A stretch of 64,000 bases of DNA from Oceanispirochaeta sp. (GTDB lineage Bacteria > Spirochaetota > Spirochaetia > DSM-2461), in NCBI GenBank assembly GCA_963663385.2, contig CAXXXD010000002.1, forward strand, positions 1,600,001 through 1,664,000, read 5' to 3'. Of this stretch, positions 1 through 64,000 are shown one piece after another. Each line of letters starts with the position of its first letter. Positions within the stretch are counted from its first letter, which is position 1. A program made the translations under genes and the position numbers. Under the pieces are notes generated by a model. The model saw nothing but the letters and a program-made list of their open reading frames with translations. It did no database searches and was not told where the DNA came from.

Positions 1-38
1 GTTTTGGCTTTTCCATGCTGTACCAGGTAGAGTTTCAT
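1..38 (-). CDS. 5' end of a histidine phosphatase (SixA-like) gene, truncated by the window edge
   Basis: Minus strand reads ATG at 38 then MKLYLVQHGKAK, preceded by a purine-rich RBS (AGGGGGA). LYLVxHG is the N-terminal histidine phosphatase motif. Confidence 0.55.
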   Translation of the reverse strand, partial: MKLYLVQHGKAK

Positions 39-154
39 ATGTATCCCCCTGTTTTTATCATAGGGTAAATAAGCAGTCACTGCACGGAAATTCTATTGGA
101 GAAGCAGATGCGGGTATTTAGGGCAGTTCAGTCTATCAGGTATTTTCTTAAAAC

Positions 155-961
155 TCATTTATTTACTTTTACAGCTAATTTGAGCACGTACTCTTCCGGT
201 CTGCTGACGCCGTAATCCCCGATAACGATTTCTTCAAAAATCCATTTGTCCAGGGTAAGATGATTTTCTTCAGCATAGGTAAATATTTTTTTATGAGTAT
301 CTCTTAATTTTTCATACCCGCCTGTATGGTAGGTAACCAGATAGTCTCCCTCAGGCTTTATCATGGTTGCATTATTATCATGACTCAAACCATGTACATA
401 AAAGTGATAGTGTTTTTTTTCTTCTCCAATTTTCAAATCCTGAATACGCCGTATCATGCCGGATGGAAAAATATACCCATTTTCCCTTACGGATGTTACA
501 AGATTCCCGAATACACTGGTCATTTTGTAATCATCGGCCTCTTGCATAGGGGCTGACAGTACTAAAACTGCTTCGGGCTCTCTGGCAATAAAAACAGGAT
601 TTTCGGTACTAAGCGCCTTTTCAGCACTTCTGCACAAATAGTTCAGATTTTGCTTTATCTGTTGTAACTCTTTAATCTTTTTATCTATGACTGCCGTCTG
701 ATCTGTAAATAATTCAATCATCTTCCGGGGGCTACGATTTTCTAGATACCCTTCTATTTCTTTAAGAGACATACCGGTAAGCTTCAACTGGGCAATTGTA
801 CAAAATGTATCATATTGAAGAATATCATAGTATCGGTAGCCTTTTTCATCCGTATAGGCCGGCAGAAATATCCCGATATCTTCATAATGGAACAGGGTAT
901 GTTTCGTTATATTGCATAATCTGGCAAAGGCTCCGGTTGTTAACAGATTATTTTTCTTCAT
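155..961 (-). CDS. MerR-family (BltR/BmrR-like) transcriptional regulator with C-terminal GyrI-like effector domain
   Basis: N-terminal LTTGAFARLCNITKHTLFHYEDIGIFLP...GYRYY MerR HTH; 268 aa. Confidence 0.9.
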   Translation of the reverse strand: MKKNNLLTTGAFARLCNITKHTLFHYEDIGIFLPAYTDEKGYRYYDILQYDTFCTIAQLKLTGMSLKEIEGYLENRSPRKMIELFTDQTAVIDKKIKELQQIKQNLNYLCRSAEKALSTENPVFIAREPEAVLVLSAPMQEADDYKMTSVFGNLVTSVRENGYIFPSGMIRRIQDLKIGEEKKHYHFYVHGLSHDNNATMIKPEGDYLVTYHTGGYEKLRDTHKKIFTYAEENHLTLDKWIFEEIVIGDYGVSRPEEYVLKLAVKVNK

Positions 962-975
962 ATATTAAATCCTTC

Positions 976-1006
976 TTGACTGTCGGGTAACCCTATACAT
1001 TATCTT
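976..1006 (+). promoter_or_regulatory. MerR-type promoter with 19-bp spacer and dyad operator
   Basis: TTGACT (976-981), 19 nt containing GGGT-A-ACCC, then TATCTT (1001-1006). Lies between the divergent MerR and flavoprotein genes. Confidence 0.75.
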
Positions 1007-1042
1007 GCTTTTATTATGAAGAAACAAGATTGGAGTTATAAT

Positions 1043-1630
1043 ATGAAAGTCACTTTTATCATCGGAAGTCCCAGGAAAGAGGGAAATACTGCAACAATTG
1101 TAAAAAAACTGGCAGAGCAGCTGAAAGATAATATGAATTGTGAAATTATCTATTTATCAGATCATAAATTAAATGGGTGTACAGGGTGTTCTCATTGTCA
1201 GGGCGTTATGGAAGATCTCGGCTGTATAAAAGATGATGATATAGATAAACTTTTGCGGAAAATTCTCATTTCTGATGCCGTTATTTATTGTACGCCCCTG
1301 TACGGTCATTCCTATTCCGGTCAGCTGAAGCTGTTTCTGGACAGGCACGTTGCCTTATTCAAGTTTATAGAGGGTAAAAGCAATTCTGTTGATAAAATGG
1401 AAATACACTCATTTATAGAAGATAAGAAAATCGGGCTGCTTGTCTCCTGCCAGGGGCCGGAGGAAGATAACACGGAGCTGATTAAAGCACAATTTGATAA
1501 ACTGTGTGAATCATCTTTAGCCCGCTGTTTGGGAAAGTACATTTTTCCATTATGTTCACCCGAAAAATATAATTCCTCTTATTCTGATGATACTCTCCGG
1601 AAAATTCAAAATGATATCCTCAGTATATAA
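1043..1630 (+). CDS. Flavodoxin-fold NADPH-dependent FMN reductase / iron-sulfur flavoprotein family protein
   Basis: GSPRKEGNT motif and CTGCSHC...C cysteine cluster; GGAG RBS before ATG 1043. Confidence 0.85.
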   Translation: MKVTFIIGSPRKEGNTATIVKKLAEQLKDNMNCEIIYLSDHKLNGCTGCSHCQGVMEDLGCIKDDDIDKLLRKILISDAVIYCTPLYGHSYSGQLKLFLDRHVALFKFIEGKSNSVDKMEIHSFIEDKKIGLLVSCQGPEEDNTELIKAQFDKLCESSLARCLGKYIFPLCSPEKYNSSYSDDTLRKIQNDILSI

Positions 1631-1691
1631 ACGGGGCGGGATTTTCCAAAGCTGATGCGACTCCGTTTCGCCTGTCACGATCTGACGGAAG

Positions 1692-1730
1692 ACCGGTATT
1701 CCCGGCTCTCAGCGAGTCGGAAATACCGGT
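1692..1730. terminator. Long hairpin between convergent genes
   Basis: ACCGGTATTCCCGGCTC...GAGTCGGAAATACCGGT imperfect inverted repeat. Confidence 0.55.
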
Positions 1731-1765
1731 ACGGCAGTCTCTCTGTCTTTTACGGAAGCAATCTA

Positions 1766-4258
1766 TTAATAAGTATTACGCAAAGAGCGGACTGCTATAT
1801 CCTTCAGACTTTTATCCGCTTCCGGACCGTGTACGATCCGGATCTCCCGGGTCTCACCGGGAGCCAGGTCAAAATAGTTATCCGAAAAGATCCGGTCCCT
1901 CCCTTTAAGCTCCGTATACAGTGAAGCCCTTTGTGAGGATACCTCGATAATTCTGCCGTCGGAATCTTTTTTTACCCGGCAGGAGATCTCCGGTTCCGGA
2001 AGATTCAGGTACTTCCAGGGCAGAAAATAGTGGCAGGTTCTAAAAGACTCTCCCGACCTCTCATCCCGGAATTCCGCTCTGACCATGCAGTCCCTTTTTT
2101 CTTCGCTTCCTATTCCCCTGATGACCTCCCGGGAGATTTCATGGACAAGGTGACTGGAGAAAGGTTCCGTCCCGACAGTTTTCTTCTCTCCATAGAGTAC
2201 TTCCCCGGTGGTCATATGCAATATCCGGACAGTCAGAGTTCCTTCTGTTCCTTCAAATGATTCGCATGAGAGATGTACGGCGCAGCTTTCCTCATCCCCG
2301 TCGATGGACAGGAGAATATTGTGATAACTTCGTTTTGCTTCGTAGTGAAGCATCTTCCACCTTCCGTAGTAGTCCACACTGGACCAGGAGGCAACCGGCC
2401 AGTTGTCGTTCAGCTGCCAGTACACAGCCCCCATACAGCGACCCCGGTTACGCCGCCAGTGCTGCACCCCCGCTTTTATCGCTTCGCTCTGACTTATCTG
2501 GGAAACATAGGCCAGATGGTCCAGAGAGGAGGGGTAGCGGTAGTATTTGGAAAGATAGGCCAGGATCTTGGGATTTCCTCCGATCCTTTTCTGATGTTCT
2601 TCCATGACGGGGGAGAAGAGGTTTCTGTCCTCAGGCAGGGTGAACGACTCTATTGTTTCGATACAGGGGAGGGACTCGAATCCGAATTCCGACATAAAAC
2701 GAAAGTAGTGGTTTTTATACTCCGTATAATCCTTGTTACTGTGCCATACCTCCCAGAAGTGACAGTCTCCCCGGTTCGGATCATTGGGTTCTTCGAAGTA
2801 GCCCGTCGAAGAGGGGGAGGAGGGCCAGTAGAACAGCTCCGGGCAGATCCTCTGATGGATTTCGGGAATTATCACATGGTACTGTTTGAGGTACTCGAAC
2901 TCCTGTTCCCTGGTCTGTACAAACCGGTCCCAGTTGACGAAGGCCCATTCCATCTCGTTGTTTCCGCAAATCAGTCCGATACAGGGGTGATGACGGATCC
3001 TCCTCAGATTATCCTCTATTTCGCAGGTGATCTCCTGTATAAACGAGTCCTCCCTGACATCGTATATGGCACAGGCAAACATCAGATCCTGCCAGACGAT
3101 AAGACCATAACGGTCGCAGAGGTCGTAGAACTCATCATCCGGATAGACGCCCCCTCCCCAGACCCGCAGGGTATTGAAATTGGCTTCGGCACAGTCTCTG
3201 ACAAGACGCTCCCGCTCTGCAGCTGAAGTCCTCCTGAGGAATACGTCCTCGGGAATGTAGTTCGCCCCTCGGGAGAAGACAGGCTGACCGTTTATTGTAA
3301 AGTGAAAGGTTTCGCCCCACTCATCAGGAAGCTGCTCTACCGTCAAGGTCCGCAGTCCGATTGTCCGTTCTGTCTGATCCAGCCGGTTCCCCTCCGAATC
3401 CGCAAGTAGAATCTCCACGCGATAGAGGGGCTGTTCCCCCAGGCCGTTGATCCACCAGAGGCGGGGATTGTCAATCCGGATCTTTCCTTCCCAGTTTACG
3501 TCCCCGGCAGTGAAATCTTTCTGCAGAGTGTGAATCAGTTCCCCTTCAGGATCGTAGATCCGGCACTCGGCCGTGGCGGATGCCATGGCGAGATGCCCGA
3601 TGGAGCTGAACAGGGTCAGATCTACTGCTCCCTTTTCGTGTTTCTGAGTGATATAAAAGTCTGTAATCCGGGCGGTTTCATAACGGCAGAGCCGGATATC
3701 CCGCCATATCCCCAGATCCGGCACCTGGGGACCCCAGTCCCATCCGTAGCTGCAGTGGCTTTTGCGGATCATCTCGAATCCCTCCACTGTTGTCACGCCG
3801 TCATCCCCGTCGATCCAGAGAGGGCGTCGTTTGTGTTCTTTCCTGATAAAATCCAGGGAGTTGCGGAACAGAATCTCAATACTGTTTTCTCCCTCTGTCA
3901 GAAAGGAACGGACCGGGAAGGCATACTGCCGATGCATATTGGCGGTTTTACCAACGAGCCGGCCGTTCAGGCGGATTTCGCACAGCGTATCCAGCCCGTC
4001 TGCCTCCAGACAGATTTCCGAATGATCTTCCCCTGTCAGCCAGTCGGAGGGAAGGTCAAATCTGCGATAGTATACATAGTCCCGATCCGCCAGAGAGATG
4101 GAACGCCTGTTATTTTCCCGGAAGAAGAGGCCTTCCTCTCCGTAGCAGCCCTGTTTCTCCATCTCTTCCAGAAGAGACCCCGGAACGGTTCCCCTCAGTT
4201 TTAATTCTCCGTCGATGGAGCGGATATCCCACTCTCCTGTCAGCGGAATTCTTTTCAT
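1766..4258 (-). CDS. GH2 beta-mannosidase-like glycoside hydrolase
   Basis: GWDWGP, RGANYIP, LRVWGGG, WQDLMFAC, CGNNE, FMSEFG and WQLNDNWP motifs. Confidence 0.9.
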   Translation of the reverse strand: MKRIPLTGEWDIRSIDGELKLRGTVPGSLLEEMEKQGCYGEEGLFFRENNRRSISLADRDYVYYRRFDLPSDWLTGEDHSEICLEADGLDTLCEIRLNGRLVGKTANMHRQYAFPVRSFLTEGENSIEILFRNSLDFIRKEHKRRPLWIDGDDGVTTVEGFEMIRKSHCSYGWDWGPQVPDLGIWRDIRLCRYETARITDFYITQKHEKGAVDLTLFSSIGHLAMASATAECRIYDPEGELIHTLQKDFTAGDVNWEGKIRIDNPRLWWINGLGEQPLYRVEILLADSEGNRLDQTERTIGLRTLTVEQLPDEWGETFHFTINGQPVFSRGANYIPEDVFLRRTSAAERERLVRDCAEANFNTLRVWGGGVYPDDEFYDLCDRYGLIVWQDLMFACAIYDVREDSFIQEITCEIEDNLRRIRHHPCIGLICGNNEMEWAFVNWDRFVQTREQEFEYLKQYHVIIPEIHQRICPELFYWPSSPSSTGYFEEPNDPNRGDCHFWEVWHSNKDYTEYKNHYFRFMSEFGFESLPCIETIESFTLPEDRNLFSPVMEEHQKRIGGNPKILAYLSKYYRYPSSLDHLAYVSQISQSEAIKAGVQHWRRNRGRCMGAVYWQLNDNWPVASWSSVDYYGRWKMLHYEAKRSYHNILLSIDGDEESCAVHLSCESFEGTEGTLTVRILHMTTGEVLYGEKKTVGTEPFSSHLVHEISREVIRGIGSEEKRDCMVRAEFRDERSGESFRTCHYFLPWKYLNLPEPEISCRVKKDSDGRIIEVSSQRASLYTELKGRDRIFSDNYFDLAPGETREIRIVHGPEADKSLKDIAVRSLRNTY

Positions 4259-4318
4259 AATCTGTTTCTCCCCGGAATAATCGATCTATCGGGCGGCTGT
4301 TCCGCCCCGAAAGCGGTT

Positions 4319-5173
4319 TTATCCCTTCACCGATCCCTCGGTCATTCCTTTGATGATTTTCCTGTTGAATCCCAGGTAGATTCCGATAATCGGCAGTGTA
4401 GCGATCACTATCCCTGCCATTTGCAGGGGATAATCCGTGGAGTACTCGCCCTTGAAACTTACCAGCCCCAGAGGGATGGTTTTCAGTTTCTGACTGTTGA
4501 TCAGCACCAGTGCAAAGGGGTACTCATTCCAGTTTGATATAAAGGCAAGAAGCGCTACTGCAACAATAACCGGTTTGGCACAGGGGAAGATAATAGAGAA
4601 CATGGTTCTCAGAATCCCGCTTCCCTCCATAAAGGCCGCTTCATCCAGATCTTTGGGAATTCCGCGAATATATCCCTCGATAAGAAAGAGGGAAAAAGGC
4701 AGATTAAAAGCCACATAGGGAAAAATCAGAGTCATCCGGGTATTGAATAGTCCCATGGCTTTGAACTGAATAAACACCGGAACCAGTAGAGCATGAATGG
4801 GAATCAGCATACCGAACAGAAAGAGATAGTAAATAACCCTGTTGCCCCGGAAAGGGAACCGGGCCAGCAGATAGGCGATGGTAAAGGCGATCAGTACCAC
4901 AAGCCCCATCGAAAAAATGGCATTGAAGGCACTGTTCAGTGAGAGCAGCCCCAGATTGGCTGAGGTAAAAGCTCTGACATAATTGCTGAATTGAGGGACC
5001 TTCGGGAAACTGAAGATATCCTGGCTGAATTCCCGGTTTGTCTTAAGGGAAGAGTAGCCCAGCCAGATTACCGGAAAAATACAGGAGAGGGAAATCAGCC
5101 ACACAATCCCGTTCAGGAATGAAACCCGCCCTTTTTTTATAATCTTTATGACCGGATCAGAATTGTTCTTCAT
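4319..5173 (-). CDS. Carbohydrate ABC transporter permease (MalG-like)
   Basis: Six TM segments; EAA loop LDEAAFMEGS. Confidence 0.9.
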   Translation of the reverse strand: MKNNSDPVIKIIKKGRVSFLNGIVWLISLSCIFPVIWLGYSSLKTNREFSQDIFSFPKVPQFSNYVRAFTSANLGLLSLNSAFNAIFSMGLVVLIAFTIAYLLARFPFRGNRVIYYLFLFGMLIPIHALLVPVFIQFKAMGLFNTRMTLIFPYVAFNLPFSLFLIEGYIRGIPKDLDEAAFMEGSGILRTMFSIIFPCAKPVIVAVALLAFISNWNEYPFALVLINSQKLKTIPLGLVSFKGEYSTDYPLQMAGIVIATLPIIGIYLGFNRKIIKGMTEGSVKG

Positions 5174-6053
5174 TTTTACTCCTCATAATTGACCGGGATC
5201 CCATAATAATCAGCATACTGATCAGCAGGATGCCGATAGAGGCGGCGCTTCCGTAACCCAGTTTGTATTTTACAAAAGAATTCCGGTAGGCATACATGGC
5301 CATTACCATGGAACTGTTTCCCGGCCCGCCTGAAGTCATAATCAGGATATGGGTGAATATCTTCATACTGCCGGAAATACACATCATAACGCAGACAATT
5401 ATTGTGTTTTTTACCAGGGGGTAGACTATATAGACCAGTTTCCGCCAGCCTACAGCTGCGTCAAGATCAGCCGATTCGAAAATCTCCCTGGGGATGGCGG
5501 TAATACCGGACGCGATAATTACCATATAGTAGCCGATATACTGCCAGACAATGGGGGCACAGACTGAATAAATGACAATTTTCGGATCATCCAGCCAGGG
5601 TTTAATAAGAGAATCCAGCTTTACCCCTCTCAGGATGAAATTAAGGAGACCGTACTCACGGCTGTAAACCATAGTCCAGATAAAACCTATAATAATGGCC
5701 GCCAGAACCACCGGAAAGAATATTACAGACCGGTGAAATCCCTTGAACCGGATATCTCTAGTAGTAAAGAGAGTCGCCAGAATCAGAGCTATTCCAACCT
5801 GTCCGACAATACTGATCAGTCCGATCAGAAGGTTGTTTTTCAGGGCACCCCAGAAAAGGGGGTCTGAAAACAGGAACTTATAGTTATCCAGGCCGGTGAA
5901 GGATCGCTCAATGCCTCCCGACCATTTGAAAAAACTCAAACCCAAAGCATTGATAATGGGAAAAAAGGCAATTCCCGCATACAGGATCACTCCGGGAGCC
6001 AGCAGCATTATAAGGACGGACTTCCGGGGATACAGGGCACTTTTCGTGTTCAT
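5157..6053 (-). CDS. Carbohydrate ABC transporter permease (MalF-like)
   Basis: TM segments, IFESADLDAA loop, TSGGPG; start set at ATG 6053 (GGAG RBS). Confidence 0.9.
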   Translation of the reverse strand: MNTKSALYPRKSVLIMLLAPGVILYAGIAFFPIINALGLSFFKWSGGIERSFTGLDNYKFLFSDPLFWGALKNNLLIGLISIVGQVGIALILATLFTTRDIRFKGFHRSVIFFPVVLAAIIIGFIWTMVYSREYGLLNFILRGVKLDSLIKPWLDDPKIVIYSVCAPIVWQYIGYYMVIIASGITAIPREIFESADLDAAVGWRKLVYIVYPLVKNTIIVCVMMCISGSMKIFTHILIMTSGGPGNSSMVMAMYAYRNSFVKYKLGYGSAASIGILLISMLIIMGSRSIMRSKNEEQF

Positions 6054-6129
6054 TGAAAACTCCGATGAGATAGATGTCCCTACTGATCCCGCAGGATCAG
6101 CAAAGCACATTTTCTTTTGAAATAAGGTC

Positions 6130-6159
6130 CCTCTGCCGGAACAGAATTTCCGGCAGAGG
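6130..6159 (-). terminator. Hairpin downstream of the binding-protein gene (mRNA stabiliser or attenuator)
   Basis: CCTCTGCCGGAA / TTCCGGCAGAGG 12-bp stem. Confidence 0.6.
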
Positions 6160-6176
6160 AAGAGAAAAGGGGAAGA

Positions 6177-7505
6177 TCAGTTACCCGAACGTTCGTACTC
6201 TTTCTGAACGTTTACAGCCAGAACTTCCGGTGTAACCTTTCCGATCAGAAGCATCTGCAGACCGCTGTTGAGGGTTTCGATCACCGCGGGATCCCAAACC
6301 AGATCATAGGTGGGAGCAGGTTGGAACCTGTTGACATAATCCAGGTATTTGATATTCAGATCCTGAAGGCCGCTTCTGTCAAAGTCTGTAACCTTCATGG
6401 AGGGAATTCTGCCGGTCTCTGAAAGTTTTACGGCATTATCCATATTGGAGAACAGTTTCAGGGCTGCGATGCACATATCCTTCTTTACTGTATTCTGTGC
6501 AACCGCGGCATTCACGCCGATTCCCCATCCGCAGGTACCGCCGGTGTTCAGGCTGTCCGAACCGGTCTGTCCCTGGATTTCAGGAAAGTCTGTTATATCG
6601 GTAGCTGCCAGAACTTCCGGCAGGGAGTTCTCGATTACGTGATTAACCGCCCATCCCCCTTCAATGAACATGGCAGCCTTTCCATTGTAATAGGCGGTTC
6701 GCTGCTGGGTGTATTCCACACTGTTCATATCGGAGTTGAATGCTCCGACTTCGGCCAGGTCCACCAGAACTTTCAGGGATTCGATAAACTTCGGGTTTGT
6801 GAAACTGGCACCGCTGCGGGCTGTTATACTGTCTGTCCATTCGGCTCCGGTCATCCGGTTTCCGATTGTGCTCAGATAGCAGCTTTCGGCTACCCAGTTG
6901 CTCTTGTTTCCCAGAGAGATGGGAGTATAACCTTTGGCGGCAATGGCTCCGATCATGGTTTTGAACTCTTCAAAATCTTCCGGGAATTCAGAGAAACCCG
7001 CTTCTTTCAGGATTTCCGTATTGTAGAATACTACATGAGTGGGACCGCCGCCTTCCAGGCCGATGGCGTAGACTGAACCGTCGACAGTGAAGTTTTTCAG
7101 GACCCCATCCTTGAAGGCTCCGCTCCAGGATGTATCGGCAGACATGATCTCATCCAGTGAGAGCAGGCGATTGTTGGTTACAAAATTATTTGTCCAGGAG
7201 CCTTTTACTTCAAACAGATCGGGGAGTTCATTGGCTGCAGCCAGAATCTGAGCTTTATCCTGATAGGCATCATGGGGAATATACTCAAACTCGATGGTAG
7301 CTTTCGGATAGGCCTTGGTCATCTCTTCCTGCATGGCGTACCAGGCATCGATCCGGGCGTCCTGATCCCGGTTGGCCAGATTATAAGTATGGATGGCTGT
7401 CAGGGTAACGGCTCCGTCCCCGGAGCTTCCGTTTTCACTCTGACCACCGGCGCACAGGGGCATGGCCAGCATCGCAGTCAGCAGTACAATCACAATTTTC
7501 TTCAT
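6177..7505 (-). CDS. Sugar ABC transporter extracellular solute-binding protein (family 1)
   Basis: Signal peptide followed by AGGQSE; ELPDLF and GKAAM motifs. Confidence 0.9.
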   Translation of the reverse strand: MKKIVIVLLTAMLAMPLCAGGQSENGSSGDGAVTLTAIHTYNLANRDQDARIDAWYAMQEEMTKAYPKATIEFEYIPHDAYQDKAQILAAANELPDLFEVKGSWTNNFVTNNRLLSLDEIMSADTSWSGAFKDGVLKNFTVDGSVYAIGLEGGGPTHVVFYNTEILKEAGFSEFPEDFEEFKTMIGAIAAKGYTPISLGNKSNWVAESCYLSTIGNRMTGAEWTDSITARSGASFTNPKFIESLKVLVDLAEVGAFNSDMNSVEYTQQRTAYYNGKAAMFIEGGWAVNHVIENSLPEVLAATDITDFPEIQGQTGSDSLNTGGTCGWGIGVNAAVAQNTVKKDMCIAALKLFSNMDNAVKLSETGRIPSMKVTDFDRSGLQDLNIKYLDYVNRFQPAPTYDLVWDPAVIETLNSGLQMLLIGKVTPEVLAVNVQKEYERSGN

Positions 7506-7645
7506 TTGTTCCTCCTTGTATCAGACAGCGTACAGCTGCCCTTTAAAACACTGTTCCATTGTGAGGGAGGGAATCCCCGCGGAACAGGGAACAAAATTGA
7601 TTCTTTATCCACATTTTTGTGTTTATCCGAATCTTTTCGCCTCTT

Positions 7646-9208
7646 TCAGTCGGAAAACAGATTTCTGCGGTATTCCATAGGGGAGATGCCTATATACCTT
7701 TTGAACTGCCTGGTGTAGTACTTGTAGTCACTGAATCCTGCCAGATCCGCCACATCATAGAGCTTCAGTTCAGGGCTGACCAGCAGTTCCCTGGAATACT
7801 CCACTCTGTAGCGGTTGACCCAGGGGACAAAATTGATCCCTGTGTCTTTTTTGAATACACGGGAAATATGGCTTTCGCTGGCTCTGGTGATTTCAGAAAT
7901 CCGGCTTAAGCTGATATCTTCCTTGAAATGGCTCTCGACATACCGGATAGCCTGAACAGTCAGAGGGGAGTATGTCTGTTCCATATGACTGATACACTGT
8001 TCTGCCAGTCTGTGGAAAACAGTCTCCGCTCCCTCCAGAATGAGTTTCCACGAATCCTGCGCTATGACAGCCCTGAAGGGGTCCCCCTCGGAGGCGGGTA
8101 TCCGGATGCCTTTCCGCTCTGCTTCTTTTCGGATCACAATATGCAGACGCCGGCAGAAACGGATATAGTCTTCCCGGGACTGATCGGCCAGAAGGCAACC
8201 GTGAAGCAGCTGGGCAGCCAGCTGGTTTGTTTCAGTATGGAGGGAATCAAACTGCCTGGTCATAAGATTTTCCGCTTCAGCCGGAGAGACCGGAGGGGGC
8301 AGAGTCCTGAGAAAACGCTCCCGTATTTCTTTATGGCTCTTATAGTGGATGACCCCCGGTCTGACTGAATACCGTCTGCAGGAAAAGGCTTCCAGAGCCT
8401 GCCTGTAGGAGGCGGCAAGACCCTCCAGTCCCGGTTCCACACCCCCTGCCGCTGTCAGGATATCCCTTTTCCTGATCTCTCTGAAAAACTGATCCGCCGG
8501 GGAATCCCCCCTGCCCGGAGAGGCATCCTTCCGAAACAGAATAACCAGGAACCCCAATCGGCCCTCCTGACAGACCGGAATAACGGGGAAGGAGGCCGGG
8601 ATATCGGGCAGACCGGCCGGATCATTTTTTCCGGATTCGGGAAAAATCATCAGAACCTGATAAGCCGTTTTGCCGGGAGGCACCAGGCCGGCCTGTTCCG
8701 CCCGATGACAGATCGCCCCGGTTTCCGGTTCCCTCTGTGCCAGATCCTCCAGAATCCTTTTTCGTATTTCATCCAGATTTTCGCTGATCATCTCCCGCAT
8801 CTGACAGGTGTTCCTGAGCTCCTCCGCCTGCTGTTCCAGAATCCGGACGGTTTTCTTCAGAACCTCCGTCAATTCTTCCTCTCCCACCGGTTTCAGAAGG
8901 TAATCCGCAACATTATATTTGATAGCCTGCCTTGCATATTCAAAATCCCCGTATCCTGTCAGAATTATCACCCGGCACTTGGGATAGCTGCGTTCCAGCT
9001 CTCCCGCCAGTTTCAGGCCGTCCATGCCGGGCATCCGGATATCGGTAATGACGATATCCGCCCCGATCTCTTCCATAAGGCTGAGGGCTTCAAATCCGTC
9101 GGATGCTTCTCCCGCCAGAGAGCAGCCCAACTCCTCCCAGGGGATGAAGGTGCGGATTCCCCTGCGGATGATCTGTTCGTCATCAACCAGCAGTACTTTC
9201 ATTCTCAC
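7646..9208 (-). CDS. Two-component response regulator, receiver plus AraC HTH (YesN-like)
   Basis: VLLVDDE...ITDIRMPGMDG receiver domain; C-terminal AraC HTH. Confidence 0.92.
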   Translation of the reverse strand: MRMKVLLVDDEQIIRRGIRTFIPWEELGCSLAGEASDGFEALSLMEEIGADIVITDIRMPGMDGLKLAGELERSYPKCRVIILTGYGDFEYARQAIKYNVADYLLKPVGEEELTEVLKKTVRILEQQAEELRNTCQMREMISENLDEIRKRILEDLAQREPETGAICHRAEQAGLVPPGKTAYQVLMIFPESGKNDPAGLPDIPASFPVIPVCQEGRLGFLVILFRKDASPGRGDSPADQFFREIRKRDILTAAGGVEPGLEGLAASYRQALEAFSCRRYSVRPGVIHYKSHKEIRERFLRTLPPPVSPAEAENLMTRQFDSLHTETNQLAAQLLHGCLLADQSREDYIRFCRRLHIVIRKEAERKGIRIPASEGDPFRAVIAQDSWKLILEGAETVFHRLAEQCISHMEQTYSPLTVQAIRYVESHFKEDISLSRISEITRASESHISRVFKKDTGINFVPWVNRYRVEYSRELLVSPELKLYDVADLAGFSDYKYYTRQFKRYIGISPMEYRRNLFSD

Positions 9209-10986
9209 CTCCCGGGCTGGCGGACCGTTACTTCGGTCCCTTCTCCCTTACAGCTTTCTATCCGGATCCCGTATTCAGAGCCGTAAGCCAGCCGCAGACG
9301 ATCATCCACATTCTTAAGCCCGAACCCCCGTCTGCCTTCCTGCCGGACAGGCTGTTCATCCTCCAGGAGCCGCCGGATCGCTTCGGGATCGCAACCGGGC
9401 CCGTCGTCGCTGATCCGATAGCAGAGAGTCCCGTCCTCTTCCTCAATTACAGCCACATTTATCCGGGAGGCTTTCGGTTTTTTCTCGATGCCATGGATAA
9501 TGGCGTTCTCCACCAGGGGCTGCAGGATCAGTTTCAATACGGGGCGTTTTTCCAATCCCGGAGTCACGGTCAGGGTAAAGGCAAAGCGGTTTCCGAATCG
9601 CATCTGCTGGATTTCCATATAGTATTGAAGGTGTTCCAGCTCTTTCTCCAGAGGGATGATCTCATGACCGCTGCTCAATACGATACGGAACAGTTTCGCC
9701 AGGGCCCGTATCATCCGGGCGGACTCGACGGATCCTTCCATTTTGGTCATCCAGTAGATGGTATCCAGGGTATTGTAGAGAAAATGGGGATTGATCTGGG
9801 TTTCCAGGGCAATCAGCTCAGCTTCCTTCTCTTTGACCTGGGCGATATACACCTGGTTGTGCAGTTCCTGCAGCCTGTTTGTCATATTGTTAAAGGAGCG
9901 GATCAACGTGCCGATCTCGTCATTTCGATCCTGGGGTATACGGATCTCGAACTGTTCCTCTTCCACCTGTTTCATTGAGCGCTCGAGAATCAGGAGAGGA
10001 CGGAACAGGTTTCTGGAAATAAGGAAAGCCATAACGATACTGACCAGTATCATCACCAGAGCGGCGGTGGTAACCTGATTAACCACCAGCCCCCGGACAC
10101 GGAACAGTTCCCTCGGGATTGTATGAATCACCGTCATTCCCGTGGAGGTTATGACTGAGTAAAACAGGATATACCGGGTTCTATCCAGGGATAAATAGCG
10201 ATACCCCGAGGGGGATTCCGAGTTTTTAATTTCAGGAAGCATCCGGCCAGTCAGCTCACCCGGCATGGGTGATGATGCTATAAGCGGGCGGGAGTCCCGG
10301 CTGATCAGGTAATAGTTCTCTCCGGGACCGGTGCTGGAAAGAGGAAAATTCTTCAGAATCCCCTGCGCATTTATCTGAATGTAAACACGCCCCAGCATCC
10401 GGTCCAGATTATAGTAATCCTTGATAATCCGGCTCTGAACAAGAGTATCCGGAAAGGCCCCCGGTTCCGGGGTATAGGCGGTCCAGAGGGCGTCGCCGTC
10501 CAGTTTCAGAACGATCTGTTCCAGATCCTCCGGTAATACCCTCAAATCCCGGTTCATGGGATTTATTGAAAAAGTAAGACCATTCTCTCCCCTGATAAAG
10601 ATGGCGGAGACACCGGTCCTGACATTCATGAAAAACATCAGGGTCCGGTAGATCTTTAATGTCAGATAATCCGCCTCGTCTCCTGAACCATCTGGGGGCA
10701 GATGAAGAAAATCGTAGATGTCGGTATTCTGCAGAAGAAAGAGGAACAGTTCGTTTACTCCTCTGCTGACCTGTTCTATATTCCGGGCAATCTGCATGAT
10801 TTCGTTCAGACTGGCGTCAACAGACCGTTCCTCCAGAGCCTTGTCCGATTCATCCAGTACAAGCATGCTCACTATCAGGAGAGGAATTGTCGATATCAGA
10901 AGAAAAGAGAGGAGAAGTTTGTATCTGAAACTGAAAACCCGGCTCATCAGAAATAGATCATAAAACCGAAACTGCACTTTCAGCAA
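9205..10986 (-). CDS. Sensor histidine kinase (YesM/LytS-like); start uncertain
   Basis: HAMP domain, QINPHFLYNTL, LQPLVENAIIHG, GFGLKNV. Confidence 0.92.
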   Translation of the reverse strand: MLKVQFRFYDLFLMSRVFSFRYKLLLSFLLISTIPLLIVSMLVLDESDKALEERSVDASLNEIMQIARNIEQVSRGVNELFLFLLQNTDIYDFLHLPPDGSGDEADYLTLKIYRTLMFFMNVRTGVSAIFIRGENGLTFSINPMNRDLRVLPEDLEQIVLKLDGDALWTAYTPEPGAFPDTLVQSRIIKDYYNLDRMLGRVYIQINAQGILKNFPLSSTGPGENYYLISRDSRPLIASSPMPGELTGRMLPEIKNSESPSGYRYLSLDRTRYILFYSVITSTGMTVIHTIPRELFRVRGLVVNQVTTAALVMILVSIVMAFLISRNLFRPLLILERSMKQVEEEQFEIRIPQDRNDEIGTLIRSFNNMTNRLQELHNQVYIAQVKEKEAELIALETQINPHFLYNTLDTIYWMTKMEGSVESARMIRALAKLFRIVLSSGHEIIPLEKELEHLQYYMEIQQMRFGNRFAFTLTVTPGLEKRPVLKLILQPLVENAIIHGIEKKPKASRINVAVIEEEDGTLCYRISDDGPGCDPEAIRRLLEDEQPVRQEGRRGFGLKNVDDRLRLAYGSEYGIRIESCKGEGTEVTVRQPGR

Positions 10987-10998
10987 GGAATTTCTTCT

Positions 10999-12126
10999 TT
11001 ATTCCAAACCCATAAGCTGCCGGGCCCTCTTGTGATAGTGCCTGTAATTATTAAGAGACGTACCGTTGGGAATGCGGTGATCCAGTCCCAGCATGCAGCC
11101 ACCGCTCTTCATCATGAAAGGGATCTTCCGGTTCAGTTCCTCCTCCAGTACAGCTCCTCCGTCCCGGACGGCAAATTTATCCAGACCTCCCACAAAGGCA
11201 AGCCGGGAACCCCATGCCTTTCTGAGAGAGACTATGTCCATTCCGGCTGCCGGTTCCAGCGGGTGCATACAGTTGACGCCGCAATCCACAAAAGATCCGA
11301 TAACCGCTTCCATATTCCCATCGCTGTCCTGATCGAAAATCCGGCATCCCCGTGCATGGATCCTGTCCCAGATTCCTTTGTAATAGGGTTTAAGGAATTC
11401 CCCGACCTGAACGGGGCCTATAAGAGGACCAGATTTTCCCGCCATATCCTCATGGATGAAAAGCCGGTCCACCGGTACGGAAGAGGTAACCCTGTCTATG
11501 ACTTTCCAGGCTGTGTCGGACAGGGTCTGAAGGATATCGGCAATAAGTTCGGGCTGTTCGTACCAGGCATAACTCAGTTCTTCTTCTCCCATTAACTGGC
11601 GGGGTTCATCAAATCCGCCCGGAATTTCCAGGGTTATAACGTCTCCCCGTTTCAGCGCCTGAAGGGTCTGTTCCTCCCATCCTGCAGAAAATCGCTTTTC
11701 CGAGAACTCGTAGAGGGGTTTCAGCTTCATCCAGTCGTCTCCCGTTTTTACCGGAAAATCCAGAGGAAGGGCCAGTGAAGCCGATTCATAGATCCTCTTC
11801 ATATTCCGGCCGAGGACATCCCGGTAGATTATATACTCATCGGTCTTTTCTATTACAGTTCTTTTATTGTTTTCTAATGGTCCGGTGTATACGGGGATAG
11901 TAAAATAACCGGCGCAACGGTAGGAGAAAGCGGAAAAATCCAGTTCCTCCGGAGTTGCGCCCTGTTCCTCCCACTCCTCTTTCAAACCGATGATCGGACC
12001 GAATATCTCGGTAAAAAGAGGCCCGTGATTCTTTTCAAAGGTCATGTGCTCAATAAACGTGTTACGGTCAATGACCGGATTCCTCTGGATCGACAGATCG
12101 CTGTGATTTCTATATTTGAGTTTCAT
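10999..12126 (-). CDS. Uroporphyrinogen decarboxylase (URO-D/MtaA-like) family protein
   Basis: EDMAGKSGPLI, DSDGN, PLEPAAGMDI, GGLDK, DHRIP; start set at ATG 12126 to avoid overlapping the divergent AraC gene. Confidence 0.75.
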   Translation of the reverse strand: MKLKYRNHSDLSIQRNPVIDRNTFIEHMTFEKNHGPLFTEIFGPIIGLKEEWEEQGATPEELDFSAFSYRCAGYFTIPVYTGPLENNKRTVIEKTDEYIIYRDVLGRNMKRIYESASLALPLDFPVKTGDDWMKLKPLYEFSEKRFSAGWEEQTLQALKRGDVITLEIPGGFDEPRQLMGEEELSYAWYEQPELIADILQTLSDTAWKVIDRVTSSVPVDRLFIHEDMAGKSGPLIGPVQVGEFLKPYYKGIWDRIHARGCRIFDQDSDGNMEAVIGSFVDCGVNCMHPLEPAAGMDIVSLRKAWGSRLAFVGGLDKFAVRDGGAVLEEELNRKIPFMMKSGGCMLGLDHRIPNGTSLNNYRHYHKRARQLMGLE

Positions 12127-12197
12127 GGCTGAAATTATTACGTGGGAAAGACAGTAAAACAATGGCTTAATTCGACCAATTATTGCATAATATCGAT

Positions 12198-12959
12198 ATG
12201 AGGGTAAAAATCCATTCCGCTTATTACACTCGCTGTTCACCCGACTGGGCGTGGACTGTGCCATCCATGCCCGATTACGACCTATGGTTTGTTTCTTCGG
12301 GAAAAGGAGAGTTGACCCTTGATGGAAAAACACACAGAATCAGCATGGGATGTGCCCTGATTCTGCCTCCGGGATGCCGGATCAGGGCACATCAGGATCT
12401 TTCGGACAGGCTTTCTGTCTATGCGGTTCACTTCCTGCCGGATTCAGATGAAAGTCTTACGGGAATTACCGGAAAACCCATTCAGATGGAGCAGTCCGTA
12501 TTCCTTTTAGAGCTTTTTCAACGTCTGTTCCGCGAACGGGGCCGGGTTGGCGGTCAGCCGGAAATATGGCTTGAATCCATTCTGAATGAGATCCGTTACC
12601 AATCCGCCCAGGAGGCTGGAAGCAGTACTATCTATAACAGAAAGGCCATACAGGCCCTCTGCCGCCGAATCAGGGAAAACCCGGCCGGCCAACGATGCAT
12701 TTCGGAAATGGCTGAAGAGCTTCTGGTCTGTCCAGACCATTTCATCAGGATCTTCAGGGAGGAAACCGGCATGACCCCCAGGCAGTACATCATAGAAAAC
12801 CGATTGAATATGGCTCAGCACCTCCTTCTGGAATCCAATCAGACCTGTGAACGGATTTCCGAACTATGCGGTTTTGAATCCCCTCAATGGTTCAGCAGGC
12901 TTTTTCGTCAGAAGAGGGGGATGTCTCCCGGAAACTACCGCCTTGGACATACCTGCTGA
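12198..12959 (+). CDS. AraC-family regulator with cupin sensor domain
   Basis: C-terminal AraC HTH (CGFESPQWFSRLF...GMSPGNYR). Confidence 0.9.
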   Translation: MRVKIHSAYYTRCSPDWAWTVPSMPDYDLWFVSSGKGELTLDGKTHRISMGCALILPPGCRIRAHQDLSDRLSVYAVHFLPDSDESLTGITGKPIQMEQSVFLLELFQRLFRERGRVGGQPEIWLESILNEIRYQSAQEAGSSTIYNRKAIQALCRRIRENPAGQRCISEMAEELLVCPDHFIRIFREETGMTPRQYIIENRLNMAQHLLLESNQTCERISELCGFESPQWFSRLFRQKRGMSPGNYRLGHTC

Positions 12960-13137
12960 CAGTTCATAAGTCAGGGGCAGCCTTCCTGTTCCGATAAAGC
13001 ATATATTTACCGGAAAGGGCGATCAATCATAAGCTCCCGCGGGGGAGGTGAGAAATTTCCCATCAAATCGTAGATTTTTCAAATACCCCCGTATTACACT
13101 GCAGGAGTAACATCAGGCAAAGATTAAGGAGGTTCGT

Positions 13138-14397
13138 ATGAAATTTCGAACAATTATCACTTCAATGATTTTATGTCTGATCATTCTGCCCGTTTCTGCA
13201 TCGGGAAATCAGGAGACCGGTTCAGTAAAAAAAACGGTCCACCTCGAAGTGGCGGTCAATTACACTAACGAGTGGTCGGCTGCCATGGAGGCCCTGCTCC
13301 GAGAGTATGAAGGACAGAATCCCCATGTCACTATCGACTATCAGGCTCCCGGCGGCCGGTACGAGGATATGATGAAAGTCAAGATGGCGGCTCAGGAGAT
13401 GCCCGACCTTTTCTCCACACACGGCTGGTCAAAGGCCCGCTACGGAGACTTCCTCTACGATCTGTCCGGCCAATCCTGGGCTCCCAATGTCAGCGACGCC
13501 ATGAAAGAGATTGTCTATGACGAAGCGGGCAAGCTCTATGTTCTTCCCTTCGACAGCGACAAGTCCGGTCCCATCTATAATGTGGATATTTTCAACGAAT
13601 ACGGCCTGGAAGTTCCCCGGACCCTGGACGAGCTTCTGGAAGTGAGCCGTATCATCGTCGAGAAGAGCAACGGAACCATTTCACCCATCGGCTGCGCAGC
13701 CGACGGCTGGCCCGAAGCCCAGTTCTTCGATTTTATCGCTACGGCGTTCTTTATCAGCGACAGCGGCAACTACGAAGGGGGCTCTCTCCTGGACGGTTCC
13801 TTCGACTGGAAAAAATGGGAACCCGTTGCAGCGGTCTGGCAGGAGATGAACGAGAAGGGTTATATCAACAAAGATATGCTCACATCCACTTTCTCCAACA
13901 ATATCACAGCCTTCGCCGAAGGCAAATCGGCCATCGGATTCTACGGTCCCTATTATATTGAAGAGGCCAGAAAACTCAATCCTGCGATCAATGCCGACAT
14001 GATGCCCATTCCCGCCGTTTATGAGGGAGATACGCCTACTTTTGCCGGCGGAGAGAAATCGACTATCGGTGTATGGAAGGACAGCGGAAATCTGGAAGAA
14101 GCCCTGAAACTGGTTGAATTCCTGGCCCGTCCCGAAAATGCGGCAAAGATTGCCGGTGCAACCCAGCTGCCTCCCGGACTGTCCAATGTGGAGCTCAATG
14201 CCGGAGATCTGACAGACACCTTCAAGCGTTATGAGGACGTACGGGTATTCCCCTATTTCGACCGTACCTACCTGCCCAGCGGCATGTGGGATACCATGGT
14301 AAAGACAAGCCAGATGCTTATAGCCGGTGCCTCCACTCCCGCTGATGCGGCAGAGGAGATGGAGGTGGAGTACAATCGCCTCAGGATGGCACAGTAA
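13138..14397 (+). CDS. Sugar ABC transporter solute-binding protein (MsmE-like)
   Basis: Signal peptide followed by ASGNQE; MPDLFSTHGW; AAGGAGG RBS. Confidence 0.9.
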   Translation: MKFRTIITSMILCLIILPVSASGNQETGSVKKTVHLEVAVNYTNEWSAAMEALLREYEGQNPHVTIDYQAPGGRYEDMMKVKMAAQEMPDLFSTHGWSKARYGDFLYDLSGQSWAPNVSDAMKEIVYDEAGKLYVLPFDSDKSGPIYNVDIFNEYGLEVPRTLDELLEVSRIIVEKSNGTISPIGCAADGWPEAQFFDFIATAFFISDSGNYEGGSLLDGSFDWKKWEPVAAVWQEMNEKGYINKDMLTSTFSNNITAFAEGKSAIGFYGPYYIEEARKLNPAINADMMPIPAVYEGDTPTFAGGEKSTIGVWKDSGNLEEALKLVEFLARPENAAKIAGATQLPPGLSNVELNAGDLTDTFKRYEDVRVFPYFDRTYLPSGMWDTMVKTSQMLIAGASTPADAAEEMEVEYNRLRMAQ

Positions 14398-14430
14398 CAG
14401 GTCTATGCAATGCGGATGATCTGGACGTTC

Positions 14431-14515
14431 TGATTCCGGCTCTGTGTTGATTCCCGGTACGGGCGCTCACAAGGTTCTGTGCTGCCTGTACGGGAATTGT
14501 CCTGGTCCGGAATCA
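14431..14515. repeat. 85-nt multi-stem imperfect palindrome after the binding-protein gene
   Basis: Nested pairings TGATTCCGG/CCGGAATCA, ATTCCC/GGGAAT, GTACGGGC/GCCTGTAC, CACA/TGTG. Confidence 0.6.
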
Positions 14516-14573
14516 CATCTAATCTTTCCGATTCTCCCGTTGTTCCACATTCGATTATTTCAGGTTTAACAAA

Positions 14574-15437
14574 ATGAAATCCAGACAAATGCAAATGATG
14601 GTGTTGCCGGCGCTGCTGGTGATGCTGCTCTTTATCTATTTTCCCTTTTTTCAGGGTATTATTATCTCTTTCCGCGAATGGAACGGCTACAGTCCGCACT
14701 TTAAATGGGTGGGACCGGCCAAGTACATCCGTCTGTTTTCGGACAGACATTTTCTCCGTGTTATGACCAATACGCTTATCTACGGGCTGGGGAGCACTTT
14801 TCTTCAGAATATTATGGGCCTGGCCCTGGCCCTTTATTTTAACAGGGAAACTCCGGGAAACCGCGTCATGCGGACCATCATCTACCTGCCCGCCATTATC
14901 AGCCCCCTTATTATGGGGTATGTCTGGCGTTTTCTTTTCCGTTTCGACGGCGGCGCGCTGAATGATCTGACCGGTCTGTTCGGATTTGCCGCCGTAGACT
15001 GGCTGGCCGACGGCGACCGGGCGGTCTGGATTATCACCCTGGTCAATTCCTTTCAGTATGTGGGTGTGTCCATGGTCCTCTATCTGGCGGGACTGAAAAC
15101 TATCGGGAGGGAGTTTTATGAGGCGGCCGAGATCGACGGGGCGGGGAGGGGCCGGAGATTTCTCTCCATAACCCTGCCGTTTCTCATTAATTCCATCACG
15201 GTGAGCCTGGTCATCAATATTATCGGCGGTCTTAAACTGTTTGATATTATCTACTCCCTCACGGGGGGAGGGCCGGGTTATCAGTCGGCCAGTATCTCCA
15301 CCATGACCAGAGAGGTTTTTTTCGTGCGCCAGGATGCGGGATACGCCGCGGCCATGGGGAATGTCATGTTTCTCATGATCCTGGTTATCACTCTGGCGGT
15401 TCTCCAGTATCTGAGAAAGAAGGAGGTTGAATTGTGA
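14574..15437 (+). CDS. Carbohydrate ABC transporter permease (MalF-like)
   Basis: FYEAAEIDGA loop; TM segments. Confidence 0.9.
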   Translation: MKSRQMQMMVLPALLVMLLFIYFPFFQGIIISFREWNGYSPHFKWVGPAKYIRLFSDRHFLRVMTNTLIYGLGSTFLQNIMGLALALYFNRETPGNRVMRTIIYLPAIISPLIMGYVWRFLFRFDGGALNDLTGLFGFAAVDWLADGDRAVWIITLVNSFQYVGVSMVLYLAGLKTIGREFYEAAEIDGAGRGRRFLSITLPFLINSITVSLVINIIGGLKLFDIIYSLTGGGPGYQSASISTMTREVFFVRQDAGYAAAMGNVMFLMILVITLAVLQYLRKKEVEL

Positions 15438-16252
15438 AACATACCATGCAGATTCTGCGCTGGGGGCTGAGCATCCTGCTGGCCGCTCTGTTCCTTATCC
15501 CTTTCTACATTCTAATTAATGTGTCCTTCCGTTCCCCGTCGGTTCGTGCCAGCTACTGGATGCCTTCGGCTTTTACCTATCTTGAGAATTTCATCAACGC
15601 CTGGACGGAAGCGGGACTGGGACGGGCTTTTATCAACAGCGGTCTGATTACTCTGGGCGTATTGGCGGGAATCGTAGTCATGGGGTCGGGGGCAGCCTAT
15701 CCTCTGTCCCGTCTGCGGACCCGTTTGAACCGGGCGCTCTACTACATTATCGTGGCCTGCCTCATTGTCCCTCCCCTGACCATACTGGTTCCCCTGTATA
15801 TCATGATCGTCCGGATGTTCGGATCGAGTACCTATGCCTCCATCGTGTTTCCCCTGATTGCCTATCAGCTGCCTCTGGCCGTATTTCTCTATACCACCTT
15901 TATAGGAACGGTACCCCGGGAGCTCGATGAAGCGGCCATGATCGACGGCTGTACGCCCCTCCTGACGTTCTGGCGTATTATTTTTCCCCTGATGACACCC
16001 GTTACAGCATCGGTTCTTATTCTGGTGGGGGTTAATGCCTGGAATGATTTCGCCTTCAGCGTCTTTTTTCTCCAGAGGAGCACTTCCCGCAACTTTACCG
16101 TAGCCCTGGGGCAGTTTTTCTCCCAGTTCTCCAATCAGATTCACTGGGTGGCCGCAGGGTGTCTTATGGGACTGCTTCCCATAACCGTACTCTACCTGGT
16201 GCTCCAGCGCTATTTTATCAGCGGACTGGCCAGCGGCGCTGTGAAGGGGTAG
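15434..16252 (+). CDS. Carbohydrate ABC transporter permease (MalG-like)
   Basis: LDEAAMIDGC loop; ends GAVKG. Confidence 0.9.
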   Translation: MKHTMQILRWGLSILLAALFLIPFYILINVSFRSPSVRASYWMPSAFTYLENFINAWTEAGLGRAFINSGLITLGVLAGIVVMGSGAAYPLSRLRTRLNRALYYIIVACLIVPPLTILVPLYIMIVRMFGSSTYASIVFPLIAYQLPLAVFLYTTFIGTVPRELDEAAMIDGCTPLLTFWRIIFPLMTPVTASVLILVGVNAWNDFAFSVFFLQRSTSRNFTVALGQFFSQFSNQIHWVAAGCLMGLLPITVLYLVLQRYFISGLASGAVKG

Positions 16253-16255
16253 GCT

Positions 16256-16687
16256 GTGACATTCAAAGAGATCCGAACCATCAGCGGCGATGCATTTGCT
16301 CCCTACGGCGATGTTATCGCTTTCCGTTCGCCCTGCGAAAGCGACCCCTTTTTCGAGGTGGTATGCGGCAGTTCCGCCAGGGGCTGGCGGATTGCCATGT
16401 ACCGGGTGGAGAGACAGGCTGTCGATATTATGGAATGTCACCCCGATTCGCGGGAGAGTTTTGAGCCCTGTTCGGGGACGGGCCTCCTTCTTGTCGGGAT
16501 TCCCGATCAACCGGAGGATTATGAAGTCTTCCTTCTCGACAGGCCGGTCTGTCTGAACAAGGGCGTCTGGCATCAGCTCATCGCTCTCGGCGGCCCCTGT
16601 ACGGTCAAAATTACCGAAAACGATGAAGTTTCATCTCAATTCCATCAGCTGTCCCGGCCGGTCCGGGGCGTGCTCTACACAGGATAA
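16256..16687 (+). CDS. Ureidoglycolate lyase (AllA)-like cupin protein
   Basis: AFAPYGDVI, MECHP.S.E.F.P and GVWH motifs. Confidence 0.7.
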   Translation: MTFKEIRTISGDAFAPYGDVIAFRSPCESDPFFEVVCGSSARGWRIAMYRVERQAVDIMECHPDSRESFEPCSGTGLLLVGIPDQPEDYEVFLLDRPVCLNKGVWHQLIALGGPCTVKITENDEVSSQFHQLSRPVRGVLYTG

Positions 16688-16691
16688 GCAA

Positions 16692-18869
16692 ATGAAAATG
16701 CACAACGAAAACAGTCATCCCGTTCTGACTGAACCGCCTCTGGCTCATGCCCTCCATCACTGGAATGAGGAGGAGCGGGTCCTATCGTATGAATACAATG
16801 GGGTCGATGTCTTCACCCTTCAGTTTTCCGGTTCCGATGATCCGGGATTCCGGCACGGATCGGACGGCAATATCAACAGCGGCCCCTTTGTCCAGCAGCT
16901 CTACGCCATGTTCGATTCCTGTACCGAACCGCTTAAAGCCCGGTTCCGGATCCGGCTCAAAAGTTCCGCCTTACCCATGAAACCTCATCGCTCCGAGGGC
17001 GGAACGGCCATCCGGGGGGGGGACTCCCGGGCCCTTCTCTACGGGATAAACGGGTTCTATGACCGGGACTGGGATTTTCTTATTTCCTGGCATGGTGTCC
17101 CCTGGGGGTGGTCGGGAGAAAGGGCTGAAGTCCGTGATGGTTTTCTTACGGCGGAAGGCTGGATGGAGATAGGGAGAAAGCCCCTCTTTGTCAATCTCCA
17201 CATGCATTACTACCGGTCCCATCTGGGTTTCCGCTACCACAAACCCTGGGAGTGGAAACCCGACGGAAAGGCCCTGGCCGGTTGGTGTTCCTGGGAGGCC
17301 TACCGCCGCGATGTTTCCCAGGATCATCTGGAACAGCTGATCCCATTTTTGAAGGAACAGTTCGGCGAATACGGCCTGGAATATATGCAGATCGATGACG
17401 GCTTTCAGAAAATGCCCATTCCCCCCGAGGCTGGCAGAGTCATCGCCGACAGCTGGCTCGCCACAAACGAACAGTTTCCCCTGGGACACCGGCGGATTAT
17501 CGAAAGCATTGGCGAAAACGGCTTCACTCCCGCCATCTGGACCAATGTGAATGTTACCAACCGGGATTTCGGAGAAGAGGGAAAAGACGCGCTTATTTGG
17601 GATGGAGAGGGAGTACCCCTGGAAGGGGAATGGATCGACTTTCTGATGAACTGCGAGGAAGGGATGCTGGAGAAACATGTCGATCCCTATTATCGGGGAC
17701 TTTATAAACTCGGATACCGCTATTTCAAAACCGACGCCATACGTCACCTTCTGATGGACGGCCTGCATGAGGCGGTGCGCCTCGGACTCCTCTCCAATGA
17801 GGAGGCGGGAATCAAATTCCGCCGTTTTATCGAACACGCCCGCAGAGAGATAGGGGATTCGGTCTTTCTCTCCTCCTGGGGGGTGATGGAAGAGGTGGTC
17901 GGCGCGGCCGATGCCTGCCGTGTAGCCATGGACGCCAATCCCACCTGGGCGGGAATGCGCATGCAGATTGTGGAAACGGCACGGTGGTTTCATACCCAGC
18001 GTATCCTCTTTACAGTTGATCCGGACCACCTCTGCGCCCGTGGACAGGAGGAGTGGGTCCGGTCCGTCAGTTCTCTCATTTCCCTGAGCGGCGGGGTCTA
18101 CATGCTGAGCGATCCCCTGGAGGCGTATGACGGCGAAAGGGTGGATATCATCAGAAAGACCCTTCCCCCCTGCCGGACCGTTACCGCCGAGACGGGCCCC
18201 CTGAAGATGGATTTCCCTGCTTTTACATGGACAAAACTCCACGGATTTGCCGTTCCCCGGGAGGAACCGGTTAAACCGGAGGCTATCAGCGATGATGAGG
18301 CTCTCCATATGGCGGGCGACTATCCGGGGATGTATCTTTCCCATCCCTTCGGTTCCCTCTGGTCCTTCTCCTTTTCCCGTCCCGGTCTCGTATGGGATGT
18401 GATCCTGAGAACGGCCGTGATTCCCCTTGAGGAGTCGGCCCTCGACCACAGCTCCTGCGGGCTGGATCCCGGGGCAACCTATTATGTTTACGATTTCTGG
18501 AACCGCAGGTATTGCGGCGTATGGGAAAAGGGGAGCGATTCCTTTCCTGTTCCCCCTCTGGAACTGGGGCACTGTCAGGTTCTGGCTTTTCACCGGGCCG
18601 ACGGCAGGGTCCGCTACCTGGGAGACGACCGTCATGTGAGCTGCGGTATGCAGACCGTAGAGTCCGTCGATTGGGGCGAGGGGGGTATGAACCTCTCGTA
18701 CCGGGGGATTGCCGGAACGGTACTGGTTCTCACTTTTCACCGGGGCGGCCGGAAAATCATCGGGGTAAGCAGTTCCAACTCCCTCCGCTTTGATCTGAAT
18801 GGTGATATAATGACCGTAGAGATTGACATGGAGCGGAAAGAGGATATCCTGAAGATACAATGGGAATAA
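16692..18869 (+). CDS. Clan GH-D (GH36/GH27-like) glycoside hydrolase
   Basis: GWCSWEAY, YMQIDDGFQ, YFKTD nucleophile region, DPD, VYDFW; start set at ATG 16692. Confidence 0.75.
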   Translation: MKMHNENSHPVLTEPPLAHALHHWNEEERVLSYEYNGVDVFTLQFSGSDDPGFRHGSDGNINSGPFVQQLYAMFDSCTEPLKARFRIRLKSSALPMKPHRSEGGTAIRGGDSRALLYGINGFYDRDWDFLISWHGVPWGWSGERAEVRDGFLTAEGWMEIGRKPLFVNLHMHYYRSHLGFRYHKPWEWKPDGKALAGWCSWEAYRRDVSQDHLEQLIPFLKEQFGEYGLEYMQIDDGFQKMPIPPEAGRVIADSWLATNEQFPLGHRRIIESIGENGFTPAIWTNVNVTNRDFGEEGKDALIWDGEGVPLEGEWIDFLMNCEEGMLEKHVDPYYRGLYKLGYRYFKTDAIRHLLMDGLHEAVRLGLLSNEEAGIKFRRFIEHARREIGDSVFLSSWGVMEEVVGAADACRVAMDANPTWAGMRMQIVETARWFHTQRILFTVDPDHLCARGQEEWVRSVSSLISLSGGVYMLSDPLEAYDGERVDIIRKTLPPCRTVTAETGPLKMDFPAFTWTKLHGFAVPREEPVKPEAISDDEALHMAGDYPGMYLSHPFGSLWSFSFSRPGLVWDVILRTAVIPLEESALDHSSCGLDPGATYYVYDFWNRRYCGVWEKGSDSFPVPPLELGHCQVLAFHRADGRVRYLGDDRHVSCGMQTVESVDWGEGGMNLSYRGIAGTVLVLTFHRGGRKIIGVSSSNSLRFDLNGDIMTVEIDMERKEDILKIQWE

Positions 18870-20566
18870 ACAACAGGGAGTACCGGCATACTCTCACACG
18901 GATCGTACTGTATTTTCTCCTGGCTCTCTCTGTGCCGGGAGTGCTTATCCTCCTCTCTCTCCCGTCGTACTACAGGTCGGTTCTGGCACGGGAGAACAAA
19001 CAGCTGATGGAGAATATTCAGGACCATATCGTCCGTTCCGTCGACTCCTATATGTTCAACCTCAAACGACTGGGGTTGAGTCCTCTTTTCAACGGTGAAT
19101 TCGATGACGCGCTGCTGACCGTATCTCTTGATTCCTTTGCCGACATGGATGCCTACCGGCAGAGGGAAATCCGGAGGGACATTGCCGACATCCTCTATAA
19201 TCAGCTTCTTCTCAGCCAGAACGAGATCCAGAATATTGTTCTCTATATGCCCGATGAAGAACTGATCATGCTGGACCGTAACGGCGACATCAGCTACTCC
19301 TTCGACGATCCCGGAGATATCTGGTGGGTGGCCGAAGCGAGAGAAGCGGAGCGGACGCCTTATTTCTCCAGGCCCCATATCCCCCTCTACAGCCGGACCG
19401 GTTCTCCTGTTGTGTCGGTTCTCCATACGATCCGTACCTATTCGGGGCGGTTCCGGGGGATCATCAAAACCGATATCCCCACCTCTTCCTTCGGTTCCCT
19501 CTTTGACGAATCGAGCTTCCAGGTGGAGACCCGATTTCTCATTGAGGATTCGCAGGGACAGATCATCTATCCCGGTCACCGGATCGATCCGCCCCGTTAT
19601 CTGGTCGGAAACGAGGCTTTCTTCGGGGGAGACCGCTACTATTTCAGAAAACAGGAAACCGAATTGGGCGGGTGGAACGTGGTGGTCCTGAGAAACCGTG
19701 CCCAGGTTCTCAACAATGACGTCCTCCTCTATGTGAGCGTTTTTGTCTATGTGATTTTTCAGATAAGTGTCACCATTTTTCTTTTCAATGCCTTCAGCCG
19801 CTCTCTCAAAAACTCCTTTGAAGAGCTGGAAAAGGCCATGCATGCCTACGGGGCGGGAGATCTTTCAGTCCGCTACCGCTCCGGCCGGAGCGACCCCGTT
19901 TCCGACCTGGGAGGAACCTTCAATCTTATGGCCGAGAAGATCGACCGTATGATTGTCCGGGAGTATCACACACAGACCCTTCTAAAAACAGCTGAGTTCA
20001 ATGCCCTTCAGAGCCAGGTTCAGCCTCATTTTCTCTACAACATCTTCGGTTCCCTGCTGGGACTTAACGCTCTGGGGGACAAGGTCGCCATGAAGAGAGT
20101 AATCCTCTCCATGAGGGATCTGCTCCAGTACACGGTGTATCATGGAGATGATTCAACGGTGGAAGAGGAGTTCGCCTTTCTGGACAACTACTGCCATCTC
20201 CACAAACTTCTGATGGAGGAGCGTCTGACTTTTTCCCTGGAATACGATCCTGATCTTAAGAGGTTTCCCCTGCCGAAACTGCTGCTCCAGCCCCTTGTTG
20301 AAAACAGTATCAAGCACGGGATAGAGGAAAAAATTGAAGGGGGAATCCTTACGGTACGGGCCCGGAAACGGGGAGGGGAAATTCAGATTGAGGTGGCTGA
20401 TGACGGACGGGGATTCGAACCGGAAGCGGAACTATCCGGAGGTATCGGGATTCAGAATGTCCGCGAAAGGGTCAAAATGACCTGGCCCGACGGCTCTCTG
20501 GATATAATCAGTGCCAGAGGGGAGGGCGCCATAATACGCCTGTCCATTCCCGGGGTGAAAACATGA
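18860..20566 (+). CDS. Sensor histidine kinase (YesM-like)
   Basis: QSQVQPHFLYN, LQPLVENSIKHG, GIGIQNV. Confidence 0.9.
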   Translation: MGINNREYRHTLTRIVLYFLLALSVPGVLILLSLPSYYRSVLARENKQLMENIQDHIVRSVDSYMFNLKRLGLSPLFNGEFDDALLTVSLDSFADMDAYRQREIRRDIADILYNQLLLSQNEIQNIVLYMPDEELIMLDRNGDISYSFDDPGDIWWVAEAREAERTPYFSRPHIPLYSRTGSPVVSVLHTIRTYSGRFRGIIKTDIPTSSFGSLFDESSFQVETRFLIEDSQGQIIYPGHRIDPPRYLVGNEAFFGGDRYYFRKQETELGGWNVVVLRNRAQVLNNDVLLYVSVFVYVIFQISVTIFLFNAFSRSLKNSFEELEKAMHAYGAGDLSVRYRSGRSDPVSDLGGTFNLMAEKIDRMIVREYHTQTLLKTAEFNALQSQVQPHFLYNIFGSLLGLNALGDKVAMKRVILSMRDLLQYTVYHGDDSTVEEEFAFLDNYCHLHKLLMEERLTFSLEYDPDLKRFPLPKLLLQPLVENSIKHGIEEKIEGGILTVRARKRGGEIQIEVADDGRGFEPEAELSGGIGIQNVRERVKMTWPDGSLDIISARGEGAIIRLSIPGVKT

Positions 20567-21951
20567 CTGTTCTGATTCTGGATGATGTGCGGCTGGTCCG
20601 TGAAACGGTAAAAGAGGCGCTAAGCTCGTGCTGGGACGGGACGCTGACCGTGCGGGAGTCGTCGAACGGCTTTGATGCTCTGGATATTCTCGGTAAACAC
20701 CCCGTGGATGTGGCTCTCGTGGATATCAAGATGCCCCGGATGGACGGACTGGCGTTTATCAGAAAGGCGGCCAGAATCAATCCTGCCCTTCGGTTTGTTA
20801 TTCTCTCCAGTTTTTCCGAGTTCGATTACGCCCGAACCGCTCTCAAACTCGGCGTATCCGACTATCTGCTCAAACCGGTCTCCGATGAGGAGCTGGAAAC
20901 GGTCCTCAGGCGAATTGAAAGTGAGATCAGAAGCGACGGGAAGGATCTGGTCGATCGGATGGAGCGGGAAATCGACCGTTTTTTCAACTGTCCCATAAAA
21001 GAGAATAAACCGGACAATGCCTTGTTCTTCCGCTTTCTTCCCGGAGCGGGAATGCGGCCGGACGAGGGGTACTACCGGAAAATCCGTCCGCTGACGGATG
21101 ATCTGTCGAACCGGCTTAACAGGCAGGGAATTCCTAATCTCATCCGCAGCGGAGACAATCTGTGGCAGGCGATACTGTTTTCGGGTAAGGAGCATCTCAA
21201 CCGGGTCAGGAGAGAGCTGAAGGATCTGGCCTCCCTTGTGGATGAGGCGGTCTTCTTTCTCTGCGAGCCGGGAAGGGAGGAGCCGGGGCTTTACTCGGAG
21301 CACCGGTCTATCTTTTTTCAGAACCTTTCGGCCCTGGCTCTCGCGGGATGCAGCGGTTTTTCTCCGGAAGGGGCGCCGGATTCTCTGAGAGAGCTCTCCG
21401 ATTCGCTGACAGCCATGACTAAGGGGATCTACAGGCCGGGTCAAAGTTTTACGGAATCCCTGAAAAGTGCTATAGAAGAGATCGACCGGCTCTCTCCCGG
21501 GGCGGCTGAAGTCCTGTCGGCTCATCTGGTTTCACTCTTTTCCCTTTCCGATGTCCATGACAGGGAGGAAATGCTGTCCCGGGTTGAAAGTGAGTATATA
21601 CGCCTTCAGTCGGGGAGTGAGATTCCCTTTCCAGGCAATGTCATTGCCTATGTGGAGAGAAATTATATGCATCCTGTCAATATCGCCTCTATCGCGGAAA
21701 CCTTCGGCAAAAGCCCCAATGCCCTCAGTTCGGCTTTCCGGAAGACCACCGGCCGGACTCTGAACCGCTTTATTACCTCCGTGAGAATTGAAAATGCCGA
21801 AAAACTGCTACTGTCCTCCGATCTGCCTTCCCGTCGCATCGGGGAGATGGTGGGGATCGACGATCCGGGCTATTTCTGTAAAGTATTCAAGGATTACACC
21901 GGTCTTACTCCCATGGATTACCGCAATGAGAGGAATTCCCCCCGGGAATAG
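20563..21951 (+). CDS. Response regulator, receiver plus AraC HTH
   Basis: LILDD...DIKMPRMDG receiver domain; C-terminal AraC HTH. Confidence 0.9.
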   Translation: MTVLILDDVRLVRETVKEALSSCWDGTLTVRESSNGFDALDILGKHPVDVALVDIKMPRMDGLAFIRKAARINPALRFVILSSFSEFDYARTALKLGVSDYLLKPVSDEELETVLRRIESEIRSDGKDLVDRMEREIDRFFNCPIKENKPDNALFFRFLPGAGMRPDEGYYRKIRPLTDDLSNRLNRQGIPNLIRSGDNLWQAILFSGKEHLNRVRRELKDLASLVDEAVFFLCEPGREEPGLYSEHRSIFFQNLSALALAGCSGFSPEGAPDSLRELSDSLTAMTKGIYRPGQSFTESLKSAIEEIDRLSPGAAEVLSAHLVSLFSLSDVHDREEMLSRVESEYIRLQSGSEIPFPGNVIAYVERNYMHPVNIASIAETFGKSPNALSSAFRKTTGRTLNRFITSVRIENAEKLLLSSDLPSRRIGEMVGIDDPGYFCKVFKDYTGLTPMDYRNERNSPRE

Positions 21952-22049
21952 AATACCGGGATAATGTCGGTTGTATCGAAAAATACGATAACAGGTATTA
22001 TATTTTTACTTTCTTGACTTAAGATAAACTATATTTATAGAATCATTGA

Positions 22050-23165
22050 ATGAAAGATCTGTCATATAATGCTGTTTTACCATTTAAAAAATTAACAAAA
22101 AGAGGTCTGTGTACACTAGAAGAGCAATTGTCAATCATATTTATGGGTATCGGATTCTTTCTCTCTTTTTCCGCTTCAGTTGCCAATGCCTTACTGGATT
22201 TCCCTTTATGGATTAATCTTCCACATATCATTAATGCTGTTGTATGTCTGCTGATGGCACTGTTTTTAAAAAAATGGATAGTTACTGCGGCTCTTATTGA
22301 ACTGTTTTTTGCGACCTTTATTTACTTTCCTTTTATATATTTTACTAATGCGGGCTATATGGGATCCGGTCTGTTTTATTTTCTTATGGTAGTATTCTGG
22401 ATTGCATATTATCTGGATAAGAAAACTCTGAATTTTATGCTTGTTTTCTCATTGTTTTATTATACGTGCCTTATAGTTTTTTCCTATAAAAACCCTGAAT
22501 ACGTTATTCCATACCCGGATCCTGTTACGAATGTCATTGATGTTTTAGTTGCCATATTCGCTGTCTCCATATCTTTATCGGCCGTAACGGGTGTCACTTT
22601 CAGGGCATATAAAAACGAGCATGATAAAGTACAGGATCTGATTTTTGATCTGAATAAAAGAAATGAGGAATTGAAACAGCTTTCAATAACAGACCAGTTG
22701 ACCGGAGTATTCAACAGACGTCACTTTATAAATAAGTTTAATCATATGCTTGAACTTTTTGAAGAAACTCCCCAATCCATTTGTGTATTCTTACTGGATA
22801 TTGACCATTTCAAACATATAAATGATCAATATGGGCATCAGTATGGAGATGAAATCTTAAAGCGAGTAGCTGAAGTGATTCAGGAAACGCTCCGGCCGCA
22901 CGATCTTACAGCCCGATATGGCGGGGAGGAGTTTATTACTCTGGTTACTGGAGTTAATGAAAAAGATGCAATAGAAATTTCTGAGAGGATACGTACAGGT
23001 ATTGAGAATATGGAATACCGTCAGCAAAAAATCACAACTGTCAGTATTGGAATCTCTTACAGTACTGTTAATAAAGAAATGGATCTGATGGTAAAAGAAG
23101 CAGACAGCAATCTCTATCAAGCTAAAAACAATGGCAGAAACCAGGTTTGCCATGGTATAGGTTAA
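22050..23165 (+). CDS. Membrane-bound diguanylate cyclase (GGDEF domain)
   Basis: Multi-TM N-terminus; DQLTG, DIDHFK.IND.YGH..GD, RYGGEEF. Confidence 0.92.
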   Translation: MKDLSYNAVLPFKKLTKRGLCTLEEQLSIIFMGIGFFLSFSASVANALLDFPLWINLPHIINAVVCLLMALFLKKWIVTAALIELFFATFIYFPFIYFTNAGYMGSGLFYFLMVVFWIAYYLDKKTLNFMLVFSLFYYTCLIVFSYKNPEYVIPYPDPVTNVIDVLVAIFAVSISLSAVTGVTFRAYKNEHDKVQDLIFDLNKRNEELKQLSITDQLTGVFNRRHFINKFNHMLELFEETPQSICVFLLDIDHFKHINDQYGHQYGDEILKRVAEVIQETLRPHDLTARYGGEEFITLVTGVNEKDAIEISERIRTGIENMEYRQQKITTVSIGISYSTVNKEMDLMVKEADSNLYQAKNNGRNQVCHGIG

Positions 23166-23271
23166 TAACCTATTCCCTATAAAAAGTCTGCTATTCCTTT
23201 TGTGGCAAACCTGTAGTAGTCAGAAACCGCTTCCATCGAATTTGTAACAGTTACAATTTCCAGGGTTTCGT

Positions 23272-23658
23272 TCAGCTTTTTTCCAATAAATCTATTGTCG
23301 CTATCGCATTTTCTAAACTATCCACAATTTCCACAGTAATATCTGCCTTTTTAAAGGCATCCATAACTTTTTTCTTTTCTATCTCAGAACATTCGGAAAC
23401 AAGAAAAAACTTCTGACATCCTCTATTTCTACTAATGGTATAGTATTTCATTAAGGCGTCTAAAGTTTCATAGGTACCTATCACATCTTTACTAAGATAT
23501 TCAATAAGGTACCATCTCTTCAGTCCTTTCTTTTCAATGGCATCCAGTATTTTACTCCAGGCCAGATCAACACCTTCAATATTAAACTGACCCATGGGAT
23601 AATTAATCAAAATGCTGTCTTTTATGCGGAATGAGTGATCGCCATGAGGAGTAAACAT
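23272..23658 (-). CDS. Hypothetical protein (possibly SpoIIAA/STAS-like)
   Basis: 128-aa AT-rich ORF with AGGAG RBS; the fold guess is weak. Confidence 0.6.
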   Translation of the reverse strand: MFTPHGDHSFRIKDSILINYPMGQFNIEGVDLAWSKILDAIEKKGLKRWYLIEYLSKDVIGTYETLDALMKYYTISRNRGCQKFFLVSECSEIEKKKVMDAFKKADITVEIVDSLENAIATIDLLEKS

Positions 23659-23728
23659 AGGCTACAACTCCTGATTTAAAAATTGCTATAGTTTAATTAT
23701 TATTTATGTATGAATACAAGTCAAAATC

Positions 23729-24520
23729 TCACTTTAAACAAACTCCTATCCATTCATTCTTATCCGCCGGGGAGAGCATACCGATCAGAGCCGCGGCATC
23801 CCTGAAAAAATTGTCTATCTTATCGTCTTTGACGAATTCTATCAGGGCCCAGCGGTTTCCCGGTATCTGCGACAGCTTTTCCAGGTACTCCCTCCAGAGC
23901 GTTTCCCCTTCGGAGAGGAGGTATCTTATCCGGGGGTCCGTACCCCAGTGAAAAACGTGAACCCCTATCAGGTAGTCACTTATCAGATCAATCCCTTTGA
24001 GACAGTCCTTTTTACTCATGCCCACCGGCGGCTGCCAGTAGGAGTGGACCGCCGGGTGCCCGATATCTTCCATAAAGCGGGCGGCTGATTCGTTCCTGTC
24101 GGTTAGCGTGCCGCCGTGATATTCAAAGGCCAGGTCGATTCCGGCTTTGGCGCAACTGTCTCCCGCCGCCCGGGCTTCATTGACAATCCTGCCGTAGTAA
24201 TCCTGATCGGCTTCTCCGGATCCTTTCTTGCCGGCCCAGGCTCTGATAAGAGGAGCTTTCAGAGCCAGAGCCGTATTCAGTATGGTGCTGAACGGGACCG
24301 GATCGTCATCAAACCGGTAATAGGATCCGTAAGCTGCTACCTCTAGACCGGCTTCCCTTGTTTTGCGGCCTGTTTCCGTGGCCTCTTCAATATCCCCATG
24401 GGGAACATGAATGTCTCCGCCCCATTCGATCCCCTGTATCCCCGCTTTAACCGATGCGTCGATAATCTCATGGACAGTCAAATTTCTGAAAGTAATGGAT
24501 ACCAGTCCCGGTTTTATCAT
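23729..24520 (-). CDS. Sugar phosphate isomerase/epimerase (xylose isomerase-like TIM barrel)
   Basis: GLVSITFR, GIEWGGD.HVP, AFEYH, HVF; ATGA overlap with the upstream gene at 24517-24520. Confidence 0.8.
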   Translation of the reverse strand: MIKPGLVSITFRNLTVHEIIDASVKAGIQGIEWGGDIHVPHGDIEEATETGRKTREAGLEVAAYGSYYRFDDDPVPFSTILNTALALKAPLIRAWAGKKGSGEADQDYYGRIVNEARAAGDSCAKAGIDLAFEYHGGTLTDRNESAARFMEDIGHPAVHSYWQPPVGMSKKDCLKGIDLISDYLIGVHVFHWGTDPRIRYLLSEGETLWREYLEKLSQIPGNRWALIEFVKDDKIDNFFRDAAALIGMLSPADKNEWIGVCLK

Positions 24521-26442
24521 TTGTATATCTCCCTGCTGCGGTAATCGTGCCATACTTTTTCAAACCAGAGGTCCCCTTCGGGAATTTCCCTCCGCTCTTC
24601 CCAGGCGTGTACAAGCCATCCCTGTTCGTCGACACAAGTCTTCTGCACTTTATTCCTGAAATCGGTATTTTCGGGAATCATTAGCCACTCTGTATCATTC
24701 ATTCCGTCGATTCGTACGCCTTTCCCGCTCAGCACCAGTCCGGATCCCCGGCTACCCGTACCCGAGACAAGAGCGAAGAGAATGGCTTCCAGATAAACCC
24801 AGTGTGCGAAGCAGAGATGCCTGTTTCGGAAGTATTCCCTGATATCACCGGGGGACGAAAGGGAGGAGGCCTCCCTTTCCAGCCTCTCCAGCTGCCGACG
24901 CGATTCTTCCAGTGACCGGCGGATTGTCTCCTCCTCTCTTATAAAGGCGCCCGATCTGGACATTCTGTCCTGAAGCTCCAGTCTCTCTTTTTTCCAGGAT
25001 AATTGTGACTTTCTGCCTTTTCCGATCAGTTCCTTAATAGAGGCAAGACGCCCCTCGGCTTCTTTTCTGAACAGATCCCCATCCAGGGTCTGTTCCCTGT
25101 ATGCCGCGCCGATATACTCGGCAGCCCTGAAGCCTCCCACCTGACCGCTGTTGAGCGCCGATCCCCCGGGCCTGTTTATGCCATGGGAGCCGTTAACTTC
25201 GCCGACGGGGAACAGATGGGAAATATTTTCCGACTGCCACCAGATATCAGCTGCCAGGCCGCCGTTGTTGTGCTGGGCGCACACGGCAATTTCCAGCTTC
25301 TCCCTTCTAAGATCGATATGGTGATCCAGATAGAGGTCTATGGCTCCTGGATTCATTTTTTCCAGCCTTTCAATCGGGGAGGGGAGGAGTGCCTCCGATC
25401 TTGACAGGTAGTCCGCCGCTTCGGAAGAGAGCCGGCCGAAGGAAAAATCTTTTGGATCGGTCCTGAAATCCAGGTAGACCTTTCTCCCTTTTTCCACAGT
25501 TTCCCGGAAGACCAGAATATCTATGATGGATGATCCTGACAGGACTTTCGCGGAGTCGAAGGGCCACTGATAACCTTTGAGAAATACCCTGGAGTTCATT
25601 TCCCCGGCTGTAGAAAAATAGTCTCTCAGGAATTCCCTTTCGTCCTCCCCGTTCTGCGGATCCACGCTGACGAAGCGGGGGAGTACCTGCATATAAGTGC
25701 CTGAGACGTTCCATCTGAATTTTACCGAGGCCAGTCCAAACTGGCTCTCCGGAAGATTGGAAGCCATGGCGCCTTCTCTCAGGGCCAGGCCGATGGCACC
25801 CGTATGGCATCCGGGGTATACGCTTGTTCTGTAAATTCCTCCGGGGCCGCCTACGGCGAACAGGATATTATCGGCTCTGTAAACTTCCGGCTCGCCCTTT
25901 TCTCCCAAAGCGATAAGGCCTGCGGCCCGTTTCCCCTCCTTTTCTCCGACGGTTATCAGGTCTATGACGTCCCGGTCTTCCAGAATGGGAATGCCCGCTT
26001 TTTTAACCTCTTTCATCAGAGCCAGGCACATTTCCCTGGATGTGTAGGGACCGATTGATGCGGCCCGTCGTGCGGGATCGTGATCGGTTTTGTATCCTGC
26101 GTACTGGCCGTACCTGTCTGTGGGGAAGGGAACTCCCAGATTGACCAGATTAAGAAAAGCCCTGGCCGACCCAGCCGCTTCGGTCAGGGCCAGATCGCCA
26201 TGCATGGCCCCGCCGCTGTAATAAACCTCCGCCATGGACCGGGGGCTGTCTCCGTCGGAGCCGCAAAGGGCCAGCTTATAATACGTCTGTTTGTCGCTTC
26301 CCGTATTGATCGACGTCCCTCTCTGCAGGCCTTCGGTGATGATAGCGATATCCTCTATTCCTCTTCTGTGGAGCTGAAGGGCCGCATTGAGTCCCGCGGC
26401 TCCGCTGCCCACAATCAGGCTGTGATAAGCGGTTATCTCCAT
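24517..26442 (-). CDS. FAD-binding oxidoreductase, SdhA/FrdA/NadB flavoprotein superfamily
   Basis: IVGSGAAG dinucleotide motif, QHNNGG, GEVNGSHG..RPGGSAL. Confidence 0.85.
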   Translation of the reverse strand: MEITAYHSLIVGSGAAGLNAALQLHRRGIEDIAIITEGLQRGTSINTGSDKQTYYKLALCGSDGDSPRSMAEVYYSGGAMHGDLALTEAAGSARAFLNLVNLGVPFPTDRYGQYAGYKTDHDPARRAASIGPYTSREMCLALMKEVKKAGIPILEDRDVIDLITVGEKEGKRAAGLIALGEKGEPEVYRADNILFAVGGPGGIYRTSVYPGCHTGAIGLALREGAMASNLPESQFGLASVKFRWNVSGTYMQVLPRFVSVDPQNGEDEREFLRDYFSTAGEMNSRVFLKGYQWPFDSAKVLSGSSIIDILVFRETVEKGRKVYLDFRTDPKDFSFGRLSSEAADYLSRSEALLPSPIERLEKMNPGAIDLYLDHHIDLRREKLEIAVCAQHNNGGLAADIWWQSENISHLFPVGEVNGSHGINRPGGSALNSGQVGGFRAAEYIGAAYREQTLDGDLFRKEAEGRLASIKELIGKGRKSQLSWKKERLELQDRMSRSGAFIREEETIRRSLEESRRQLERLEREASSLSSPGDIREYFRNRHLCFAHWVYLEAILFALVSGTGSRGSGLVLSGKGVRIDGMNDTEWLMIPENTDFRNKVQKTCVDEQGWLVHAWEERREIPEGDLWFEKVWHDYRSREIYK

Positions 26443-27227
26443 CAGAGTCTTCCCATGGTCAATCCGCCGTCCACGCGGATTATCTGGCCGGTTGAGTAGG
26501 CCAGATCGCCCCGGCTCAGGGAGGCAACGGCTTTGCCCACATCGTCCGGCTGTCCCCAGCGCGGCTGAACGAGTATGCCCTCTTTTATCAGGGCGTCGTA
26601 TTTGCCCGTTACGGCTCCGGTCATATCGGTTTTGATGATGCCCGGCTGAATTTCATAGACCGGAATTCCGTACTCTCCCAGGCGCACGGCCCATAATTTC
26701 GTGGCCATGGTGATCCCGGCCTTGGAGATACAGTAATCTCCCCTTGAGGGAGAGGCCATCTCAGAGGAAACGGATCCGATATTGATTATGGCGAAATCCT
26801 GTTCGGGGCGGCACCCCTTCTGCTCGATCATCCATTTAGCTGCGTCTCTTGTCAGAAAATAGGGCCCTTTAAGGTTAATCCCGATTAATCTGTCAAAGCT
26901 CTTTTCATCAGCTTCCAGAATATCCACTCTTTTTTCCGGGGCAACGCCGGCATTGTTGACCAGAAGGTTCAGGGTTCCGAAGTCCCTTTTCAGGGACTCT
27001 ATCAGAATCCCGTGGTCCTTCCTGTCGGAAATATCGGATCTGTAATACCGTACGGTGATCCCGAAGGAACTCAATTGGGTTATAACATCCTTTACTTCCT
27101 CGGGTTCTTTTCTCCCCGTCAGGGCCAGATTCCAGTTCTGTTCCGCCAGCCTGAGAGAGATCCCCAGGCCGATTCCTCTGGCCCCGCCGGTGACAAGGGC
27201 TGTTTTTTCCGTCATAGGCTTCTCCAT
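26442..27227 (-). CDS. Short-chain dehydrogenase/reductase (SDR)
   Basis: TGGARGIG, NNAG, YCISK; start at 27227 overlaps the upstream stop codon. Confidence 0.9.
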   Translation of the reverse strand: MEKPMTEKTALVTGGARGIGLGISLRLAEQNWNLALTGRKEPEEVKDVITQLSSFGITVRYYRSDISDRKDHGILIESLKRDFGTLNLLVNNAGVAPEKRVDILEADEKSFDRLIGINLKGPYFLTRDAAKWMIEQKGCRPEQDFAIINIGSVSSEMASPSRGDYCISKAGITMATKLWAVRLGEYGIPVYEIQPGIIKTDMTGAVTGKYDALIKEGILVQPRWGQPDDVGKAVASLSRGDLAYSTGQIIRVDGGLTMGRL

Positions 27228-28219
27228 CAGGCCAGTATCGCCGCTTTCGCTTCGGTTATTTCCCATTTCAGGTCATCCCCCTTTACAAATCTCTTCAGCT
27301 CTTCGACCATATATCGGCCCATCCGTCCGCATTCTCTGTCCATAGATCCCGCCAGATGGGGGGTGAGCAGGACATTCTCCATTTCGTAAAGTGGGGATCC
27401 GTCAACCGGCGGCTCAGGGTGGGTGACATCGAGAAGGGCTGTCAGATCGCTTCTTTCGTTAAAGACCTCGATTAAATCTTCCTCGTTGACCACGGCGCCT
27501 CTGGCAGTGTTGATAAAAGTGGCCCCCTCTTTCATTTTTCTGAAAAGCGACCCGTCTATCATCCCTTCGGTCTCCTTCAGCCAGGGGGTGTGAAGACTGA
27601 TCACATCGGACTGGATAAAGAGTTCTTCCAGCGTGACCAGCCGGATTCCCAGTTTCTCCGCGTCCTCCCGGGATACAAAGGGGTCGTATGCCAGCACTTC
27701 CAGGTCGAAGGATTGGAGCAGTTCCGCTACTCTTCTGCCGATCATTCCCAGAGACACAAGCCCTACAGTGCTTCTGAACGCTCCGGGTACGGGAATTTTG
27801 GTCACAATTTTTTTTTCCTTCCGGATTCTGCTTATGTAATACCATCCCTTTTTAAGGGAGAAGAGTATCTGGGCGATGGTAAACTCCGAAACAGGAATGG
27901 CGTTGGCGGCATAGGCGCTTGTCATTTTTATCTTTTTTGTCCAGAATTCCGGTGTGATAATATGTTTGACCGATCCGGCACCGAAGAATACTGCTTCGAG
28001 GGAGGGGGCGGCTTCCAGAAACCCTTCGTCCAGTAAAGGCGCACCCCAGCCTGTAAAAATATAGCTGACTTCTTCCAGTTTCTCCTTCTGGTCCAGGGCT
28101 TCAGAGGCGTCCATAGGCGGGAAATCGATCACGGCATAGCTCTCTATCTCTTCTCTGACGCTTTGGGGATATACTTTATGGAAAGAGACCTTGTCCATTA
28201 TATAAAGGCCTTTTTTCAT
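27227..28219 (-). CDS. D-isomer-specific 2-hydroxyacid dehydrogenase
   Basis: SLGMIG, INTARG, LDVT.PEP, TPHLAG. Confidence 0.9.
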   Translation of the reverse strand: MKKGLYIMDKVSFHKVYPQSVREEIESYAVIDFPPMDASEALDQKEKLEEVSYIFTGWGAPLLDEGFLEAAPSLEAVFFGAGSVKHIITPEFWTKKIKMTSAYAANAIPVSEFTIAQILFSLKKGWYYISRIRKEKKIVTKIPVPGAFRSTVGLVSLGMIGRRVAELLQSFDLEVLAYDPFVSREDAEKLGIRLVTLEELFIQSDVISLHTPWLKETEGMIDGSLFRKMKEGATFINTARGAVVNEEDLIEVFNERSDLTALLDVTHPEPPVDGSPLYEMENVLLTPHLAGSMDRECGRMGRYMVEELKRFVKGDDLKWEITEAKAAILA

Positions 28220-29214
28220 TTTCTGCTCCTTATGGTGTCCCCTTCGATGTATTTGAAAGGGAGTTCCAGTTGAATCGGCTCAGCTTCTTTTTCGATTATG
28301 GTACGGAAAAACCACCGGCCGGCTTCCCGGCCCATTCCGCGCACTTCCAGATCGATGGTGCTGATTTTTTTTGGGAATATATTTCTGATGGGAGAGTTGT
28401 CAAATCCCGATAGATTCATTTCTCCGGGAATATCTATTCCCGCAGCCTCTGCCGAGGACATGAGGGAAACGGCGACTATGTCGTTAAAACAGACCAGCCA
28501 GTTGTATCCCTTGTTTCTGAGATTTTCTATAAAATCGGGAGATATATCCCCGAATGATTCTATTTCCCGTATAGCGAAGCCGGTAATGGATTTGGCTTCG
28601 CAGGTGTTCAGAAACGCCTCTTTTCTGAGAGTGTTGACAGTGCTGGCCGATTTGAAGCCCACATAGAGGGGCTTCAGATTCTGTTCGGATTCTCCGGCCT
28701 TATCAAAAAGGAAATCCATAGCGGCCCGGTTGTCCAGAGATATGAAATTCCTTTTTTCACTGCGTCTGTTCAGCAGCAGATAGGGAATGCCTCTATCCTC
28801 CAGCAGTTGTGTCATCCTTTCATAGGGGTCCGTAAAAGCGAATACCGCCCCGTCGATATCTCCGATTTTTTTGCTGTCCAGAACGGATATGCCGCCGTCG
28901 TTCAGTTCCGTAATTATATTGACTCTGGTGCCGGATAAACCCTCTTTCAAGCCGGAGATCAGAAGCGACGGATCATAGAACAGCAGATTCTGAGGCTGAT
29001 CGCTGTGAGGCAGAAACAAAACAATATTCAGAATGGCTCTGGAGCCGGGTCTTTTTATATTCCTTTTCTCGTATCCCATCTCCCTGGCGGTTTTTTGTAT
29101 CAGCTCGCTTTTTTCGGTGCCTATCAGAGAGGAGTTGTTCAGAACCCTCGATACGGTACTGACTGAGATGCCCAGCTTTTCGGCGATCTGATAAACTGTG
29201 ACTTTCCGGCTCAC
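28216..29214 (-). CDS. LacI-family transcriptional regulator
   Basis: VTVYQIAEKLGISVSTVSRVLN HTH; CFND, SGFDN. Confidence 0.9.
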   Translation of the reverse strand: MSRKVTVYQIAEKLGISVSTVSRVLNNSSLIGTEKSELIQKTAREMGYEKRNIKRPGSRAILNIVLFLPHSDQPQNLLFYDPSLLISGLKEGLSGTRVNIITELNDGGISVLDSKKIGDIDGAVFAFTDPYERMTQLLEDRGIPYLLLNRRSEKRNFISLDNRAAMDFLFDKAGESEQNLKPLYVGFKSASTVNTLRKEAFLNTCEAKSITGFAIREIESFGDISPDFIENLRNKGYNWLVCFNDIVAVSLMSSAEAAGIDIPGEMNLSGFDNSPIRNIFPKKISTIDLEVRGMGREAGRWFFRTIIEKEAEPIQLELPFKYIEGDTIRSRK

Positions 29215-30362
29215 TTGCTGGTCCTGTGCAGGTTTCTGTAGTACTCGTCAAAGAGTATGCATCCGTCGTTTACCTGCCGTATCATCAGTCTTGAACATCC
29301 CGAACAGGCTGTGCAGTAGTTTATTTTACGATCCGATCGCAGTTTTGCCGGATAGAGGGGATCGGAGAAGCTCATTCTTCCGAATCCCGCGAAATCGGCC
29401 GAACCGCCACTGATCATCTCTTCGGCGAAACCGGCGGCTTTATCTGCCAGAATCGTGTACCCTGATCCGATAACGGCCATTGACGTTCCCAGATTTTTAA
29501 CATGTTCGGCGTATCTGGCCAGATGCAGGTAAAAGTAAGAGGAGGGCCTTGTGGGTCTTGTAATTTCCGAAGTAACCCCCGGAATGCCTGCGGATACATT
29601 GACATAATCCATTCCCAGCCTGTCCATCAGTTTTACGACCTCATCCATCTCGTCCAGTTCTTCAATAATCCGCCCGGGAGCCATCGTTCCGCATCCTCCG
29701 CGGATTCCTTCGTAGAAAGACAGCCGTGAACCCAGAATGAAACTGCTGCTTTTAAGACCTTTGCGTATTTCGGCGATCCCCTCGGTGAGAAATCTCGTGC
29801 GGTTTTCGAAGGATCCGCCCCATTTGTCTTCCCTCGTATTGGCGGGCCTGAGCATCTCCGCCCCGAAGTAGCCGTGGCACATCTTAAAATCGCAGCCGTC
29901 GGCTCCCGCCTTCTCGGCCAGCAGTACCGACCGGATAAAAGCCTGTTTAATCTTTTCTATTTCTTCGGTTCTCAAGTAATCGGCATCGTCGGTTCCGGGA
30001 CAGATCGATGTTTTTCTGGAAAAAGGACCGCTTTTATATCCCGAATGGCTTACCTGGAACAGAATCAGGCCTTCGGGATTGATTTTCCTGTATTCGGCTA
30101 CAAGCTTTTTAAAACCGTCCAGATTCTCCCTGCTGAGAACCATTCCGTTCTTTCTTGCCAGTGATTCTTCTGTGACGGAAAGAGCTTCCACTATGACAAT
30201 GCCCCATTTTCCTTCGGCCAGTTTTTTATAGCGGTTCAACGCCCTTTCTGAAACGGAACCGCCTTTATCTCCGTCATTACCTTCCATAGCCTGGGAGACC
30301 AGCCTGTTGGGGGCTTTTTTGGCTCCTATCCTGAATGGTGTAAACAGTGTTTTGTATTCCAT
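29211..30362 (-). CDS. NADH:flavin oxidoreductase (Old Yellow Enzyme family) with C-terminal Cys cluster
   Basis: LFTPFRIG..NR, K.CHGY, N.R.D.WGGSFENRTRF, CTACSGC...C. Confidence 0.88.
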   Translation of the reverse strand: MEYKTLFTPFRIGAKKAPNRLVSQAMEGNDGDKGGSVSERALNRYKKLAEGKWGIVIVEALSVTEESLARKNGMVLSRENLDGFKKLVAEYRKINPEGLILFQVSHSGYKSGPFSRKTSICPGTDDADYLRTEEIEKIKQAFIRSVLLAEKAGADGCDFKMCHGYFGAEMLRPANTREDKWGGSFENRTRFLTEGIAEIRKGLKSSSFILGSRLSFYEGIRGGCGTMAPGRIIEELDEMDEVVKLMDRLGMDYVNVSAGIPGVTSEITRPTRPSSYFYLHLARYAEHVKNLGTSMAVIGSGYTILADKAAGFAEEMISGGSADFAGFGRMSFSDPLYPAKLRSDRKINYCTACSGCSRLMIRQVNDGCILFDEYYRNLHRTSK

Positions 30363-30387
30363 ATTGTACTTCCTTTTCTATTTTCTC

Positions 30388-30407
30388 TATTGTTGCATGC
30401 AACAATA
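30388..30407. promoter_or_regulatory. Perfect 20-bp palindrome, candidate operator
   Basis: TATTGTTGCATGCAACAATA, 25 nt upstream of the OYE start codon. Confidence 0.7.
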
Positions 30408-30445
30408 TTTAACACAGTTTTGCCTGTGAATATTTTCACCCCTGG

Positions 30446-32662
30446 TCAGTGCGGGGGGAGGTTGTCCGCGTAAGCGCCCGGGGATACTCCGACATATTTT
30501 TTGAATACGCGTATAAACGTGTTGGAGCTGTTGAAACCGACTTTCCCCGCCAGATCCTGAATCCTCGTATCCCGATCCCTTTCCAGAATCTCTTTAGCTT
30601 TTTCTATTCTGTGCTTGTTCAGTACGTCCTTGAAATTGGAACCGGTAACCCGTTTGAAAAGGATGCTGCTGTATTTTTCGGTAATATTAAGGTACTGAGA
30701 TATATCGTAAAGGCTTATATCCCTTGAATAGTTCTTACGGATGTACTTCATGATTTCTTCTGCCATATATTGATTGCTGTTGTTCCGGGTCGACGATACG
30801 GCGTCCAGTATCCGGTCGAAGAGTTCATGTATTTTTTTTCTGATCTGATCATCCTTTTCCAGGGAAAGGATATCGGTTACGTAAGTCATTTCATTCTCAA
30901 AAATCTGCAAATCGGCTAATTTAGTCTCCTGTTGAATCCTGTTGACTGAGGATATAAGGGAGAAGAGAAAATTCCTCTTTCTTTCCCGCGTCAGCTGGCG
31001 GCTAGTCATGTTCTCATCGATCAGGAGATTGAGGATCTTGGCTGTTTCTTCCCTGTTGCCGTCCAGAATGCAGTTGATCAGCCTGGTTTCTGTATTCAGG
31101 GGAAAGTAATAAGCGGCGTCTCTGAAAGTCCTCAGATCTTCTTTGGTCAGAATCTGCTTGATCCCGACGAAATCCCTGAATTCCATTATCTTATCGGCCT
31201 GGTTGAAGGATTCGTTGATCTTCCGGAAATCCTCCACAGCGCTTCCTATGGACGCCTTTATGACGATATCGTACTCTCCCTCTATTTCGGATATGAGTTT
31301 CATGACCGACTGTTCGGTTTTATCGAAGTATTCCCCTTTGAATATGAGAACAAACCGGTTGTTGTCCATATTGACAAAATTGATGAAATCGTTGTCCGAT
31401 GTGTAGGATCTGAATGTGTTTTTTACCAGAAAGATCATATCGCTCTGAAGATTGTCCTCTTCATCGTCAAGATTGAAAAGAACGACTTTGAACTGCCCCC
31501 GGGGGACGGGAAAATCCTTGTAGGACTCGATTTTAGAAACATTGATGCCGAAGAGAAGGTCCTTATGGAATTTCTCCAGGAGCAGATTCCTGTTTTTCCG
31601 GATGATTGCCTGCAGCTGACGGTTGTCCTCCTGAATCTCCTCCGCCGCGGAGTTGATAAATTCAAATTCATCAAGAAATCCCCCGGCGCCCCAGTTTTCC
31701 GAAAAGACGTTGACCACACGGGATACAGGCCTGTACAGGGTTGATGTTATTTTTCCGGCCAGCCAAAGGGACCCGGCGATTAGAAGGATAAAAGGGAGAA
31801 GGAACCGGATAAGGTAGTAGCCGCTGATTCCGCTATCCTGTTTATAAAGGCAGATATAATTCAGCAGGGGAGAAACCCTTGAGGAAACCATGTAGGCCCG
31901 GGTGCCTTTGTACATGATCGGTACGGGACTTATCTCCGCAGGGGAGGGAAGATCCATCTCCCCGTAGTAATCTTCCGTCCGGACGCCCGTCACCGGTCGG
32001 ACGCTGATTATCCTGTTTCTGCCGGCAATCAGCCATAGATCGTCCGAGCCGGCCAGAGAGGAGTAGAAAGACATTTCATCGATCGTTATAAAAAACAGGA
32101 TTTCCCGGTCTCCGAAATTCTGAAGGATGGCGTAATTGACCGTCCTGCCTTCTTCCGTCCGCCCTTCCAGAACCAGGGATTTATTGAACCCTTTCATTTT
32201 TTTCAAACGGGATATCATATTGGTCCCTGCGGACTCCTCCAGCCCCATGACATCTAAGAAGTATGACGTTTTAGACAGGCTGCTGACCGGATTGATGACG
32301 GAATACTCCTCTCCGGAATAGGACACGCCGATTGTGTACCTGAATCCCGATAGCTTGAGAAGATTTTTCTTCAGTTCCTTTTGAACGTTGAAGGAATTGA
32401 AGTAGTAATCCTTTTCTTCGGAATAAGCCCATAGCTCGATTATTTCGGAGGTGCGGATGTTATTGAGGGAGGTATAGATAATATCCATCTGGACATCGAG
32501 CTGCTGAGCCTGGGATGATATCAGTTTCTGGATGGCGTGCTTACTCTCCTCATTGGCGATTTTACCGTTGAAAAAAATAAAACCGCCCGAAATTACGGAG
32601 ATAAATACAAGAAGAAGAGATGAATATGTGAGAAATATTTTTTTTCTATATGTTCCTTTCAC
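30446..32662 (-). CDS. Membrane-anchored AraC-family regulator (YesS/YtdP-like)
   Basis: Two TM segments flank an extracytoplasmic domain; C-terminal AraC HTH. Confidence 0.85.
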   Translation of the reverse strand: MKGTYRKKIFLTYSSLLLVFISVISGGFIFFNGKIANEESKHAIQKLISSQAQQLDVQMDIIYTSLNNIRTSEIIELWAYSEEKDYYFNSFNVQKELKKNLLKLSGFRYTIGVSYSGEEYSVINPVSSLSKTSYFLDVMGLEESAGTNMISRLKKMKGFNKSLVLEGRTEEGRTVNYAILQNFGDREILFFITIDEMSFYSSLAGSDDLWLIAGRNRIISVRPVTGVRTEDYYGEMDLPSPAEISPVPIMYKGTRAYMVSSRVSPLLNYICLYKQDSGISGYYLIRFLLPFILLIAGSLWLAGKITSTLYRPVSRVVNVFSENWGAGGFLDEFEFINSAAEEIQEDNRQLQAIIRKNRNLLLEKFHKDLLFGINVSKIESYKDFPVPRGQFKVVLFNLDDEEDNLQSDMIFLVKNTFRSYTSDNDFINFVNMDNNRFVLIFKGEYFDKTEQSVMKLISEIEGEYDIVIKASIGSAVEDFRKINESFNQADKIMEFRDFVGIKQILTKEDLRTFRDAAYYFPLNTETRLINCILDGNREETAKILNLLIDENMTSRQLTRERKRNFLFSLISSVNRIQQETKLADLQIFENEMTYVTDILSLEKDDQIRKKIHELFDRILDAVSSTRNNSNQYMAEEIMKYIRKNYSRDISLYDISQYLNITEKYSSILFKRVTGSNFKDVLNKHRIEKAKEILERDRDTRIQDLAGKVGFNSSNTFIRVFKKYVGVSPGAYADNLPPH

Positions 32663-32714
32663 TTTTTCCGCTCATGTCCTTATTATATTTGAAGCACTGG
32701 ATAATATCACTTTT

Positions 32715-34082
32715 TCAGGATATCAGCCAGTCTCCCTGCCTGGTCATTGTGTTCAGGCATAACGCCCTCAGTTCCCCTGCCTTATCCTTGTATTCCGATT
32801 TCCCCGCGCAATTGGTCAGTTCCATCGGATCGGCGGACAGGTCATAGAGTTCCTCTCTGTCATCGGGAGTATAGATGTATTTATAGCCGCCTTTGACGAC
32901 TCCTCTTCTCATATTACCGTACCATGATATCCCGGAGAACTGGAGGAACAGGGCCCTGTCTCCTGCCGTTTTTTCCCCTCTGATTACCGGTAGAAGGGAT
33001 TGCCCCTCCAGCTGACGCTCCGGGGGCTCCGAAATGAGATCCAGAATGGTCGGCATGATATCGAGGTGGGATACGGCTTCCCGCGAGAGGCCTGTGTTTT
33101 CTTCCGGAATCCTCAGAAGCAGCGGAACCCGGACAGCCTGTTCGTAGAGCTCCATTTTCTGGAACATCCTGTGCTGTCCCAGATGATCCCCATGGTCGGA
33201 TGTGAAGATTACGGCCGTACTGTTCCAGAGGCCTTTCTCCTTCAGAGCATCAATAACCCTGCCTATGGCCCTGTCTGCCAGGTGAACAAGGCCCAGGTGG
33301 GCAGACCAGGCTTCCCTCCATTGCTGTTCACCTACATTTTCCGCCAGTCTGGCCGGCACGCCGTTCCTCCTTTTGGGAGGCTCTCCAACAGCGGGTATGC
33401 CAACATTGTCAGGGAGCTTTATCTGTTCGGGAGGAAAGAGTGAGTAATAGGGTTCGGGAAGCCGCATGGGCGGATGAGGCGCCCATAAATTCAGGAACAG
33501 GGCAAAAGGTCTGTCCCTGTCCTCCCGGATATAATCGACGGCTCTGTCGGCAAACCAGTTATCCAGAAAGACAGATTCGTCATAAGGGAAAAGGGAGCGG
33601 CGGGGATTGGAGTATCGTCTCTCCACATCCTTTCCATTCTCGGTCATCAGGAAGGCATCCGTATTTCTCCTGTCCGGAGTGAGATCGATGCCCCTCTCTT
33701 CCGCCCAGGTTTCGTATTCACCGTTGCTCTGCCAGCACCGGAAGTCGACATCCTCTTCAAGAGGAGGCAGAACCCGGATGTGATGAACCCCGATATGGGC
33801 CATTTCATAACCGGCCTGCTCCAGGTATTTATGAATGGTTTTCTGAGCCGTTGCTGACTCCCCGGCCCAGTCGTTATAGGTCACGCCGTTTTCGATGGGC
33901 GGGATTCCGGTTGCCAGAGCCGTTCTGGCCGGAACGCAGAGGGGCGATGTATTGTAGCAGCTGCTGAAATGAAACGAATCCCTCATAAGCCTGTTCAGGT
34001 TAGGAGTCACTTCCTTTCCGCACTGAATCATTCCGAGGCTGTCGTTGCGCTGATGGTCCGTCATAATATGCAGTATATTCAC
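32715..34082 (-). CDS. Cys-type S1 sulfatase
   Basis: MTDHQR, CVPAR (CxPxR), PH.P, SDHG. Confidence 0.9.
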   Translation of the reverse strand: MNILHIMTDHQRNDSLGMIQCGKEVTPNLNRLMRDSFHFSSCYNTSPLCVPARTALATGIPPIENGVTYNDWAGESATAQKTIHKYLEQAGYEMAHIGVHHIRVLPPLEEDVDFRCWQSNGEYETWAEERGIDLTPDRRNTDAFLMTENGKDVERRYSNPRRSLFPYDESVFLDNWFADRAVDYIREDRDRPFALFLNLWAPHPPMRLPEPYYSLFPPEQIKLPDNVGIPAVGEPPKRRNGVPARLAENVGEQQWREAWSAHLGLVHLADRAIGRVIDALKEKGLWNSTAVIFTSDHGDHLGQHRMFQKMELYEQAVRVPLLLRIPEENTGLSREAVSHLDIMPTILDLISEPPERQLEGQSLLPVIRGEKTAGDRALFLQFSGISWYGNMRRGVVKGGYKYIYTPDDREELYDLSADPMELTNCAGKSEYKDKAGELRALCLNTMTRQGDWLIS

Positions 34083-35500
34083 AGTTCATCTCCAAAGGGA
34101 TCGTTGATAGAGTCCAGCCAGTCTTTCAGCCTGGCTTCAAGCGCCGCCGCGACGGAACTGTCTCCGGGAGATTCCGGCATTAATGGGGCAGTCTGAAGGG
34201 GATCTTCCATCAGATTGTAGAGGTACCGGACCGTTTTCTCTCCCGGAGCGTATCCGCGGTGAACCACATAGCAGTGACTGTGGGTTCTCAGGGCTCTCCA
34301 TCCGTATGAAAGATTGTTCAATCCCTTCTGCTCAAATGCCCTTACGGCGTCCGCCCGGCCGGGGTAAGCTGCCAGAAAAGCCTGTTCGGGAAGGGCCCCA
34401 CACTCCCTGCCCAGCATATGGTCCGAGTAATCAAATCCCTGAACGCTGTCTCCGGGACGGATTCCCATAAGAGCCAGGATAGACGGCAGGTGATCGGGGC
34501 TGTTCAGAAGTGCTCCGGTCCGGTCCGGTTGTATTTTCCCGGGCCACCTGATGATAAAGGGGATGCCCACGGACTCTTCGAACCAGACATGTTTATGGAG
34601 AAGACTGTGGGATCCCAGCATTTCGCCGTGGTCCGCCGAAAGCACGACGATGGTATTGTCTTTCAGCCCCGCTTCCTCAAGGTAATCGAGAAGCCGGCCC
34701 ACATTGTGATCGATCCCCGATACGGCGGCGAAGTAATTCAAGCAGTCTTCCCTGTGTTCAGCGTCGCTTAAATTTTCCCATGGACCCGTATGGTCTTTTA
34801 CCCGTCCTGTCCGGACATTGTCCCTCGGTTTGAAAGAGGTATTCCGGTAAAGGTCTCTGTAGCAGGAGGGAACCTGATCGAAGGGCGTATGGGGCGGATT
34901 GTAGGATATAAACAGGGCAAAAGGATTCCAGGCTTGATTCTGCTCTTCCAGAAAACGGAGAGCCGTGTCTGTTTCATGTTCAACCGACCATTTCCCGGGC
35001 CTGATCTTCCTGTGGGAATCCTCCCAGTAGTGGGGATCGGCATGGTTATCCATGGCGCCGTAGGAATGCCAGAAGTCGAAGCCCTGCCGTTTTTCTCCCG
35101 GAGGGGTATAGGCGTCCCAGCCTGACGCACCGGAAAGAGGATGGTCGCTGTTGTTGAGTTCCGGGTTGTCGAGGTGCCATTTCCCCAGGTAGGCTGTGGA
35201 GTAACCCTCGCGTTTCAGGCTGTTGCCGAAGGAATCATCGTCGGGTTTCAGGTACACGGGGGAGGGCAGCCCGGTTTTGCAGTTTGTCCAGACACCGGTA
35301 GAGAAGGGGTATTTGCCCGTCATCATCGAAGCCCTGTGGGGAGAACATAGGGGACAAGCCGAGAGAGCCTGGTCGAAAACCAGCGATTCCGATGCGAAGG
35401 CATCCATTCTCGGTGTCAGCACGGGATCTTCATTCATAAAGCCGAGGGCGTGGCGACGCCACTGATCGGCGAAAATATATATCAGGTTCGGTTTCTTCAT
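34079..35500 (-). CDS. Cys-type S1 sulfatase
   Basis: PNLIYIFADQ, CSPHRASMMTG, GKWHL, ADHGE. Confidence 0.92.
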   Translation of the reverse strand: MKKPNLIYIFADQWRRHALGFMNEDPVLTPRMDAFASESLVFDQALSACPLCSPHRASMMTGKYPFSTGVWTNCKTGLPSPVYLKPDDDSFGNSLKREGYSTAYLGKWHLDNPELNNSDHPLSGASGWDAYTPPGEKRQGFDFWHSYGAMDNHADPHYWEDSHRKIRPGKWSVEHETDTALRFLEEQNQAWNPFALFISYNPPHTPFDQVPSCYRDLYRNTSFKPRDNVRTGRVKDHTGPWENLSDAEHREDCLNYFAAVSGIDHNVGRLLDYLEEAGLKDNTIVVLSADHGEMLGSHSLLHKHVWFEESVGIPFIIRWPGKIQPDRTGALLNSPDHLPSILALMGIRPGDSVQGFDYSDHMLGRECGALPEQAFLAAYPGRADAVRAFEQKGLNNLSYGWRALRTHSHCYVVHRGYAPGEKTVRYLYNLMEDPLQTAPLMPESPGDSSVAAALEARLKDWLDSINDPFGDEL

Positions 35501-35521
35501 TCTGCTTCACTTCTGTTGAAC

Positions 35522-35541
35522 GGAGGTCCCGAAGGACCTCC
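35522..35541 (-). terminator. Hairpin downstream of the binding-protein gene
   Basis: GGAGGTCC-CGAA-GGACCTCC (loop reads UUCG on the minus strand). Confidence 0.6.
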
Positions 35542-35550
35542 TCTGTTTAT

Positions 35551-37113
35551 TTAAAGACCGTTATACACATCAAAGGCTGCCTGATTTATTTCAATGGCCT
35601 TTTCGATGCCTTTGTCTTTGAGCTTCCGGACATAGGAGGGATAATCCGCTTCGAAATCCGAACTGCCCATCAGCCATTTCTGGATCATTTCAAGTGTGTA
35701 ATTTTCTATCTGGGACATAATTCTCAGATATTCCCTTTCCTGTTCAGGGGTGTATTTCAGAAGGATGTAGCCGTCGCTTGTGGGAATTTCTCTTTTTACA
35801 TACCCGCCGTCGATGTACATCTGCATTCCCTCTGCGGCAATTTCGTTCAGCCATGCTTTTTCGTAGGCAAAATCCTGGACCATACCAATCCTGTACTGAA
35901 CGCCATATCCTCTCAGAGTCGCAAGAGCCGTTTTGTCGGAGTTCATGACTTTGTCCGTGTAAACCGGTTTATTGCCGTCAAGGGTATAGGTTTCCCCTTC
36001 GATTCCGTAGTTGATGAGCTTGTGCCCTTCGGGAGTAAAAAAGTAGTTGAAATATTTTATTACAGTTACAGGGTCCTCGCAGGACGAAGAGATTCCCCAT
36101 CCGGGACCATGGCATCTGGCGGATTTTTCAACTCTCTCGCCATTCTGGTTCTTAACGGGAATCATGGGTCTGAATTCAAATCCCTCGATCGTATCGGCCA
36201 GCTTGGTGTTGTAGTTGGCTGTCGATCCGAACCAGTCATGGGTGAATCCTCCGATATCCTGGCCGAGCATCACGTCTCTGGCCCCCAGTCCCCTGGTGAA
36301 TATCTCGGGATCGATCAGTCCCTCTTTGTACCATTTTGCCAGGGTTTTCATAGCCAGCTTGAATTCCTCCTCCATGGGACCGTAGACGATATTTCCGTCT
36401 TTGACGTCAAAGGAACTTGCGGCATCCCACATGTGAAAAAGGTTCCAGAGATTTCCGTCGCTGTTTCGTCTGAAATAGGGGATTTCATCGGCTTTTCCGT
36501 TTCCGTTGGGGTCCTGTGTCTTAAAAGCCGTCAGAGCATCATACAGTTCGTCGATGGTCTGGGGAACTTCCAGGTTGAGCTTCTTCAGCCAGTCCGTTCT
36601 GATGAAGTAACCCATAGCCACATCCACTTCCATGAACTTGGGTACCACATAGATGTTTCCGTCCAGAGATGTGGCCGCTTTCAGATAATCGGGATTCTCA
36701 TCCAGAATCCTCTGAAGATCCGGAGCGTGTTCGGCAATAAGATCGTTCAGGGGAATCAGTCCTCCCTCTCTTCCGAGGGATTCCAGTTTGGATATATCCC
36801 TGTACCCAATGATATCGGGAAGGTCTCCGGCAGTGATCATGAGGTTGAAAGCCGACTGCTCGTCCGACGAGCTCTGGGACGCAACGCCTTTCAGGTATAC
36901 GTTGGTGTTTTCCGCTGAGGCCTTGAACACGGGCCATTCGGGGTTGAAGGGCATGTTGTTAAAAATATTAAAATAGGTGAACTCCAGGGGAGTCGAGCTT
37001 ATAAGACTGCCGGTCAGCGGCACTTCCTGCTGTTTTCCCCTGTCCTGCTGCCCGTTGGCGAACAAACCACTGCCTAAAGCGCAGATGCACAAAATCAAAA
37101 ATACTCTTTTCAT
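35551..37113 (-). CDS. Solute-binding protein, AlgQ/LplA-like (acidic oligosaccharide-binding)
   Basis: WPVFK...TNV.L..VA...FNLMI.AGDLPDII, IRTDWLKKL, DPNGNGKADEIP; start at ATG 37113. Confidence 0.85.
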   Translation of the reverse strand: MKRVFLILCICALGSGLFANGQQDRGKQQEVPLTGSLISSTPLEFTYFNIFNNMPFNPEWPVFKASAENTNVYLKGVASQSSSDEQSAFNLMITAGDLPDIIGYRDISKLESLGREGGLIPLNDLIAEHAPDLQRILDENPDYLKAATSLDGNIYVVPKFMEVDVAMGYFIRTDWLKKLNLEVPQTIDELYDALTAFKTQDPNGNGKADEIPYFRRNSDGNLWNLFHMWDAASSFDVKDGNIVYGPMEEEFKLAMKTLAKWYKEGLIDPEIFTRGLGARDVMLGQDIGGFTHDWFGSTANYNTKLADTIEGFEFRPMIPVKNQNGERVEKSARCHGPGWGISSSCEDPVTVIKYFNYFFTPEGHKLINYGIEGETYTLDGNKPVYTDKVMNSDKTALATLRGYGVQYRIGMVQDFAYEKAWLNEIAAEGMQMYIDGGYVKREIPTSDGYILLKYTPEQEREYLRIMSQIENYTLEMIQKWLMGSSDFEADYPSYVRKLKDKGIEKAIEINQAAFDVYNGL

Positions 37114-37165
37114 GAATAACTCCTTTTTCCGACTGCAGGGCAGGCGGTAATATAAATATCGCAAT

Positions 37166-38062
37166 TTATCCTTTTATTGAACCGACCATGGCTCCTCTTT
37201 TGAAAAACCGCTGGATATAGGGATAAATAACAAGCATGGGAACCGCTGCGATAATGATCACAGCGTATATGACCGTAAGGGGTGAGCTGAGAGACTCGGG
37301 AGATATGATTCCCGCTTCGTCAGCTCCGGAAACCCGGTCTACGATCAGTTTTTTTAGCAGAACCTGGAGGGGAATCTTCGAATCGTCCCGCAGCAGTACC
37401 ATGGACCAGAAATAACCGTTCCACCGGGAGACGGCGTAAAACATCCCCACAGTCGCCAGCGCAGGCTTGGACAGGGGCAGGTATACGGTCCTGAAAATCT
37501 GATAACTGTTGGCTCCATCGATAAATGCGGCTTCCTCAAGAGATCGGGGAACCGATTCGAAAAAGGTTTTCATAATCATCAGGTTGTAGGTGTTTATGGC
37601 AAACACCAGCAGAACGGATGTTCTGGAGTCCATCAGGTGCAAATCCACTACGTTCAGATAGAAGGGGATTGTCCCCGCTTTGAACCAGAGTGTAATTACA
37701 GCCATAAGCATAAAGAACTTTCTGAAAAGCAGCCTTTCCTTGGAAAGAACATACGCACCCGTCGTGGTGAACAGCATATTTACGAATGTGCCGAAAAATG
37801 TGTAGTAAAATGTATTGCCGTAGGCTGTCCACAGTCCCTCAATGGCAAAAGCCTTTCTGAATGAATCGAGCGTGAAACCCACGGGAAGAATCGTCACTTC
37901 TCCCGTAAGAAGGTAGTAGGGTTTGCTGACCGAAGCAATAACAATGTAGTAGAGCGGATAGAGGACAAGCAGTGTCAATACAATACAGAGGATCGTATTG
38001 AACAGGTTGAATGCCTTTTCACCCGCGGTTTCCCGCAGAAGGCCGTTTTTTATATTTACCAT
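37166..38062 (-). CDS. ABC permease (LplC/AlgM2-like)
   Basis: LEEAAFIDGA; YP..QR.F..G.MVGSIKG. Confidence 0.9.
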   Translation of the reverse strand: MVNIKNGLLRETAGEKAFNLFNTILCIVLTLLVLYPLYYIVIASVSKPYYLLTGEVTILPVGFTLDSFRKAFAIEGLWTAYGNTFYYTFFGTFVNMLFTTTGAYVLSKERLLFRKFFMLMAVITLWFKAGTIPFYLNVVDLHLMDSRTSVLLVFAINTYNLMIMKTFFESVPRSLEEAAFIDGANSYQIFRTVYLPLSKPALATVGMFYAVSRWNGYFWSMVLLRDDSKIPLQVLLKKLIVDRVSGADEAGIISPESLSSPLTVIYAVIIIAAVPMLVIYPYIQRFFKRGAMVGSIKG

Positions 38063-38074
38063 TTAATTCCCCTT

Positions 38075-39007
38075 TTATAAGAGACCGTTCTCTGTTATTT
38101 TTTTACTGATGCTGTTGGACAGCAGGACCAGTCCCAGAGCTATCAGAGCCTCAAACAGCCCGGCAGCGGTAGCGAGCCCGAACTGCTGCTGCTGGATTCC
38201 GATTCTGTACACAAATGTACTGATGACGTCGGATGTCTCGAAAGTCGCCGGCTGGTAAAGCAGGATAATGGACTCAAATCCTATATTGATCATCTTGCCT
38301 ATGTTGAGAACGAACATGATCATAATCGTGGGAAGTATGGTGGGGACCGTAATATTCAGCATCTGGCTCCACTTTCCCGCGCCGTCGACTCTGGCCGCTT
38401 CATAAAGCTGCTGGTCGATTCCGGCCAGGGCCGCGATATACACAATGGCGTTGAAACCCGTTTCCCTCCAGACAATCATGGATGTGTAGATTTCTCTGAA
38501 ATATTCAGGCTTGACCATAAAGTAGACCGATTCGCCTCCCATCTTTTTAATCAGGGTGTTTATAATGCCCGAGCTGGGAGATAGAAAATTGACAACCATT
38601 CCGCATACAACGACTATGGAAATAAAGTAAGGCATAAAGGAAACCGTCTGCACTGTTTTCTTGAACCAGACAGATTTGAGCTCATTGATCAGAAGAGCCA
38701 GGATAATCGACGCGGGAAAGGCGAAGACTATTCTGTACAGGGTAATAAATAGTGTGTTTTTTACTGTTCTCAGAAAATCGTCGCTTCCCATAAAGACCCT
38801 GAAATTTTCAAGGCCGATCCAGTCGCTTCCGCCCATTCCCCGGAATATGCTGTAATCCTGAAACGCGATAAGAAGTCCGCCCATGGGTTTGTATGCGAAT
38901 AGGCAGTACCATATGAACATCGGCAGCAGGAGCATATACAGCGTCCAGTCCTGCCTTATTATTTTTCCGTAATTCTGAAGAGATTTTACCATCCCTTTCT
39001 CTTTCAT
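38075..39007 (-). CDS. ABC permease (LplB/AlgM1-like)
   Basis: LYEAARVDGA, SDVISTFVY; start set at ATG 39007 (GGAGG RBS). Confidence 0.9.
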   Translation of the reverse strand: MKEKGMVKSLQNYGKIIRQDWTLYMLLLPMFIWYCLFAYKPMGGLLIAFQDYSIFRGMGGSDWIGLENFRVFMGSDDFLRTVKNTLFITLYRIVFAFPASIILALLINELKSVWFKKTVQTVSFMPYFISIVVVCGMVVNFLSPSSGIINTLIKKMGGESVYFMVKPEYFREIYTSMIVWRETGFNAIVYIAALAGIDQQLYEAARVDGAGKWSQMLNITVPTILPTIMIMFVLNIGKMINIGFESIILLYQPATFETSDVISTFVYRIGIQQQQFGLATAAGLFEALIALGLVLLSNSISKKITENGLL

Positions 39008-39444
39008 TCGTTCCTCCAAATTTTTCTTCAACGGAGTCAGTTTAAACTCCGATTTAGAAAAACGTATATTGCTATTAATCAACAGGTTTGCCGTTTTCCA
39101 TTCCGGGAAGGGGGCTTTGTGTGATAATAAATCATCATTTTTCAACAGAAGTGCGAATATCAACAACCTGCTTTTTTGATATTGAGGAGGGATTCCCGCG
39201 ATATGGCATGTTGTGGAATGCTTTAAAGGGGCTGGTGATGTAAGTGAAGTCAATTATTATTCCGGAAGAGGGGAGCTCTATTATTATGAATATCCCGGTC
39301 GCAGGAATCCGGTTAACGGCGGAGGGAAAGGCAGGATTTCATCCCGGTCCTTTCACGTTTCTCTGAGAATCGGCTGATTTTCTTCTAAGCCAATTTATAC
39401 CAGATTTCCTGATTTAACCCGCCGACAACGTTTCTAATGATTCC

Positions 39445-40875
39445 TCAGTGATCTCCTTTCCGGGGATCCTGATCAAATAGGGAAATCGCCCCTATATACA
39501 GACGGACAGCCTGTTCCAAAGTTGTCAGACTTACGGCCTCATCGGGCCCATGGGCATCCCCGTAGTTCTCCCCGAGAGGCTTTTTTTCTTCCGGATTTCC
39601 TGCTCCGAAACCAACCGCTCCAGGGATTTTGCGGGCATATGTTCCTCCAGCCATTGTATAGGGAAGGGTATGAGAACCTGTCATCCTGTTATAAAGTTCT
39701 GTCAGATTCTGAACCAGAGGACTTTCTGCTTTCACAATCGAGGGAGGGCTGTCAAAAATGACACTGTATTCTCCCCCTGCAGGCTTTATCAAATCAGTTA
39801 CAGCTCCTTTAATCCTCTCTGATCTGTCCGTTACCGGATAGCGGATATCCAGGGAAAGGATTACTTCCTGTTCTTTCATTCTCAGCATGGTGGCACAGCA
39901 GCTCAGAGAACCTGAAATCTCATCTGTATACCCGATACCGGAGTTTTGACAGTATGGATCAGATAGAATGGTATCCAATACAGACAGGATCCCCTCATCT
40001 TCGGCAGGAAATAACTCCAGGGTCTTTACAAATGTAACAATAGGTAAAAGGGCATTTTTCCCTGTCTGAGGGGCAGAAGAATGAGCACTCCTCCCGGCTG
40101 CCTCCAGTACAAGGATTCCATTGCAGTTGCCCGCTGTCAAACCCTCCGGTAGAACAGTGGCATCAATTCTGTCAGGATCCCCCTTCAGTTCAATACGAGC
40201 ATACTCTGCCACCGATGAGGGTGTACTACCTCCTTCAAAATGAACAATCTTTTTACTGCGGAGAGGGAGCCTGAGGTCCAGGCGCAGGATTCCCTTTTCT
40301 CCGTGGCAAACCGGAAAATCATCATCCGCAACCAATGAGATATCCGGTGCGGGAGCATGTTCCAGATAATAATCCATATCATCCATGCCCCGCTCTTCGT
40401 TGCACCCTAATACCAGGAATATCCGATTTTTTAGTATGATTCTATTGCGAATGAAATACTTAAGGGCGAATAGAAGAGCAACTACTGGGCCTTTATCATC
40501 AACGGTACCACGCCCTACAATATAATCTGCGATGCGGGTAGCCTGAAACGGAGGATATCTCCACCCCTCGCCGGCAGGTACAACATCAAGATGCCCGAAC
40601 AGGGCAATGCTCGCCCCATCGGAAGCTTTTCCCGCCGGAAGTCCTATTTCAGTACAGTAATTGTCAAAATTCCGGACGGTAAATCCCATTTCCCGTGCGA
40701 TTTCTTCCGCCTTTACAAGAACATTGAAACAGCTTTCACCGTAAGGTTTTCCCGGCTGAGATTCCTCCCGGACACTGGGAATGGTAATCAGTTGAGATAA
40801 CACCGAAATCATGGATTCACGATTCTCTTCCAGAAAACGTTCTATCCCGACCGGATCAAGAGATGCCTTTGTCAT
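39445..40875 (-). CDS. M20 metallopeptidase (PepV/Sapep dipeptidase-like)
   Basis: GHLDVVPAG, GRGTVDDKGP, NEE, GGTYAR, AHGPDE. Confidence 0.88.
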   Translation of the reverse strand: MTKASLDPVGIERFLEENRESMISVLSQLITIPSVREESQPGKPYGESCFNVLVKAEEIAREMGFTVRNFDNYCTEIGLPAGKASDGASIALFGHLDVVPAGEGWRYPPFQATRIADYIVGRGTVDDKGPVVALLFALKYFIRNRIILKNRIFLVLGCNEERGMDDMDYYLEHAPAPDISLVADDDFPVCHGEKGILRLDLRLPLRSKKIVHFEGGSTPSSVAEYARIELKGDPDRIDATVLPEGLTAGNCNGILVLEAAGRSAHSSAPQTGKNALLPIVTFVKTLELFPAEDEGILSVLDTILSDPYCQNSGIGYTDEISGSLSCCATMLRMKEQEVILSLDIRYPVTDRSERIKGAVTDLIKPAGGEYSVIFDSPPSIVKAESPLVQNLTELYNRMTGSHTLPYTMAGGTYARKIPGAVGFGAGNPEEKKPLGENYGDAHGPDEAVSLTTLEQAVRLYIGAISLFDQDPRKGDH

Positions 40876-40950
40876 ATTTATTCCTCTTTTATTATTGGGT
40901 TACCTGAATTTCCTATTCAGGTATACCACAATCCTGATTAAAGTCAAATA

Positions 40951-40979
40951 TTTTACTAAAACAAAGTAAAAAATTTACT
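40951..40979. promoter_or_regulatory. Candidate LacI/EbgR-type operator palindromes
   Basis: TTTTACT-N7-AGTAAAA overlapping AGTAAA-AAA-TTTACT; TTTTACTAAAA recurs at about 41087. Confidence 0.55.
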
Positions 40980-41117
40980 TGATTCAACATGATTCTTCTG
41001 GTTTCCCTAAAAAAAATCTATTTTCATGCAATAAATTTCTTGACAAGGAAGTGGAAACGGGTAAAAATCAGTAAACAAGTTAATAATTTTACTAAAATCT
41101 ATATATGCGGTGAGTAA

Positions 41118-45289
<4,172 letters not shown>

Positions 45290-45305
45290 AAGGAGATCCT
45301 ACTGA

Positions 45306-46187
45306 ATGAAAAAATCCAGCGATGCTTTCCGCATCAATCAGAAAAATGCCCCGTACTTTTTTTTAGCTCCGGTAATCATTGTTTTTCTGTTGTTTATGAT
45401 CTACCCGATCATCCATTCTTTTATCCTCAGTTTTCAGAAATTCGAAGACGGGATTTACAGCTTCGTCGGTTTTGGAAACTATATAACACTTCTGCAGGAC
45501 CCGGTTTTCTGGAATGCCTTGAAGAATACCTTCATCTACCTGTTGTTCCAGGTGCCCCTTATGGTTGTACTGTCCCTGTCCCTGGCTGTTCTCCTGGACC
45601 AGAGTTTTCTGCGTATGAAACCGCTGTTCCGTATGACCCTGTTCCTTCCGTCCATCACAGCACTGGTTGCCTATGCAATTGTTTTCAAGATGATGCTGAA
45701 TACGGAATACGGGATTGTCAACCATCTGCTACAAACGGCAGGACTCCCGAAGATTGACTGGCTGAATACAACCTGGGGGGCTCGTGTTTCCATCATAATG
45801 GCTATCACCTGGAGATGGACTGGATACAATATGGTCATTATGATTGCAGGATTGCAGTCCATCCCGACCTCTCTGTACGAATCCGCCTGTATCGACGGGG
45901 CGAATGCCTGGGTAAAACTGACTAAAATTACTATCCCGATGATGAAGCATATCATTCTGTTTGTCAGTATCACGTCCACCATAGGAACCCTCATGCTCTT
46001 TGATGAATCCCTGATTCTCACTAATGGAGGACCTGACAATGCGACAATCACAACAGGACACCATCTATACAATTCAGGTTTTCAGTTCTTCAAGTTTGGT
46101 TATGCCGCATCCATAAGCTATGTCCTGGTTTTGATTATCGCAGTTCTGTCATTCATACAATTCAAGCTTTCCAGAGAGGAAAAATGA
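45306..46187 (+). CDS. Sugar ABC permease (LacF-like)
   Basis: LYESACIDGA; TNGGP. Confidence 0.9.
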   Translation: MKKSSDAFRINQKNAPYFFLAPVIIVFLLFMIYPIIHSFILSFQKFEDGIYSFVGFGNYITLLQDPVFWNALKNTFIYLLFQVPLMVVLSLSLAVLLDQSFLRMKPLFRMTLFLPSITALVAYAIVFKMMLNTEYGIVNHLLQTAGLPKIDWLNTTWGARVSIIMAITWRWTGYNMVIMIAGLQSIPTSLYESACIDGANAWVKLTKITIPMMKHIILFVSITSTIGTLMLFDESLILTNGGPDNATITTGHHLYNSGFQFFKFGYAASISYVLVLIIAVLSFIQFKLSREEK

Positions 46188-46999
46188 TGAAGAAGACTCT
46201 AACTTATCTCATTCTGATAATAGCCCTAGTTATATCCTTATTCCCTTTTTACTTTATGTTTATCTCTGCCGGGAATTCCAACAACGAAATCCTGAGATCT
46301 CCTCCATCCCTTACATATGGCCCCTATATAAAGGACAATCTGATTGCTCTGAACGGTAAAATCAATCTTCTCAGAGTCATTTTCAATTCATTGTTCATAA
46401 CTGGCAGTTATACGATACTGTCAATACTGATCCACTCAATGGCCGGTTTTGCTCTGAGTAAGTACCATTTCCGTATGAAAAACGTGTTTTTTGCCATCAT
46501 TATGACGACCATGATGATACCCGCGCAGGTACTCTATGTCCCTCTCTTTACCCTGATGAACAGGATTGGATGGGTAAACAGTTATCAGGCCGTTATACTT
46601 CCGACACTGGCCAATGCCTTCGGAATCTTTCTGATGCGGCAGAATATGCTCTCCTTTCCCGATGCTCTGATGGAAGCGGCAAGGATAGATGGCTACAGCG
46701 AATTCTCAATCTTTTTCCAGATCGTATTACCCAATATGAAATCGGCATTAGGGGCTCTGGGTATCTATATGTTCCTGAGTATGTGGAACAGCTTTATGTG
46801 GCCCCTCATCATAATGAGCACAAAAAATATGTATAACTTTCCTGTAGCACTCTCCATGCTGGACGGCAATATCTGGCAGAAGAATTACGGAGTTATCATG
46901 CTGGCAACGTCAATTGCGACTCTTCCGATCCTGGTTATATTCCTGATACTGCAGAATCAGTTTATATCCGGTGTTATGGGAGGAGCTGTGAAAGAATAG
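46184..46999 (+). CDS. Sugar ABC permease (LacG-like)
   Basis: LMEAARIDG; ends GAVKE. Confidence 0.9.
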   Translation: MMKKTLTYLILIIALVISLFPFYFMFISAGNSNNEILRSPPSLTYGPYIKDNLIALNGKINLLRVIFNSLFITGSYTILSILIHSMAGFALSKYHFRMKNVFFAIIMTTMMIPAQVLYVPLFTLMNRIGWVNSYQAVILPTLANAFGIFLMRQNMLSFPDALMEAARIDGYSEFSIFFQIVLPNMKSALGALGIYMFLSMWNSFMWPLIIMSTKNMYNFPVALSMLDGNIWQKNYGVIMLATSIATLPILVIFLILQNQFISGVMGGAVKE

Positions 47000-47055
47000 A
47001 GATTTGTTTCACCTGAGATAAATCAATTAAATCTGTTGAAAAATTGGAGGACTTA

Positions 47056-48336
47056 ATGAAAAAAAGGAAATCAGTATTTCTGGTAATGCTGGCGGCCCTG
47101 ATAGGACTGACCGGCTGTTCCAAAACGGAAGTAGCCGATGCAAAGGCAGAGAGCGGCAGGATTGAGGGCGATCTGATCGTCTGGAGCTGGGATGTCGCTC
47201 TGGCTCACCTGCAGGAGGTGTCGCCGGCATTCCAGGAACAGTATCCCGATGTTAAATTTAACTTTGAGGAAATGGGAACAACCCAGATCTACAGTAAGAT
47301 GACCACCTCGCTGGCTTCCGGGATCGGTTTGCCGGATATTGTTTCTCTGGAAGGGGAACAGATGACTAAATTCGGAACCAAATTCCCTGATAAATTCATG
47401 GATCTCACTAACCAGATAGATACAGCCATGTTTCTGCCTGTCAAAATCGGAGAATGTACTTCTTCCGGAAAAATCATAGCCTATCCATGGGATGCCGGCC
47501 CCTGCGGTCTTTACTATCGTGCCGATATTTTCGAGGAAGCCGGTATTGATGCTCAGAAAATAAAAACCTGGGATGATTTTATCGATGCCGGAAAGGTTCT
47601 GAAACAGAAAACCGGGGTAGCGATGATGCCCCTGGCTACTTCACGAAAGGATACGTTTTACAGGCTGTTGATGATGCAGCTCGGAACCTTCTATTTTGAT
47701 GAAACCGGTAAAACACAGGTAAACTCTCCCGAATCCATTCAAGCCATGGAAATGGTCAAGAAAATATATGACGCGGGAATCACTATAAACGACGGAAGCT
47801 GGGATGATTACGTCATATCCATCAAGGAAGGTCTGGTCGCTACAGTTCCCGAAGCCGTCTGGCTGATTGGAACAATCAAGGATGCAGCTCCGGATACAGC
47901 CGGAAAGTGGAGGGTTATGCCTTTGCCGGGATTTGATGAGACCAGCAGAAACGGGTCCTCAAACGGAGGATCTGTTCTGGCAATCCCCGCCGTAACCAAA
48001 CATCCGGAAGCCGCCGCTGCCTTTGCCCAATTCGCCATGACTGATAAAGCCGGATTGGTACAGGGTTTTAAAAATTACGGTCTGTACCCATCTTATATTC
48101 CTGTTTACAGCGAAGATATCTTTCAGCAGGGAGATGATTTTTTCGGAGGACAGAAAATTTACAGTGTTTTCAATGAAATTGGAAAAAGCATCCCCGCAGT
48201 AAATTACACCGAAAATTTTGCCGAAACCCTGGACCTTTCCAAAAATGCTGTGGCCAAGGTACTCCTGAAAGGGGCTGAAGTAACCTCAACCATGAACAAT
48301 CTTCAGGATGAGCTGAAAGCCAAATTCGGAAAATAG
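47056..48336 (+). CDS. Sugar ABC solute-binding lipoprotein (LacE-like)
   Basis: LTGC lipobox; GLPDIV, GKWRV, NGGS; GGAGG RBS before ATG 47056. Confidence 0.9.
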   Translation: MKKRKSVFLVMLAALIGLTGCSKTEVADAKAESGRIEGDLIVWSWDVALAHLQEVSPAFQEQYPDVKFNFEEMGTTQIYSKMTTSLASGIGLPDIVSLEGEQMTKFGTKFPDKFMDLTNQIDTAMFLPVKIGECTSSGKIIAYPWDAGPCGLYYRADIFEEAGIDAQKIKTWDDFIDAGKVLKQKTGVAMMPLATSRKDTFYRLLMMQLGTFYFDETGKTQVNSPESIQAMEMVKKIYDAGITINDGSWDDYVISIKEGLVATVPEAVWLIGTIKDAAPDTAGKWRVMPLPGFDETSRNGSSNGGSVLAIPAVTKHPEAAAAFAQFAMTDKAGLVQGFKNYGLYPSYIPVYSEDIFQQGDDFFGGQKIYSVFNEIGKSIPAVNYTENFAETLDLSKNAVAKVLLKGAEVTSTMNNLQDELKAKFGK

Positions 48337-48363
48337 ACATCCGGTTTCCAAATGAATACTGAG

Positions 48364-48392
48364 CGGACTGTTTAACCACAGTCCGTTTTTTT
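48364..48392 (+). terminator. Rho-independent terminator
   Basis: CGGACTG...CAGTCCG followed by a T7 tract. Confidence 0.7.
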
Positions 48393-48405
48393 AAAGAGGA
48401 TATAA

Positions 48406-49785
48406 TTGAAAGAAACAAAGCGGATCCGGAAAGAGATCCTTATACTTATCCTGCCTATTATTCTGGAAAACATACTTCAGATTTCCGCAGGGATTATTTC
48501 AACAGCAATGATCGGCCGCCTGACATCAGCCGATGTCTCAGGTCAGGGGATCTGCCTACGCCTTACCGATACGCTCTGGTGTCTTTACAAGGGGATCAGT
48601 ATTGGGGCAACTGTCCTGGTCGCCAGGGCTTATGGAGAGAAGAACTACAATAAAGGAAGATACATTATAACTCAGACATTCTTAACTGCCGTTCCTCTGT
48701 CATTGATCTTCGCTCTTATCCTGACCTTATATCCTCTCACTTTCCTGCATTTCTTTACAGAGAATCCTCTCATCCTCGGACAGGCTCTGAAGTTTATGAG
48801 AATTATTGTCTTCGGTTTTCCGTTTGTCATATCAATGCAGATCGTTACAGCAGCCTTCCAGGGACATGGCGATACAAAGACGCCGATGTTCATAGCTCTG
48901 CTGGTTAATATTATCAATATAGGTTTAGGACGTGTGTTTATCTTCGGCTTATGGGGAATTCCCTCACTGGGGATCAGCGGGGCAGCATTGTCTCTTGTCA
49001 TATCGCAGGGAAGCGGAGCTTTAACAGGTATTTATCTGCTTTATAGAAAGAAAGGTCTTCTGTACCGGAAAGAAAAAACCTTAAAAATGGCACAGCCTGA
49101 CAGTCGGATTATCAGAGAAATTTACCATATAGGTCTGCCTGCATCCTTTGAAAGCATGTTCTGGCAGTTTTCGGCTATCATTCTCAGTAAAATCATCCTT
49201 TCCTACGGGGATATGCCCTTTGCGGCCTACCAGCTGGGAATCCAGGCTGAGACAATTACAGAGATGCCCGCAATAGGGTTCGGAATCGCGGCAACCACCC
49301 TGACCGGTAAAGCAATAGGCATGCAGAATCCCGAACTCGGAAGGCGCTATTTCAAACAACTTATTCGGCTGTCCCTATCGATAAGTATTGTAACCTCCTT
49401 TCTACTGATCTTTTTCCCCGGAGGATTTATGAATCTGATGACGGACAAACCGGAGTTGAAGGACATCGGGATACTCTATGTGTTTATCATGGGCTTTATT
49501 CAAATACCTCAAAATCTCTCACGGATCTACAATGGTGTTATTCGGGCCGTCGGTTTTCCCCGTATCCCCATGTACGTTGCCGGCATTGGAATCTGGGGAT
49601 TCAGGATACCATTTGCTTTCCTTACAGCCTATGTATTTCATTGGGATATCCTATTGATATGGTTATGCATTGCCCTGGATCAGGCTATACGATACATTCT
49701 CAGTGTTTTTATATATAAAAAAAAGGGGATATTTCAATTGGAACTTTGTAAAACTGAAAAGCTGGTAGAAGGACATGCCGTATGA
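48406..49785 (+). CDS. MATE-family efflux transporter
   Basis: 12-TM pattern; GDTKTPM, GISGAALS. Confidence 0.88.
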   Translation: MKETKRIRKEILILILPIILENILQISAGIISTAMIGRLTSADVSGQGICLRLTDTLWCLYKGISIGATVLVARAYGEKNYNKGRYIITQTFLTAVPLSLIFALILTLYPLTFLHFFTENPLILGQALKFMRIIVFGFPFVISMQIVTAAFQGHGDTKTPMFIALLVNIINIGLGRVFIFGLWGIPSLGISGAALSLVISQGSGALTGIYLLYRKKGLLYRKEKTLKMAQPDSRIIREIYHIGLPASFESMFWQFSAIILSKIILSYGDMPFAAYQLGIQAETITEMPAIGFGIAATTLTGKAIGMQNPELGRRYFKQLIRLSLSISIVTSFLLIFFPGGFMNLMTDKPELKDIGILYVFIMGFIQIPQNLSRIYNGVIRAVGFPRIPMYVAGIGIWGFRIPFAFLTAYVFHWDILLIWLCIALDQAIRYILSVFIYKKKGIFQLELCKTEKLVEGHAV

Positions 49786-50711
49786 ATAGCCGGAATAAAG
49801 GGTCTATTTTTGCGGATTTATCACTAATTATCGTTGCGGCCATCTGGGGATCAGGATTTATTGCCACCCAATATGCGATCGACAGCCAGATGAGTGCAAG
49901 TCTGATTATGGTTCTTCGATTTACAATTGCCTCTCTTGCAATAGGCGGATTTTTTTATAAAGCAGTCCGGACCATTACCTATCGTGAAATAGTGATAGGT
50001 TTACCGGCAGGCGTTCTGCTTTTCCTGGCCTTTTTTGCTCAGACTATCGGGCTTGAATATACGACTCCGTCGAATAATGCCTTCATAACCTCTACAAATG
50101 TTATTATGGTACCGTTTATTTCCTGGATGCTCCTGAAAAAAGCACCGCAGTTGAAGTCCTTTATTCTGGCGACGGTCTGTTTAGCTGGTATCGCCCTGTT
50201 AACCTGGGTTCCCGGGAAGGGGATCAGTTTTAATACGGGAGATCTGCTGACCCTGTTTTGCGCTCTTCTTTTTGCCGGGCATATTTCCTATCTGGATCTG
50301 GCTTCCAAGAAAATATCAGCTTCTAAATTAACCTTTCTTCAGATGATAACGGCGGCAGTTTTATCCTTTTTCTCTCTGATTCTATTTGATCTGAATTCCA
50401 TCAGCCAGGCAGATTTATCCACGGGGCTTATCCCGACTCTCTATCTTGGTTTTTTCAGCACATGCCTCTGTTTTCTTATACAAACCTCCGCACAAAAGAA
50501 AACTACCTCAACCAAGGCTGCTTTATTTTTATCCACAGAGAGTCTATTCGGGAGTTCTTTTTCAGTGGCCCTTGGTTTGGAGCCTCTTACACATGCAATG
50601 ATTCTGGGAGGAGCGTTAATTATGTCTGCTATTCTCTTTTCAGAAATAAAAATCAAGAAAAAATGGCGAAAAGGCCAGTCTGATTTCAGTATGAACGAAA
50701 ATGGAACTTAA
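49782..50711 (+). CDS. DMT (EamA) family transporter
   Basis: AIWGSGF, GDLLTL.CA..FA; duplicated EamA repeat. Confidence 0.88.
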   Translation: MNSRNKGSIFADLSLIIVAAIWGSGFIATQYAIDSQMSASLIMVLRFTIASLAIGGFFYKAVRTITYREIVIGLPAGVLLFLAFFAQTIGLEYTTPSNNAFITSTNVIMVPFISWMLLKKAPQLKSFILATVCLAGIALLTWVPGKGISFNTGDLLTLFCALLFAGHISYLDLASKKISASKLTFLQMITAAVLSFFSLILFDLNSISQADLSTGLIPTLYLGFFSTCLCFLIQTSAQKKTTSTKAALFLSTESLFGSSFSVALGLEPLTHAMILGGALIMSAILFSEIKIKKKWRKGQSDFSMNENGT

Positions 50712-50880
50712 CAGGGTAAGGGCAGGTCATAGCTTTGCAAAATACGACTTATTCAATCTAATCTGATCTGCCTGATTTCCGATGTCAGAAATCAGGCCAG
50801 CCTGTCTTCCTGGAACCTGAGCTATACAACAGAGCCCTATTTCTGAACTATCCTTTCTAATAGATACTACTGCTTCTTTT

Positions 50881-51841
50881 GTAAGCGGTAATTCTTCCCA
50901 CATTGACAGCATTTTAGGCCTGAGGGATCAGATTGAAATATCTTCAGCAGTTAAGTTGTAGGGAAGTAATTTTTCATAATCACTCTGTTTTTCACAGCAG
51001 GGCAATTCCCGGAAGATGAAGTACAAGTAAGCATAAACAGGAAGATTATTCATCTTCGCAGAGTCAACAAGGCTGTACAGAATTGCCGATGATTCAGCAC
51101 CTTTCGGGCTCCCGGCAAAAAGCCAGTTTTTTCTTCCGATTACAAATGGTCTGATTGCATTTTCAGCGCTATTGTTCGAAGGAGTCAATACCGGATTTTC
51201 CAGATACAAAACCAGCTGCTCCCAGTTGATTAATGTGTACTTCATCGCCTTTCCGAACTCTAAAGAGGGAGGGACTTGAGGATAAAGGAGGGTCAGTTTT
51301 TTCTGTAATTTATCCAGTATCGGTTCTGCCCTGTTTTTCCTCTGCTTGTAAAAACCTTTTAGCGAATAATTCATCCCGTAGAGATTCCAGTTCAAATAGG
51401 TCCTTTATCAGGTCGAGAATTTGCTTCGCTTCTGCATCCTTTTTCTTGGTTGCTTCCCAGTATTGGAAGAACTTTCTTCTGGCATGAGCCCAGCATAAAA
51501 CATGTTTTATATCTCCCTCGACTTTCTTTCGAGCGGTACGATATGCCTCAAAATCATCGGTCTGAATCCAGCCTGAAAAATCTTCTAAAAACTCCAAAGG
51601 GATCGTATGGGACCGACCTTGTTCGTACTGGAATATGACACATTTTTTATCAGGATCTCTTCTAAGAAAGACCCACATCCATGATTTATCAGCAGTTTTT
51701 CGCTTCGGCTCTTTTAACACCTGAACCCTTGTCTCATCAGCATTGATGACATTGCCGGATTTGATGTTTTCTTTCAGCAATTCATATAGTGGCTTACAGG
51801 CTGTTGCTGACTTAATCGTAAGATTGCTCAATGTCGCCCGG
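50881..51841 (-). mobile_element. Truncated IS66-family element (right end plus 3' part of tnpC)
   Basis: Begins GTAAGCGGTAATTCTTCCCACATTGACAGC, the reverse complement of the right end at 60864. Related but not identical to the IS66 at 56524-60864; similarity stops at about 51841. Confidence 0.92.
50928..51841 (-). pseudogene. tnpC: IS66 tnpC remnant with +1 frameshift near 51382
   Basis: Two overlapping ORFs match the C-terminal half of intact TnpC; GGGATGAATTAT here versus GGGATAATTAT in the intact copy. Confidence 0.9.
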
Positions 51842-51863
51842 ATGCTCGCCCATGCATCCGGGA

Positions 51864-52013
51864 ATTGGTCAATATAAAATATCTCTGGTGTAAAGCTCAG
51901 GGATATGTTTGATCAAATCAGGATTTAGTTTGCTCCATGGAGTGAACCGCTCCGTGCGGACCCGCTTGCAGGGTGGTGTGGGGCCCGAGGTTAGAAGCCT
52001 CCGGCTACCCGAT
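51864..52013 (+). mobile_element. Group IIC intron 3' fragment (RT tail plus domains V-VI), variant 2
   Basis: Encodes LVNIKYLWCKAQGYV*, then GAACCGC...GGTGGTGTGGGG...TACCCGAT. Confidence 0.9.
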
Positions 52014-52023
52014 TTCTGCAGTC

Positions 52024-52527
52024 TTATTTTTTATTGTCTAACCTCATAATTATAGATGTCCCTGCCGCACCACATTCAATAAAACCATTTCTTTCATATA
52101 ATCTAACTGCAGGATTATCCGGATCAACGCTTAATGAAATTGAATCTATTTTATATTTTGTTTGATTTAATAATTCTTTTAATAATGCTGATCCAATTTT
52201 CTGCCCACGCTTGTGGTAATCGACTGCAATTCCGAGTTCTGGTATATTATCAGCTATGTATCCATATCCTTTATCGCTGGAAGTGAAGTAACGTAGCCAA
52301 ATTGCTCCTATTCTTTTTTTTGTTTTATTATCAATAGCAATGTATCCAAAATCTCCTTTTTTACCCCAATTCTCAACATATTTACGAATTTTGGGATCTT
52401 TGATTATATCACGATCCGGAGGAGGGGAATTTGTATCAACATATATTGATTGGTAGAGCATTTCATATAGAAAATCCTGATCATTGACACCTATTTTTCT
52501 TAATAAAAAATTATTTTCATTTCCCAT
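52024..52527 (-). CDS. GNAT-family N-acetyltransferase
   Basis: PELGIAV...RGQKIG..LL, SLSVD..NPA.RLYER.GF; AT-rich. Confidence 0.9.
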   Translation of the reverse strand: MGNENNFLLRKIGVNDQDFLYEMLYQSIYVDTNSPPPDRDIIKDPKIRKYVENWGKKGDFGYIAIDNKTKKRIGAIWLRYFTSSDKGYGYIADNIPELGIAVDYHKRGQKIGSALLKELLNQTKYKIDSISLSVDPDNPAVRLYERNGFIECGAAGTSIIMRLDNKK

Positions 52528-52849
52528 ACATTTATTCCTTGATTTAAATATTTAATATTATTGAATTATTTCATTACGGTGTAAATATAAAAAATATGTA
52601 TAACTTTTTTATATAAAACCTAATAAATAATTTCAGTTATGATAAAATACTTACCTACACAATATTCTCAGTTCCAAGTTTCTTTATTTACCACCGGAGG
52701 TTAAATCCATAACCAAATATTTCTTTGCATACTTTCCAATTCTATTTTCTATGGCACATAATTTTTTCCCATCCGCCGCAGGCGGATTAATATATTCTGA
52801 TTTTGAAAAACAATTCACTAATCATAATAAATATCCCGCCTTACATAAC

Positions 52850-53170
52850 GAGACTGTAGAAAAACTCAAACTGGGTATTTTCAAGGCTCCCCTGAAAGTA
52901 CTCATTTGGAAAAATCATTCATCTCTTTGATTTCAATATTAAATCCGATTAAAACCGGCTATATTCAACTACAATTGGTTTATCCTACGCTATACCCATT
53001 CTTTAGCACTTTTCCGTATTCCTACGCACTATACTGCTGGATTTTCCCGATATTATGCACGATACAGTACAACAACCACTGTGTCCGGACCTTTTCCGTA
53101 CCCCGTAAAGTAAAGCGATTCAGCTTTTTCATTCCGGCAATATGTCCGAATACAGGTCCCACCGTATACC
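52850..53170 (-). mobile_element. IS1182-family remnant (transposase C-terminus plus right end)
   Basis: TV.PVFG.I...NRFTLRG..KV..QW.L.C.VHNI.K; terminus GAGACTGTAGAAAAACTC at 52850. Confidence 0.7.
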
Positions 53171-53250
53171 GACCGTCATTGCTTCTGAAGTCGGGGGATT
53201 TCAGCCACATGTCATGACCGGCAGGGTAGATAAGCTGGTTGGTTGCCGTA

Positions 53251-53332
53251 TCCATGGAGTGAACCGCTCCGTGCGGACCCGCATGCTCATTTGATGTGGG
53301 GGTTGGAGGTTAAAAGCCTCCGGCTACCCGAT
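53251..53332 (+). mobile_element. Group IIC intron 3' fragment (degenerate DV plus DVI only)
   Basis: TCCATGGAGTGAACCGCTCCGTGCGGACCCGCATGC...GGAGGTTAAAAGCCTCCGGCTACCCGAT. Confidence 0.88.
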
Positions 53333-53351
53333 TTACGCAGACTTTTTAATT

Positions 53352-53627
53352 CTATTTATATGCTTCATCATGGGACCCAATACTTATGGGAATTATAGTT
53401 TCATCTTGGATCAGGAATTCGATTGTTATTCGGTATGAAATATTAATAGATATACTATATAGTTCTGATAAATTCCCTTTTAACTGATGTAAGCGTAGAG
53501 ATGGGTGATTAGGATTTATTTCCATTAGCTGTAAAGTCTTAGAATACTGTCTTTTTATCTCTGGGTGTTTTTTTAAAAATTTTGCAGCTTTTTTTTCATA
53601 ACTATGTGTAAATATGATTTTAGGCAT
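53352..53627 (-). CDS. Type II toxin, RelE/ParE (YafQ-like) superfamily
   Basis: 91 aa; HPSLRLH.LKG.L...SISIN.SYRI...IGSHD..Y; overlaps the antitoxin stop codon. Confidence 0.85.
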   Translation of the reverse strand: MPKIIFTHSYEKKAAKFLKKHPEIKRQYSKTLQLMEINPNHPSLRLHQLKGNLSELYSISINISYRITIEFLIQDETIIPISIGSHDEAYK

Positions 53628-53877
53628 CAGTTATTCTTTCTATATGGTCTTCAATACTCCCGGTATAATAATTTCCTTCTTGTATATCTTTTTTTGCTTC
53701 AACTAATGCGGCTTCAAGTTCACATTCTCTTAAGCGGTTGTATTCATCAATAGAAAGAACAATATATTTAATTTTACCTCTGACAGTTATAACTGCTTCA
53801 TTCTCCTCAGAGATCACTTGATCCAGAACTGAGACACCTTTAATTTTCAAATCATTGGCTGTTATACTATTAAACAT
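53620..53877 (-). CDS. Type II antitoxin, Phd/YefM family
   Basis: 85 aa; ITANDLK..G...VITVRGK..Y.VL...EY. Confidence 0.85.
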   Translation of the reverse strand: MFNSITANDLKIKGVSVLDQVISEENEAVITVRGKIKYIVLSIDEYNRLRECELEAALVEAKKDIQEGNYYTGSIEDHIERITDA

Positions 53878-54066
53878 TTTTTTACCTCATTATCAATAGT
53901 ACGATTAATTGTGCTCTAAATCAATTCTATAACAGTTGAATTATTATGTATTTTCTAAGAAAGGGTAACCTCGCAAATTATCTTGGACCAATCTCTTATG
54001 AACCTATCTAACTGACAAAGATCATTTCACAAAACAGTTGAATCAGTTTTCTCATCCTCCGAACAT

Positions 54067-54105
54067 AAAAAAAGGAGCAACTCCCCGCCAAGGTTTCTGC
54101 TCCTT
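54067..54105 (-). terminator. Terminator-like hairpin with U-tract on the minus strand
   Basis: AAGGAGCA...TGCTCCTT preceded by a poly-A run on the plus strand. Confidence 0.5.
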
Positions 54106-54408
54106 AAATCTCACTCCCTCCCCAAAAGGAGGAAACTTAACTGTTACTTCTTTTTCGGATATCTTTACAAAAATTTCAAGCCCTTGGAAAAGATTTTTTC
54201 TGGAATAAACCAAATCATTGTCCAAAATGCGGAAGCCGGGTACTCTGGGGCCATGGTTTTGTTTACCGCTACTTCAATGAATTTCCGGAAGCCCTTCTTC
54301 TCAAACGATACCGTTGTCCCTGCTGCGGAGCAGTGTACCAATAGAAATATCTGACTAGGCGATCCTGGGGCTGGTCGCAAACAAGTTTGCTGCTCGCCCA
54401 TGCAACCA

Positions 54409-54906
54409 GGGTGTTTCTATGGAATACAGGATCCGGAAACTCAATGAGTATATCCGGGCCCTGGTCACAGCTCCGCTGTTGCTCGGGTATGCGGCCGAGC
54501 TGGATGAACTATTATGGAATCTCCCAGTATTACAGCCCTCTTCAGAACCTAGATGATTGGCTCCGCAGGAGGATTCGCATGTGCTATTGGAAACAATGGC
54601 GTTATCCCAGAACAAAAGTCAGGAAACTGATGGAATTGGGTATCCCTAAAGATTTTGCAATTATTACAGGTGCCAGTAGTAAATCCTACTGGCATCTCTC
54701 CAAGTCATACGCTACCAATGCGGCGATGTCCAACAAATGGCTGGAAGAGCAAGGATTGGTCAATATCAAATACCTCTGGTGCAAAGCCCAGGGATATGTT
54801 TGATCAAATCAGGATTTTAGTTTGCTCCATGGAGTGAACCGCCCTGTGCGGACCCGCATGCAGGGTGGTGTGGGGGCTGGAGGTTAAAAGCCTCCGGCTA
54901 CCCGAT
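54409..54906 (+). mobile_element. Group IIC intron 3' fragment (maturase region plus DV-DVI), variant 2, carrying a 40-nt insertion
   Basis: GVSMEYRIRKLNEYIR / WMNYYGISQ...LVNIKYLWCKAQGYV*, then intact DV-DVI ending CCCGAT at 54906. Confidence 0.9.
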
Positions 54907-56600
54907 TTATGAAGGAGTTTTTTAATTATATCTAACTCCAAATATTTGTTCTGTACTTTACATTGTTTTCAAAAGTCCAACCACTTCAGTTACACGCGTG
55001 GAATGTCTGGAGGAAGCCGGAATGCAAAACCGGGAGCCCATGTACAAGAATGTGATAGAAGGCTCAGTTCCAGAGGCGAGTCAGCCAATGATGACGATGC
55101 CCCGTGGGTATGGAATAGGGTAAATCACAGGGTTGTCCGGGGACAGTGTACAGTCTTATTCGGGGAGATCTGTCTGCGGGGCGGTGATGTGTTCTTTTAA
55201 ACTGAGAATCCGGTAGGGAACCGGAAAACCAATCCCCGGCTTTTCAGAGGGTGACACTCTGGAAATGAGCAAGATTATCTTGAGTACAAATAAGTCGTCA
55301 CAGGTTTAAAAGCACGGTATAGCATCAACGGGAGCAATCTCGTTGATTAGCAGGCAGAAGTCAGCAGAAGGCATAGTAACCAACGCCCGGAGTAATGTCC
55401 GGTTCACGGTGAAGGCCTGAACATTTCACAAGGAGGAGCCTTATGGTTCTCAAAGGAACAATTTTAGCACTGGCCGAAATAACTTTTGGCGAATTATGGA
55501 GAAACCAGCCTTGAACGATTCTATGATGGATTTGATTTTATCATCTGAAAACATGCGTAAGGCCTGGAAACAGGTCAAACGCAATGGCGGCAGTCCGGGA
55601 GTCAATGGCATGACTATTGAGAAATTTCCGGAATATCTACGCAGAAGATGGAGTAAAATCAAGCAAGCTTTGCTTTTGGGGTACTATGTACCCTCTCCGG
55701 TGCTCAGGGTGGAAATCCCCAAGAGATCCGGAGGTATGCGAATGCTGGGTATTCCCACTATTTTAGACAGGGTTATCCAACAGGCTATTTCACAGGTTTT
55801 GAATCCTCTATTCGATTCGGATTTTTCGGAAAGCAGTTTTGGATTCAGGCCGGGAAGATCGGCTCACGGAGCAGTACGACAGGTAAATACCTATGTTAAA
55901 TCGGGATACAAGTATGCAGTTGATCTGGACTTGGAAAAGTTCTTTGATACGGTAAATCACGATATTCTGATGCATTGTGTGGCTAAGAAAGTCCGGGACA
56001 AATCAGTCCTGAAATTGATTGGCCGCTACCTGAGAGCCGGTATTATGGACAAGGATGGGATTAAAATCCCTACTGAAATCGGGACTCCTCAAGGAGGCCC
56101 GTTATCACCTCTACTTTCCAATATCCTTCTTGATAATTTCGATAAGGAGTTGGAACGGAGAAACCTGTGCTTTGCACGTTACGCAGATGATGCATTAATT
56201 GTATCAAAACGCCTGTGTGATGGAAAAGCTATATTGACTGAAATAAGTGATTATCTCAGTCGCAGGTTAAAATTGGTTGTAAACCAGAAGAAAAGCAAGG
56301 TGTGTAAAATCTCCGAATGCAGTTTTCTGGGATTCACTTTCAAGGGTAAGAAAATCCGATGGACTGAATCATCCTTTCGGGAGTTTCAATATCAGTTAAA
56401 GCATTTGACAAGACGGTCTTGGGGGGTATCAATGGAATATCGATTCCGGAAACTTAACGAGTATATCCGGGGGTGGATGAACTATTATGGTATTTCCCAA
56501 TATTACAGACCTCTACAATCAATGTAAGCGGTAATTCTCTCCATCTTGCGTGATTTCGAAATGATTATATACTCCATGAAAAATCATGGAGGAACCTAAT

Positions 56601-56882
56601 ATGACCAACTGGAATTGGCCTGAATTAATCGAAGAACAAAAACAGAGCGGGAAAACAATTTCTGAGTTCTGCGCAGATAAAGGAGTTCACTATACATCTT
56701 TCTACAAGAATCGAAAAAAATTAAAGAAAAGCAGTTTTATTGAAATCAAACAGAAAGCCCCGGTATTACAGCCACAAAACCCCACAATGATACTCAGATA
56801 CAAGGATTTCTCATTGGATCTGGCATCAGGTTATAACAGGCAATCCCTGATAGATCTTCTGAAGATTCTGAGAGAGTTGTAA
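56601..56882 (+). CDS. tnpA: IS66 accessory protein TnpA
   Basis: W..LIEEQ..SG.TI.EFC...G...SFY..RKK; GGAGG RBS before ATG 56601 (alternative start 56586). Confidence 0.85.
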   Translation: MTNWNWPELIEEQKQSGKTISEFCADKGVHYTSFYKNRKKLKKSSFIEIKQKAPVLQPQNPTMILRYKDFSLDLASGYNRQSLIDLLKILREL

Positions 56883-59215
56883 TGTTTGGTACGCCCGACA
56901 TGGCTGTACGCTAATGAGGTGAAAGTCCTCTACAGGTGCCCACGTATAGTGAACATGCTATACCAACTGTTAGCTGAAGGCAAGGGCATTTCCGCGAGGG
57001 AATGTCTGGAGGAAGCCGGAATGCAAAACCGGGAGCCCATGTACAAGAATGTGATAGAAGGCTCAGTTCCAGAGGCGAGTCAGCCAATGATGACGATGCC
57101 CCGTGGGTATGGAATAGGGTAAATCACAGGGTTGTCCGGGGACAGTGTACAGTCTTATTCGGGGAGATCTGTCTGCGGGGCGGTAATGTGTTCTTTTAAA
57201 CTGAGAATCCGGTAGGGAACCGGAAAACCAATCCCCGGCTTTTCAGAGGGTGACACTCTGGAAATGAGCAAGATTATCTTGAGTACAAATAAGTCGTCAC
57301 AGGTTTAAAAGCACGGTATAGCATCAACGGGAGCAATCTCGTTGATTAGCAGGCAGAAGTCAGCAGAAGGCATAGTAACCAACGCCCGGAGTAATGTCCG
57401 GTTCACGGTGAAGGCCTGAACATTTCACAAGGAGGAGCCTTATGGTTCTCAAAGGAACAATTTTAGCACTGGCCGAAATAACTTTTGGCGAATTATGGAG
57501 AAACCAGCCTTGAACGATTCTATGATGGATTTGATTTTATCATCTGAAAACATGCGTAAGGCCTGGAAACAGGTCAAACGCAATGGCGGCAGTCCGGGAG
57601 TCAATGGCATGACTATTGAGAAATTTCCGGAATATCTACGCAGAAGATGGAGTAAAATCAAGCAAGCTTTGCTTTTGGGGTACTATGTACCCTCTCCGGT
57701 GCTCAGGGTGGAAATCCCCAAGAGATCCGGAGGTATGCGAATGCTGGGTATTCCCACTATTTTAGACAGGGTTATCCAACAGGCTATTTCACAGGTTTTG
57801 AATCCTCTATTCGATTCGGATTTTTCGGAAAGCAGTTTTGGATTCAGGCCGGGAAGATCGGCTCACGGAGCAGTACGACAGGTAAATACCTATGTTAAAT
57901 CGGGATACAAGTATGCAGTTGATCTGGACTTGGAAAAGTTCTTTGATACGGTAAATCACGATATTCTGATGCATTGTGTGGCTAAGAAAGTCCGGGACAA
58001 ATCAGTCCTGAAATTGATTGGCCGCTACCTGAGAGCCGGTATTATGGACAAGGAGGGGATTAAAATCCCTACTGAAATCGGGACTCCTCAAGGAGGCCCG
58101 TTATCACCTCTACTTTCCAATATCCTTCTTGATAATTTCGATAAGGAGTTGGAACGGAGAAACCTGTGCTTTGCACGTTACGCAGATGATGCATTAATTG
58201 TATCAAAACGCCTGTGTGATGGAAAAGCTATATTGACTGAAATAAGTGATTATCTCAGTCGCAGGTTAAAATTGGTTGTAAACCAGAAGAAAAGCAAGGT
58301 GTGTAAAATCTCCGAATGCAGTTTTCTGGGATTCACTTTCAAGGGTAAGAAAATCCGATGGACTGAATCATCCTTTCGGGAGTTTCAATATCAGTTAAAG
58401 CATTTGACAAGACGGTCTTGGGGGGTATCAATGGAATATCGATTCCGGAAACTTAACGAGTATATCCGGGGGTGGATGAACTATTATGGTATTTCCCAAT
58501 ATTACAGACCTCTACAATCAATTGATGAATGGCTGAGAAGAAGAATCCGTATGTGCTACTGGAAACAGTGGCGTTACCCCAGAACAAAAGTCAGGAAACT
58601 GATGGAGCTGGGTATTCCGAAAGATTTTGCCATTATGACAGGAGCAAGTAGTAAGTCCTACTGGCATCTGTCAAAAGGCTATGCAACCAATGCCGCTATG
58701 TCCAATAAATGGTTGGAAGAGCAAGGATTGATCAATATTAAGGCCCTCTGGTGTAAAATCCAGGGCTACACATGATCAAATTATAGTTTCGTTTGCTCCA
58801 TGGAGTGAACCGCCCTGTGCGGACCCGCATGCAGGGTGGTGTGGGGGCTGGAGGTTAAAAGCCTCCGGCTACCCGATTTGACCTGAACGAATACCGGATC
58901 TTTCTGAGACCCGGCACGACAGACTTAAGAAAAGCGATCAACGGATTATCTCTGTTTATCCAGAATGAAATGAATCATGATTTATTCGCCAAATCGCTAT
59001 TCCTCTTTTGTAACCGGCAGAGAAAACTTCTGAAAATTGTCTACTGGGATAATACCGGTTTTTGTCTCTGGCAGAAGAGACTGGAAGAGAACAGATATCC
59101 CTGGCCGGAAACAGATGAAGATGCTAAAGAGATCAGCATGGATGAATTGAAAATGCTCCTGACGGGAATAGACTTTTTCAAAGCGCATAAAAAATTATCA
59201 TATTCCCGTATTTAG
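56882..59215 (+). CDS. tnpB: IS66 TnpB split by intron (exons 56882-56888 and 58878-59215; 114 aa spliced)
   Basis: Spliced sequence ATG TTT G|TT GAC gives MFVDLNEYRIFLRPGTTDLRKAINGL...LFLFCNR...KIVYWD.TGF.LW.KRLE, all in frame. Confidence 0.9.
56889..58877 (+). mobile_element. Full-length group IIC intron copy B (1989 nt)
   Basis: 5' GTACGCCCGACATGG; short DV with CGC triad (GAACCGCC); 3' CCCGAT; RT lacks an endonuclease domain. Confidence 0.93.
57495..58775 (+). CDS. ltrA: Group II intron reverse transcriptase/maturase (426 aa)
   Basis: R.LGIPT..DR.IQQA, SFGFRPGRS, DLEKFFD, GTPQGGPLSPLL, RYADD, FLGF, GWMNYY. Confidence 0.96.
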   Translation: MEKPALNDSMMDLILSSENMRKAWKQVKRNGGSPGVNGMTIEKFPEYLRRRWSKIKQALLLGYYVPSPVLRVEIPKRSGGMRMLGIPTILDRVIQQAISQVLNPLFDSDFSESSFGFRPGRSAHGAVRQVNTYVKSGYKYAVDLDLEKFFDTVNHDILMHCVAKKVRDKSVLKLIGRYLRAGIMDKEGIKIPTEIGTPQGGPLSPLLSNILLDNFDKELERRNLCFARYADDALIVSKRLCDGKAILTEISDYLSRRLKLVVNQKKSKVCKISECSFLGFTFKGKKIRWTESSFREFQYQLKHLTRRSWGVSMEYRFRKLNEYIRGWMNYYGISQYYRPLQSIDEWLRRRIRMCYWKQWRYPRTKVRKLMELGIPKDFAIMTGASSKSYWHLSKGYATNAAMSNKWLEEQGLINIKALWCKIQGYT

Positions 59216-59254
59216 AGATTTTATAATTATAGAAACTTTGATAGAATTCCCCGT

Positions 59255-60817
59255 ATGGAGAATGAAGAACAGCATTTAAGAGAACAACTTGATGCACAAA
59301 AAATAGAAATTGCTGAACTGAAAAGACTTAATGCCATTCTCCAGGAGCAAGTAGCAAAACTGAACCTCCTGCACTTTGGAACAAAATCAGAGAAGATAAC
59401 TGCCGAAGATAAGAAACAAGCTTCTCTCTTCAATGAAGCGGAAGATAGTGCTTTTGCTCAGAATGATGAAGAGCAGGAGAAAAATGTTATTGAAACGGTT
59501 GAGGTCGGTTCCTACAAGAAAAATATTAAAAAATCCGGCCGGAAACCTCTGCCGGCAGATCTGCCGAGAGAGATCGTGGAATATGATATTCCGGATAAAG
59601 ATAAGATCTGTGCCTGCGGAACAGAAAAGACCTGTATCGGTGAAGATGTTTCCGAGAGAGCAAAAATTATTCCGTCAAAAGTCGTTGTTATTCAGGAACG
59701 TAGAAAAAAGTACTCCTGCAAGAATTGTGAAGGGACGACTCTTGATGAAGCTGCTGTACAGACCGCAGAAGGAGCAAAGCATCTGGTCGCGGGCAGTATT
59801 GCCGATGAAAGCCTGCTCGCTTGGAGTATAAGCGAAAAGTTTGAGTTCGCTCTTCCTTTCTACAGGCAATCAAAACGGTTAAACCAGATAGGCATACCGA
59901 TCCCCCGGGCGACATTGAGCAATCTTACGATAAAATCGGCAACGGCATGTAAGCCTCTATATGATTTGCTGAAAGAAAACATTAAATCCGGTTCCATTAT
60001 TAATGCCGATGAGACGAGAGTTCAGGTTCTAAAGGAACCGAAACGAAAAGCTTCAGATAAATCATGGATGTGGGTCTTTCTCAGAGGAGATCCCGATAAA
60101 AAATGTGTCATATTTCAGTATGAGCAAGGCCGATCCCATGCAATTCCGTTGGATTTCTTGGAAAATTACTCTGGCTGGGTTCAAACTGATGATTTTGAGG
60201 CCTACCATACTGCCCGAAAAAAAGTTGATGGAGATATAAAGCATGTCTTATGCTGGGCCCATGCCAGAAGAAAGTTCTTCCAATATTGGGAATCAACCAA
60301 GAAAAAAGATGCAGAAGCAAAGCAAATTCTCGACCTGATAAAGGATCTGTTTGAACTGGAATCATTACGGGATAATTATTCGCTAAAAGGGTTTCATAAA
60401 CAGCGACAAAATAGAGCAGAACCGATACTAGATAAGTTACAGAAAAAACTGACGAAGCTTTATCCTCAAGTACCTCCTTCTTTAGAGTTCGGTAAGGCGA
60501 TGAAGTATACATTGAGCAACTGGGAGCAGTTGGTTCTATATCTGAAAAATCCTGTTTTGACTCCTTCGAACAATAGCGCTGAAAATGCAATCAGACCCTT
60601 CGTAATCGGGAGAAAAAACTGGCTTTTTGCCGGAAGCCCGAAAGGTGCTGAATCATCGGCAATTCTGTACAGTCTCGTTGAATCTGCGAAGATGAACAAT
60701 CTTCCAGTTTATGCTTACTTGTACTTTATCTTCCGGGAATTGCCCTGCTGTGAAAAACAGAGTGATTATGAAAAATTACTTCCCTATAATTTAACTGCTG
60801 AAGATATTGCAATCTGA
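59255..60817 (+). CDS. tnpC: IS66 DDE transposase TnpC
   Basis: FGTKSEK, zinc ribbon, ADET, CWAHARRKF, NN.AE.AIRP...GRKNWLF. Confidence 0.95.
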   Translation: MENEEQHLREQLDAQKIEIAELKRLNAILQEQVAKLNLLHFGTKSEKITAEDKKQASLFNEAEDSAFAQNDEEQEKNVIETVEVGSYKKNIKKSGRKPLPADLPREIVEYDIPDKDKICACGTEKTCIGEDVSERAKIIPSKVVVIQERRKKYSCKNCEGTTLDEAAVQTAEGAKHLVAGSIADESLLAWSISEKFEFALPFYRQSKRLNQIGIPIPRATLSNLTIKSATACKPLYDLLKENIKSGSIINADETRVQVLKEPKRKASDKSWMWVFLRGDPDKKCVIFQYEQGRSHAIPLDFLENYSGWVQTDDFEAYHTARKKVDGDIKHVLCWAHARRKFFQYWESTKKKDAEAKQILDLIKDLFELESLRDNYSLKGFHKQRQNRAEPILDKLQKKLTKLYPQVPPSLEFGKAMKYTLSNWEQLVLYLKNPVLTPSNNSAENAIRPFVIGRKNWLFAGSPKGAESSAILYSLVESAKMNNLPVYAYLYFIFRELPCCEKQSDYEKLLPYNLTAEDIAI

Positions 60818-61300
60818 TCCATCAGTCCTAAAATGCTGTCAATGTGGGAAGAATTACCGCTTACCAATCAATTGATGAATGGCTGAGAAGAAGAATCCGT
60901 ATGTGCTACTGGAAACAGTGGCGTTACCCCAGAACAAAAGTCAGGAAACTGATGGAGCTGGGTATTCCGAAAGATTTTGCCATTATGACAGGAGCAAGTA
61001 GTAAGTCCTACTGGCATCTGTCAAAAGGCTATGCAACCAATGCCGCTATGTCCAATAAATGGTTGGAAGAGCAAGGATTGATCAATATTAAGGCCCTCTG
61101 GTGTAAAATCCAGGGCTACACATGATCAAATTATAGTTTCGTTTGCTCCATGGAGTGAACCGCCCTGTGCGGACCCGCTTGCAGGGTGGTGTGGGGGCTG
61201 GAGGTTAAAAGCCTCCGGCTACCCGATTTATACGGCCCGCATTTTACCAACATCTTCCGCGCCCCCGCCGAAGCACAGGACGTGCGGAGGTGGATTTCTT

Positions 61301-63985
61301 TCAATCTTTGTACTCCCTGAAACTTCTCATAAGACCATCAAATGAAGTCGGTTTATACTTATGAAAAGCCGCTTCATCAACAAAGACAAAATCAAAATGT
61401 ATATCTTTCTGAACTCTGTTGATGTCTTCACACCACTGCTTAAGTCTTTTCATCTTTTCCGGTACATCCAAATCTTCAAGACCTTTTGTTTCGACAATTA
61501 CTATCTCTTTATTTGTGACTTTCACAAGAAAATCCGGGTAGTAATTTGAAGGAAAACCATCTTTATTGATGTAATCAATAGTAAAGTGAACTGCTAGGAA
61601 GTTTTTGGCATAGGAAATAATGTCGGTACAATCTTCAAGAAAAGCTGCAAATTCAAGTTCAAGATGGCTGTCTCCAATAATTTTATTAAAAACAGATTTC
61701 TTGGGTATGATGAAACCTTGATCTTTAGCAACAAAGGGTCGTGTTTTTCTCAATTTTATATAATCGCGAATCTCTGCATCGCCTTTATCCTGCACAGTCA
61801 GTTCATTAATATATTTCTTGAATGATTCAATGATCGTTTTTGTGGCCTGTAGTTCAGATAAATTTCTTAGTGTATTCAGATCATCGATTTCAACGGTTTC
61901 TTGAAATAAATGATTGGCAATGAAATCCTTAACTTTGCCATAAAGAACATCGTATCCGCTGACAAGCCGTAAATCTTTCATTATTACCTGAGCGAAGTAA
62001 CCTACGACACTTCTATAATCTGTTACCGCAGTTGTATCCAGGTGCGTGACATGATTTACCTCGTTGGTGGTAATATCCTTAAAAACAATTTCACGTTTTT
62101 GTTCTTCTGAAAATTCAAGATATTCAATCTTTTGATTACCGAAAGATGAAGGGTTTAAGTTGGCAAAATTTTTATATTCACGATATATTCGGGGAGTAAG
62201 AACAGGTATTTCGATATCCAACTTTTCAATATCCTTGTTGGTATTTTCATTATCAACTTCAACAATGATCGGTGCTTTCGGTGCTGTGCCTTCCCCCATT
62301 GGTTTCCGTTCAAGCTCAACACCTTCACTTTGGATTGATTCAACAAAATCCATAAATGCATCAGTTCCGACAATGCTGACATATTCTTCTATGTCAGAAC
62401 CAAAGTACATACGGCGCAAACCACGGCCAAGTGTTTGTTCCGGTAAGATATTGCTTTTAGAAGAATATGCACGAAGTCCAACTATAGTTGTTACATTTCG
62501 AACATCCCAGCCTTCTTTCAGCATTAGAACTGATACGATGGCTTTGTACGGGCTATCCCAGCTATCAATTTTATTGGATTCATCTCGTAATTTGTCTAAT
62601 TCTTCTTTTTTCTTACCTGTTGTGGATTCTGAGATTTCACCACTTTTATTGGTATGAATAGTCATCACTGAATCTTTAAACTCCGGGAAGCTTGATTCAA
62701 GATATTCTGCAACTTCATCACAGTTTTTTGTGTCATCTGTCATAATGAAAAGAATGGCCTTTTTTCCAAGCTTTTCATGTTCAGAGTACACCTTCCGCCA
62801 TTCTTCAACTCCGAGATTAATGTAGTCGGAATACCGTTCTGTAAAAAGTGAGCTTTGTTTTTCTGCAAGTTTTGCTCGACTTGCACTATCAGGTAATACC
62901 GGATGCTTTACAACATTTTGTGAAATGGCTTCTACTAACGGATAATCAGAAATTGTCTGAACAAAAATTGCTCCGTTATTGTGTTTAGGTGTTGCAGTCA
63001 CATCAACCTGTAAAGAAAGAAAATGATCCTTTTGAAGGAGCTTATTATGTATATCCTGAATTGATTTAAACCAAGCAAGTTTAGAATCATGAATATGATG
63101 GGCTTCGTCATTTAACACAACAAGCTCGTCAATATCTCTAACAATCTCACCAAGATCAACTTTGGAGTCTGTTGTTTTTCCAGTCGGACGTTTACCAAGG
63201 AAATAATCCATTGTGTTTTCAGCAGCAAAACTTGCCTCGGCAGTATCAGCTGAATAAACACGATGAATATTGGTCAAAAAGATATTTCCTGTTTTGCGGA
63301 CAATACTGACATCATCCTGTATATGAAGTGTCAATTGAAAATCATCCTGCCAATTCTGACCGTCATACCCGTTGTCCGGAAGAATCGGGTCTTCAAAGAA
63401 AATTCGCAGTCCGTCAAAATCAGTTCTGATCCGGTCAAGAACAATGATATTAGGGGCAATTAAAAGGAAGTTTCTGGCAAGTTCCGAGTCTTCTTCATAG
63501 GTTTTATGAAAGTACGCCCATGCAAGGATCAGACTCATGACTTTTGTTTTACCGCTTCCGGTAGCCATTTTAACTACAAGCCGCCTCCATTCCTCATCAA
63601 ACATTCCCGCAGAAACCGCCTGGGAGGAATCGTAGCGAAGCATATCGTATTTATCTTTAACCTTTACCACATCATAAAGATAGATAACGGTTTCCACGGC
63701 TTCTCTTTGTGCATAGTAATACTTGAAAGGAATAACTGAACCATCGGCCTTGGGAATGAGGTGTTCGGTTTTAAACCACCAATTCAGCAAAGAAATGCTG
63801 GTATTGCTGGCTCCTTCATAATTTTTCTCCCTCCAGCCATGGATTTCTTTCCTTAACGAATGAACCAGAGGAGGCAGCAATTTTTCATAACTCGATTCCC
63901 TTAATGCTTCGTCAGCAGGGAACCAGCGGACATCCGGGTGAAGAATTTCATAAGGGGATGATGGAAAATCGGGATGTATTGCCAT
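61301..63985 (-). CDS. Type III restriction enzyme Res subunit-like (SF2 helicase plus PD-(D/E)XK nuclease)
   Basis: MATGSGKT, DEAHH, TATP, EGWD, Q..GRGLR, C-terminal YYPDF...VETKG. Confidence 0.88.
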   Translation of the reverse strand: MAIHPDFPSSPYEILHPDVRWFPADEALRESSYEKLLPPLVHSLRKEIHGWREKNYEGASNTSISLLNWWFKTEHLIPKADGSVIPFKYYYAQREAVETVIYLYDVVKVKDKYDMLRYDSSQAVSAGMFDEEWRRLVVKMATGSGKTKVMSLILAWAYFHKTYEEDSELARNFLLIAPNIIVLDRIRTDFDGLRIFFEDPILPDNGYDGQNWQDDFQLTLHIQDDVSIVRKTGNIFLTNIHRVYSADTAEASFAAENTMDYFLGKRPTGKTTDSKVDLGEIVRDIDELVVLNDEAHHIHDSKLAWFKSIQDIHNKLLQKDHFLSLQVDVTATPKHNNGAIFVQTISDYPLVEAISQNVVKHPVLPDSASRAKLAEKQSSLFTERYSDYINLGVEEWRKVYSEHEKLGKKAILFIMTDDTKNCDEVAEYLESSFPEFKDSVMTIHTNKSGEISESTTGKKKEELDKLRDESNKIDSWDSPYKAIVSVLMLKEGWDVRNVTTIVGLRAYSSKSNILPEQTLGRGLRRMYFGSDIEEYVSIVGTDAFMDFVESIQSEGVELERKPMGEGTAPKAPIIVEVDNENTNKDIEKLDIEIPVLTPRIYREYKNFANLNPSSFGNQKIEYLEFSEEQKREIVFKDITTNEVNHVTHLDTTAVTDYRSVVGYFAQVIMKDLRLVSGYDVLYGKVKDFIANHLFQETVEIDDLNTLRNLSELQATKTIIESFKKYINELTVQDKGDAEIRDYIKLRKTRPFVAKDQGFIIPKKSVFNKIIGDSHLELEFAAFLEDCTDIISYAKNFLAVHFTIDYINKDGFPSNYYPDFLVKVTNKEIVIVETKGLEDLDVPEKMKRLKQWCEDINRVQKDIHFDFVFVDEAAFHKYKPTSFDGLMRSFREYKD

Positions 63986-64000
63986 TATTTTTTACCCCCT

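Follow-up and report, generated by a model that had tools for sequence, protein, structure and literature searches.

An intron-bounded gene array in Oceanispirochaeta sp. as the probable decayed end of a chromosomal integron

Introduction

At the right end of a 64,000-nt stretch of the Oceanispirochaeta sp. genome (the window in the following; position 1 is its first nucleotide), minus-strand genes alternate with plus-strand 3' ends of group IIC introns, and the question arises which kind of element leaves such an arrangement behind. A sequence-only reading had proposed an integron cassette array that was invaded by the intron and then decayed. In the sections of the literature cited here, group IIC-attC introns are described as class C ribozymes with a reverse transcriptase (RT) lacking an endonuclease domain; they insert into the bottom strand of attC sites antisense to the cassette gene, part this gene from its own attC and can also use terminator hairpins (PMC3001079, PMC7923331, PMC8876359). 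The analysis presented here supports the proposal, which was largely right: positions 51844-64000 very probably belong to a sedentary chromosomal integron and form its oldest third, distal to the integrase gene, with cassettes invaded by such an intron and decayed afterwards.

Results

All five proposed intron 3' ends were confirmed, at positions 52013, 53332, 54906, 58877 and 61227, and each of them reads ...CCGGCTACCCGAT|TT. Two repeat families of the window go along with them, D4 (five copies, 56 nt, 73-100% identity) and D5 (five copies, 36 nt, 92-100% identity). Using the Rfam model for intron domains D5/D6 (RF00029), three of the five ends reached the gathering score (54837-54906, 58808-58877 and 61158-61227). 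No RF00029 match was obtained, even at E<=1, for the remaining two, which are recognized solely because they resemble other copies in blastn (52013, 82.8% over 151 nt; 53332, 89.0% over 82 nt). Pfam identified the convergent genes as GNAT, RelE/HigB-like with Phd-like, and ResIII, and the distances of 10, 19 and 73 nt from stop codon to intron end proved to be correct (ORF ends 52024, 53352 and 61301). Contigs from public sequencing runs of two studies span 51159-52873 and 53306-54849 with zero differences; one of these runs may be the genome's own sample.

A complete intron of 1989 nt (intron B, 56889-58877, plus strand, GTACG...CCCGAT) accounts for the end at 58877; its RT ORF occupies 57495-58775. 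The insertion follows codon 2 of tnpB in an IS66-family element, and an uninterrupted tnpB elsewhere in the genome reads ...ATGTTTG|TTGACC. The IS66-family element itself (56524-60864, plus strand) contains tnpA, tnpB and tnpC (Pfam), has the ends GTAAGCG... and is flanked by the 8-bp duplication CAATCAAT at 56516-56523 and 60865-60872, a combination which we take to be the hallmark of the IS66 family. It interrupts a second copy, intron A. The 5' part of intron A (55000-56523, plus strand) comprises intron positions ~111-1634, is 99.9% identical to intron B (blastn) and matches the Rfam models for D1-D4; neither the first ~110 nt nor the attC is left. The 3' part (60865-61227, plus strand) comprises positions ~1628-1989 and matches RF00029 with 44.3 bits. 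The end at 61227 had been read as a cassette-bounding intron end; an R'' half does adjoin it, but the intron there is interrupted by IS66.

Domains D1-D6 of a class C ribozyme were detected above the gathering scores of RF02001, RF01998 and RF00029 in copy B and in the split copy A. The RT consists of 426 aa and shows only the Pfam domains RVT_1 and GIIM, with no endonuclease domain. Its best solved relatives in the PDB are the GsI-IIC RT (2.8e-127) and the group II intron reverse transcriptase/maturase 7uim (1.8e-102), followed at greater distance by 6me0 (Maturase reverse transcriptase, 1.4e-37) and 5g2x (LtrA, 3.7e-33). A blastn search with the intron revealed 18 matched stretches, which correspond to fragments, seven full copies (99.5-100% identity) and a further copy split by IS66. 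Of these stretches, eleven are located within C2:1651864 to 1687224, all on the plus strand; the copies are clustered in the array linked to the integrase gene described below, where all are antisense to the cassettes. The 5' flanks of eight copies comprise six attC hairpins, one terminator hairpin and one IS66 site, and all end with xTTG. This agrees with the IIC target as characterized in the cited part of PMC7923331, a 5'-exon hairpin and an IBS1 of 3-4 nt without IBS2. An identical copy lies behind an ordinary terminator at C2:97526, in sense orientation relative to the gene. With this copy and the one in IS66 tnpB, the intron is not strictly attC-bound.

The integron reading predicted an integrase gene, and intI was found 24 kb to the right of the window (gene span C2:1687729-1688955, plus strand). 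The region C2:1688005-1688940(+) matches TIGR02249 with 381.2 bits (cut-off 265) and has no internal stops; none of 14 control genomes exceeded the cut-off. The Pfam domains are Phage_int_SAM_4 and Phage_integrase, and a candidate core, GATATAAC (plus strand), is located about 270 nt upstream of intI, within the 500 nt upstream that were examined. From intI, the cassettes extend leftwards on the minus strand over about 36 kb towards the window, and all larger ORFs between window and intI that belong neither to introns nor to insertion sequences are on this strand. An intI gene is present in nine of the ten genomes of the genus that were searched.

For the detection of attC sites we used a covariance model trained on 11 of this genome's own sites, in which 22 of 30 pairs show compensatory changes. 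The proposed search with such a model yielded 21 matches in 212,760 nt. Four of these sites lie between window and intI, adjoining intI and with the cassettes in one orientation, and each contains a full intron on the opposite strand. Thus, four of four sites are occupied in the intI-linked array in contrast to two of 17 in three other clusters. None of the 21 matches lies in the window; with filters off on 44000-64000, the best score was 10.9 bits compared to at least 31.9 bits for real sites, and a model built from one genome could miss very divergent attC. Taking the window units together with the four intI-nearest ones, introns occupy eight of eight cassette boundaries of the intI-linked array. 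Four contigs break at IS66 copies.

The insertion point was determined from intron-free paralogous attC sites. It is TTG|TTAT and lies within the R'' box: the intI-proximal attC has four paralogues free of the intron, all with ...CTTG|TTATGT, and the occupied copy has identical flanks. With this insertion point the retained flank is RYYYAA without C, and the empty paralogous sites bear out the claim that the flanks are an attC inverse core missing its C. The consensus target of IIC-attC introns given in the cited part of PMC7923331 is TTGT/T. The empty sites of this genome unambiguously show TTG/TT, whereas more distant members of the RT clade do carry TTGT/T. A proposed EBS1 loop of intron B is located at 57083-57094 (plus strand, GCCAAUGAUGAC); its CAAU would pair with ATTG and less fully with TTTG. 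The assignment is suggested by the covariation of the loop letters with the last letters of the 5' exon across three intron lineages.

A phylogeny of 28 RTs, with target labels assigned by eye from the flanks, placed the RT with attC-inserted introns and apart from terminator-inserted ones. It belongs to a clade (97/97) of introns in attC-like hairpins with two class 1 integron introns as sister (88/88); with these two counted, 14 attC-inserted introns group with it. A Bacillaceae clade is separate (100/100), and its two members with flanks read follow terminators. Judged by this tree, the RT belongs to the attC-associated subset of class C. The copy after a terminator hairpin, the copy in an IS gene and a window devoid of attC and intI could also point to an accumulation of mobile elements, unrelated to any integron, in which the IIC introns are ordinary ones that target terminators. 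We give this explanation almost no credit: intI is 24 kb away with the cassettes oriented towards the window, insertion into attC is proven by the empty sites, and both the RT tree and the cassettes of relatives contradict it.

The leftmost cassette of the window contains the GNAT gene (cassette 52014-52849, minus strand; gene 52024-52527), ends with the R'' half ...TGCAGAA| and starts with G|TTATGT (52843-52849). The toxin-antitoxin cassette (53333-53933, minus strand) comprises a RelE/HigB-like gene (53352-53627) and a Phd-like gene (53620-53877), ends with ...TGCGTAA| and starts with G|TTATAG. The core-like heptamers reported for these starts were confirmed: the plus strand has ACATAAC at 52843-52849 and CTATAAC at 53927-53933, corresponding to GTTATGT and GTTATAG in the direction of the genes. 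The 93-nt stub noticed next to an intron end corresponds to a cassette 3'-end remnant (54907-54999, minus strand) reading ...TTCATAA| on the gene strand, and over its first ~25 nt it is similar to the sequence flanking the toxin-antitoxin cassette on the 3' side. The 3' end of a three-gene cassette follows intron A (61228-64000, minus strand; R'' half ...CGTATAA|; Res at 61301-63985, Pfam). Beyond the window this unit also comprises a methylase gene and an ORF of 206 aa, and it extends as far as an attC at C2:1667153-1667244 (model match L009:3153-3250) in which an intron sits. The stretch 53934-54335 includes a 51-aa zinc-ribbon ORF stub (54189-54341, plus strand); it had no other blastn match in the genome and only sub-threshold Pfam matches. 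Upstream of the toxin-antitoxin core the attC model found no trace of a site with filters off. No unit of the window has retained an attC of its own; only R'' halves and two R' cores are left, and for this reason we call the array decayed.

The toxin-antitoxin cassette has homologues in relatives. In four genomes (G003, G002, G005 and G009) the RelE cassette ends with ...TCTGAGTAAC or ...TCTGTGTAAC followed by attC-like sequence, and the counterpart in the window ends with ...TCTGCGTAA|intron. The relatives have ...GTAAC and attC, or the start of attC, exactly where the window cassette has ...GTAA|intron. The attC model scores the site downstream of RelE in G002 and G005 only. The identity of the cassette is 90-91% in G003 and G007 and 78% in G002, and the homology starts exactly at 53333 in G003 and G002. 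GNAT homologues in the relatives examined showed no attC context. In G007, a sister species of the same genus, six of eight attC sites are occupied by the intron and three truncated 3' ends lie left of intI; G002 lacks the intron and shows 11 attC sites within 20 kb.

Three further truncated copies precede intron A. Fragment 1 (51844-52013, plus strand) consists of the right part of a 41-nt mini-insert (51844-51863, matched by comparison to the complete one at 54371-54411) and of the last ~150 nt of an intron of older lineage (51864-52013), with 82.8% identity to intron B (blastn) and 89-91% to copies in G007. On its left side lies an IS66-family remnant (50880-51843, minus strand) at the distal edge of the array, comprising the terminal repeat and the C-terminal ~300 aa of the transposase with a frameshift. 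It was identified by Pfam (DDE_Tnp_IS66 and IS66_C) and by repeat D8, and its homology to intact IS66 stops at 51843. Fragment 3 (54336-54906, plus strand), also of older lineage, comprises the last ~570 nt with the mini-insert 54371-54411 and frameshifts; it shows 65.8% identity to RT residues 299-426 (tblastn), 91-92% to the G007 copies and 48 bits with RF00029.

Fragment 2 (53251-53332, plus strand) consists of the last 82 nt with a damaged D5 and is joined to an IS1182-like element via the letters TCCAT, which are common to both. Of this element, 1791 bp in length, the left part is left (52850-53255, plus strand), with an internal deletion of ~200 nt and a cut at 53255. It was identified by homology to six other copies, the AAC duplication at the ends and the Pfam domain DDE_Tnp_1_6. 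The element inserts at the R' box of attC, and its end abuts the start of the GNAT cassette at 52850 as at other R' boxes. The intact precursor order IS-attC-intron is found at C4:1178568-1182443. In G007 the same fragment with the identical D5 lesion follows the same cassette, and less remains on both sides.

The sequence-only reading had assumed that each attC was hit by the intron and then lost. Antisense insertion into attC and the absence of attC from the window agree with this view. The end at 58877 does not, since it belongs to the full intron in IS66 tnpB. The attC bodies seem to have been lost not through the intron alone but through internal deletions between selfish elements, which took parts of the neighboring IS copies with them. 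All four truncated copies have kept the exact 3' end and lost the 5' end, as would also result from abortive retrohoming, in which reverse transcription from the intron 3' end stops early and no later deletion is needed; a cited section of PMC7923331 ascribes 5'-truncated introns in cassette arrays to incomplete reverse transcription. We consider this unlikely here: the attC body, which is the 5' exon, should stay, but none is left; fragment 2 adjoins the interior of an IS which, at other loci, is found across the attC from the intron; fragment 1 also lacks an internal piece; intron A abuts a cassette remnant and not attC; and the G007 fragment, cut back further on both sides, fits stepwise erosion.

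It had further been suggested that the intron ends serve as repeated separators, i.e. as sites of homologous recombination that reshuffle or delete cassettes after the loss of attC. Direct repeats of 56-150 nt with 73-100% identity do lie between the cassettes, and full copies with 99.5-100% identity are arranged in direct orientation along the array. However, none of the examined junctions resembles a crossover between two intron copies; they show microhomology or are linked to IS, and the 3' ends are the part expected to outlast any deletion that spares the neighboring gene. The suggestion has found no support so far, and we regard it as distinctly improbable. An even poorer candidate is the cassette-genesis model of Leon and Roy, as summarized in PMC7923331 in the part cited, in which introns are intermediates and recombination between a gene-side copy and an attC copy attaches a gene to attC. 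It would account for large multi-gene units such as the restriction-modification unit; intron-bounded three-gene units 4.4 and 5.9 kb in length are present, and this genome contains both the identical copy at C2:97526 and attC copies. But the copy at the terminator follows its gene in the sense direction and does not yield the required order gene-intron-attC, and no hybrid junction was found, so that the application of this model is pure conjecture.

Discussion

The most plausible course of events is invasion followed by erosion. The intron would recognize the folded bottom strand of attC as a 5'-exon hairpin without the help of an endonuclease domain, the short EBS1 would pair with the last three to four letters (xTTG), and entry would occur between G and TT of the R'' box. 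Each of the eight cassette units has received a group IIC-attC intron at its 3' boundary, antisense to the cassette genes, and every gene has been parted from its own attC. The four units nearest to intI contain near-identical recent intron copies with intact attC; two of these copies were struck by IS66, and one IS66 was then, presumably, struck by the intron (copy B). Of the four window units, three show the older lineage (fragments 1 to 3) and one a recent copy that is truncated (A). Deletions at short repeats have probably eroded, from the inside, the block made up of the attC body, the attC-targeting IS and the 5' part of the intron. This erosion would leave an intron 3' end beside the cassette gene and, in one case, an R' core beside the next cassette.

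This is a known kind of element; unusual are the saturation with introns and the insertion point shifted by one base. The orientation and the splitting of gene and attC are the same as for S.ma.I2 of Serratia marcescens, as described in parts of PMC3001079 and PMC8876359, and introns of class 1 integron plasmids show the same layout intI(+) - cassette(-) - intron(+) with 50-52% RT identity to the window intron. Unlike the S.ma.I2 group, the window intron starts with GTACG, enters TTG/TT instead of TTGT/T with a proposed EBS1 loop altered to match, and occupies every cassette boundary of its array. Its nearest RT relatives point to a spirochaete as the probable host. Intron 3' ends without 5' parts in cassette arrays are likewise described for UHB.F1, H.ha.F1 and H.ha.F2, antisense for the IIC-attC example (PMC7923331, in the part cited). 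In contrast to these cases, four remnants lie in a row in one array with readable junctions, and both this genome and the genus still contain the precursor arrangement in intact form.

As in other sedentary chromosomal integrons, intI is accompanied by a divergent array of mostly promoterless cassettes, and the cargo identified by Pfam comprises Abi_alpha, PIN-like, methylase with Res, RelE/Phd and GNAT. Unlike in uninvaded sedentary integrons, every remaining attC of the intI-linked array is split by an intron; the array has a far lower attC density than G002, with four sites in 24 kb and none in the last 12 kb. The IS1111-attC group contains insertion sequences that choose attC sites in fixed orientation. 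The attC-targeting element found here differs from them: it encodes an IS1182-type DDE transposase (DUF772, DDE_Tnp_1, DDE_Tnp_1_6) instead of a DEDD transposase of the IS110/IS1111 type, and it makes 3-bp AAC duplications at the R' box.

The rarity of IIC-attC introns was called puzzling by the authors of PMC3001079, in the section cited. Most of the known cases are single copies in class 1 integrons of clinical origin, whereas in this species and its sister species nearly every attC of the chromosomal integron is occupied, with old and new intron waves ordered by the distance from intI. This provides a natural series for the blocking of excision by an intron in the R'' box, for the rate at which a blocked array decays and for the adaptation of an intron guide to a recombination site. 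Integron finders which rely on attC halt at the last intact site and would overlook ~12 kb that once belonged to the array and whose cargo includes defence and toxin-antitoxin genes. A broader view, which we put forward tentatively and hold to be somewhat less probable than its opposite, is that two unrelated selfish elements have specialized on the arms of attC, the intron on R'' and the IS1182-type IS on R', and that the EBS1 register has shifted at least three times (G|TT, GT|T, GTTA|T) after the R box. A fully split array would then be blocked for excision and reshuffling by IntI and fossilized by internal deletions. If this is true, it would represent a natural shutdown route for sedentary integrons and a counter-example to the view of introns as rare guests of integrons.

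Part of the window probably belongs to an integron whose cassette boundaries carry introns

The window spans C2:1600001-1664000. A search of the whole genome with the NCBI integron-integrase model revealed a single match over the cut-off (381 bits vs 265), located on the plus strand at C2:1688005-1688940, 24 kb past the window. From the window to this intI gene all larger ORFs outside introns and IS elements lie on the minus strand, and four copies of a group II intron lie on the plus strand. Left of each copy a long imperfect hairpin of 100-170 nt starts with ...ATAAC and ends with ...TTG, and contigs C1, C3 and C4 hold three further clusters with intron-free paralogues of these hairpins. Since a strict scan for AAC...GTT hairpins missed part of the attC sites and gave many false positives, a covariance model was used instead. 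It was trained on 11 sites of the same genome, with compensatory changes in 22 of 30 pairs, and detected 21 sites in the 212,760 nt searched. All four sites of the intI-linked array are occupied by an intron, as are 2 of the 17 in the other clusters. The sequence-only reading had proposed a decayed integron cassette array; the integrase gene and the 21 attC sites bear this out. In the window itself the covariance model found no attC site: with the filters switched off, the best score between 44000 and 64000 was 10.9 bits (E 0.71) vs at least 31.9 bits for real sites.

Counted from intI, eight of eight cassette boundaries bear the intron or its remnant. The cargo of the array includes Abi_alpha, a PIN-like protein, a methylase with Res, a toxin-antitoxin pair and GNAT. 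Intron 5'-truncation in arrays is already described in a published account (PMC7923331). No report of an array with every boundary occupied was found in the literature searched, a weak absence given its incomplete coverage.

Contig breaks in this genome fall at IS66 copies, and two contig ends have attC clusters beside them (C3:320-361, C4:1198349-1198390, C4:1172001-1199760, C1:26341-37492). The C1 cluster also contains part of a different RT (C1:27551-28158, minus strand, 42-51% identity to the intron RT), which lies in the opposite orientation with an attC site on either side.

Five intron 3' ends and the layout of the window

Five copies of the same group II intron 3' end are found on the plus strand, at 52013, 53332, 54906, 58877 and 61227 (repeat families D4 and D5; sequence). 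All five read ...CCGGCTACCCGAT, followed by TT. The Rfam D5/D6 model scored above its gathering score for three of the five, and the Rfam D1-D4 models marked the 5' regions of two introns (54990 and 56988). The two shortest copies, ending at 52013 and 53332, gave no Rfam report even at E<=1 and were recognised by similarity alone. The gene distances and flanking heptamers given earlier for these ends were correct. The ends themselves are real, but not all lie at cassettes. One intron copy (B) is in the tnpB gene of an IS66 element, which in turn is in another copy (A); the end at 58877 is thus not at any cassette, and the one at 61227 closes the split copy A.

At the left, an IS66 remnant (50880-51843, minus strand) precedes intron fragment 1 (51844-52013, plus), which abuts the stop of the GNAT gene. 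The GNAT unit starts, on its own strand, with G/TTATGT (52843-52849, minus). Directly adjoining this start is a partial copy (52850-53255) of a 1791-bp IS, reduced to its left 400 nt. It is cut at 53255 and fused, via the common letters TCCAT, to intron fragment 2, which consists of the final 82 nt of the intron (plus, ending at 53332). A RelE/Phd-like pair follows and then G/TTATAG (53927-53933, minus). About 400 nt without a found relative separate this toxin-antitoxin unit from intron fragment 3 (plus, ~570 nt, ending at 54906), behind which a 93-nt cassette remnant is located. A zinc-ribbon stub gave only sub-threshold Pfam matches, and no further copy of it was found in the genome. Intron A (plus) lacks its first ~110 nt; it is interrupted by IS66 at 56523 and continues from 60865 to 61227, where 73 nt separate it from the Res stop codon. 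The IS66 inside it is complete and has an 8-bp duplication, CAATCAAT. Apart from intron copy B (56889-58877, plus), which is inserted after the second codon of IS66 tnpB, no intron in the window is complete. Two studies have public runs whose contigs span the decayed junctions without differences, which argues against an assembly artefact, although these contigs are not independent of the genome's own data.

Class, exact limits and target of the intron

The intron protein of 426 aa contains only reverse-transcriptase and maturase domains. Compared with solved structures, the RT is far closer to the IIC enzymes (GsI-IIC RT, 2.8e-127) than to more distant group II intron RTs (1.4e-37 for 6me0 and 3.7e-33 for LtrA). 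In the Rfam alignment D5 starts with CCGC, where most group II introns have GAGC; we take this start to mark class C.

The limits of the intron were fixed by empty sites. Another IS66 of the genome has an intact tnpB with the sequence GTAATGTTTG/TTGACCTG, so that copy B comprises exactly GTACG...CCCGAT, 1989 nt. For the attC hairpin nearest intI, four empty paralogues read ...CTTG/TTATGT... with flanks identical to the occupied one, and the intron therefore enters between G and TT. The comparison of empty and occupied sites also confirms the insertion point guessed before, RYYYAA/C of the R'' box on the gene strand.

A loop in D1 covaries with the last letters of the 5' exon across three lineages: it is CAAU in this intron, with ATTG or TTTG, ACAA in the TTGT lineage and UAAC in a third lineage, after GTTA. 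We take this loop as the candidate EBS1, and its covariation supports a one-base shift of the insertion point as real and intron-encoded. The third lineage was seen in the sister species G007 (L118:146-2118, i.e. G007:C1:1046146-1048118), where the insertion follows GTTA of the R box and lies two bases beyond that of the intron studied here. An identical intron copy (C2:97525-99513), far from any searched attC cluster, lies behind an ordinary terminator hairpin, AAGGGATG...CATCCCTT, then TTTTATTTG. When the 5' part of intron B was scanned for promoter-like sites, in view of the outward promoter described for S.ma.I2, it gave 2 sites vs 1.0 +/- 1.0 in shuffled sequence, which is not above chance.

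The nearest RTs (79-81%) belong to spirochaete MAGs and have the same TTG/.../TTAT flanks in attC sites. The next ones, from Desulfobacterota (54-62%), lie at long attC-like hairpins with flanks of the published type, TTGT/.../T. Introns of plasmid class 1 integrons show 50-52% RT identity and the same gene layout. Bacillaceae copies (40-46%) begin with GTGCG, and the four with the 5' flank read (L064, L065, L077, L079) follow a GC-rich hairpin and a T run. In a tree of 28 RTs, from which four broken sequences were excluded and in which target labels were assigned by eye, the RT groups with the attC-inserted set, including the class 1 integron introns, apart from the terminator set. The element counts among the group IIC-attC introns on four grounds (class, target strand, orientation, RT lineage), but it inserts one base off their published target consensus.

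IS elements associated with attC and with the intron

The 1791-bp IS encodes an IS1182-type transposase of 512 aa (DUF772, DDE_Tnp_1, DDE_Tnp_1_6) and has the ends GAGACTGTAGAAAAA.... Complete copies are present at L011:11788-13578 (C1:31788-33578), C4:1180653-1182443, C4:1191852-1193642 and C3:287670-289460. Three of these four, and several partial copies, are inserted at the R' box, the other arm of the attC hairpin (...ATAAC-IS-AACGCC...), with a 3-bp AAC duplication; the fourth, C3:287670-289460, is a candidate for the same placement. The same IS end is found beside an attC site in a spirochaete MAG (L019). The element may be an attC-specific IS, in a family not known for such a habit. No report of an intron and an IS paired on the two arms of attC, or of reciprocal nesting of intron and IS66, was found in the literature searched; with incomplete coverage both are weak absences.

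Mutual insertion of IS66 and intron was observed in the window (56516-60872), at C2:1669040-1673630 and at C3:747912-750265. The breaks made by IS66 lie at one of two points in the intron (about 1628-1634 and about 1788-1795), and 1 of ~11 IS66 copies carries the intron within tnpB. The intron at C2:1667245-1673830 is split by a minus-strand IS66, and this IS66 contains two plus-strand ORFs of 427 and 254 aa (C2:1670827-1672871, L009:6827-8871), whose layout suggests a putative IS21-like element.

Older and recent intron copies in this genome and its relatives

The seven full intron copies are 99.5-100% identical (blastn). Fragments 1 to 3 share 83-89% identity with them and 89-92% with the copies of G007, and a 41-nt mini-insert is common to fragments 1 and 3. 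From this identity pattern and the shared mini-insert, the distal units are read as carrying an older intron lineage and the proximal ones a recent burst, an order that fits an array growing at attI. The ~41-nt unit, for which blastn-short was used, has imperfect inverted ends (CTGGTCGCAAAC...CCATGCAACCAGG) and lies in old intron copies (54371-54411, 51844-51863), in D1 of a relative's intron (L019) and at few intergenic places (C2:1793500-1793544, C2:1311373-1311411, C2:1093132-1093168, C1:573399-573426).

Among the other genomes sampled, an integrase over the cut-off is present in 9 of 10 from the genus and in 15 of 18 from the family; close relatives of the RT were found in only 6 of 31 genomes, this one counted. 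G007 is a second invaded genome: left of its intI, introns occupy 6 of the 8 attC sites, and there are three truncated 3' ends. The relative G002 has 11 attC sites in the 20 kb adjoining intI and no intron.

RelE has homologues with 84-96% identity in G003 and G002, where they are part of the arrays, and in G005, where the location is a different one; that of G009 shows 75%. In these four genomes the cassette ends with ...TCTGAGTAAC or ...TCTGTGTAAC, directly followed by attC or its start, although the attC model scores a site downstream only in G002 and G005. The cassette in the window ends with ...TCTGCGTAA, then the intron. The expectation that relatives' cassettes end in attC at the same point thus held for the toxin-antitoxin unit. 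It found no support for GNAT, whose homologues, present in 2 of 37 other family genomes, are not beside a recognisable attC.

Probable loss of attC sites

The order IS-attC-intron is intact at C4:1178568-1182443. Behind the toxin-antitoxin cassette of the window the order is the same, with a gap from an internal position of the IS to about position 1908 of the intron and the joint in a 5-nt common string. Within this IS copy a further stretch, bounded by short repeats, is deleted. Behind the same cassette, G007 carries this intron fragment too, with the same D5 lesion, more reduced than in the window (intron ~64 nt, IS ~230 nt left).

It is possible that abortive reverse transcription produced some of the truncated copies, but this would leave the missing 5' exons unexplained. 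The simplest reading is that deletions within the block of selfish DNA would be tolerated and deletions into the flanking cassettes would not. Because only internal deletions would persist, the outer ends would survive, i.e. the intron 3' end and the left end of the IS with the R' core. At sites split by a full intron, ~2 kb lie between G and TT of the R'' arm, so that the folded bottom strand would have no complete R box, and the intron-split cassettes are predicted to be probably no longer substrates of IntI.

Follow-up and report, generated by a model that had tools for sequence, protein, structure and literature searches.

Nested insertion of a group IIC-attC-type intron and an IS66-family element at a recombination site of a chromosomal integron

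How does an intron come to lie inside an insertion sequence that itself lies inside a nearly identical intron? In the window analyzed here (the whole stretch of 64,000 nucleotides), a broken group II intron, intron A, is interrupted by an IS66-family element, which in turn carries an intact intron of the same family, intron B (Table 1). We read the locus, with a probability of roughly 0.8, as the product of successive mobile-element insertions into one integron recombination site, and we infer the order of the last three steps from the evidence set out below.

Table 1 Layout of the nested locus, with positions given in the window.
Feature	Position	Strand	Basis
Relic C, older, 3′ part of a related intron (end of protein gene, domains V-VI)	54400-54906	+	RF00029, 48 bits at 54837-54906
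Spacer between relic C and intron A	54907-54999	.	Genome copy search; fold test
Intron A, 5′ segment (intron positions 111-1634)	55000-56523	+	Alignment to B; Rfam
Intron A protein gene, truncated, 343 codons, running into the IS66 left end	55496-56527	+	ORF
Left copy of the 8-bp target duplication CAATCAAT (intron positions 1627-1634)	56516-56523	.	Sequence
IS66-family element with intron B, 4341 bp (2352 bp without the intron)	56524-60864	+	Repeats, profiles, empty copies
IS66 terminal inverted repeats	56524-56548 and 60840-60864		25 nt, 84% complementary
tnpA, IS66 accessory protein, 98 aa	56586-56882	+	NF047593, 39.5 bits (cut-off 28)
tnpB exon 1, ATGTTTG; start codon overlaps tnpA stop	56882-56888	+	Intron-free copies
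Intron B, full-length, group IIC-attC-type, 1989 nt, GTACG to CCCGAT	56889-58877	+	Rfam; empty IS66 copies
Intron B protein, intact, 426 aa, RT and maturase	57495-58775	+	RVT_1 1.3e-44; GIIM 4.2e-18; TIGR04416 401 bits (cut-off 300)
Domains V and VI of intron B	58808-58877	+	RF00029, 48 bits (gathering score 40); A counterpart 61158-61227
tnpB exon 2; with exon 1, the 114-aa TnpB of intron-free copies	58878-59215	+	TnpB_IS66 1.5e-24
tnpC, IS66 DDE transposase, 520 aa	59255-60817	+	DDE_Tnp_IS66 8e-85; NF033517 385 bits
Intron A, 3′ segment (intron positions 1627-1989), opening with the right CAATCAAT (60865-60872)	60865-61227	+	Alignment
3′ exon of intron A, TTATAC, remnant of the attC G/TTATR box	61228-61233	+	Likeness to occupied and empty attC sites
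Type III restriction enzyme gene, last in the cassette whose attC took intron A	61301-63985	-	ResIII; REase_III 1.5e-23

Introns A and B align without gaps and differ at exactly three bases, as the first-pass annotation had noticed: 55186 (G in A, A in B), 56056 (T/G, exchanging Asp for Glu in the encoded protein) and 61179 (T/A, in domain V). That annotation placed the nest at 55000-61227. Its coordinates stand, but intron A is not a whole intron: similarity to B ends abruptly at 55000/56999 and intron nucleotides 1-110, and with them the 5′ splice site, are missing. Both introns match the Rfam models RF02001 (114.3 bits for B, 96.7 for A), RF01998 (62.2 bits twice) and RF00029 (48 and 44.3 bits), with the first hairpin of RF02001 broken in A. 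The IS66 had been placed in the RT gene of intron A. It does interrupt that protein gene, at codon 343 of 426, but within the maturase (GIIM) domain, residues 296-367, rather than the RT domain proper. Lacking its 5′ splice site and with its protein gene split, intron A is dead on two counts, and its 5′ truncation makes it so irrespective of the IS66. Compared across the genome copies, A carries 297G, 1167T and 1941T, a combination absent from any other single copy; it has 297G and 1167T in common with the copy at C4:1178568, and 1167T and 1941T with that at C3:730865. Since these variants recur in two divergent copies, A represents another allele lineage and is not the parent of B. Intron B matches four other full copies exactly, as it does the pieces of two further copies that are split.

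The IS66-family assignment rests on tnpA, tnpB and tnpC in one direction, the terminal inverted repeats and the 8-bp duplication; GTAAGCG is the typical end sequence of the family. The perfect duplication reported at first pass is present at both ends of the element, and eight of the nine genomic IS66 copies that retain both ends have one as well; an 8-bp repeat is also given for two IS66-family elements in a section of PMC3281130. Intron B lies inside the IS66 at the stated coordinates, and its removal leaves an element 100% identical to two other genomic copies, including G000:C3:734563-736914, which matches base for base. The genome search proposed earlier for intron-free and intron-carrying forms yielded at least six full intron-free 2352-bp copies, so the borders of intron B are fixed to the base; only one of about 11 IS66 copies or pieces, that at this locus, carries the intron. 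With the IS66 and intron B each 100% identical to other copies, and a typical IS66 flanked by its 8-bp duplication, the proposal of a recent mutual insertion of two mobile elements is upheld.

Intron B possesses the group II ribozyme domains, including V and VI, and folds with a two-base bulge in domain V and a bulged A in domain VI. In class C introns the catalytic triad of domain V is characteristically CGC instead of AGC. In intron B the lower helix of this domain reads CCGCCCUGU, with positions 2-4 paired as C-G, G.U and C-G, giving CGC. No DNA endonuclease domain was found in the 426-aa intron protein, RVT_1 and GIIM being its only Pfam families. These ribozyme domains, an RT and maturase without endonuclease, the CGC triad and the hairpin-linked insertion described below place the intron B family in bacterial class C (IIC). 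An RT-maturase protein without an endonuclease domain is likewise found in group IIC-attC introns such as S.ma.I2 of a Serratia marcescens class 1 integron. The nearest matches to the intron protein, 79-81% identical, belong to Spirochaetia assemblies, and identity to the protein of a plasmid integron-borne intron is only 48.5%. In a tree of 21 proteins (three of the 24 extracted, L049, L083 and L078, were left out as fragments), the intron protein falls with that of a Klebsiella plasmid cassette-array intron (L102) on one side of a 97/97 split that sets apart Bacillus, Lachnospiraceae and IncC-plasmid introns, L102 being a long branch and the sole integron-borne reference. The L102 intron adjoins dfrA12 and another cassette gene. 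Because intron B runs in the direction of tnpA-tnpB-tnpC, transcription of the IS would yield intron RNA, and splicing is predicted to restore the tnpB frame exactly.

The locus lies in a chromosomal integron, whose host is probably a spirochaete. An IntI integrase gene is located 26 kb downstream (C2:1687729-1688955; TIGR02249, 380.6 bits, cut-off 265), with the cassette array to its left on the opposite strand. The cassettes contain multi-gene phage-defence systems: Lamassu, type III restriction-modification, a PDC-S47 protein (Abi_alpha domain) with a DUF2441 protein, and a PIN_8 protein. Cassette genes occupy the minus strand and introns the plus strand, so that the introns are antisense to the cassettes; they sit near cassette stop codons at the GTTAT end of AAC...GTT hairpins, inserted at G/TTAT. 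This is the attC bottom strand, at R″ and opposite to cassette transcription, the placement that passages of PMC3001079 and PMC7923331 describe for group IIC-attC introns; the intron shares the behavior of that group. Three further 5′-truncated intron relics lie in the same array (51864-52013, 53251-53332 and 54400-54906, the last being relic C). The array yielded no unoccupied attC, and empty homologous attC sites are present on contig C1, such as that at C1:33578-33689.

At three integron sites the rebuilt sequence folds into a long AAC...GTT hairpin (z between -6.2 and -8.1). Long hairpins are recovered at S2, S3, S4 and C4:1178568 and a terminator hairpin at the terminator-type site C2:97525, with z from -4.1 to -8.1 over the four of these that were tested. 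The copy at C2:97525 lies directly after a terminator-like hairpin, a landing that parts of PMC3001079 and PMC7923331 also give as possible for group IIC-attC introns. The 5′ exons of the eight full-length insertion sites have only TTG in common, in keeping with the short IBS1 and absent IBS2 of class C introns, and this is followed by TT in seven and TA in one. The published target consensus for group IIC-attC introns is TTGT/T (IBS1/IBS3), whereas all eight sites here are cut one base upstream, at TTG/T, and seven read TTG/TT; the cut position is unambiguous because empty IS66 and attC sites fix the borders. In this cut position, and in occupying a chromosomal integron that is probably spirochaetal, the intron departs from the published group IIC-attC introns. 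A significant upstream hairpin was found neither at the IS66 site (z = -1.45) nor at two sites in a 420-bp repeat. As the IS66 site offers the TTG/T exon match without such a hairpin, it is an ectopic target and not a homing site.

Repeats of this kind invite mis-assembly, and the true locus might hold a single intron or a simpler arrangement, with copies of the intron and IS66 mis-joined. About nine intron and 11 IS66 copies exist in the genome at 99.5% identity or more, and two contigs end inside IS66 copies, indicating that the assembler struggled with this repeat. All six junctions are nevertheless distinct sequences, and using each of them once leaves a single linear order. At the IS66 junctions intron sequence is perfectly duplicated, the allele combination of A occurs in no other single copy, and two comparable nests elsewhere in the assembly have perfect duplications too. 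On this internal evidence repeat mis-assembly is unlikely, and we assign it only a very small probability. Short-read Logan contigs, which collapse repeats, were compared with 56464-60924, a stretch chosen to be free of the 1.5-kb internal repeat, for four of 16 listed public runs. None of the pieces listed (74 others not shown) bridges an inner junction of the nest, which speaks neither for nor against the assembly. A contig joint that skips 1989 nt was set aside as evidence on this locus, being the intron-free IS66 form from other copies. A 36-nt piece across 56888/56889 was likewise rejected as a bridge: it contains a mismatch, its left side is too short, and the sequence on that side agrees with the 5′ exon shared by two other intron sites.

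The missing 5′ end of intron A could have arisen in two ways. The 93 nucleotides upstream of it are mostly unique, with no other genome copy of 54932-54999, and we read this spacer as the leftover end of a lost cassette. A deletion would have taken the first 110 nt of A, the left attC half and most of the neighboring cassette. Alternatively, A may have arrived truncated, through reverse transcription that stopped early and a cDNA that joined the chromosome without homology. Such 5′-truncated group II introns are common, cassette arrays included, according to portions of PMC7923331, and the three relics in the same array fit this pattern. What precedes A, however, differs from the 5′ exon expected there. 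It does not end in TTG, and a search of 54900-54999 for the attC left half detected no half-site fold (z = 0.05). It also follows directly on the 3′ exon of relic C, which is 85% identical over 54501-54906 to intron B positions 1585-1989, as fits a deletion that included the attC half and cassette. Arrival in truncated form is doubtful, though a real possibility.

Intron A most likely came first, the IS66 second and intron B last. As a group IIC-attC-type intron, A would have retrohomed into the bottom strand of the attC after the DUF3800/type III restriction-modification cassette, at G/TTATAC and antisense to that cassette. An IS66-family element would then have transposed into the maturase-coding part of A, duplicating CAATCAAT. 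Finally, the ribonucleoprotein of a currently active "master" intron allele would have reverse-spliced into the IS66 at ATGTTTG/TTGACC, where the tnpA stop and tnpB start meet. Parsimony alone argues that the IS66 preceded B. Had the intron instead entered an IS66 elsewhere, the 4341-bp composite could have transposed as a unit into A: the ends of the IS and the 8-bp duplication show no damage, TnpB and TnpC could come in trans from about ten other copies, and splicing could restore tnpB in cis. Yet there is no second intron-bearing IS66 among the roughly 11 copies or pieces. IS66-family elements probably move by copy-and-paste, in which case the donor of such a composite should remain. An IS with a broken tnpB would also be a poorer mover than its many intact siblings, and we consider prior assembly of the composite improbable.

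The IS66 insertions cluster within the intron. Four of them fall in a 170-nt maturase-coding stretch (positions 1627-1796 of the intron), where one 8-bp target, GGCTATGC, was hit in two separate intron copies, in opposite directions. An alignment of eight sites at the duplication yielded no consensus for a shared target motif, and a limited literature search found nothing on IS66-family target choice. Further IS66-in-intron nests occur in the same genome; in this array, one attC contains an intron with an IS66 in it, itself entered by an IS21-family element. A related Desulfobacterium intron (L058) has an IS66-family element in its protein gene too. If the IS66 and the IIC-attC intron were preferred targets of each other and the pairing benefited the intron, the intron, otherwise antisense in a cassette array, would gain a promoter and a DNA-transposon vehicle, and IS66 transposition could come to depend on splicing, as proposed for RmInt1 and ISRm2011-2. 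We regard such mutual targeting as unlikely. Consensus matches alone give 17 promoter-like sites (11.5 expected) and six terminator-like ones (6.4 expected), and were set aside.

Each kind of event at this locus is already known, and knowledge of the element classes themselves is unchanged. RmInt1 of Sinorhizobium meliloti is likewise a mobile group II intron lying in the sense direction of an insertion sequence; ISRm2011-2 is its regular homing site, many copies of which are occupied, and RmInt1 is not known to belong to class C. The intron class here is different, occupancy is limited to one of about 11 IS66 copies, and the usual hairpin of the intron is missing from the site. In RmInt1, sense orientation within ISRm2011-2 lets splicing govern IS gene expression (PMC4238363). 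As in twintrons, where one group II intron lies in another, one copy here lies within the borders of a same-family copy. We rejected this assignment, since IS66 DNA separates B from A and A lacks its 5′ end, making sequential splicing of inner and outer introns impossible. Nested insertion sequences in "safe haven" DNA resemble the locus in having element within element and clean target duplications, but here a retroelement and a DNA transposon are nested reciprocally and the IS66 insertions cluster within a 170-nt stretch of the intron. Among 31 genomes searched, a 565-nt query spanning a junction had a full match only in this genome (G000); a related intron, 82-90% identical, occurs in five others, and the IS66 left end gave two short, weak matches only. 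We found no paper on a nested group II intron and IS66, a search result that does not show the arrangement to be unpublished.

The locus documents cleanly how, in nature, a retroelement and DNA transposons colonize each other in an integron, with borders exact to the base through empty sites in the same genome, and it extends group IIC-attC introns to a chromosomal integron that is probably spirochaetal. The direct repeats estimated at first pass as about 1.5 kb and 360 nt measure 1524 and 363 nt, spaced by 1999 and 2350 nt. From these coordinates, a crossover between the 363-nt repeats would delete 2350 bp, leaving B whole and removing most of tnpB, all of tnpC and the right IS end, in agreement with the outcome first predicted. 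With identical introns directly repeated within about 30 kb of the array, ready loss of cassettes by homologous recombination is expected, and normal excision of cassettes should be blocked where attC sites are split. Both consequences bear on the stability of defence "biobanks". A proposed route of cassette formation, as outlined in part of PMC7923331, needs introns both at attC and after a terminator, and identical introns are found in this genome at attC sites and after an ordinary terminator.

The first-pass annotation described an IS66-family element inserted in a group II intron (intron A) and itself carrying a second intron (intron B), and ORF listing, repeat finding and base-by-base comparison recover the same anatomy. 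The element measures 4341 bp with its intron and 2352 bp without, and the direct repeat claimed at its edges, CAATCAAT, is present on both flanks. With intron B removed, the window IS66 matches the copy at C3:734563-736914 base for base (C1 to C4 being the four contigs of the genome, G000, and the window C2:1600001-1664000), and the intron borders are therefore exact, with ATGTTTG before and TTGACC after. Intron B interrupts tnpB after nucleotide 7, at the overlap of the tnpB start with the tnpA stop. The tnpB remnant matches TnpB_IS66 (1.5e-24), and joining the exons restores a 114-aa TnpB, the same as in intact IS66 copies. Intron B encodes an intact 426-aa protein with reverse transcriptase and maturase domains (TIGR04416, 401 bits). 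A promoter-like TTCACT-18-TATAAT (10 of 12; a consensus match only) occurs on the minus strand at 58780-58809 and 61130-61159, antisense within the intron 3' end and directed toward the intron's interior, the same way as the cassettes.

Features of the nested locus, its cassette array and related arrays (window positions unless a contig is named)
Feature	Position	Details
Truncated IS66 relative	50881-51841	88.7% identical; older remnant, far end of array
Intron 3' end, 5'-truncated	51864-52013	83% identical; older remnant, far end of array; immediately ahead of a cassette gene's stop codon
Intron 3' end, 5'-truncated	53251-53332	89% identical; older remnant, far end of array; immediately ahead of a cassette gene's stop codon
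Short ORF fragment	54165-54344 (+)	two Cys pairs (CPKC...CPCC); ends just ahead of the older intron relic
Older intron relic	54400-54906	85% identical
Intron A, 5' segment	55000-56523	intron B positions 111-1634
IS66-family element	56524-60864	25-nt terminal inverted repeats, 84% complementary
tnpA	56586-56882	NF047593, 39.5 bits
Intron B	56889-58877	inside IS66; Rfam matches to group II domains I-IV and V-VI
tnpC	59255-60817	DDE_Tnp_IS66 8e-85; NF033517 385 bits
Intron A, 3' segment	60865-61227	intron B positions 1627-1989
Array cassettes (minus strand)		Lamassu (LmuA/B/C); PDC-S47 protein (Abi_alpha domain) with DUF2441 protein; PIN_8 protein
Array cassettes (minus strand)		DUF3800 with type III Mod and Res; Phd/HigB-like toxin-antitoxin pair; GNAT acetyltransferase
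IntI integrase	C2:1687729-1688955	L020:3729-4955 (extracted locus); TIGR02249 380.6 bits, cut-off 265
attC-like hairpin arrays without integrase (CALIN-like)	C1:26778-33689; C3:730537-744802; C4:1191753-1191852	
Intron clusters of a relative genome (G007)	G007 C1:1038000-1061200; G007 C3:187400-273800	

The reported near-identity of introns A and B holds, with exactly three differences, at 55186, 56056 and 61179; the treatment of A as a whole intron does not, as it is 5'-truncated. Similarity between A and B stops sharply at 55000/56999, in A the RF02001 model's first hairpin is disrupted, most of the 93-nt spacer upstream (54932-54999) has no second copy in the genome, and a search of the stretch upstream of A for an attC half-site fold returned none (z = 0.05; attC being the cassette recombination site of integrons). 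On account of this similarity break, the broken hairpin and the unique, non-folding upstream stretch, intron A has neither a 5' splice site nor the beginning of domain I, and it was dead irrespective of IS66. The spacer lies directly 3' of the older relic, and we read the junction as a probable deletion that took the initial 110 nt of A together with the left half of its target site and the bulk of a neighboring cassette; possibly, the 5' end had already been cut off at the time of insertion.

Of A's three variant bases, the copy at C4:1178568 also has 297G and 1167T, while that at C3:730865 has 1167T and 1941T. Four other full copies, and the fragments of two more split ones, have exactly the sequence of intron B. 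Because A's variants recur in two divergent copies and B matches four full ones, A belongs to a different allele lineage and B stems from a recently amplified “master” allele, not from A. Intron position 1941 (window 61179) opens the two-base bulge of domain V (AU in B, UU in A), a spot that matters for catalysis in group II ribozymes. The A-to-T change is common to A and the full copy at C3:730865-732853 and is therefore an allele, not private decay; splicing of that full copy may be impaired.

BLAST searches of the four contigs with the intron, and with IS66 lacking its intron, yielded seven full-length introns (B included), at least six full 2352-bp IS66 copies without an intron and, for each element, several copies that are split or partial. 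Comparing intron-free with intron-carrying IS66 copies, a check proposed earlier, places the intron in the window copy only, one of about 11. The likeliest order of events is intron A, then IS66, then intron B, with B entering in place. Transposition of a ready-made IS66-plus-intron composite into intron A is improbable: such a hop predicts a second copy of the composite, and none is present in the genome.

All eight full-length insertion sites end in TTG, followed by TT in seven and TA in one. Removing the intron in silico from three array sites and one C4 site rebuilds ~110-nt AAC...GTT hairpins (z from -6.2 to -8.1 for the three tested), unoccupied homologs of which are present on contig C1. 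Group IIC-attC introns are described as entering the bottom strand of attC at R'', against the direction of cassette transcription (PMC3001079, PMC7923331), and the insertion site and orientation observed here match that behavior, although the cut is TTG/TT here and TTGT/T in the consensus given there. The copy at C2:97525 directly follows a terminator-like hairpin, and two others lie within copies of a 420-bp repeat, with no significant hairpin at either site. The IS66 site of intron B has only the TTG|T match in common, and its hairpin is not significant (z = -1.45). Since it offers this match alone, has no significant hairpin and is occupied in one of about 11 IS66 copies, the site is an ectopic target. 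A tree of 21 intron proteins includes one integron-borne reference, on a long branch; in it, the window protein groups with Spirochaetia and Desulfobacterota introns and with that single long-branch reference, the intron of a Klebsiella plasmid cassette array; this group is split from Bacillus, Lachnospiraceae and IncC-plasmid introns with support of 97/97.

The locus lies inside a chromosomal integron, whose IntI, 26 kb downstream, is the only integron integrase in the genome. From about window position 50870 to L020:3700, the minus strand carries the protein genes and the plus strand the introns. Several cassettes hold more than one gene and measure 4-6 kb. A crude scan found no unoccupied attC in this array, and seven, ending in TTGTT, in the genome's integrase-less arrays. 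The ~420-bp repeat occurs both in the CALIN-like arrays and beside intI. The ORF fragment ahead of the older relic, for which no paralog was found in the genome, may be what is left of a zinc-ribbon transposase or of a cassette gene. In G007, of the same genus, a related intron is present in many copies (85-90% identity across the tested ends) that lie close together, within tens of kilobases, in what may be another intron-laden array; a search of G007 for IS66 found none.

Public runs with this sequence are short-read contigs; over 56464-60924 they collapse the repeats, and none of the pieces listed bridges the inner junctions. Internal evidence favors a correct assembly, because no two of the six junctions are alike and they can be linked in one linear order only, the IS66 junctions duplicate intron sequence exactly, A's allele combination is private, and the same clean duplications recur at other nests. 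Two contigs end inside IS66 copies (C3:1-1279 and C4:1197431-1199760), so the assembler is not immune to this repeat and the assembly is limited by it. The nest is real and well resolved.

Each of its components has precedents: IIC-attC introns of integrons, insertion sequences that carry a group II intron (for example ISRm2011-2 with RmInt1, PMC4238363), nested insertion sequences, and defense systems carried as integron cassettes (bioRxiv 10.1101/2024.07.02.601686). The locus does not qualify as a twintron. Novel features are the reciprocal intron/IS66/intron stack, a host that is probably a spirochaete, the clustering of IS66 insertions in the intron and, by the crude scan, an array without unoccupied attC.

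Further nests occur in the genome. At C2:1667245-1673830 (L019:3245-9830, an extracted locus), IS66 splits another intron copy at positions 1789-1796 and is in turn interrupted by an IS21-family element of 2225 bp carrying istA and istB, present in six identical copies in the genome, giving a four-level nest of IS21-family element within IS66 within intron within attC. Another IS66, at C2:116827-121414, likewise has the IS21 element inserted in it. At C3:747712-752764, IS66 splits an intron at the same 8 bp, GGCTATGC, in the opposite relative orientation, so that this site has been struck in two different intron copies; a second IS66 there abuts intron position 1649. The flanks of the copy at C3:750413, TTTAAAGT and GAAGAAGA, differ, which points to a later rearrangement. 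In total, four IS66 ends map between intron positions 1627 and 1796. Near-identical intron DNA amounts to 0.34% of the genome, and the binomial probability that at least three of about 11 random insertions would land in it is ~7e-6. Insertion tolerance of junk DNA accounts for part of the clustering, but leaves the repeated use of a single 8-bp site unexplained. No IS66 target motif emerged. In one of 87 loci examined, an uncultured Desulfobacterium assembly (OY771474.1, L058:494-3010), an IS66-family element of ~2.5 kb with GTAAGCG ends and an 8-bp repeat, AAGATAAG, disrupts a related intron's protein gene near codon 167.

Follow-up and report, generated by a model that had tools for sequence, protein, structure and literature searches.

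A group IIC-attC intron inside tnpB of an IS66-family element in Oceanispirochaeta sp.: a probable stray insertion

The tnpB gene of an IS66-family element in Oceanispirochaeta sp. is interrupted in its third codon by a group II intron, which raises the question of whether the start of tnpB is a genuine homing site resembling the attC sites of integrons or was struck by accident. A preliminary description of the locus had favored the former: the insertion sequence (IS) was thought to mimic the intron's target with an attC-like fold, so that the intron could hitchhike on IS66 and splicing might gate transposition. In this study, we analyzed the locus within the window (the whole stretch of 64,000 nucleotides) together with the other IS66 and intron copies of the genome and with related introns. 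The features are collected in Table 1.

Table 1. Features at the IS66-intron locus, in window positions
Feature	Position	Strand	Basis or remark
IS66-family element	56524-60864	+	Pfam DDE_Tnp_IS66 8e-85, TnpB_IS66 2e-34
tnpA, first ORF of IS66, 98 aa	56586-56882	+	ORF list; stop TAA 56880-56882
tnpB exon 1, ATG TTT G; last three bases TTG = IBS1	56882-56888	+	
Group IIC-attC intron, 1989 nt, GTACGCCCGACATGG...CTACCCGAT	56889-58877	+	
Intron-encoded protein, RT + maturase, 426 aa	57495-58775	+	ORF, Pfam and PDB matches
Intron domains V-VI	58808-58877	+	RF00029, 48 bits
EBS1 (CAA, plus U), loop GCCAAUGA of D1 hairpin	57085-57088	+	Compensatory changes in relatives
tnpB exon 2, TT GAC CTG ... stop; first base T = IBS3	58878-59215	+	
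IS66 transposase tnpC, 520 aa	59255-60817	+	
5' arm of R-box-like helix, AACAGGCA	56835-56842	+	Pairing possible by sequence; not thermodynamically significant
Small hairpin AGATCTT/AAGAT(T)CT	56852-56869	+	
Older 5'-truncated intron copy hosting IS66, left part	55000-56523	+	Intron positions 111-1634
Older truncated host intron copy, right part	60865-61227		Intron positions 1627-1989; 3' exon TTATAC

The intron and its IS66 host

The element was 4341 bp long with the intron and 2352 bp without it. The tnpA-tnpB-tnpC layout, the DDE_Tnp_IS66 domain, the terminal inverted repeats (GTAAGCGGTAATTCT) with GTAAGCG ends, which we take to be typical of the family, and the flanking 8-bp target duplication (CAATCAAT, 56516-56523 and 60865-60872) assigned it to the IS66 family. 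No match to the tnpA product was found in the Pfam profile search, and the TnpB_IS66 match (E 2e-34) fell in the 3' exon of tnpB. As described previously, the stop codon of tnpA overlaps the ATG of tnpB (56882-56884) as TAATG. The genome contained ten copies of this IS66, one of which carried the intron. This copy itself lies inside an older truncated copy of the intron, and in another intron copy interrupted by IS66, at C2:1667245, both parts were 100% identical to the intron at 56889-58877. The intron, IS66 and an IS21-family element were found nested in one another repeatedly.

The junctions read ...TAATGTTTG|GTACGCCCGAC...CTACCCGAT|TTGACCTG. Because the nine other IS66 copies, all intron-free, join position 56888 straight to 58878 with 100% identity, the limits of the intron are exactly 56889 and 58877, without ambiguity. 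These copies confirmed the junction predicted from the single interrupted copy, and the predicted empty-site string was present as written (L017:400-470). The intron splits codon 3 after its first base (ATG TTT G|TT), in sense orientation. It is a group II intron by its ribozyme domains (Rfam RF02001, RF01998 and RF00029 with 114.3, 62.2 and 48 bits, respectively) and by a reverse transcriptase (RT)/maturase encoded in domain IV. The 426-aa protein matched RVT_1 (1.3e-44) and GIIM (4.2e-18), and these were its only Pfam domains, no endonuclease (En) domain being found. Seven other full-length introns, 99.5-100% identical, were present in the genome, among them four uninterrupted copies 100% identical to this one.

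Translation of one intron-free copy yielded a 114-aa TnpB (MFVDLNEY...), the protein expected upon removal of the intron. In the unspliced gene the frame opened by the ATG ends after 10 codons (MFGTPDMAVR), and a protein begun at 58970, the next start in frame within the 3' exon, would have only 81 aa. Thus, given the position of the intron in codon 3, this IS66 copy can make full-length TnpB only from spliced RNA, which the intron presumably does produce. The earlier claim that TnpB requires splicing therefore holds for the full-length product of this copy; in the same cell the nine intact tnpB genes can supply the protein if TnpB acts in trans. With nine intact IS66 copies in the cell, IS66 activity overall is independent of splicing of this copy, and the idea that splicing gates transposition was not supported. 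RT-PCR for the spliced junction ATGTTTGTTGAC, suggested as a check, is uninformative because the nine intron-free copies give the same junction as DNA and as RNA. Among the listed contigs of four public runs, one contig of run X11 showed the intron-free join of 56888 to 58878, which agrees with the empty site but is likewise indistinguishable from DNA of the intron-free copies.

Intron class and native targets

In a comparison with PDB sequences the RT matched solved IIC enzymes best (6ar1, 2.8e-127; 7uim, 1.8e-102), with much weaker matches to the IIB enzyme 6me0 (1.4e-37) and the IIA enzyme LtrA (3.7e-33); the top matches (6ar1, 7uim, 5hhj and 5hhl) were all IIC. It was 50-52% identical to RTs of introns on enterobacterial plasmids, and the one whose context was examined (H3, 52% identical) is a neighbor of qacEdelta1-sul1 on a plasmid of E. 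coli and begins TTGT|GTACGCCCAGCATGG. In a 19-row RT tree our intron clustered with this relative, a class 1 integron intron (82/79 support), and was separated from the Lachnospiraceae IIC introns with support of 100/100; nine rows, including all Bacillaceae IIC introns, were left out on account of in-frame stops in the crude translation, and the tree does not delimit the base of the attC clade.

An integron integrase (381 bits; cut-off 265) was identified at C2:1688005-1688940, approximately 27 kb to the right of the intron and outside the window. We mapped attC sites by nhmmer and then with a covariance model (R1) of the local attC sites, whose consensus fold contains 37 base pairs, with compensatory changes in 20. 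A genome-wide pattern search for ATAAC...GTTAT was discarded as too unspecific (95 'good' matches, mostly unrelated). In the loci examined, 20 attC sites were found, six of which were occupied, by six of the eight full-length introns. In these real attC sites the bottom strand is cut at G|TT, within the AAC/GTT R-box, and the cassette ORFs are on the opposite strand, so that six of the eight copies are antisense. In three related genomes, 13 of 14 intron 5' junctions also fell in attC. The copy at C2:97525 follows a 17-bp terminator stem with a T-run (MFE -12.6, a stability equalled by 0.9% of random 65-mers), and seven of the eight full-length copies are therefore in or directly after a DNA stem-loop. 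Insertion in attC bottom strands, against cassette transcription and within an integron, identifies the intron as group IIC-attC and as belonging to a chromosomal integron. The link between intron and attC, which the preliminary description had guessed, is thus supported.

Excerpts of the literature on the IIC-attC introns S.ma.I2, E.c.I7, Kl.pn.I1 and Ge.s.I1 (PMC3001079, PMC7923331) show several features in common with our intron: the 5' end GTACGCCCxxCATGG, absence of an En domain, a short IBS1, T as IBS3, and location in attC bottom strands antisense to cassettes or, occasionally, after terminators. Unlike those introns, the IS66 copy is in a coding sequence and in sense orientation, at neither an attC site nor a terminator. 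The published IIC stem-loop and spacing rules used here were taken from reviews. In the available text of one of them (PMC4424553), terminator-targeting IIC introns recognize a short IBS1 preceded by a stem-loop. The C2:97525 copy conforms to this arrangement, whereas at the IS66 site no stem-loop reached significance.

What the IS66 site offers

The short exon-intron pairing was present. CAAT at 57085-57088 is part of a D1 hairpin loop of 8 nt, and its CAA (plus U) pairs with the exon-terminal (A/U)UUG. This EBS1, first placed by analogy, is now backed by related introns in which loop and exon end co-vary (CAAU-(A)UUG, ACAA-UUGU, ACCA-UGGU and CACA-UGUG). The 5' exon ended in TTG at all eight full-length copies with nothing conserved further upstream, and judging from this lack of conservation only, no IBS2 was apparent upstream of IBS1; the 3' exon began with T in 49 of 49 relatives. 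A 3-4 nt IBS1-EBS1 pairing with a single-base IBS3 is the group IIC pattern. Both this intron and spirochaete relatives use TTG|TT, one base upstream in the same motif from the TTGT|T published for group IIC-attC introns, and the shift is accompanied by one in EBS1 (CAAU here versus ACAA). TTG/TT is a variant register and gives no ground for excluding the intron from the IIC-attC lineage.

The attC-like fold claimed for the site is possible by sequence but was not above chance. AACAGGCA can pair with TGTTTG (56883-56888) plus TT (58878-58879) in eight contiguous pairs, two of them G-T, giving an AAC...GTT fold with arms AACAGGCA/TGTTTGTT. AAC (56835-56837) faces G 56888 and TT 58878-58879, which corresponds to the R-box element of the attC definition, and AAC...G|TT is in the same register as in attC. 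The whole attC hairpin, with L-box and extrahelical bases, was not found at the site. When the intron-free IS66 and the window were searched with the attC covariance model, the site gave no match under the default filters, nor once these were switched off, and the best match anywhere in IS66 with filters off (6.6 bits) was located elsewhere. Folding of the empty site as single-stranded DNA, another check suggested earlier, gave no better support. The proposed structure had -0.2 kcal/mol and its outer helix alone +1.0; the 71-nt empty site had an MFE of -4.8 (z -0.42), 62 of 200 shuffles folded at least as well, and 60% of 1500 random genomic 65-mers equalled or exceeded the site in stability.

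On the other hand, the occupied position had the best AAC...GTT closing helix of the nine TTG|TT sites in IS66 (8 pairs versus at most 5), and only 3.05% of 12,042 genomic TTG|TT sites had an equal or better one, in a test framed after the site had been seen. Such a rank, within the IS and genome-wide, suggests that the choice of site may not have been purely IBS-driven and that some attC-like geometry may count. However, 367 other genomic TTG|TT sites have an equally good helix and none of them carries any of the eight mapped full-length introns. As a whole, the IS66 site is not attC-like.

Origin and meaning of the insertion

The insertion is probably the result of a recent, one-off, off-target retrotransposition of a mobile IIC-attC intron into one IS66 copy. 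Normally the intron would reverse-splice at G|TT in the AAC/GTT R-box of integron attC bottom strands, antisense to the cassettes; on this one occasion it may have entered single-stranded DNA of an IS66 copy, where the bases read by the ribozyme are on offer (IBS1 TTG for EBS1 CAA, and T as IBS3) and a weak AAC...GTT closing helix in attC register may have helped. Homologous recombination as the route of entry was rejected, as the insertion is base-exact at a site fitting EBS1 and EBS3. All copies are identical, and the intron may have entered IS66 either before or after IS66 entered the old intron copy.

That the start of tnpB should instead be a functional attC mimic and a preferred secondary homing site, with the intron riding IS66 and splicing controlling TnpB supply and transposition, appears quite unlikely. 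The AAC...G|TT register and the rank of the helix agree with such a model, as does the sense orientation, by which the intron is co-transcribed with tnpABC. A precedent also exists: in the available text of PMC4615759, Sr.md.I1 homes into an IS66-family transposase ORF of Sinorhizobium medicae, with three of four copies inside the IS, and RmInt1/RmInt2 reside in ISRm2011-2/ISRm17. Like these, our intron is a bacterial group II intron inside an insertion sequence, in the case of Sr.md.I1 of the same IS family, and it would be carried along only by an IS that is still mobile. Yet Sr.md.I1 and RmInt1/RmInt2 belong to class D/IIB, use long homing sites in a sequence-specific manner and have most of their copies in IS elements, again according to the portion of PMC4615759 available, whereas here a IIC intron occupied one of ten IS copies and did so in tnpB, not in the transposase gene, and its real homing sites are attC. 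The nine identical targets were left empty despite seven other nearly identical full-length introns in the cell, and all of them keep tnpB intact; neither the fold nor the covariance search set the site apart, and equally good helices elsewhere were unoccupied. Furthermore, the IS66-intron junction was present in one of 61 genomes searched, and IS66 tnpB was the 3' exon at none of 80 related-intron loci. Nothing shows spread of the IS66::intron composite, and neither target mimicry nor hitchhiking was supported.

A related possibility is that the insertion was accidental and nevertheless produced the main expressed donor of the family, being the only full-length copy in sense orientation within a transcribed gene, downstream of tnpA, while the antisense attC copies would be poorly transcribed. 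The orientation of six of the eight copies argues for it, as does the case of S.ma.I2, which in excerpts of PMC3001079 is not transcribed in its host, antisense insertion being suggested there as a limit on mobility. However, the copy at C2:97525 is presumably sense as well, to judge only from the terminator on the intron's strand, the identity of the copies makes the donor untraceable, and this IS66 sits inside a dead intron copy with only putative promoter activity; we consider such a role unlikely. Little probability can be given to a combination of both ideas, in which a minimal attC mimic (AAC/GTT R-box helix plus TTG|T) at the tnpB start makes IS66::intron both the escape vehicle and the expressed donor of the family. 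If it were true, sense entry would give the intron transcription and a DNA transposon as carrier to new replicons, and splicing efficiency would set the TnpB contribution of this copy.

A wrong join of two multi-copy repeats during assembly is extremely unlikely. IS66 and the intron are both high-copy repeats, and 56888/56889 is spanned, with 31 letters on either side, by none of the contigs listed for the four public runs; but IS66 and the intron have no sequence in common that could lead an assembler from one to the other, the junctions fall exactly at the first and last base of the intron at a TTG|TT fitting EBS1 and EBS3, and IS66 keeps its 8-bp target duplication. At least half of the sampled words of 56600-57200 were contained in each of eight public runs, all with contigs of unknown kind, and the IS66 body was without cover in X1, X2 and X6 despite high word shares. 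Hence, that neither junction was bridged among the listed contigs of the four runs says nothing about presence, absence or splicing.

The insertion is probably an ordinary stray that adds to the group II introns found in mobile elements; cases within IS elements, one of them of the IS66 family, have already been published (PMC4615759, as far as its available text goes). Excerpts of the literature on group II introns and IS66 and on group IIC introns and attC did not mention any IIC-attC intron in IS66 tnpB. The value of the locus is that it shows a natural off-target insertion of a IIC-attC intron where 20 mapped attC sites and 10 identical off-target sites share one genome, which provides a clean system for what a IIC intron reads in DNA beyond four bases. 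Perhaps of more specialist interest are the heavy colonisation of a spirochaete's chromosomal integron by a single intron, the one-base register shift with its matching change in EBS1, and the mutual nesting of the intron, IS66 and the IS21-family element.

Intron boundaries and affiliation

The intron interrupted tnpB of one IS66 copy, with the junctions ...GAGTTGTAATGTTTG/GTACGCCCGACATGG ... GGCTACCCGAT/TTGACCTGAACG. BLAST searches with both IS halves revealed nine more IS66 copies genome-wide in which position 56888 was joined straight to 58878 at 100% identity; the intron boundaries are exact, and no other placement of the insertion suits both sides. Translation of one intron-free copy (L017) gave an intact 114-aa TnpB (MFVDLNEY...), and the intron therefore sits after the first base of tnpB codon 3, while the tnpA stop and tnpB start overlap in TAATG. 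Thus, the insertion in codon 3 and the TAATG coupling proposed in the preliminary description were confirmed by the nine intron-free copies and the L017 product. When unspliced, the tnpB ATG opens a frame of 10 codons, and translation from the following in-frame start codon, at 58970 of the 3' exon, would yield 81 aa. Full-length TnpB from the intron-bearing copy therefore needs splicing, so that the proposed requirement held for this copy.

The reverse transcriptase (RT) was closest to solved IIC enzymes (GsI-IIC 6ar1, 2.8e-127; 7uim, 1.8e-102; also 5hhj/5hhl), whereas matches to other classes were far weaker (IIB 6me0, 1.4e-37; IIA LtrA, 3.7e-33). It was 52% identical to the RT of an intron adjoining qacEdelta1-sul1 on an E. 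coli plasmid, which begins ...GCGCTTGT/GTACGCCCAGCATGG. In a 19-row tree, which left out nine rows with in-frame stops in a crude translation (L042, L051, L067, L070-L072, L080, L083 and L085, including all Bacillaceae rows), the RT clustered with this plasmid intron and Desulfobacterota relatives, apart from Lachnospiraceae IIC introns. Among eighty loci encoding related RTs, the nearest were from Spirochaetia (79-81% identity). The first 15 intron bases resembled the Ge.s.I1 and Sh.ba.I2 primer sequences in the consulted part of PMC3001079.

Coordinates of the intron, its host element and related features (window positions unless a contig, C1-C4, is named; the window is C2:1600001-1664000)
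Feature	Position	Evidence or remark
RF02001, group II intron domain model	56988-57153	Rfam, 114 bits
RF01998, group II intron domain model	57322-57416	Rfam, 62 bits
RF00029 (D5/D6)	58808-58877	Rfam, 48 bits
Intron ORF, 426 aa	57495-58775	RVT_1 and GIIM matches
IS66 element	56524-60864	GTAAGCGGTAATTCT inverted repeats; 8-bp duplication CAATCAAT
IS66 ORF 1, 98 aa		without Pfam match
IS66 ORF 2	domain begins 58880	TnpB_IS66 domain, E 2e-34
IS66 ORF 3, transposase, 520 aa		DDE_Tnp_IS66
IS66-in-intron sites	56516-56523 and 60865-60872; C2:1669041-1673629; C3:747913-750264; C3:750413	
2225-bp element	C2:1670708-1672932; C2:119050-121274	plus four further copies
Integron integrase	C2:1688005-1688940	381 bits (curated cut-off 265); intact, 412-aa frame
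Integron stretches (L018-L023)	C2:1664001-1692000; C3:725000-760000; C4:1176000-1196000; C1:20000-40000	the first directly right of the window

Native targets and insertion register

The genome contained eight full-length intron copies (99.5-100% identical, one interrupted by IS66), besides fragments. The 5' exon ended in TTG in all eight, and the 3' exon started with TT in seven and with TTAT in six. When longer flanks were folded, several intron sites closed imperfect hairpins of 95-175 nt (TATAAC...G/TTATA). The consensus fold of eight uninterrupted attC sites had 37 pairs, 20 of them with compensatory changes, and two 3'-arm bulges, and a covariance model built from these sites identified 20 attC sites in 169.5 kb of genome sequence searched. 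Six of these hits ended 4 nt inside a full-length intron; therefore, six of the eight copies occupy attC, which bears out the link to attC suggested earlier. In these six copies the AAC/GTT R-box was cut at G/TT; a seventh copy sat after a strong terminator. The cassette ORFs, each terminating at its own attC, were on the opposite strand, and the introns therefore lie in the attC bottom strand, antisense to the cassettes, a hallmark of IIC-attC introns in the consulted parts of PMC3001079 and PMC7923331. The integrase adjoined one intron copy, ~24 kb past the window end. Three related genomes provided 14 intron 5' junctions; 13 coincided with the terminus of an attC hit with E of at most 2.4e-5, and the fourteenth scored 11.6 bits against the model.

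The genome thus has a chromosomal integron. Its attC sites, at least 20 in number, occupied four stretches, with each of the four contigs represented, and fell into two length classes (~95-135 nt and ~173 nt); six carried identical introns, and none was detected inside the window.

Among 29 5' junctions mapped in relatives, 14 ended in TTGT, 5 in TGGT and the three spirochaete ones in xTTG, and all 49 mapped 3' exons started with T. The hairpin loop holding CAAT, the candidate EBS1 of the preliminary description, varied with the exon end: GCCAAUGA with (A/U)UUG, GCACAACA with UUGU, GCACCACA with UGGU (two loci) and GCCACACA with UGUG (one locus), with one mismatch in several loci. This co-variation confirmed the EBS1 assignment. 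The register was TTG/TT in the spirochaete branch (L024, L025, L081, L115-L128) but TTGT/T in Desulfobacterota and enterobacterial relatives (compared loci L027-L098 and L114). The co-variation also shows that the spirochaete lineage cuts the TTGTT motif one base before the published TTGT/T, a shift that we did not encounter in the consulted portions of the IIC-attC literature. In agreement with it, covariance hits reached 4 nt into the intron both in this genome and at the spirochaete locus L025, but 3 nt in L027. The EBS1 loop of this branch was CAAU rather than ACAA (57082-57089), matching the TTG/TT cut.

Origin of the IS66 insertion

The occupied IS66 site had been described as an attC-like fold by which the IS mimics the intron target. 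By sequence, AACAGGCA (56835-56842) could pair with TGTTTG+TT, and the cut matched the attC register; however, energies, shuffles and the attC model argued against a genuine resemblance to attC. The proposed structure had -0.2 kcal/mol as DNA, and the empty site folded no better than its shuffles (z -0.42; 62 of 200 at least as well) or random genomic 65-mers (60% as stable). The attC model did not match the site even with filters off, which gave eight matches (E up to 10) elsewhere in the 2.5-kb locus, the best at 6.6 bits. On the other hand, the site had the best AAC-anchored helix of nine TTG/TT sites in IS66, and only 3.05% of 12,042 genomic TTG/TT sites equalled it; this ranking partly favors attC likeness, with modest weight for a test framed post hoc. 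Mimicry was unsupported.

Nor did hitchhiking on IS66 find support: the intron filled one of ten identical IS66 targets, its IS66 junction occurred in this genome alone of 61 searched (the others were 71-100% complete and yielded no copy of this IS66), and none of 80 related-intron loci had IS66 tnpB at the intron 3' exon. Accessory ORFs are reportedly required for transposition in the IS66 family, from work on IS679. Nine tnpB copies are intact, so TnpB supply would depend on this intron only if TnpB worked exclusively in cis, and splicing-gated transposition was not upheld. The best reading, which we consider probable, is that an IIC-attC intron inserted here ectopically, once and recently. 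A precedent exists for class D, in the form of a group II intron residing in an ORF of an IS66-family element (consulted part of PMC4615759).

Only one of the 80 loci (L060, an uncultured Desulfobacterium chromosome) carried IS66 genes upstream of a truncated RT and on the opposite strand. This IS66 relative (38-1551, minus strand; TnpB 43% and TnpC 39% identical) was directly followed by the RT, truncated at residue 164; a second phylum therefore also has IS66 next to a broken intron from this family.

At least four insertions of IS66 into intron copies were counted among 11 IS66 copies, at intron positions 1627-1634, 1789-1796 (two cases) and near 1649. Both insertions at 1789-1796 used GGCTATGC as their 8-bp target, but their relative orientations were opposite, and they therefore look independent. 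The IS66 at C3:750413-752764 had unlike flanks, which points to rearrangement. The 2225-bp element (two ORFs, 427 and 254 aa; six identical copies, two inside IS66 copies) looks, from its translations, like an IS21-family IS (IstA/IstB); thus, three kinds of mobile element are nested mutually. Older layers of IS66 and intron lie within the window: the minus-strand segment 50896-51841, a remnant sharing 88% identity with the right half of IS66, and three diverged 3' ends of introns that lack their 5' part (51864-52013, 83%; 53251-53332, 89%; 54409-54906, 82-85%), each followed by TTCT, TTAC or TTAT. Directly right of an old intron copy, an 894-aa ORF (61301-63985, minus strand) resembles by eye a restriction-enzyme helicase subunit.
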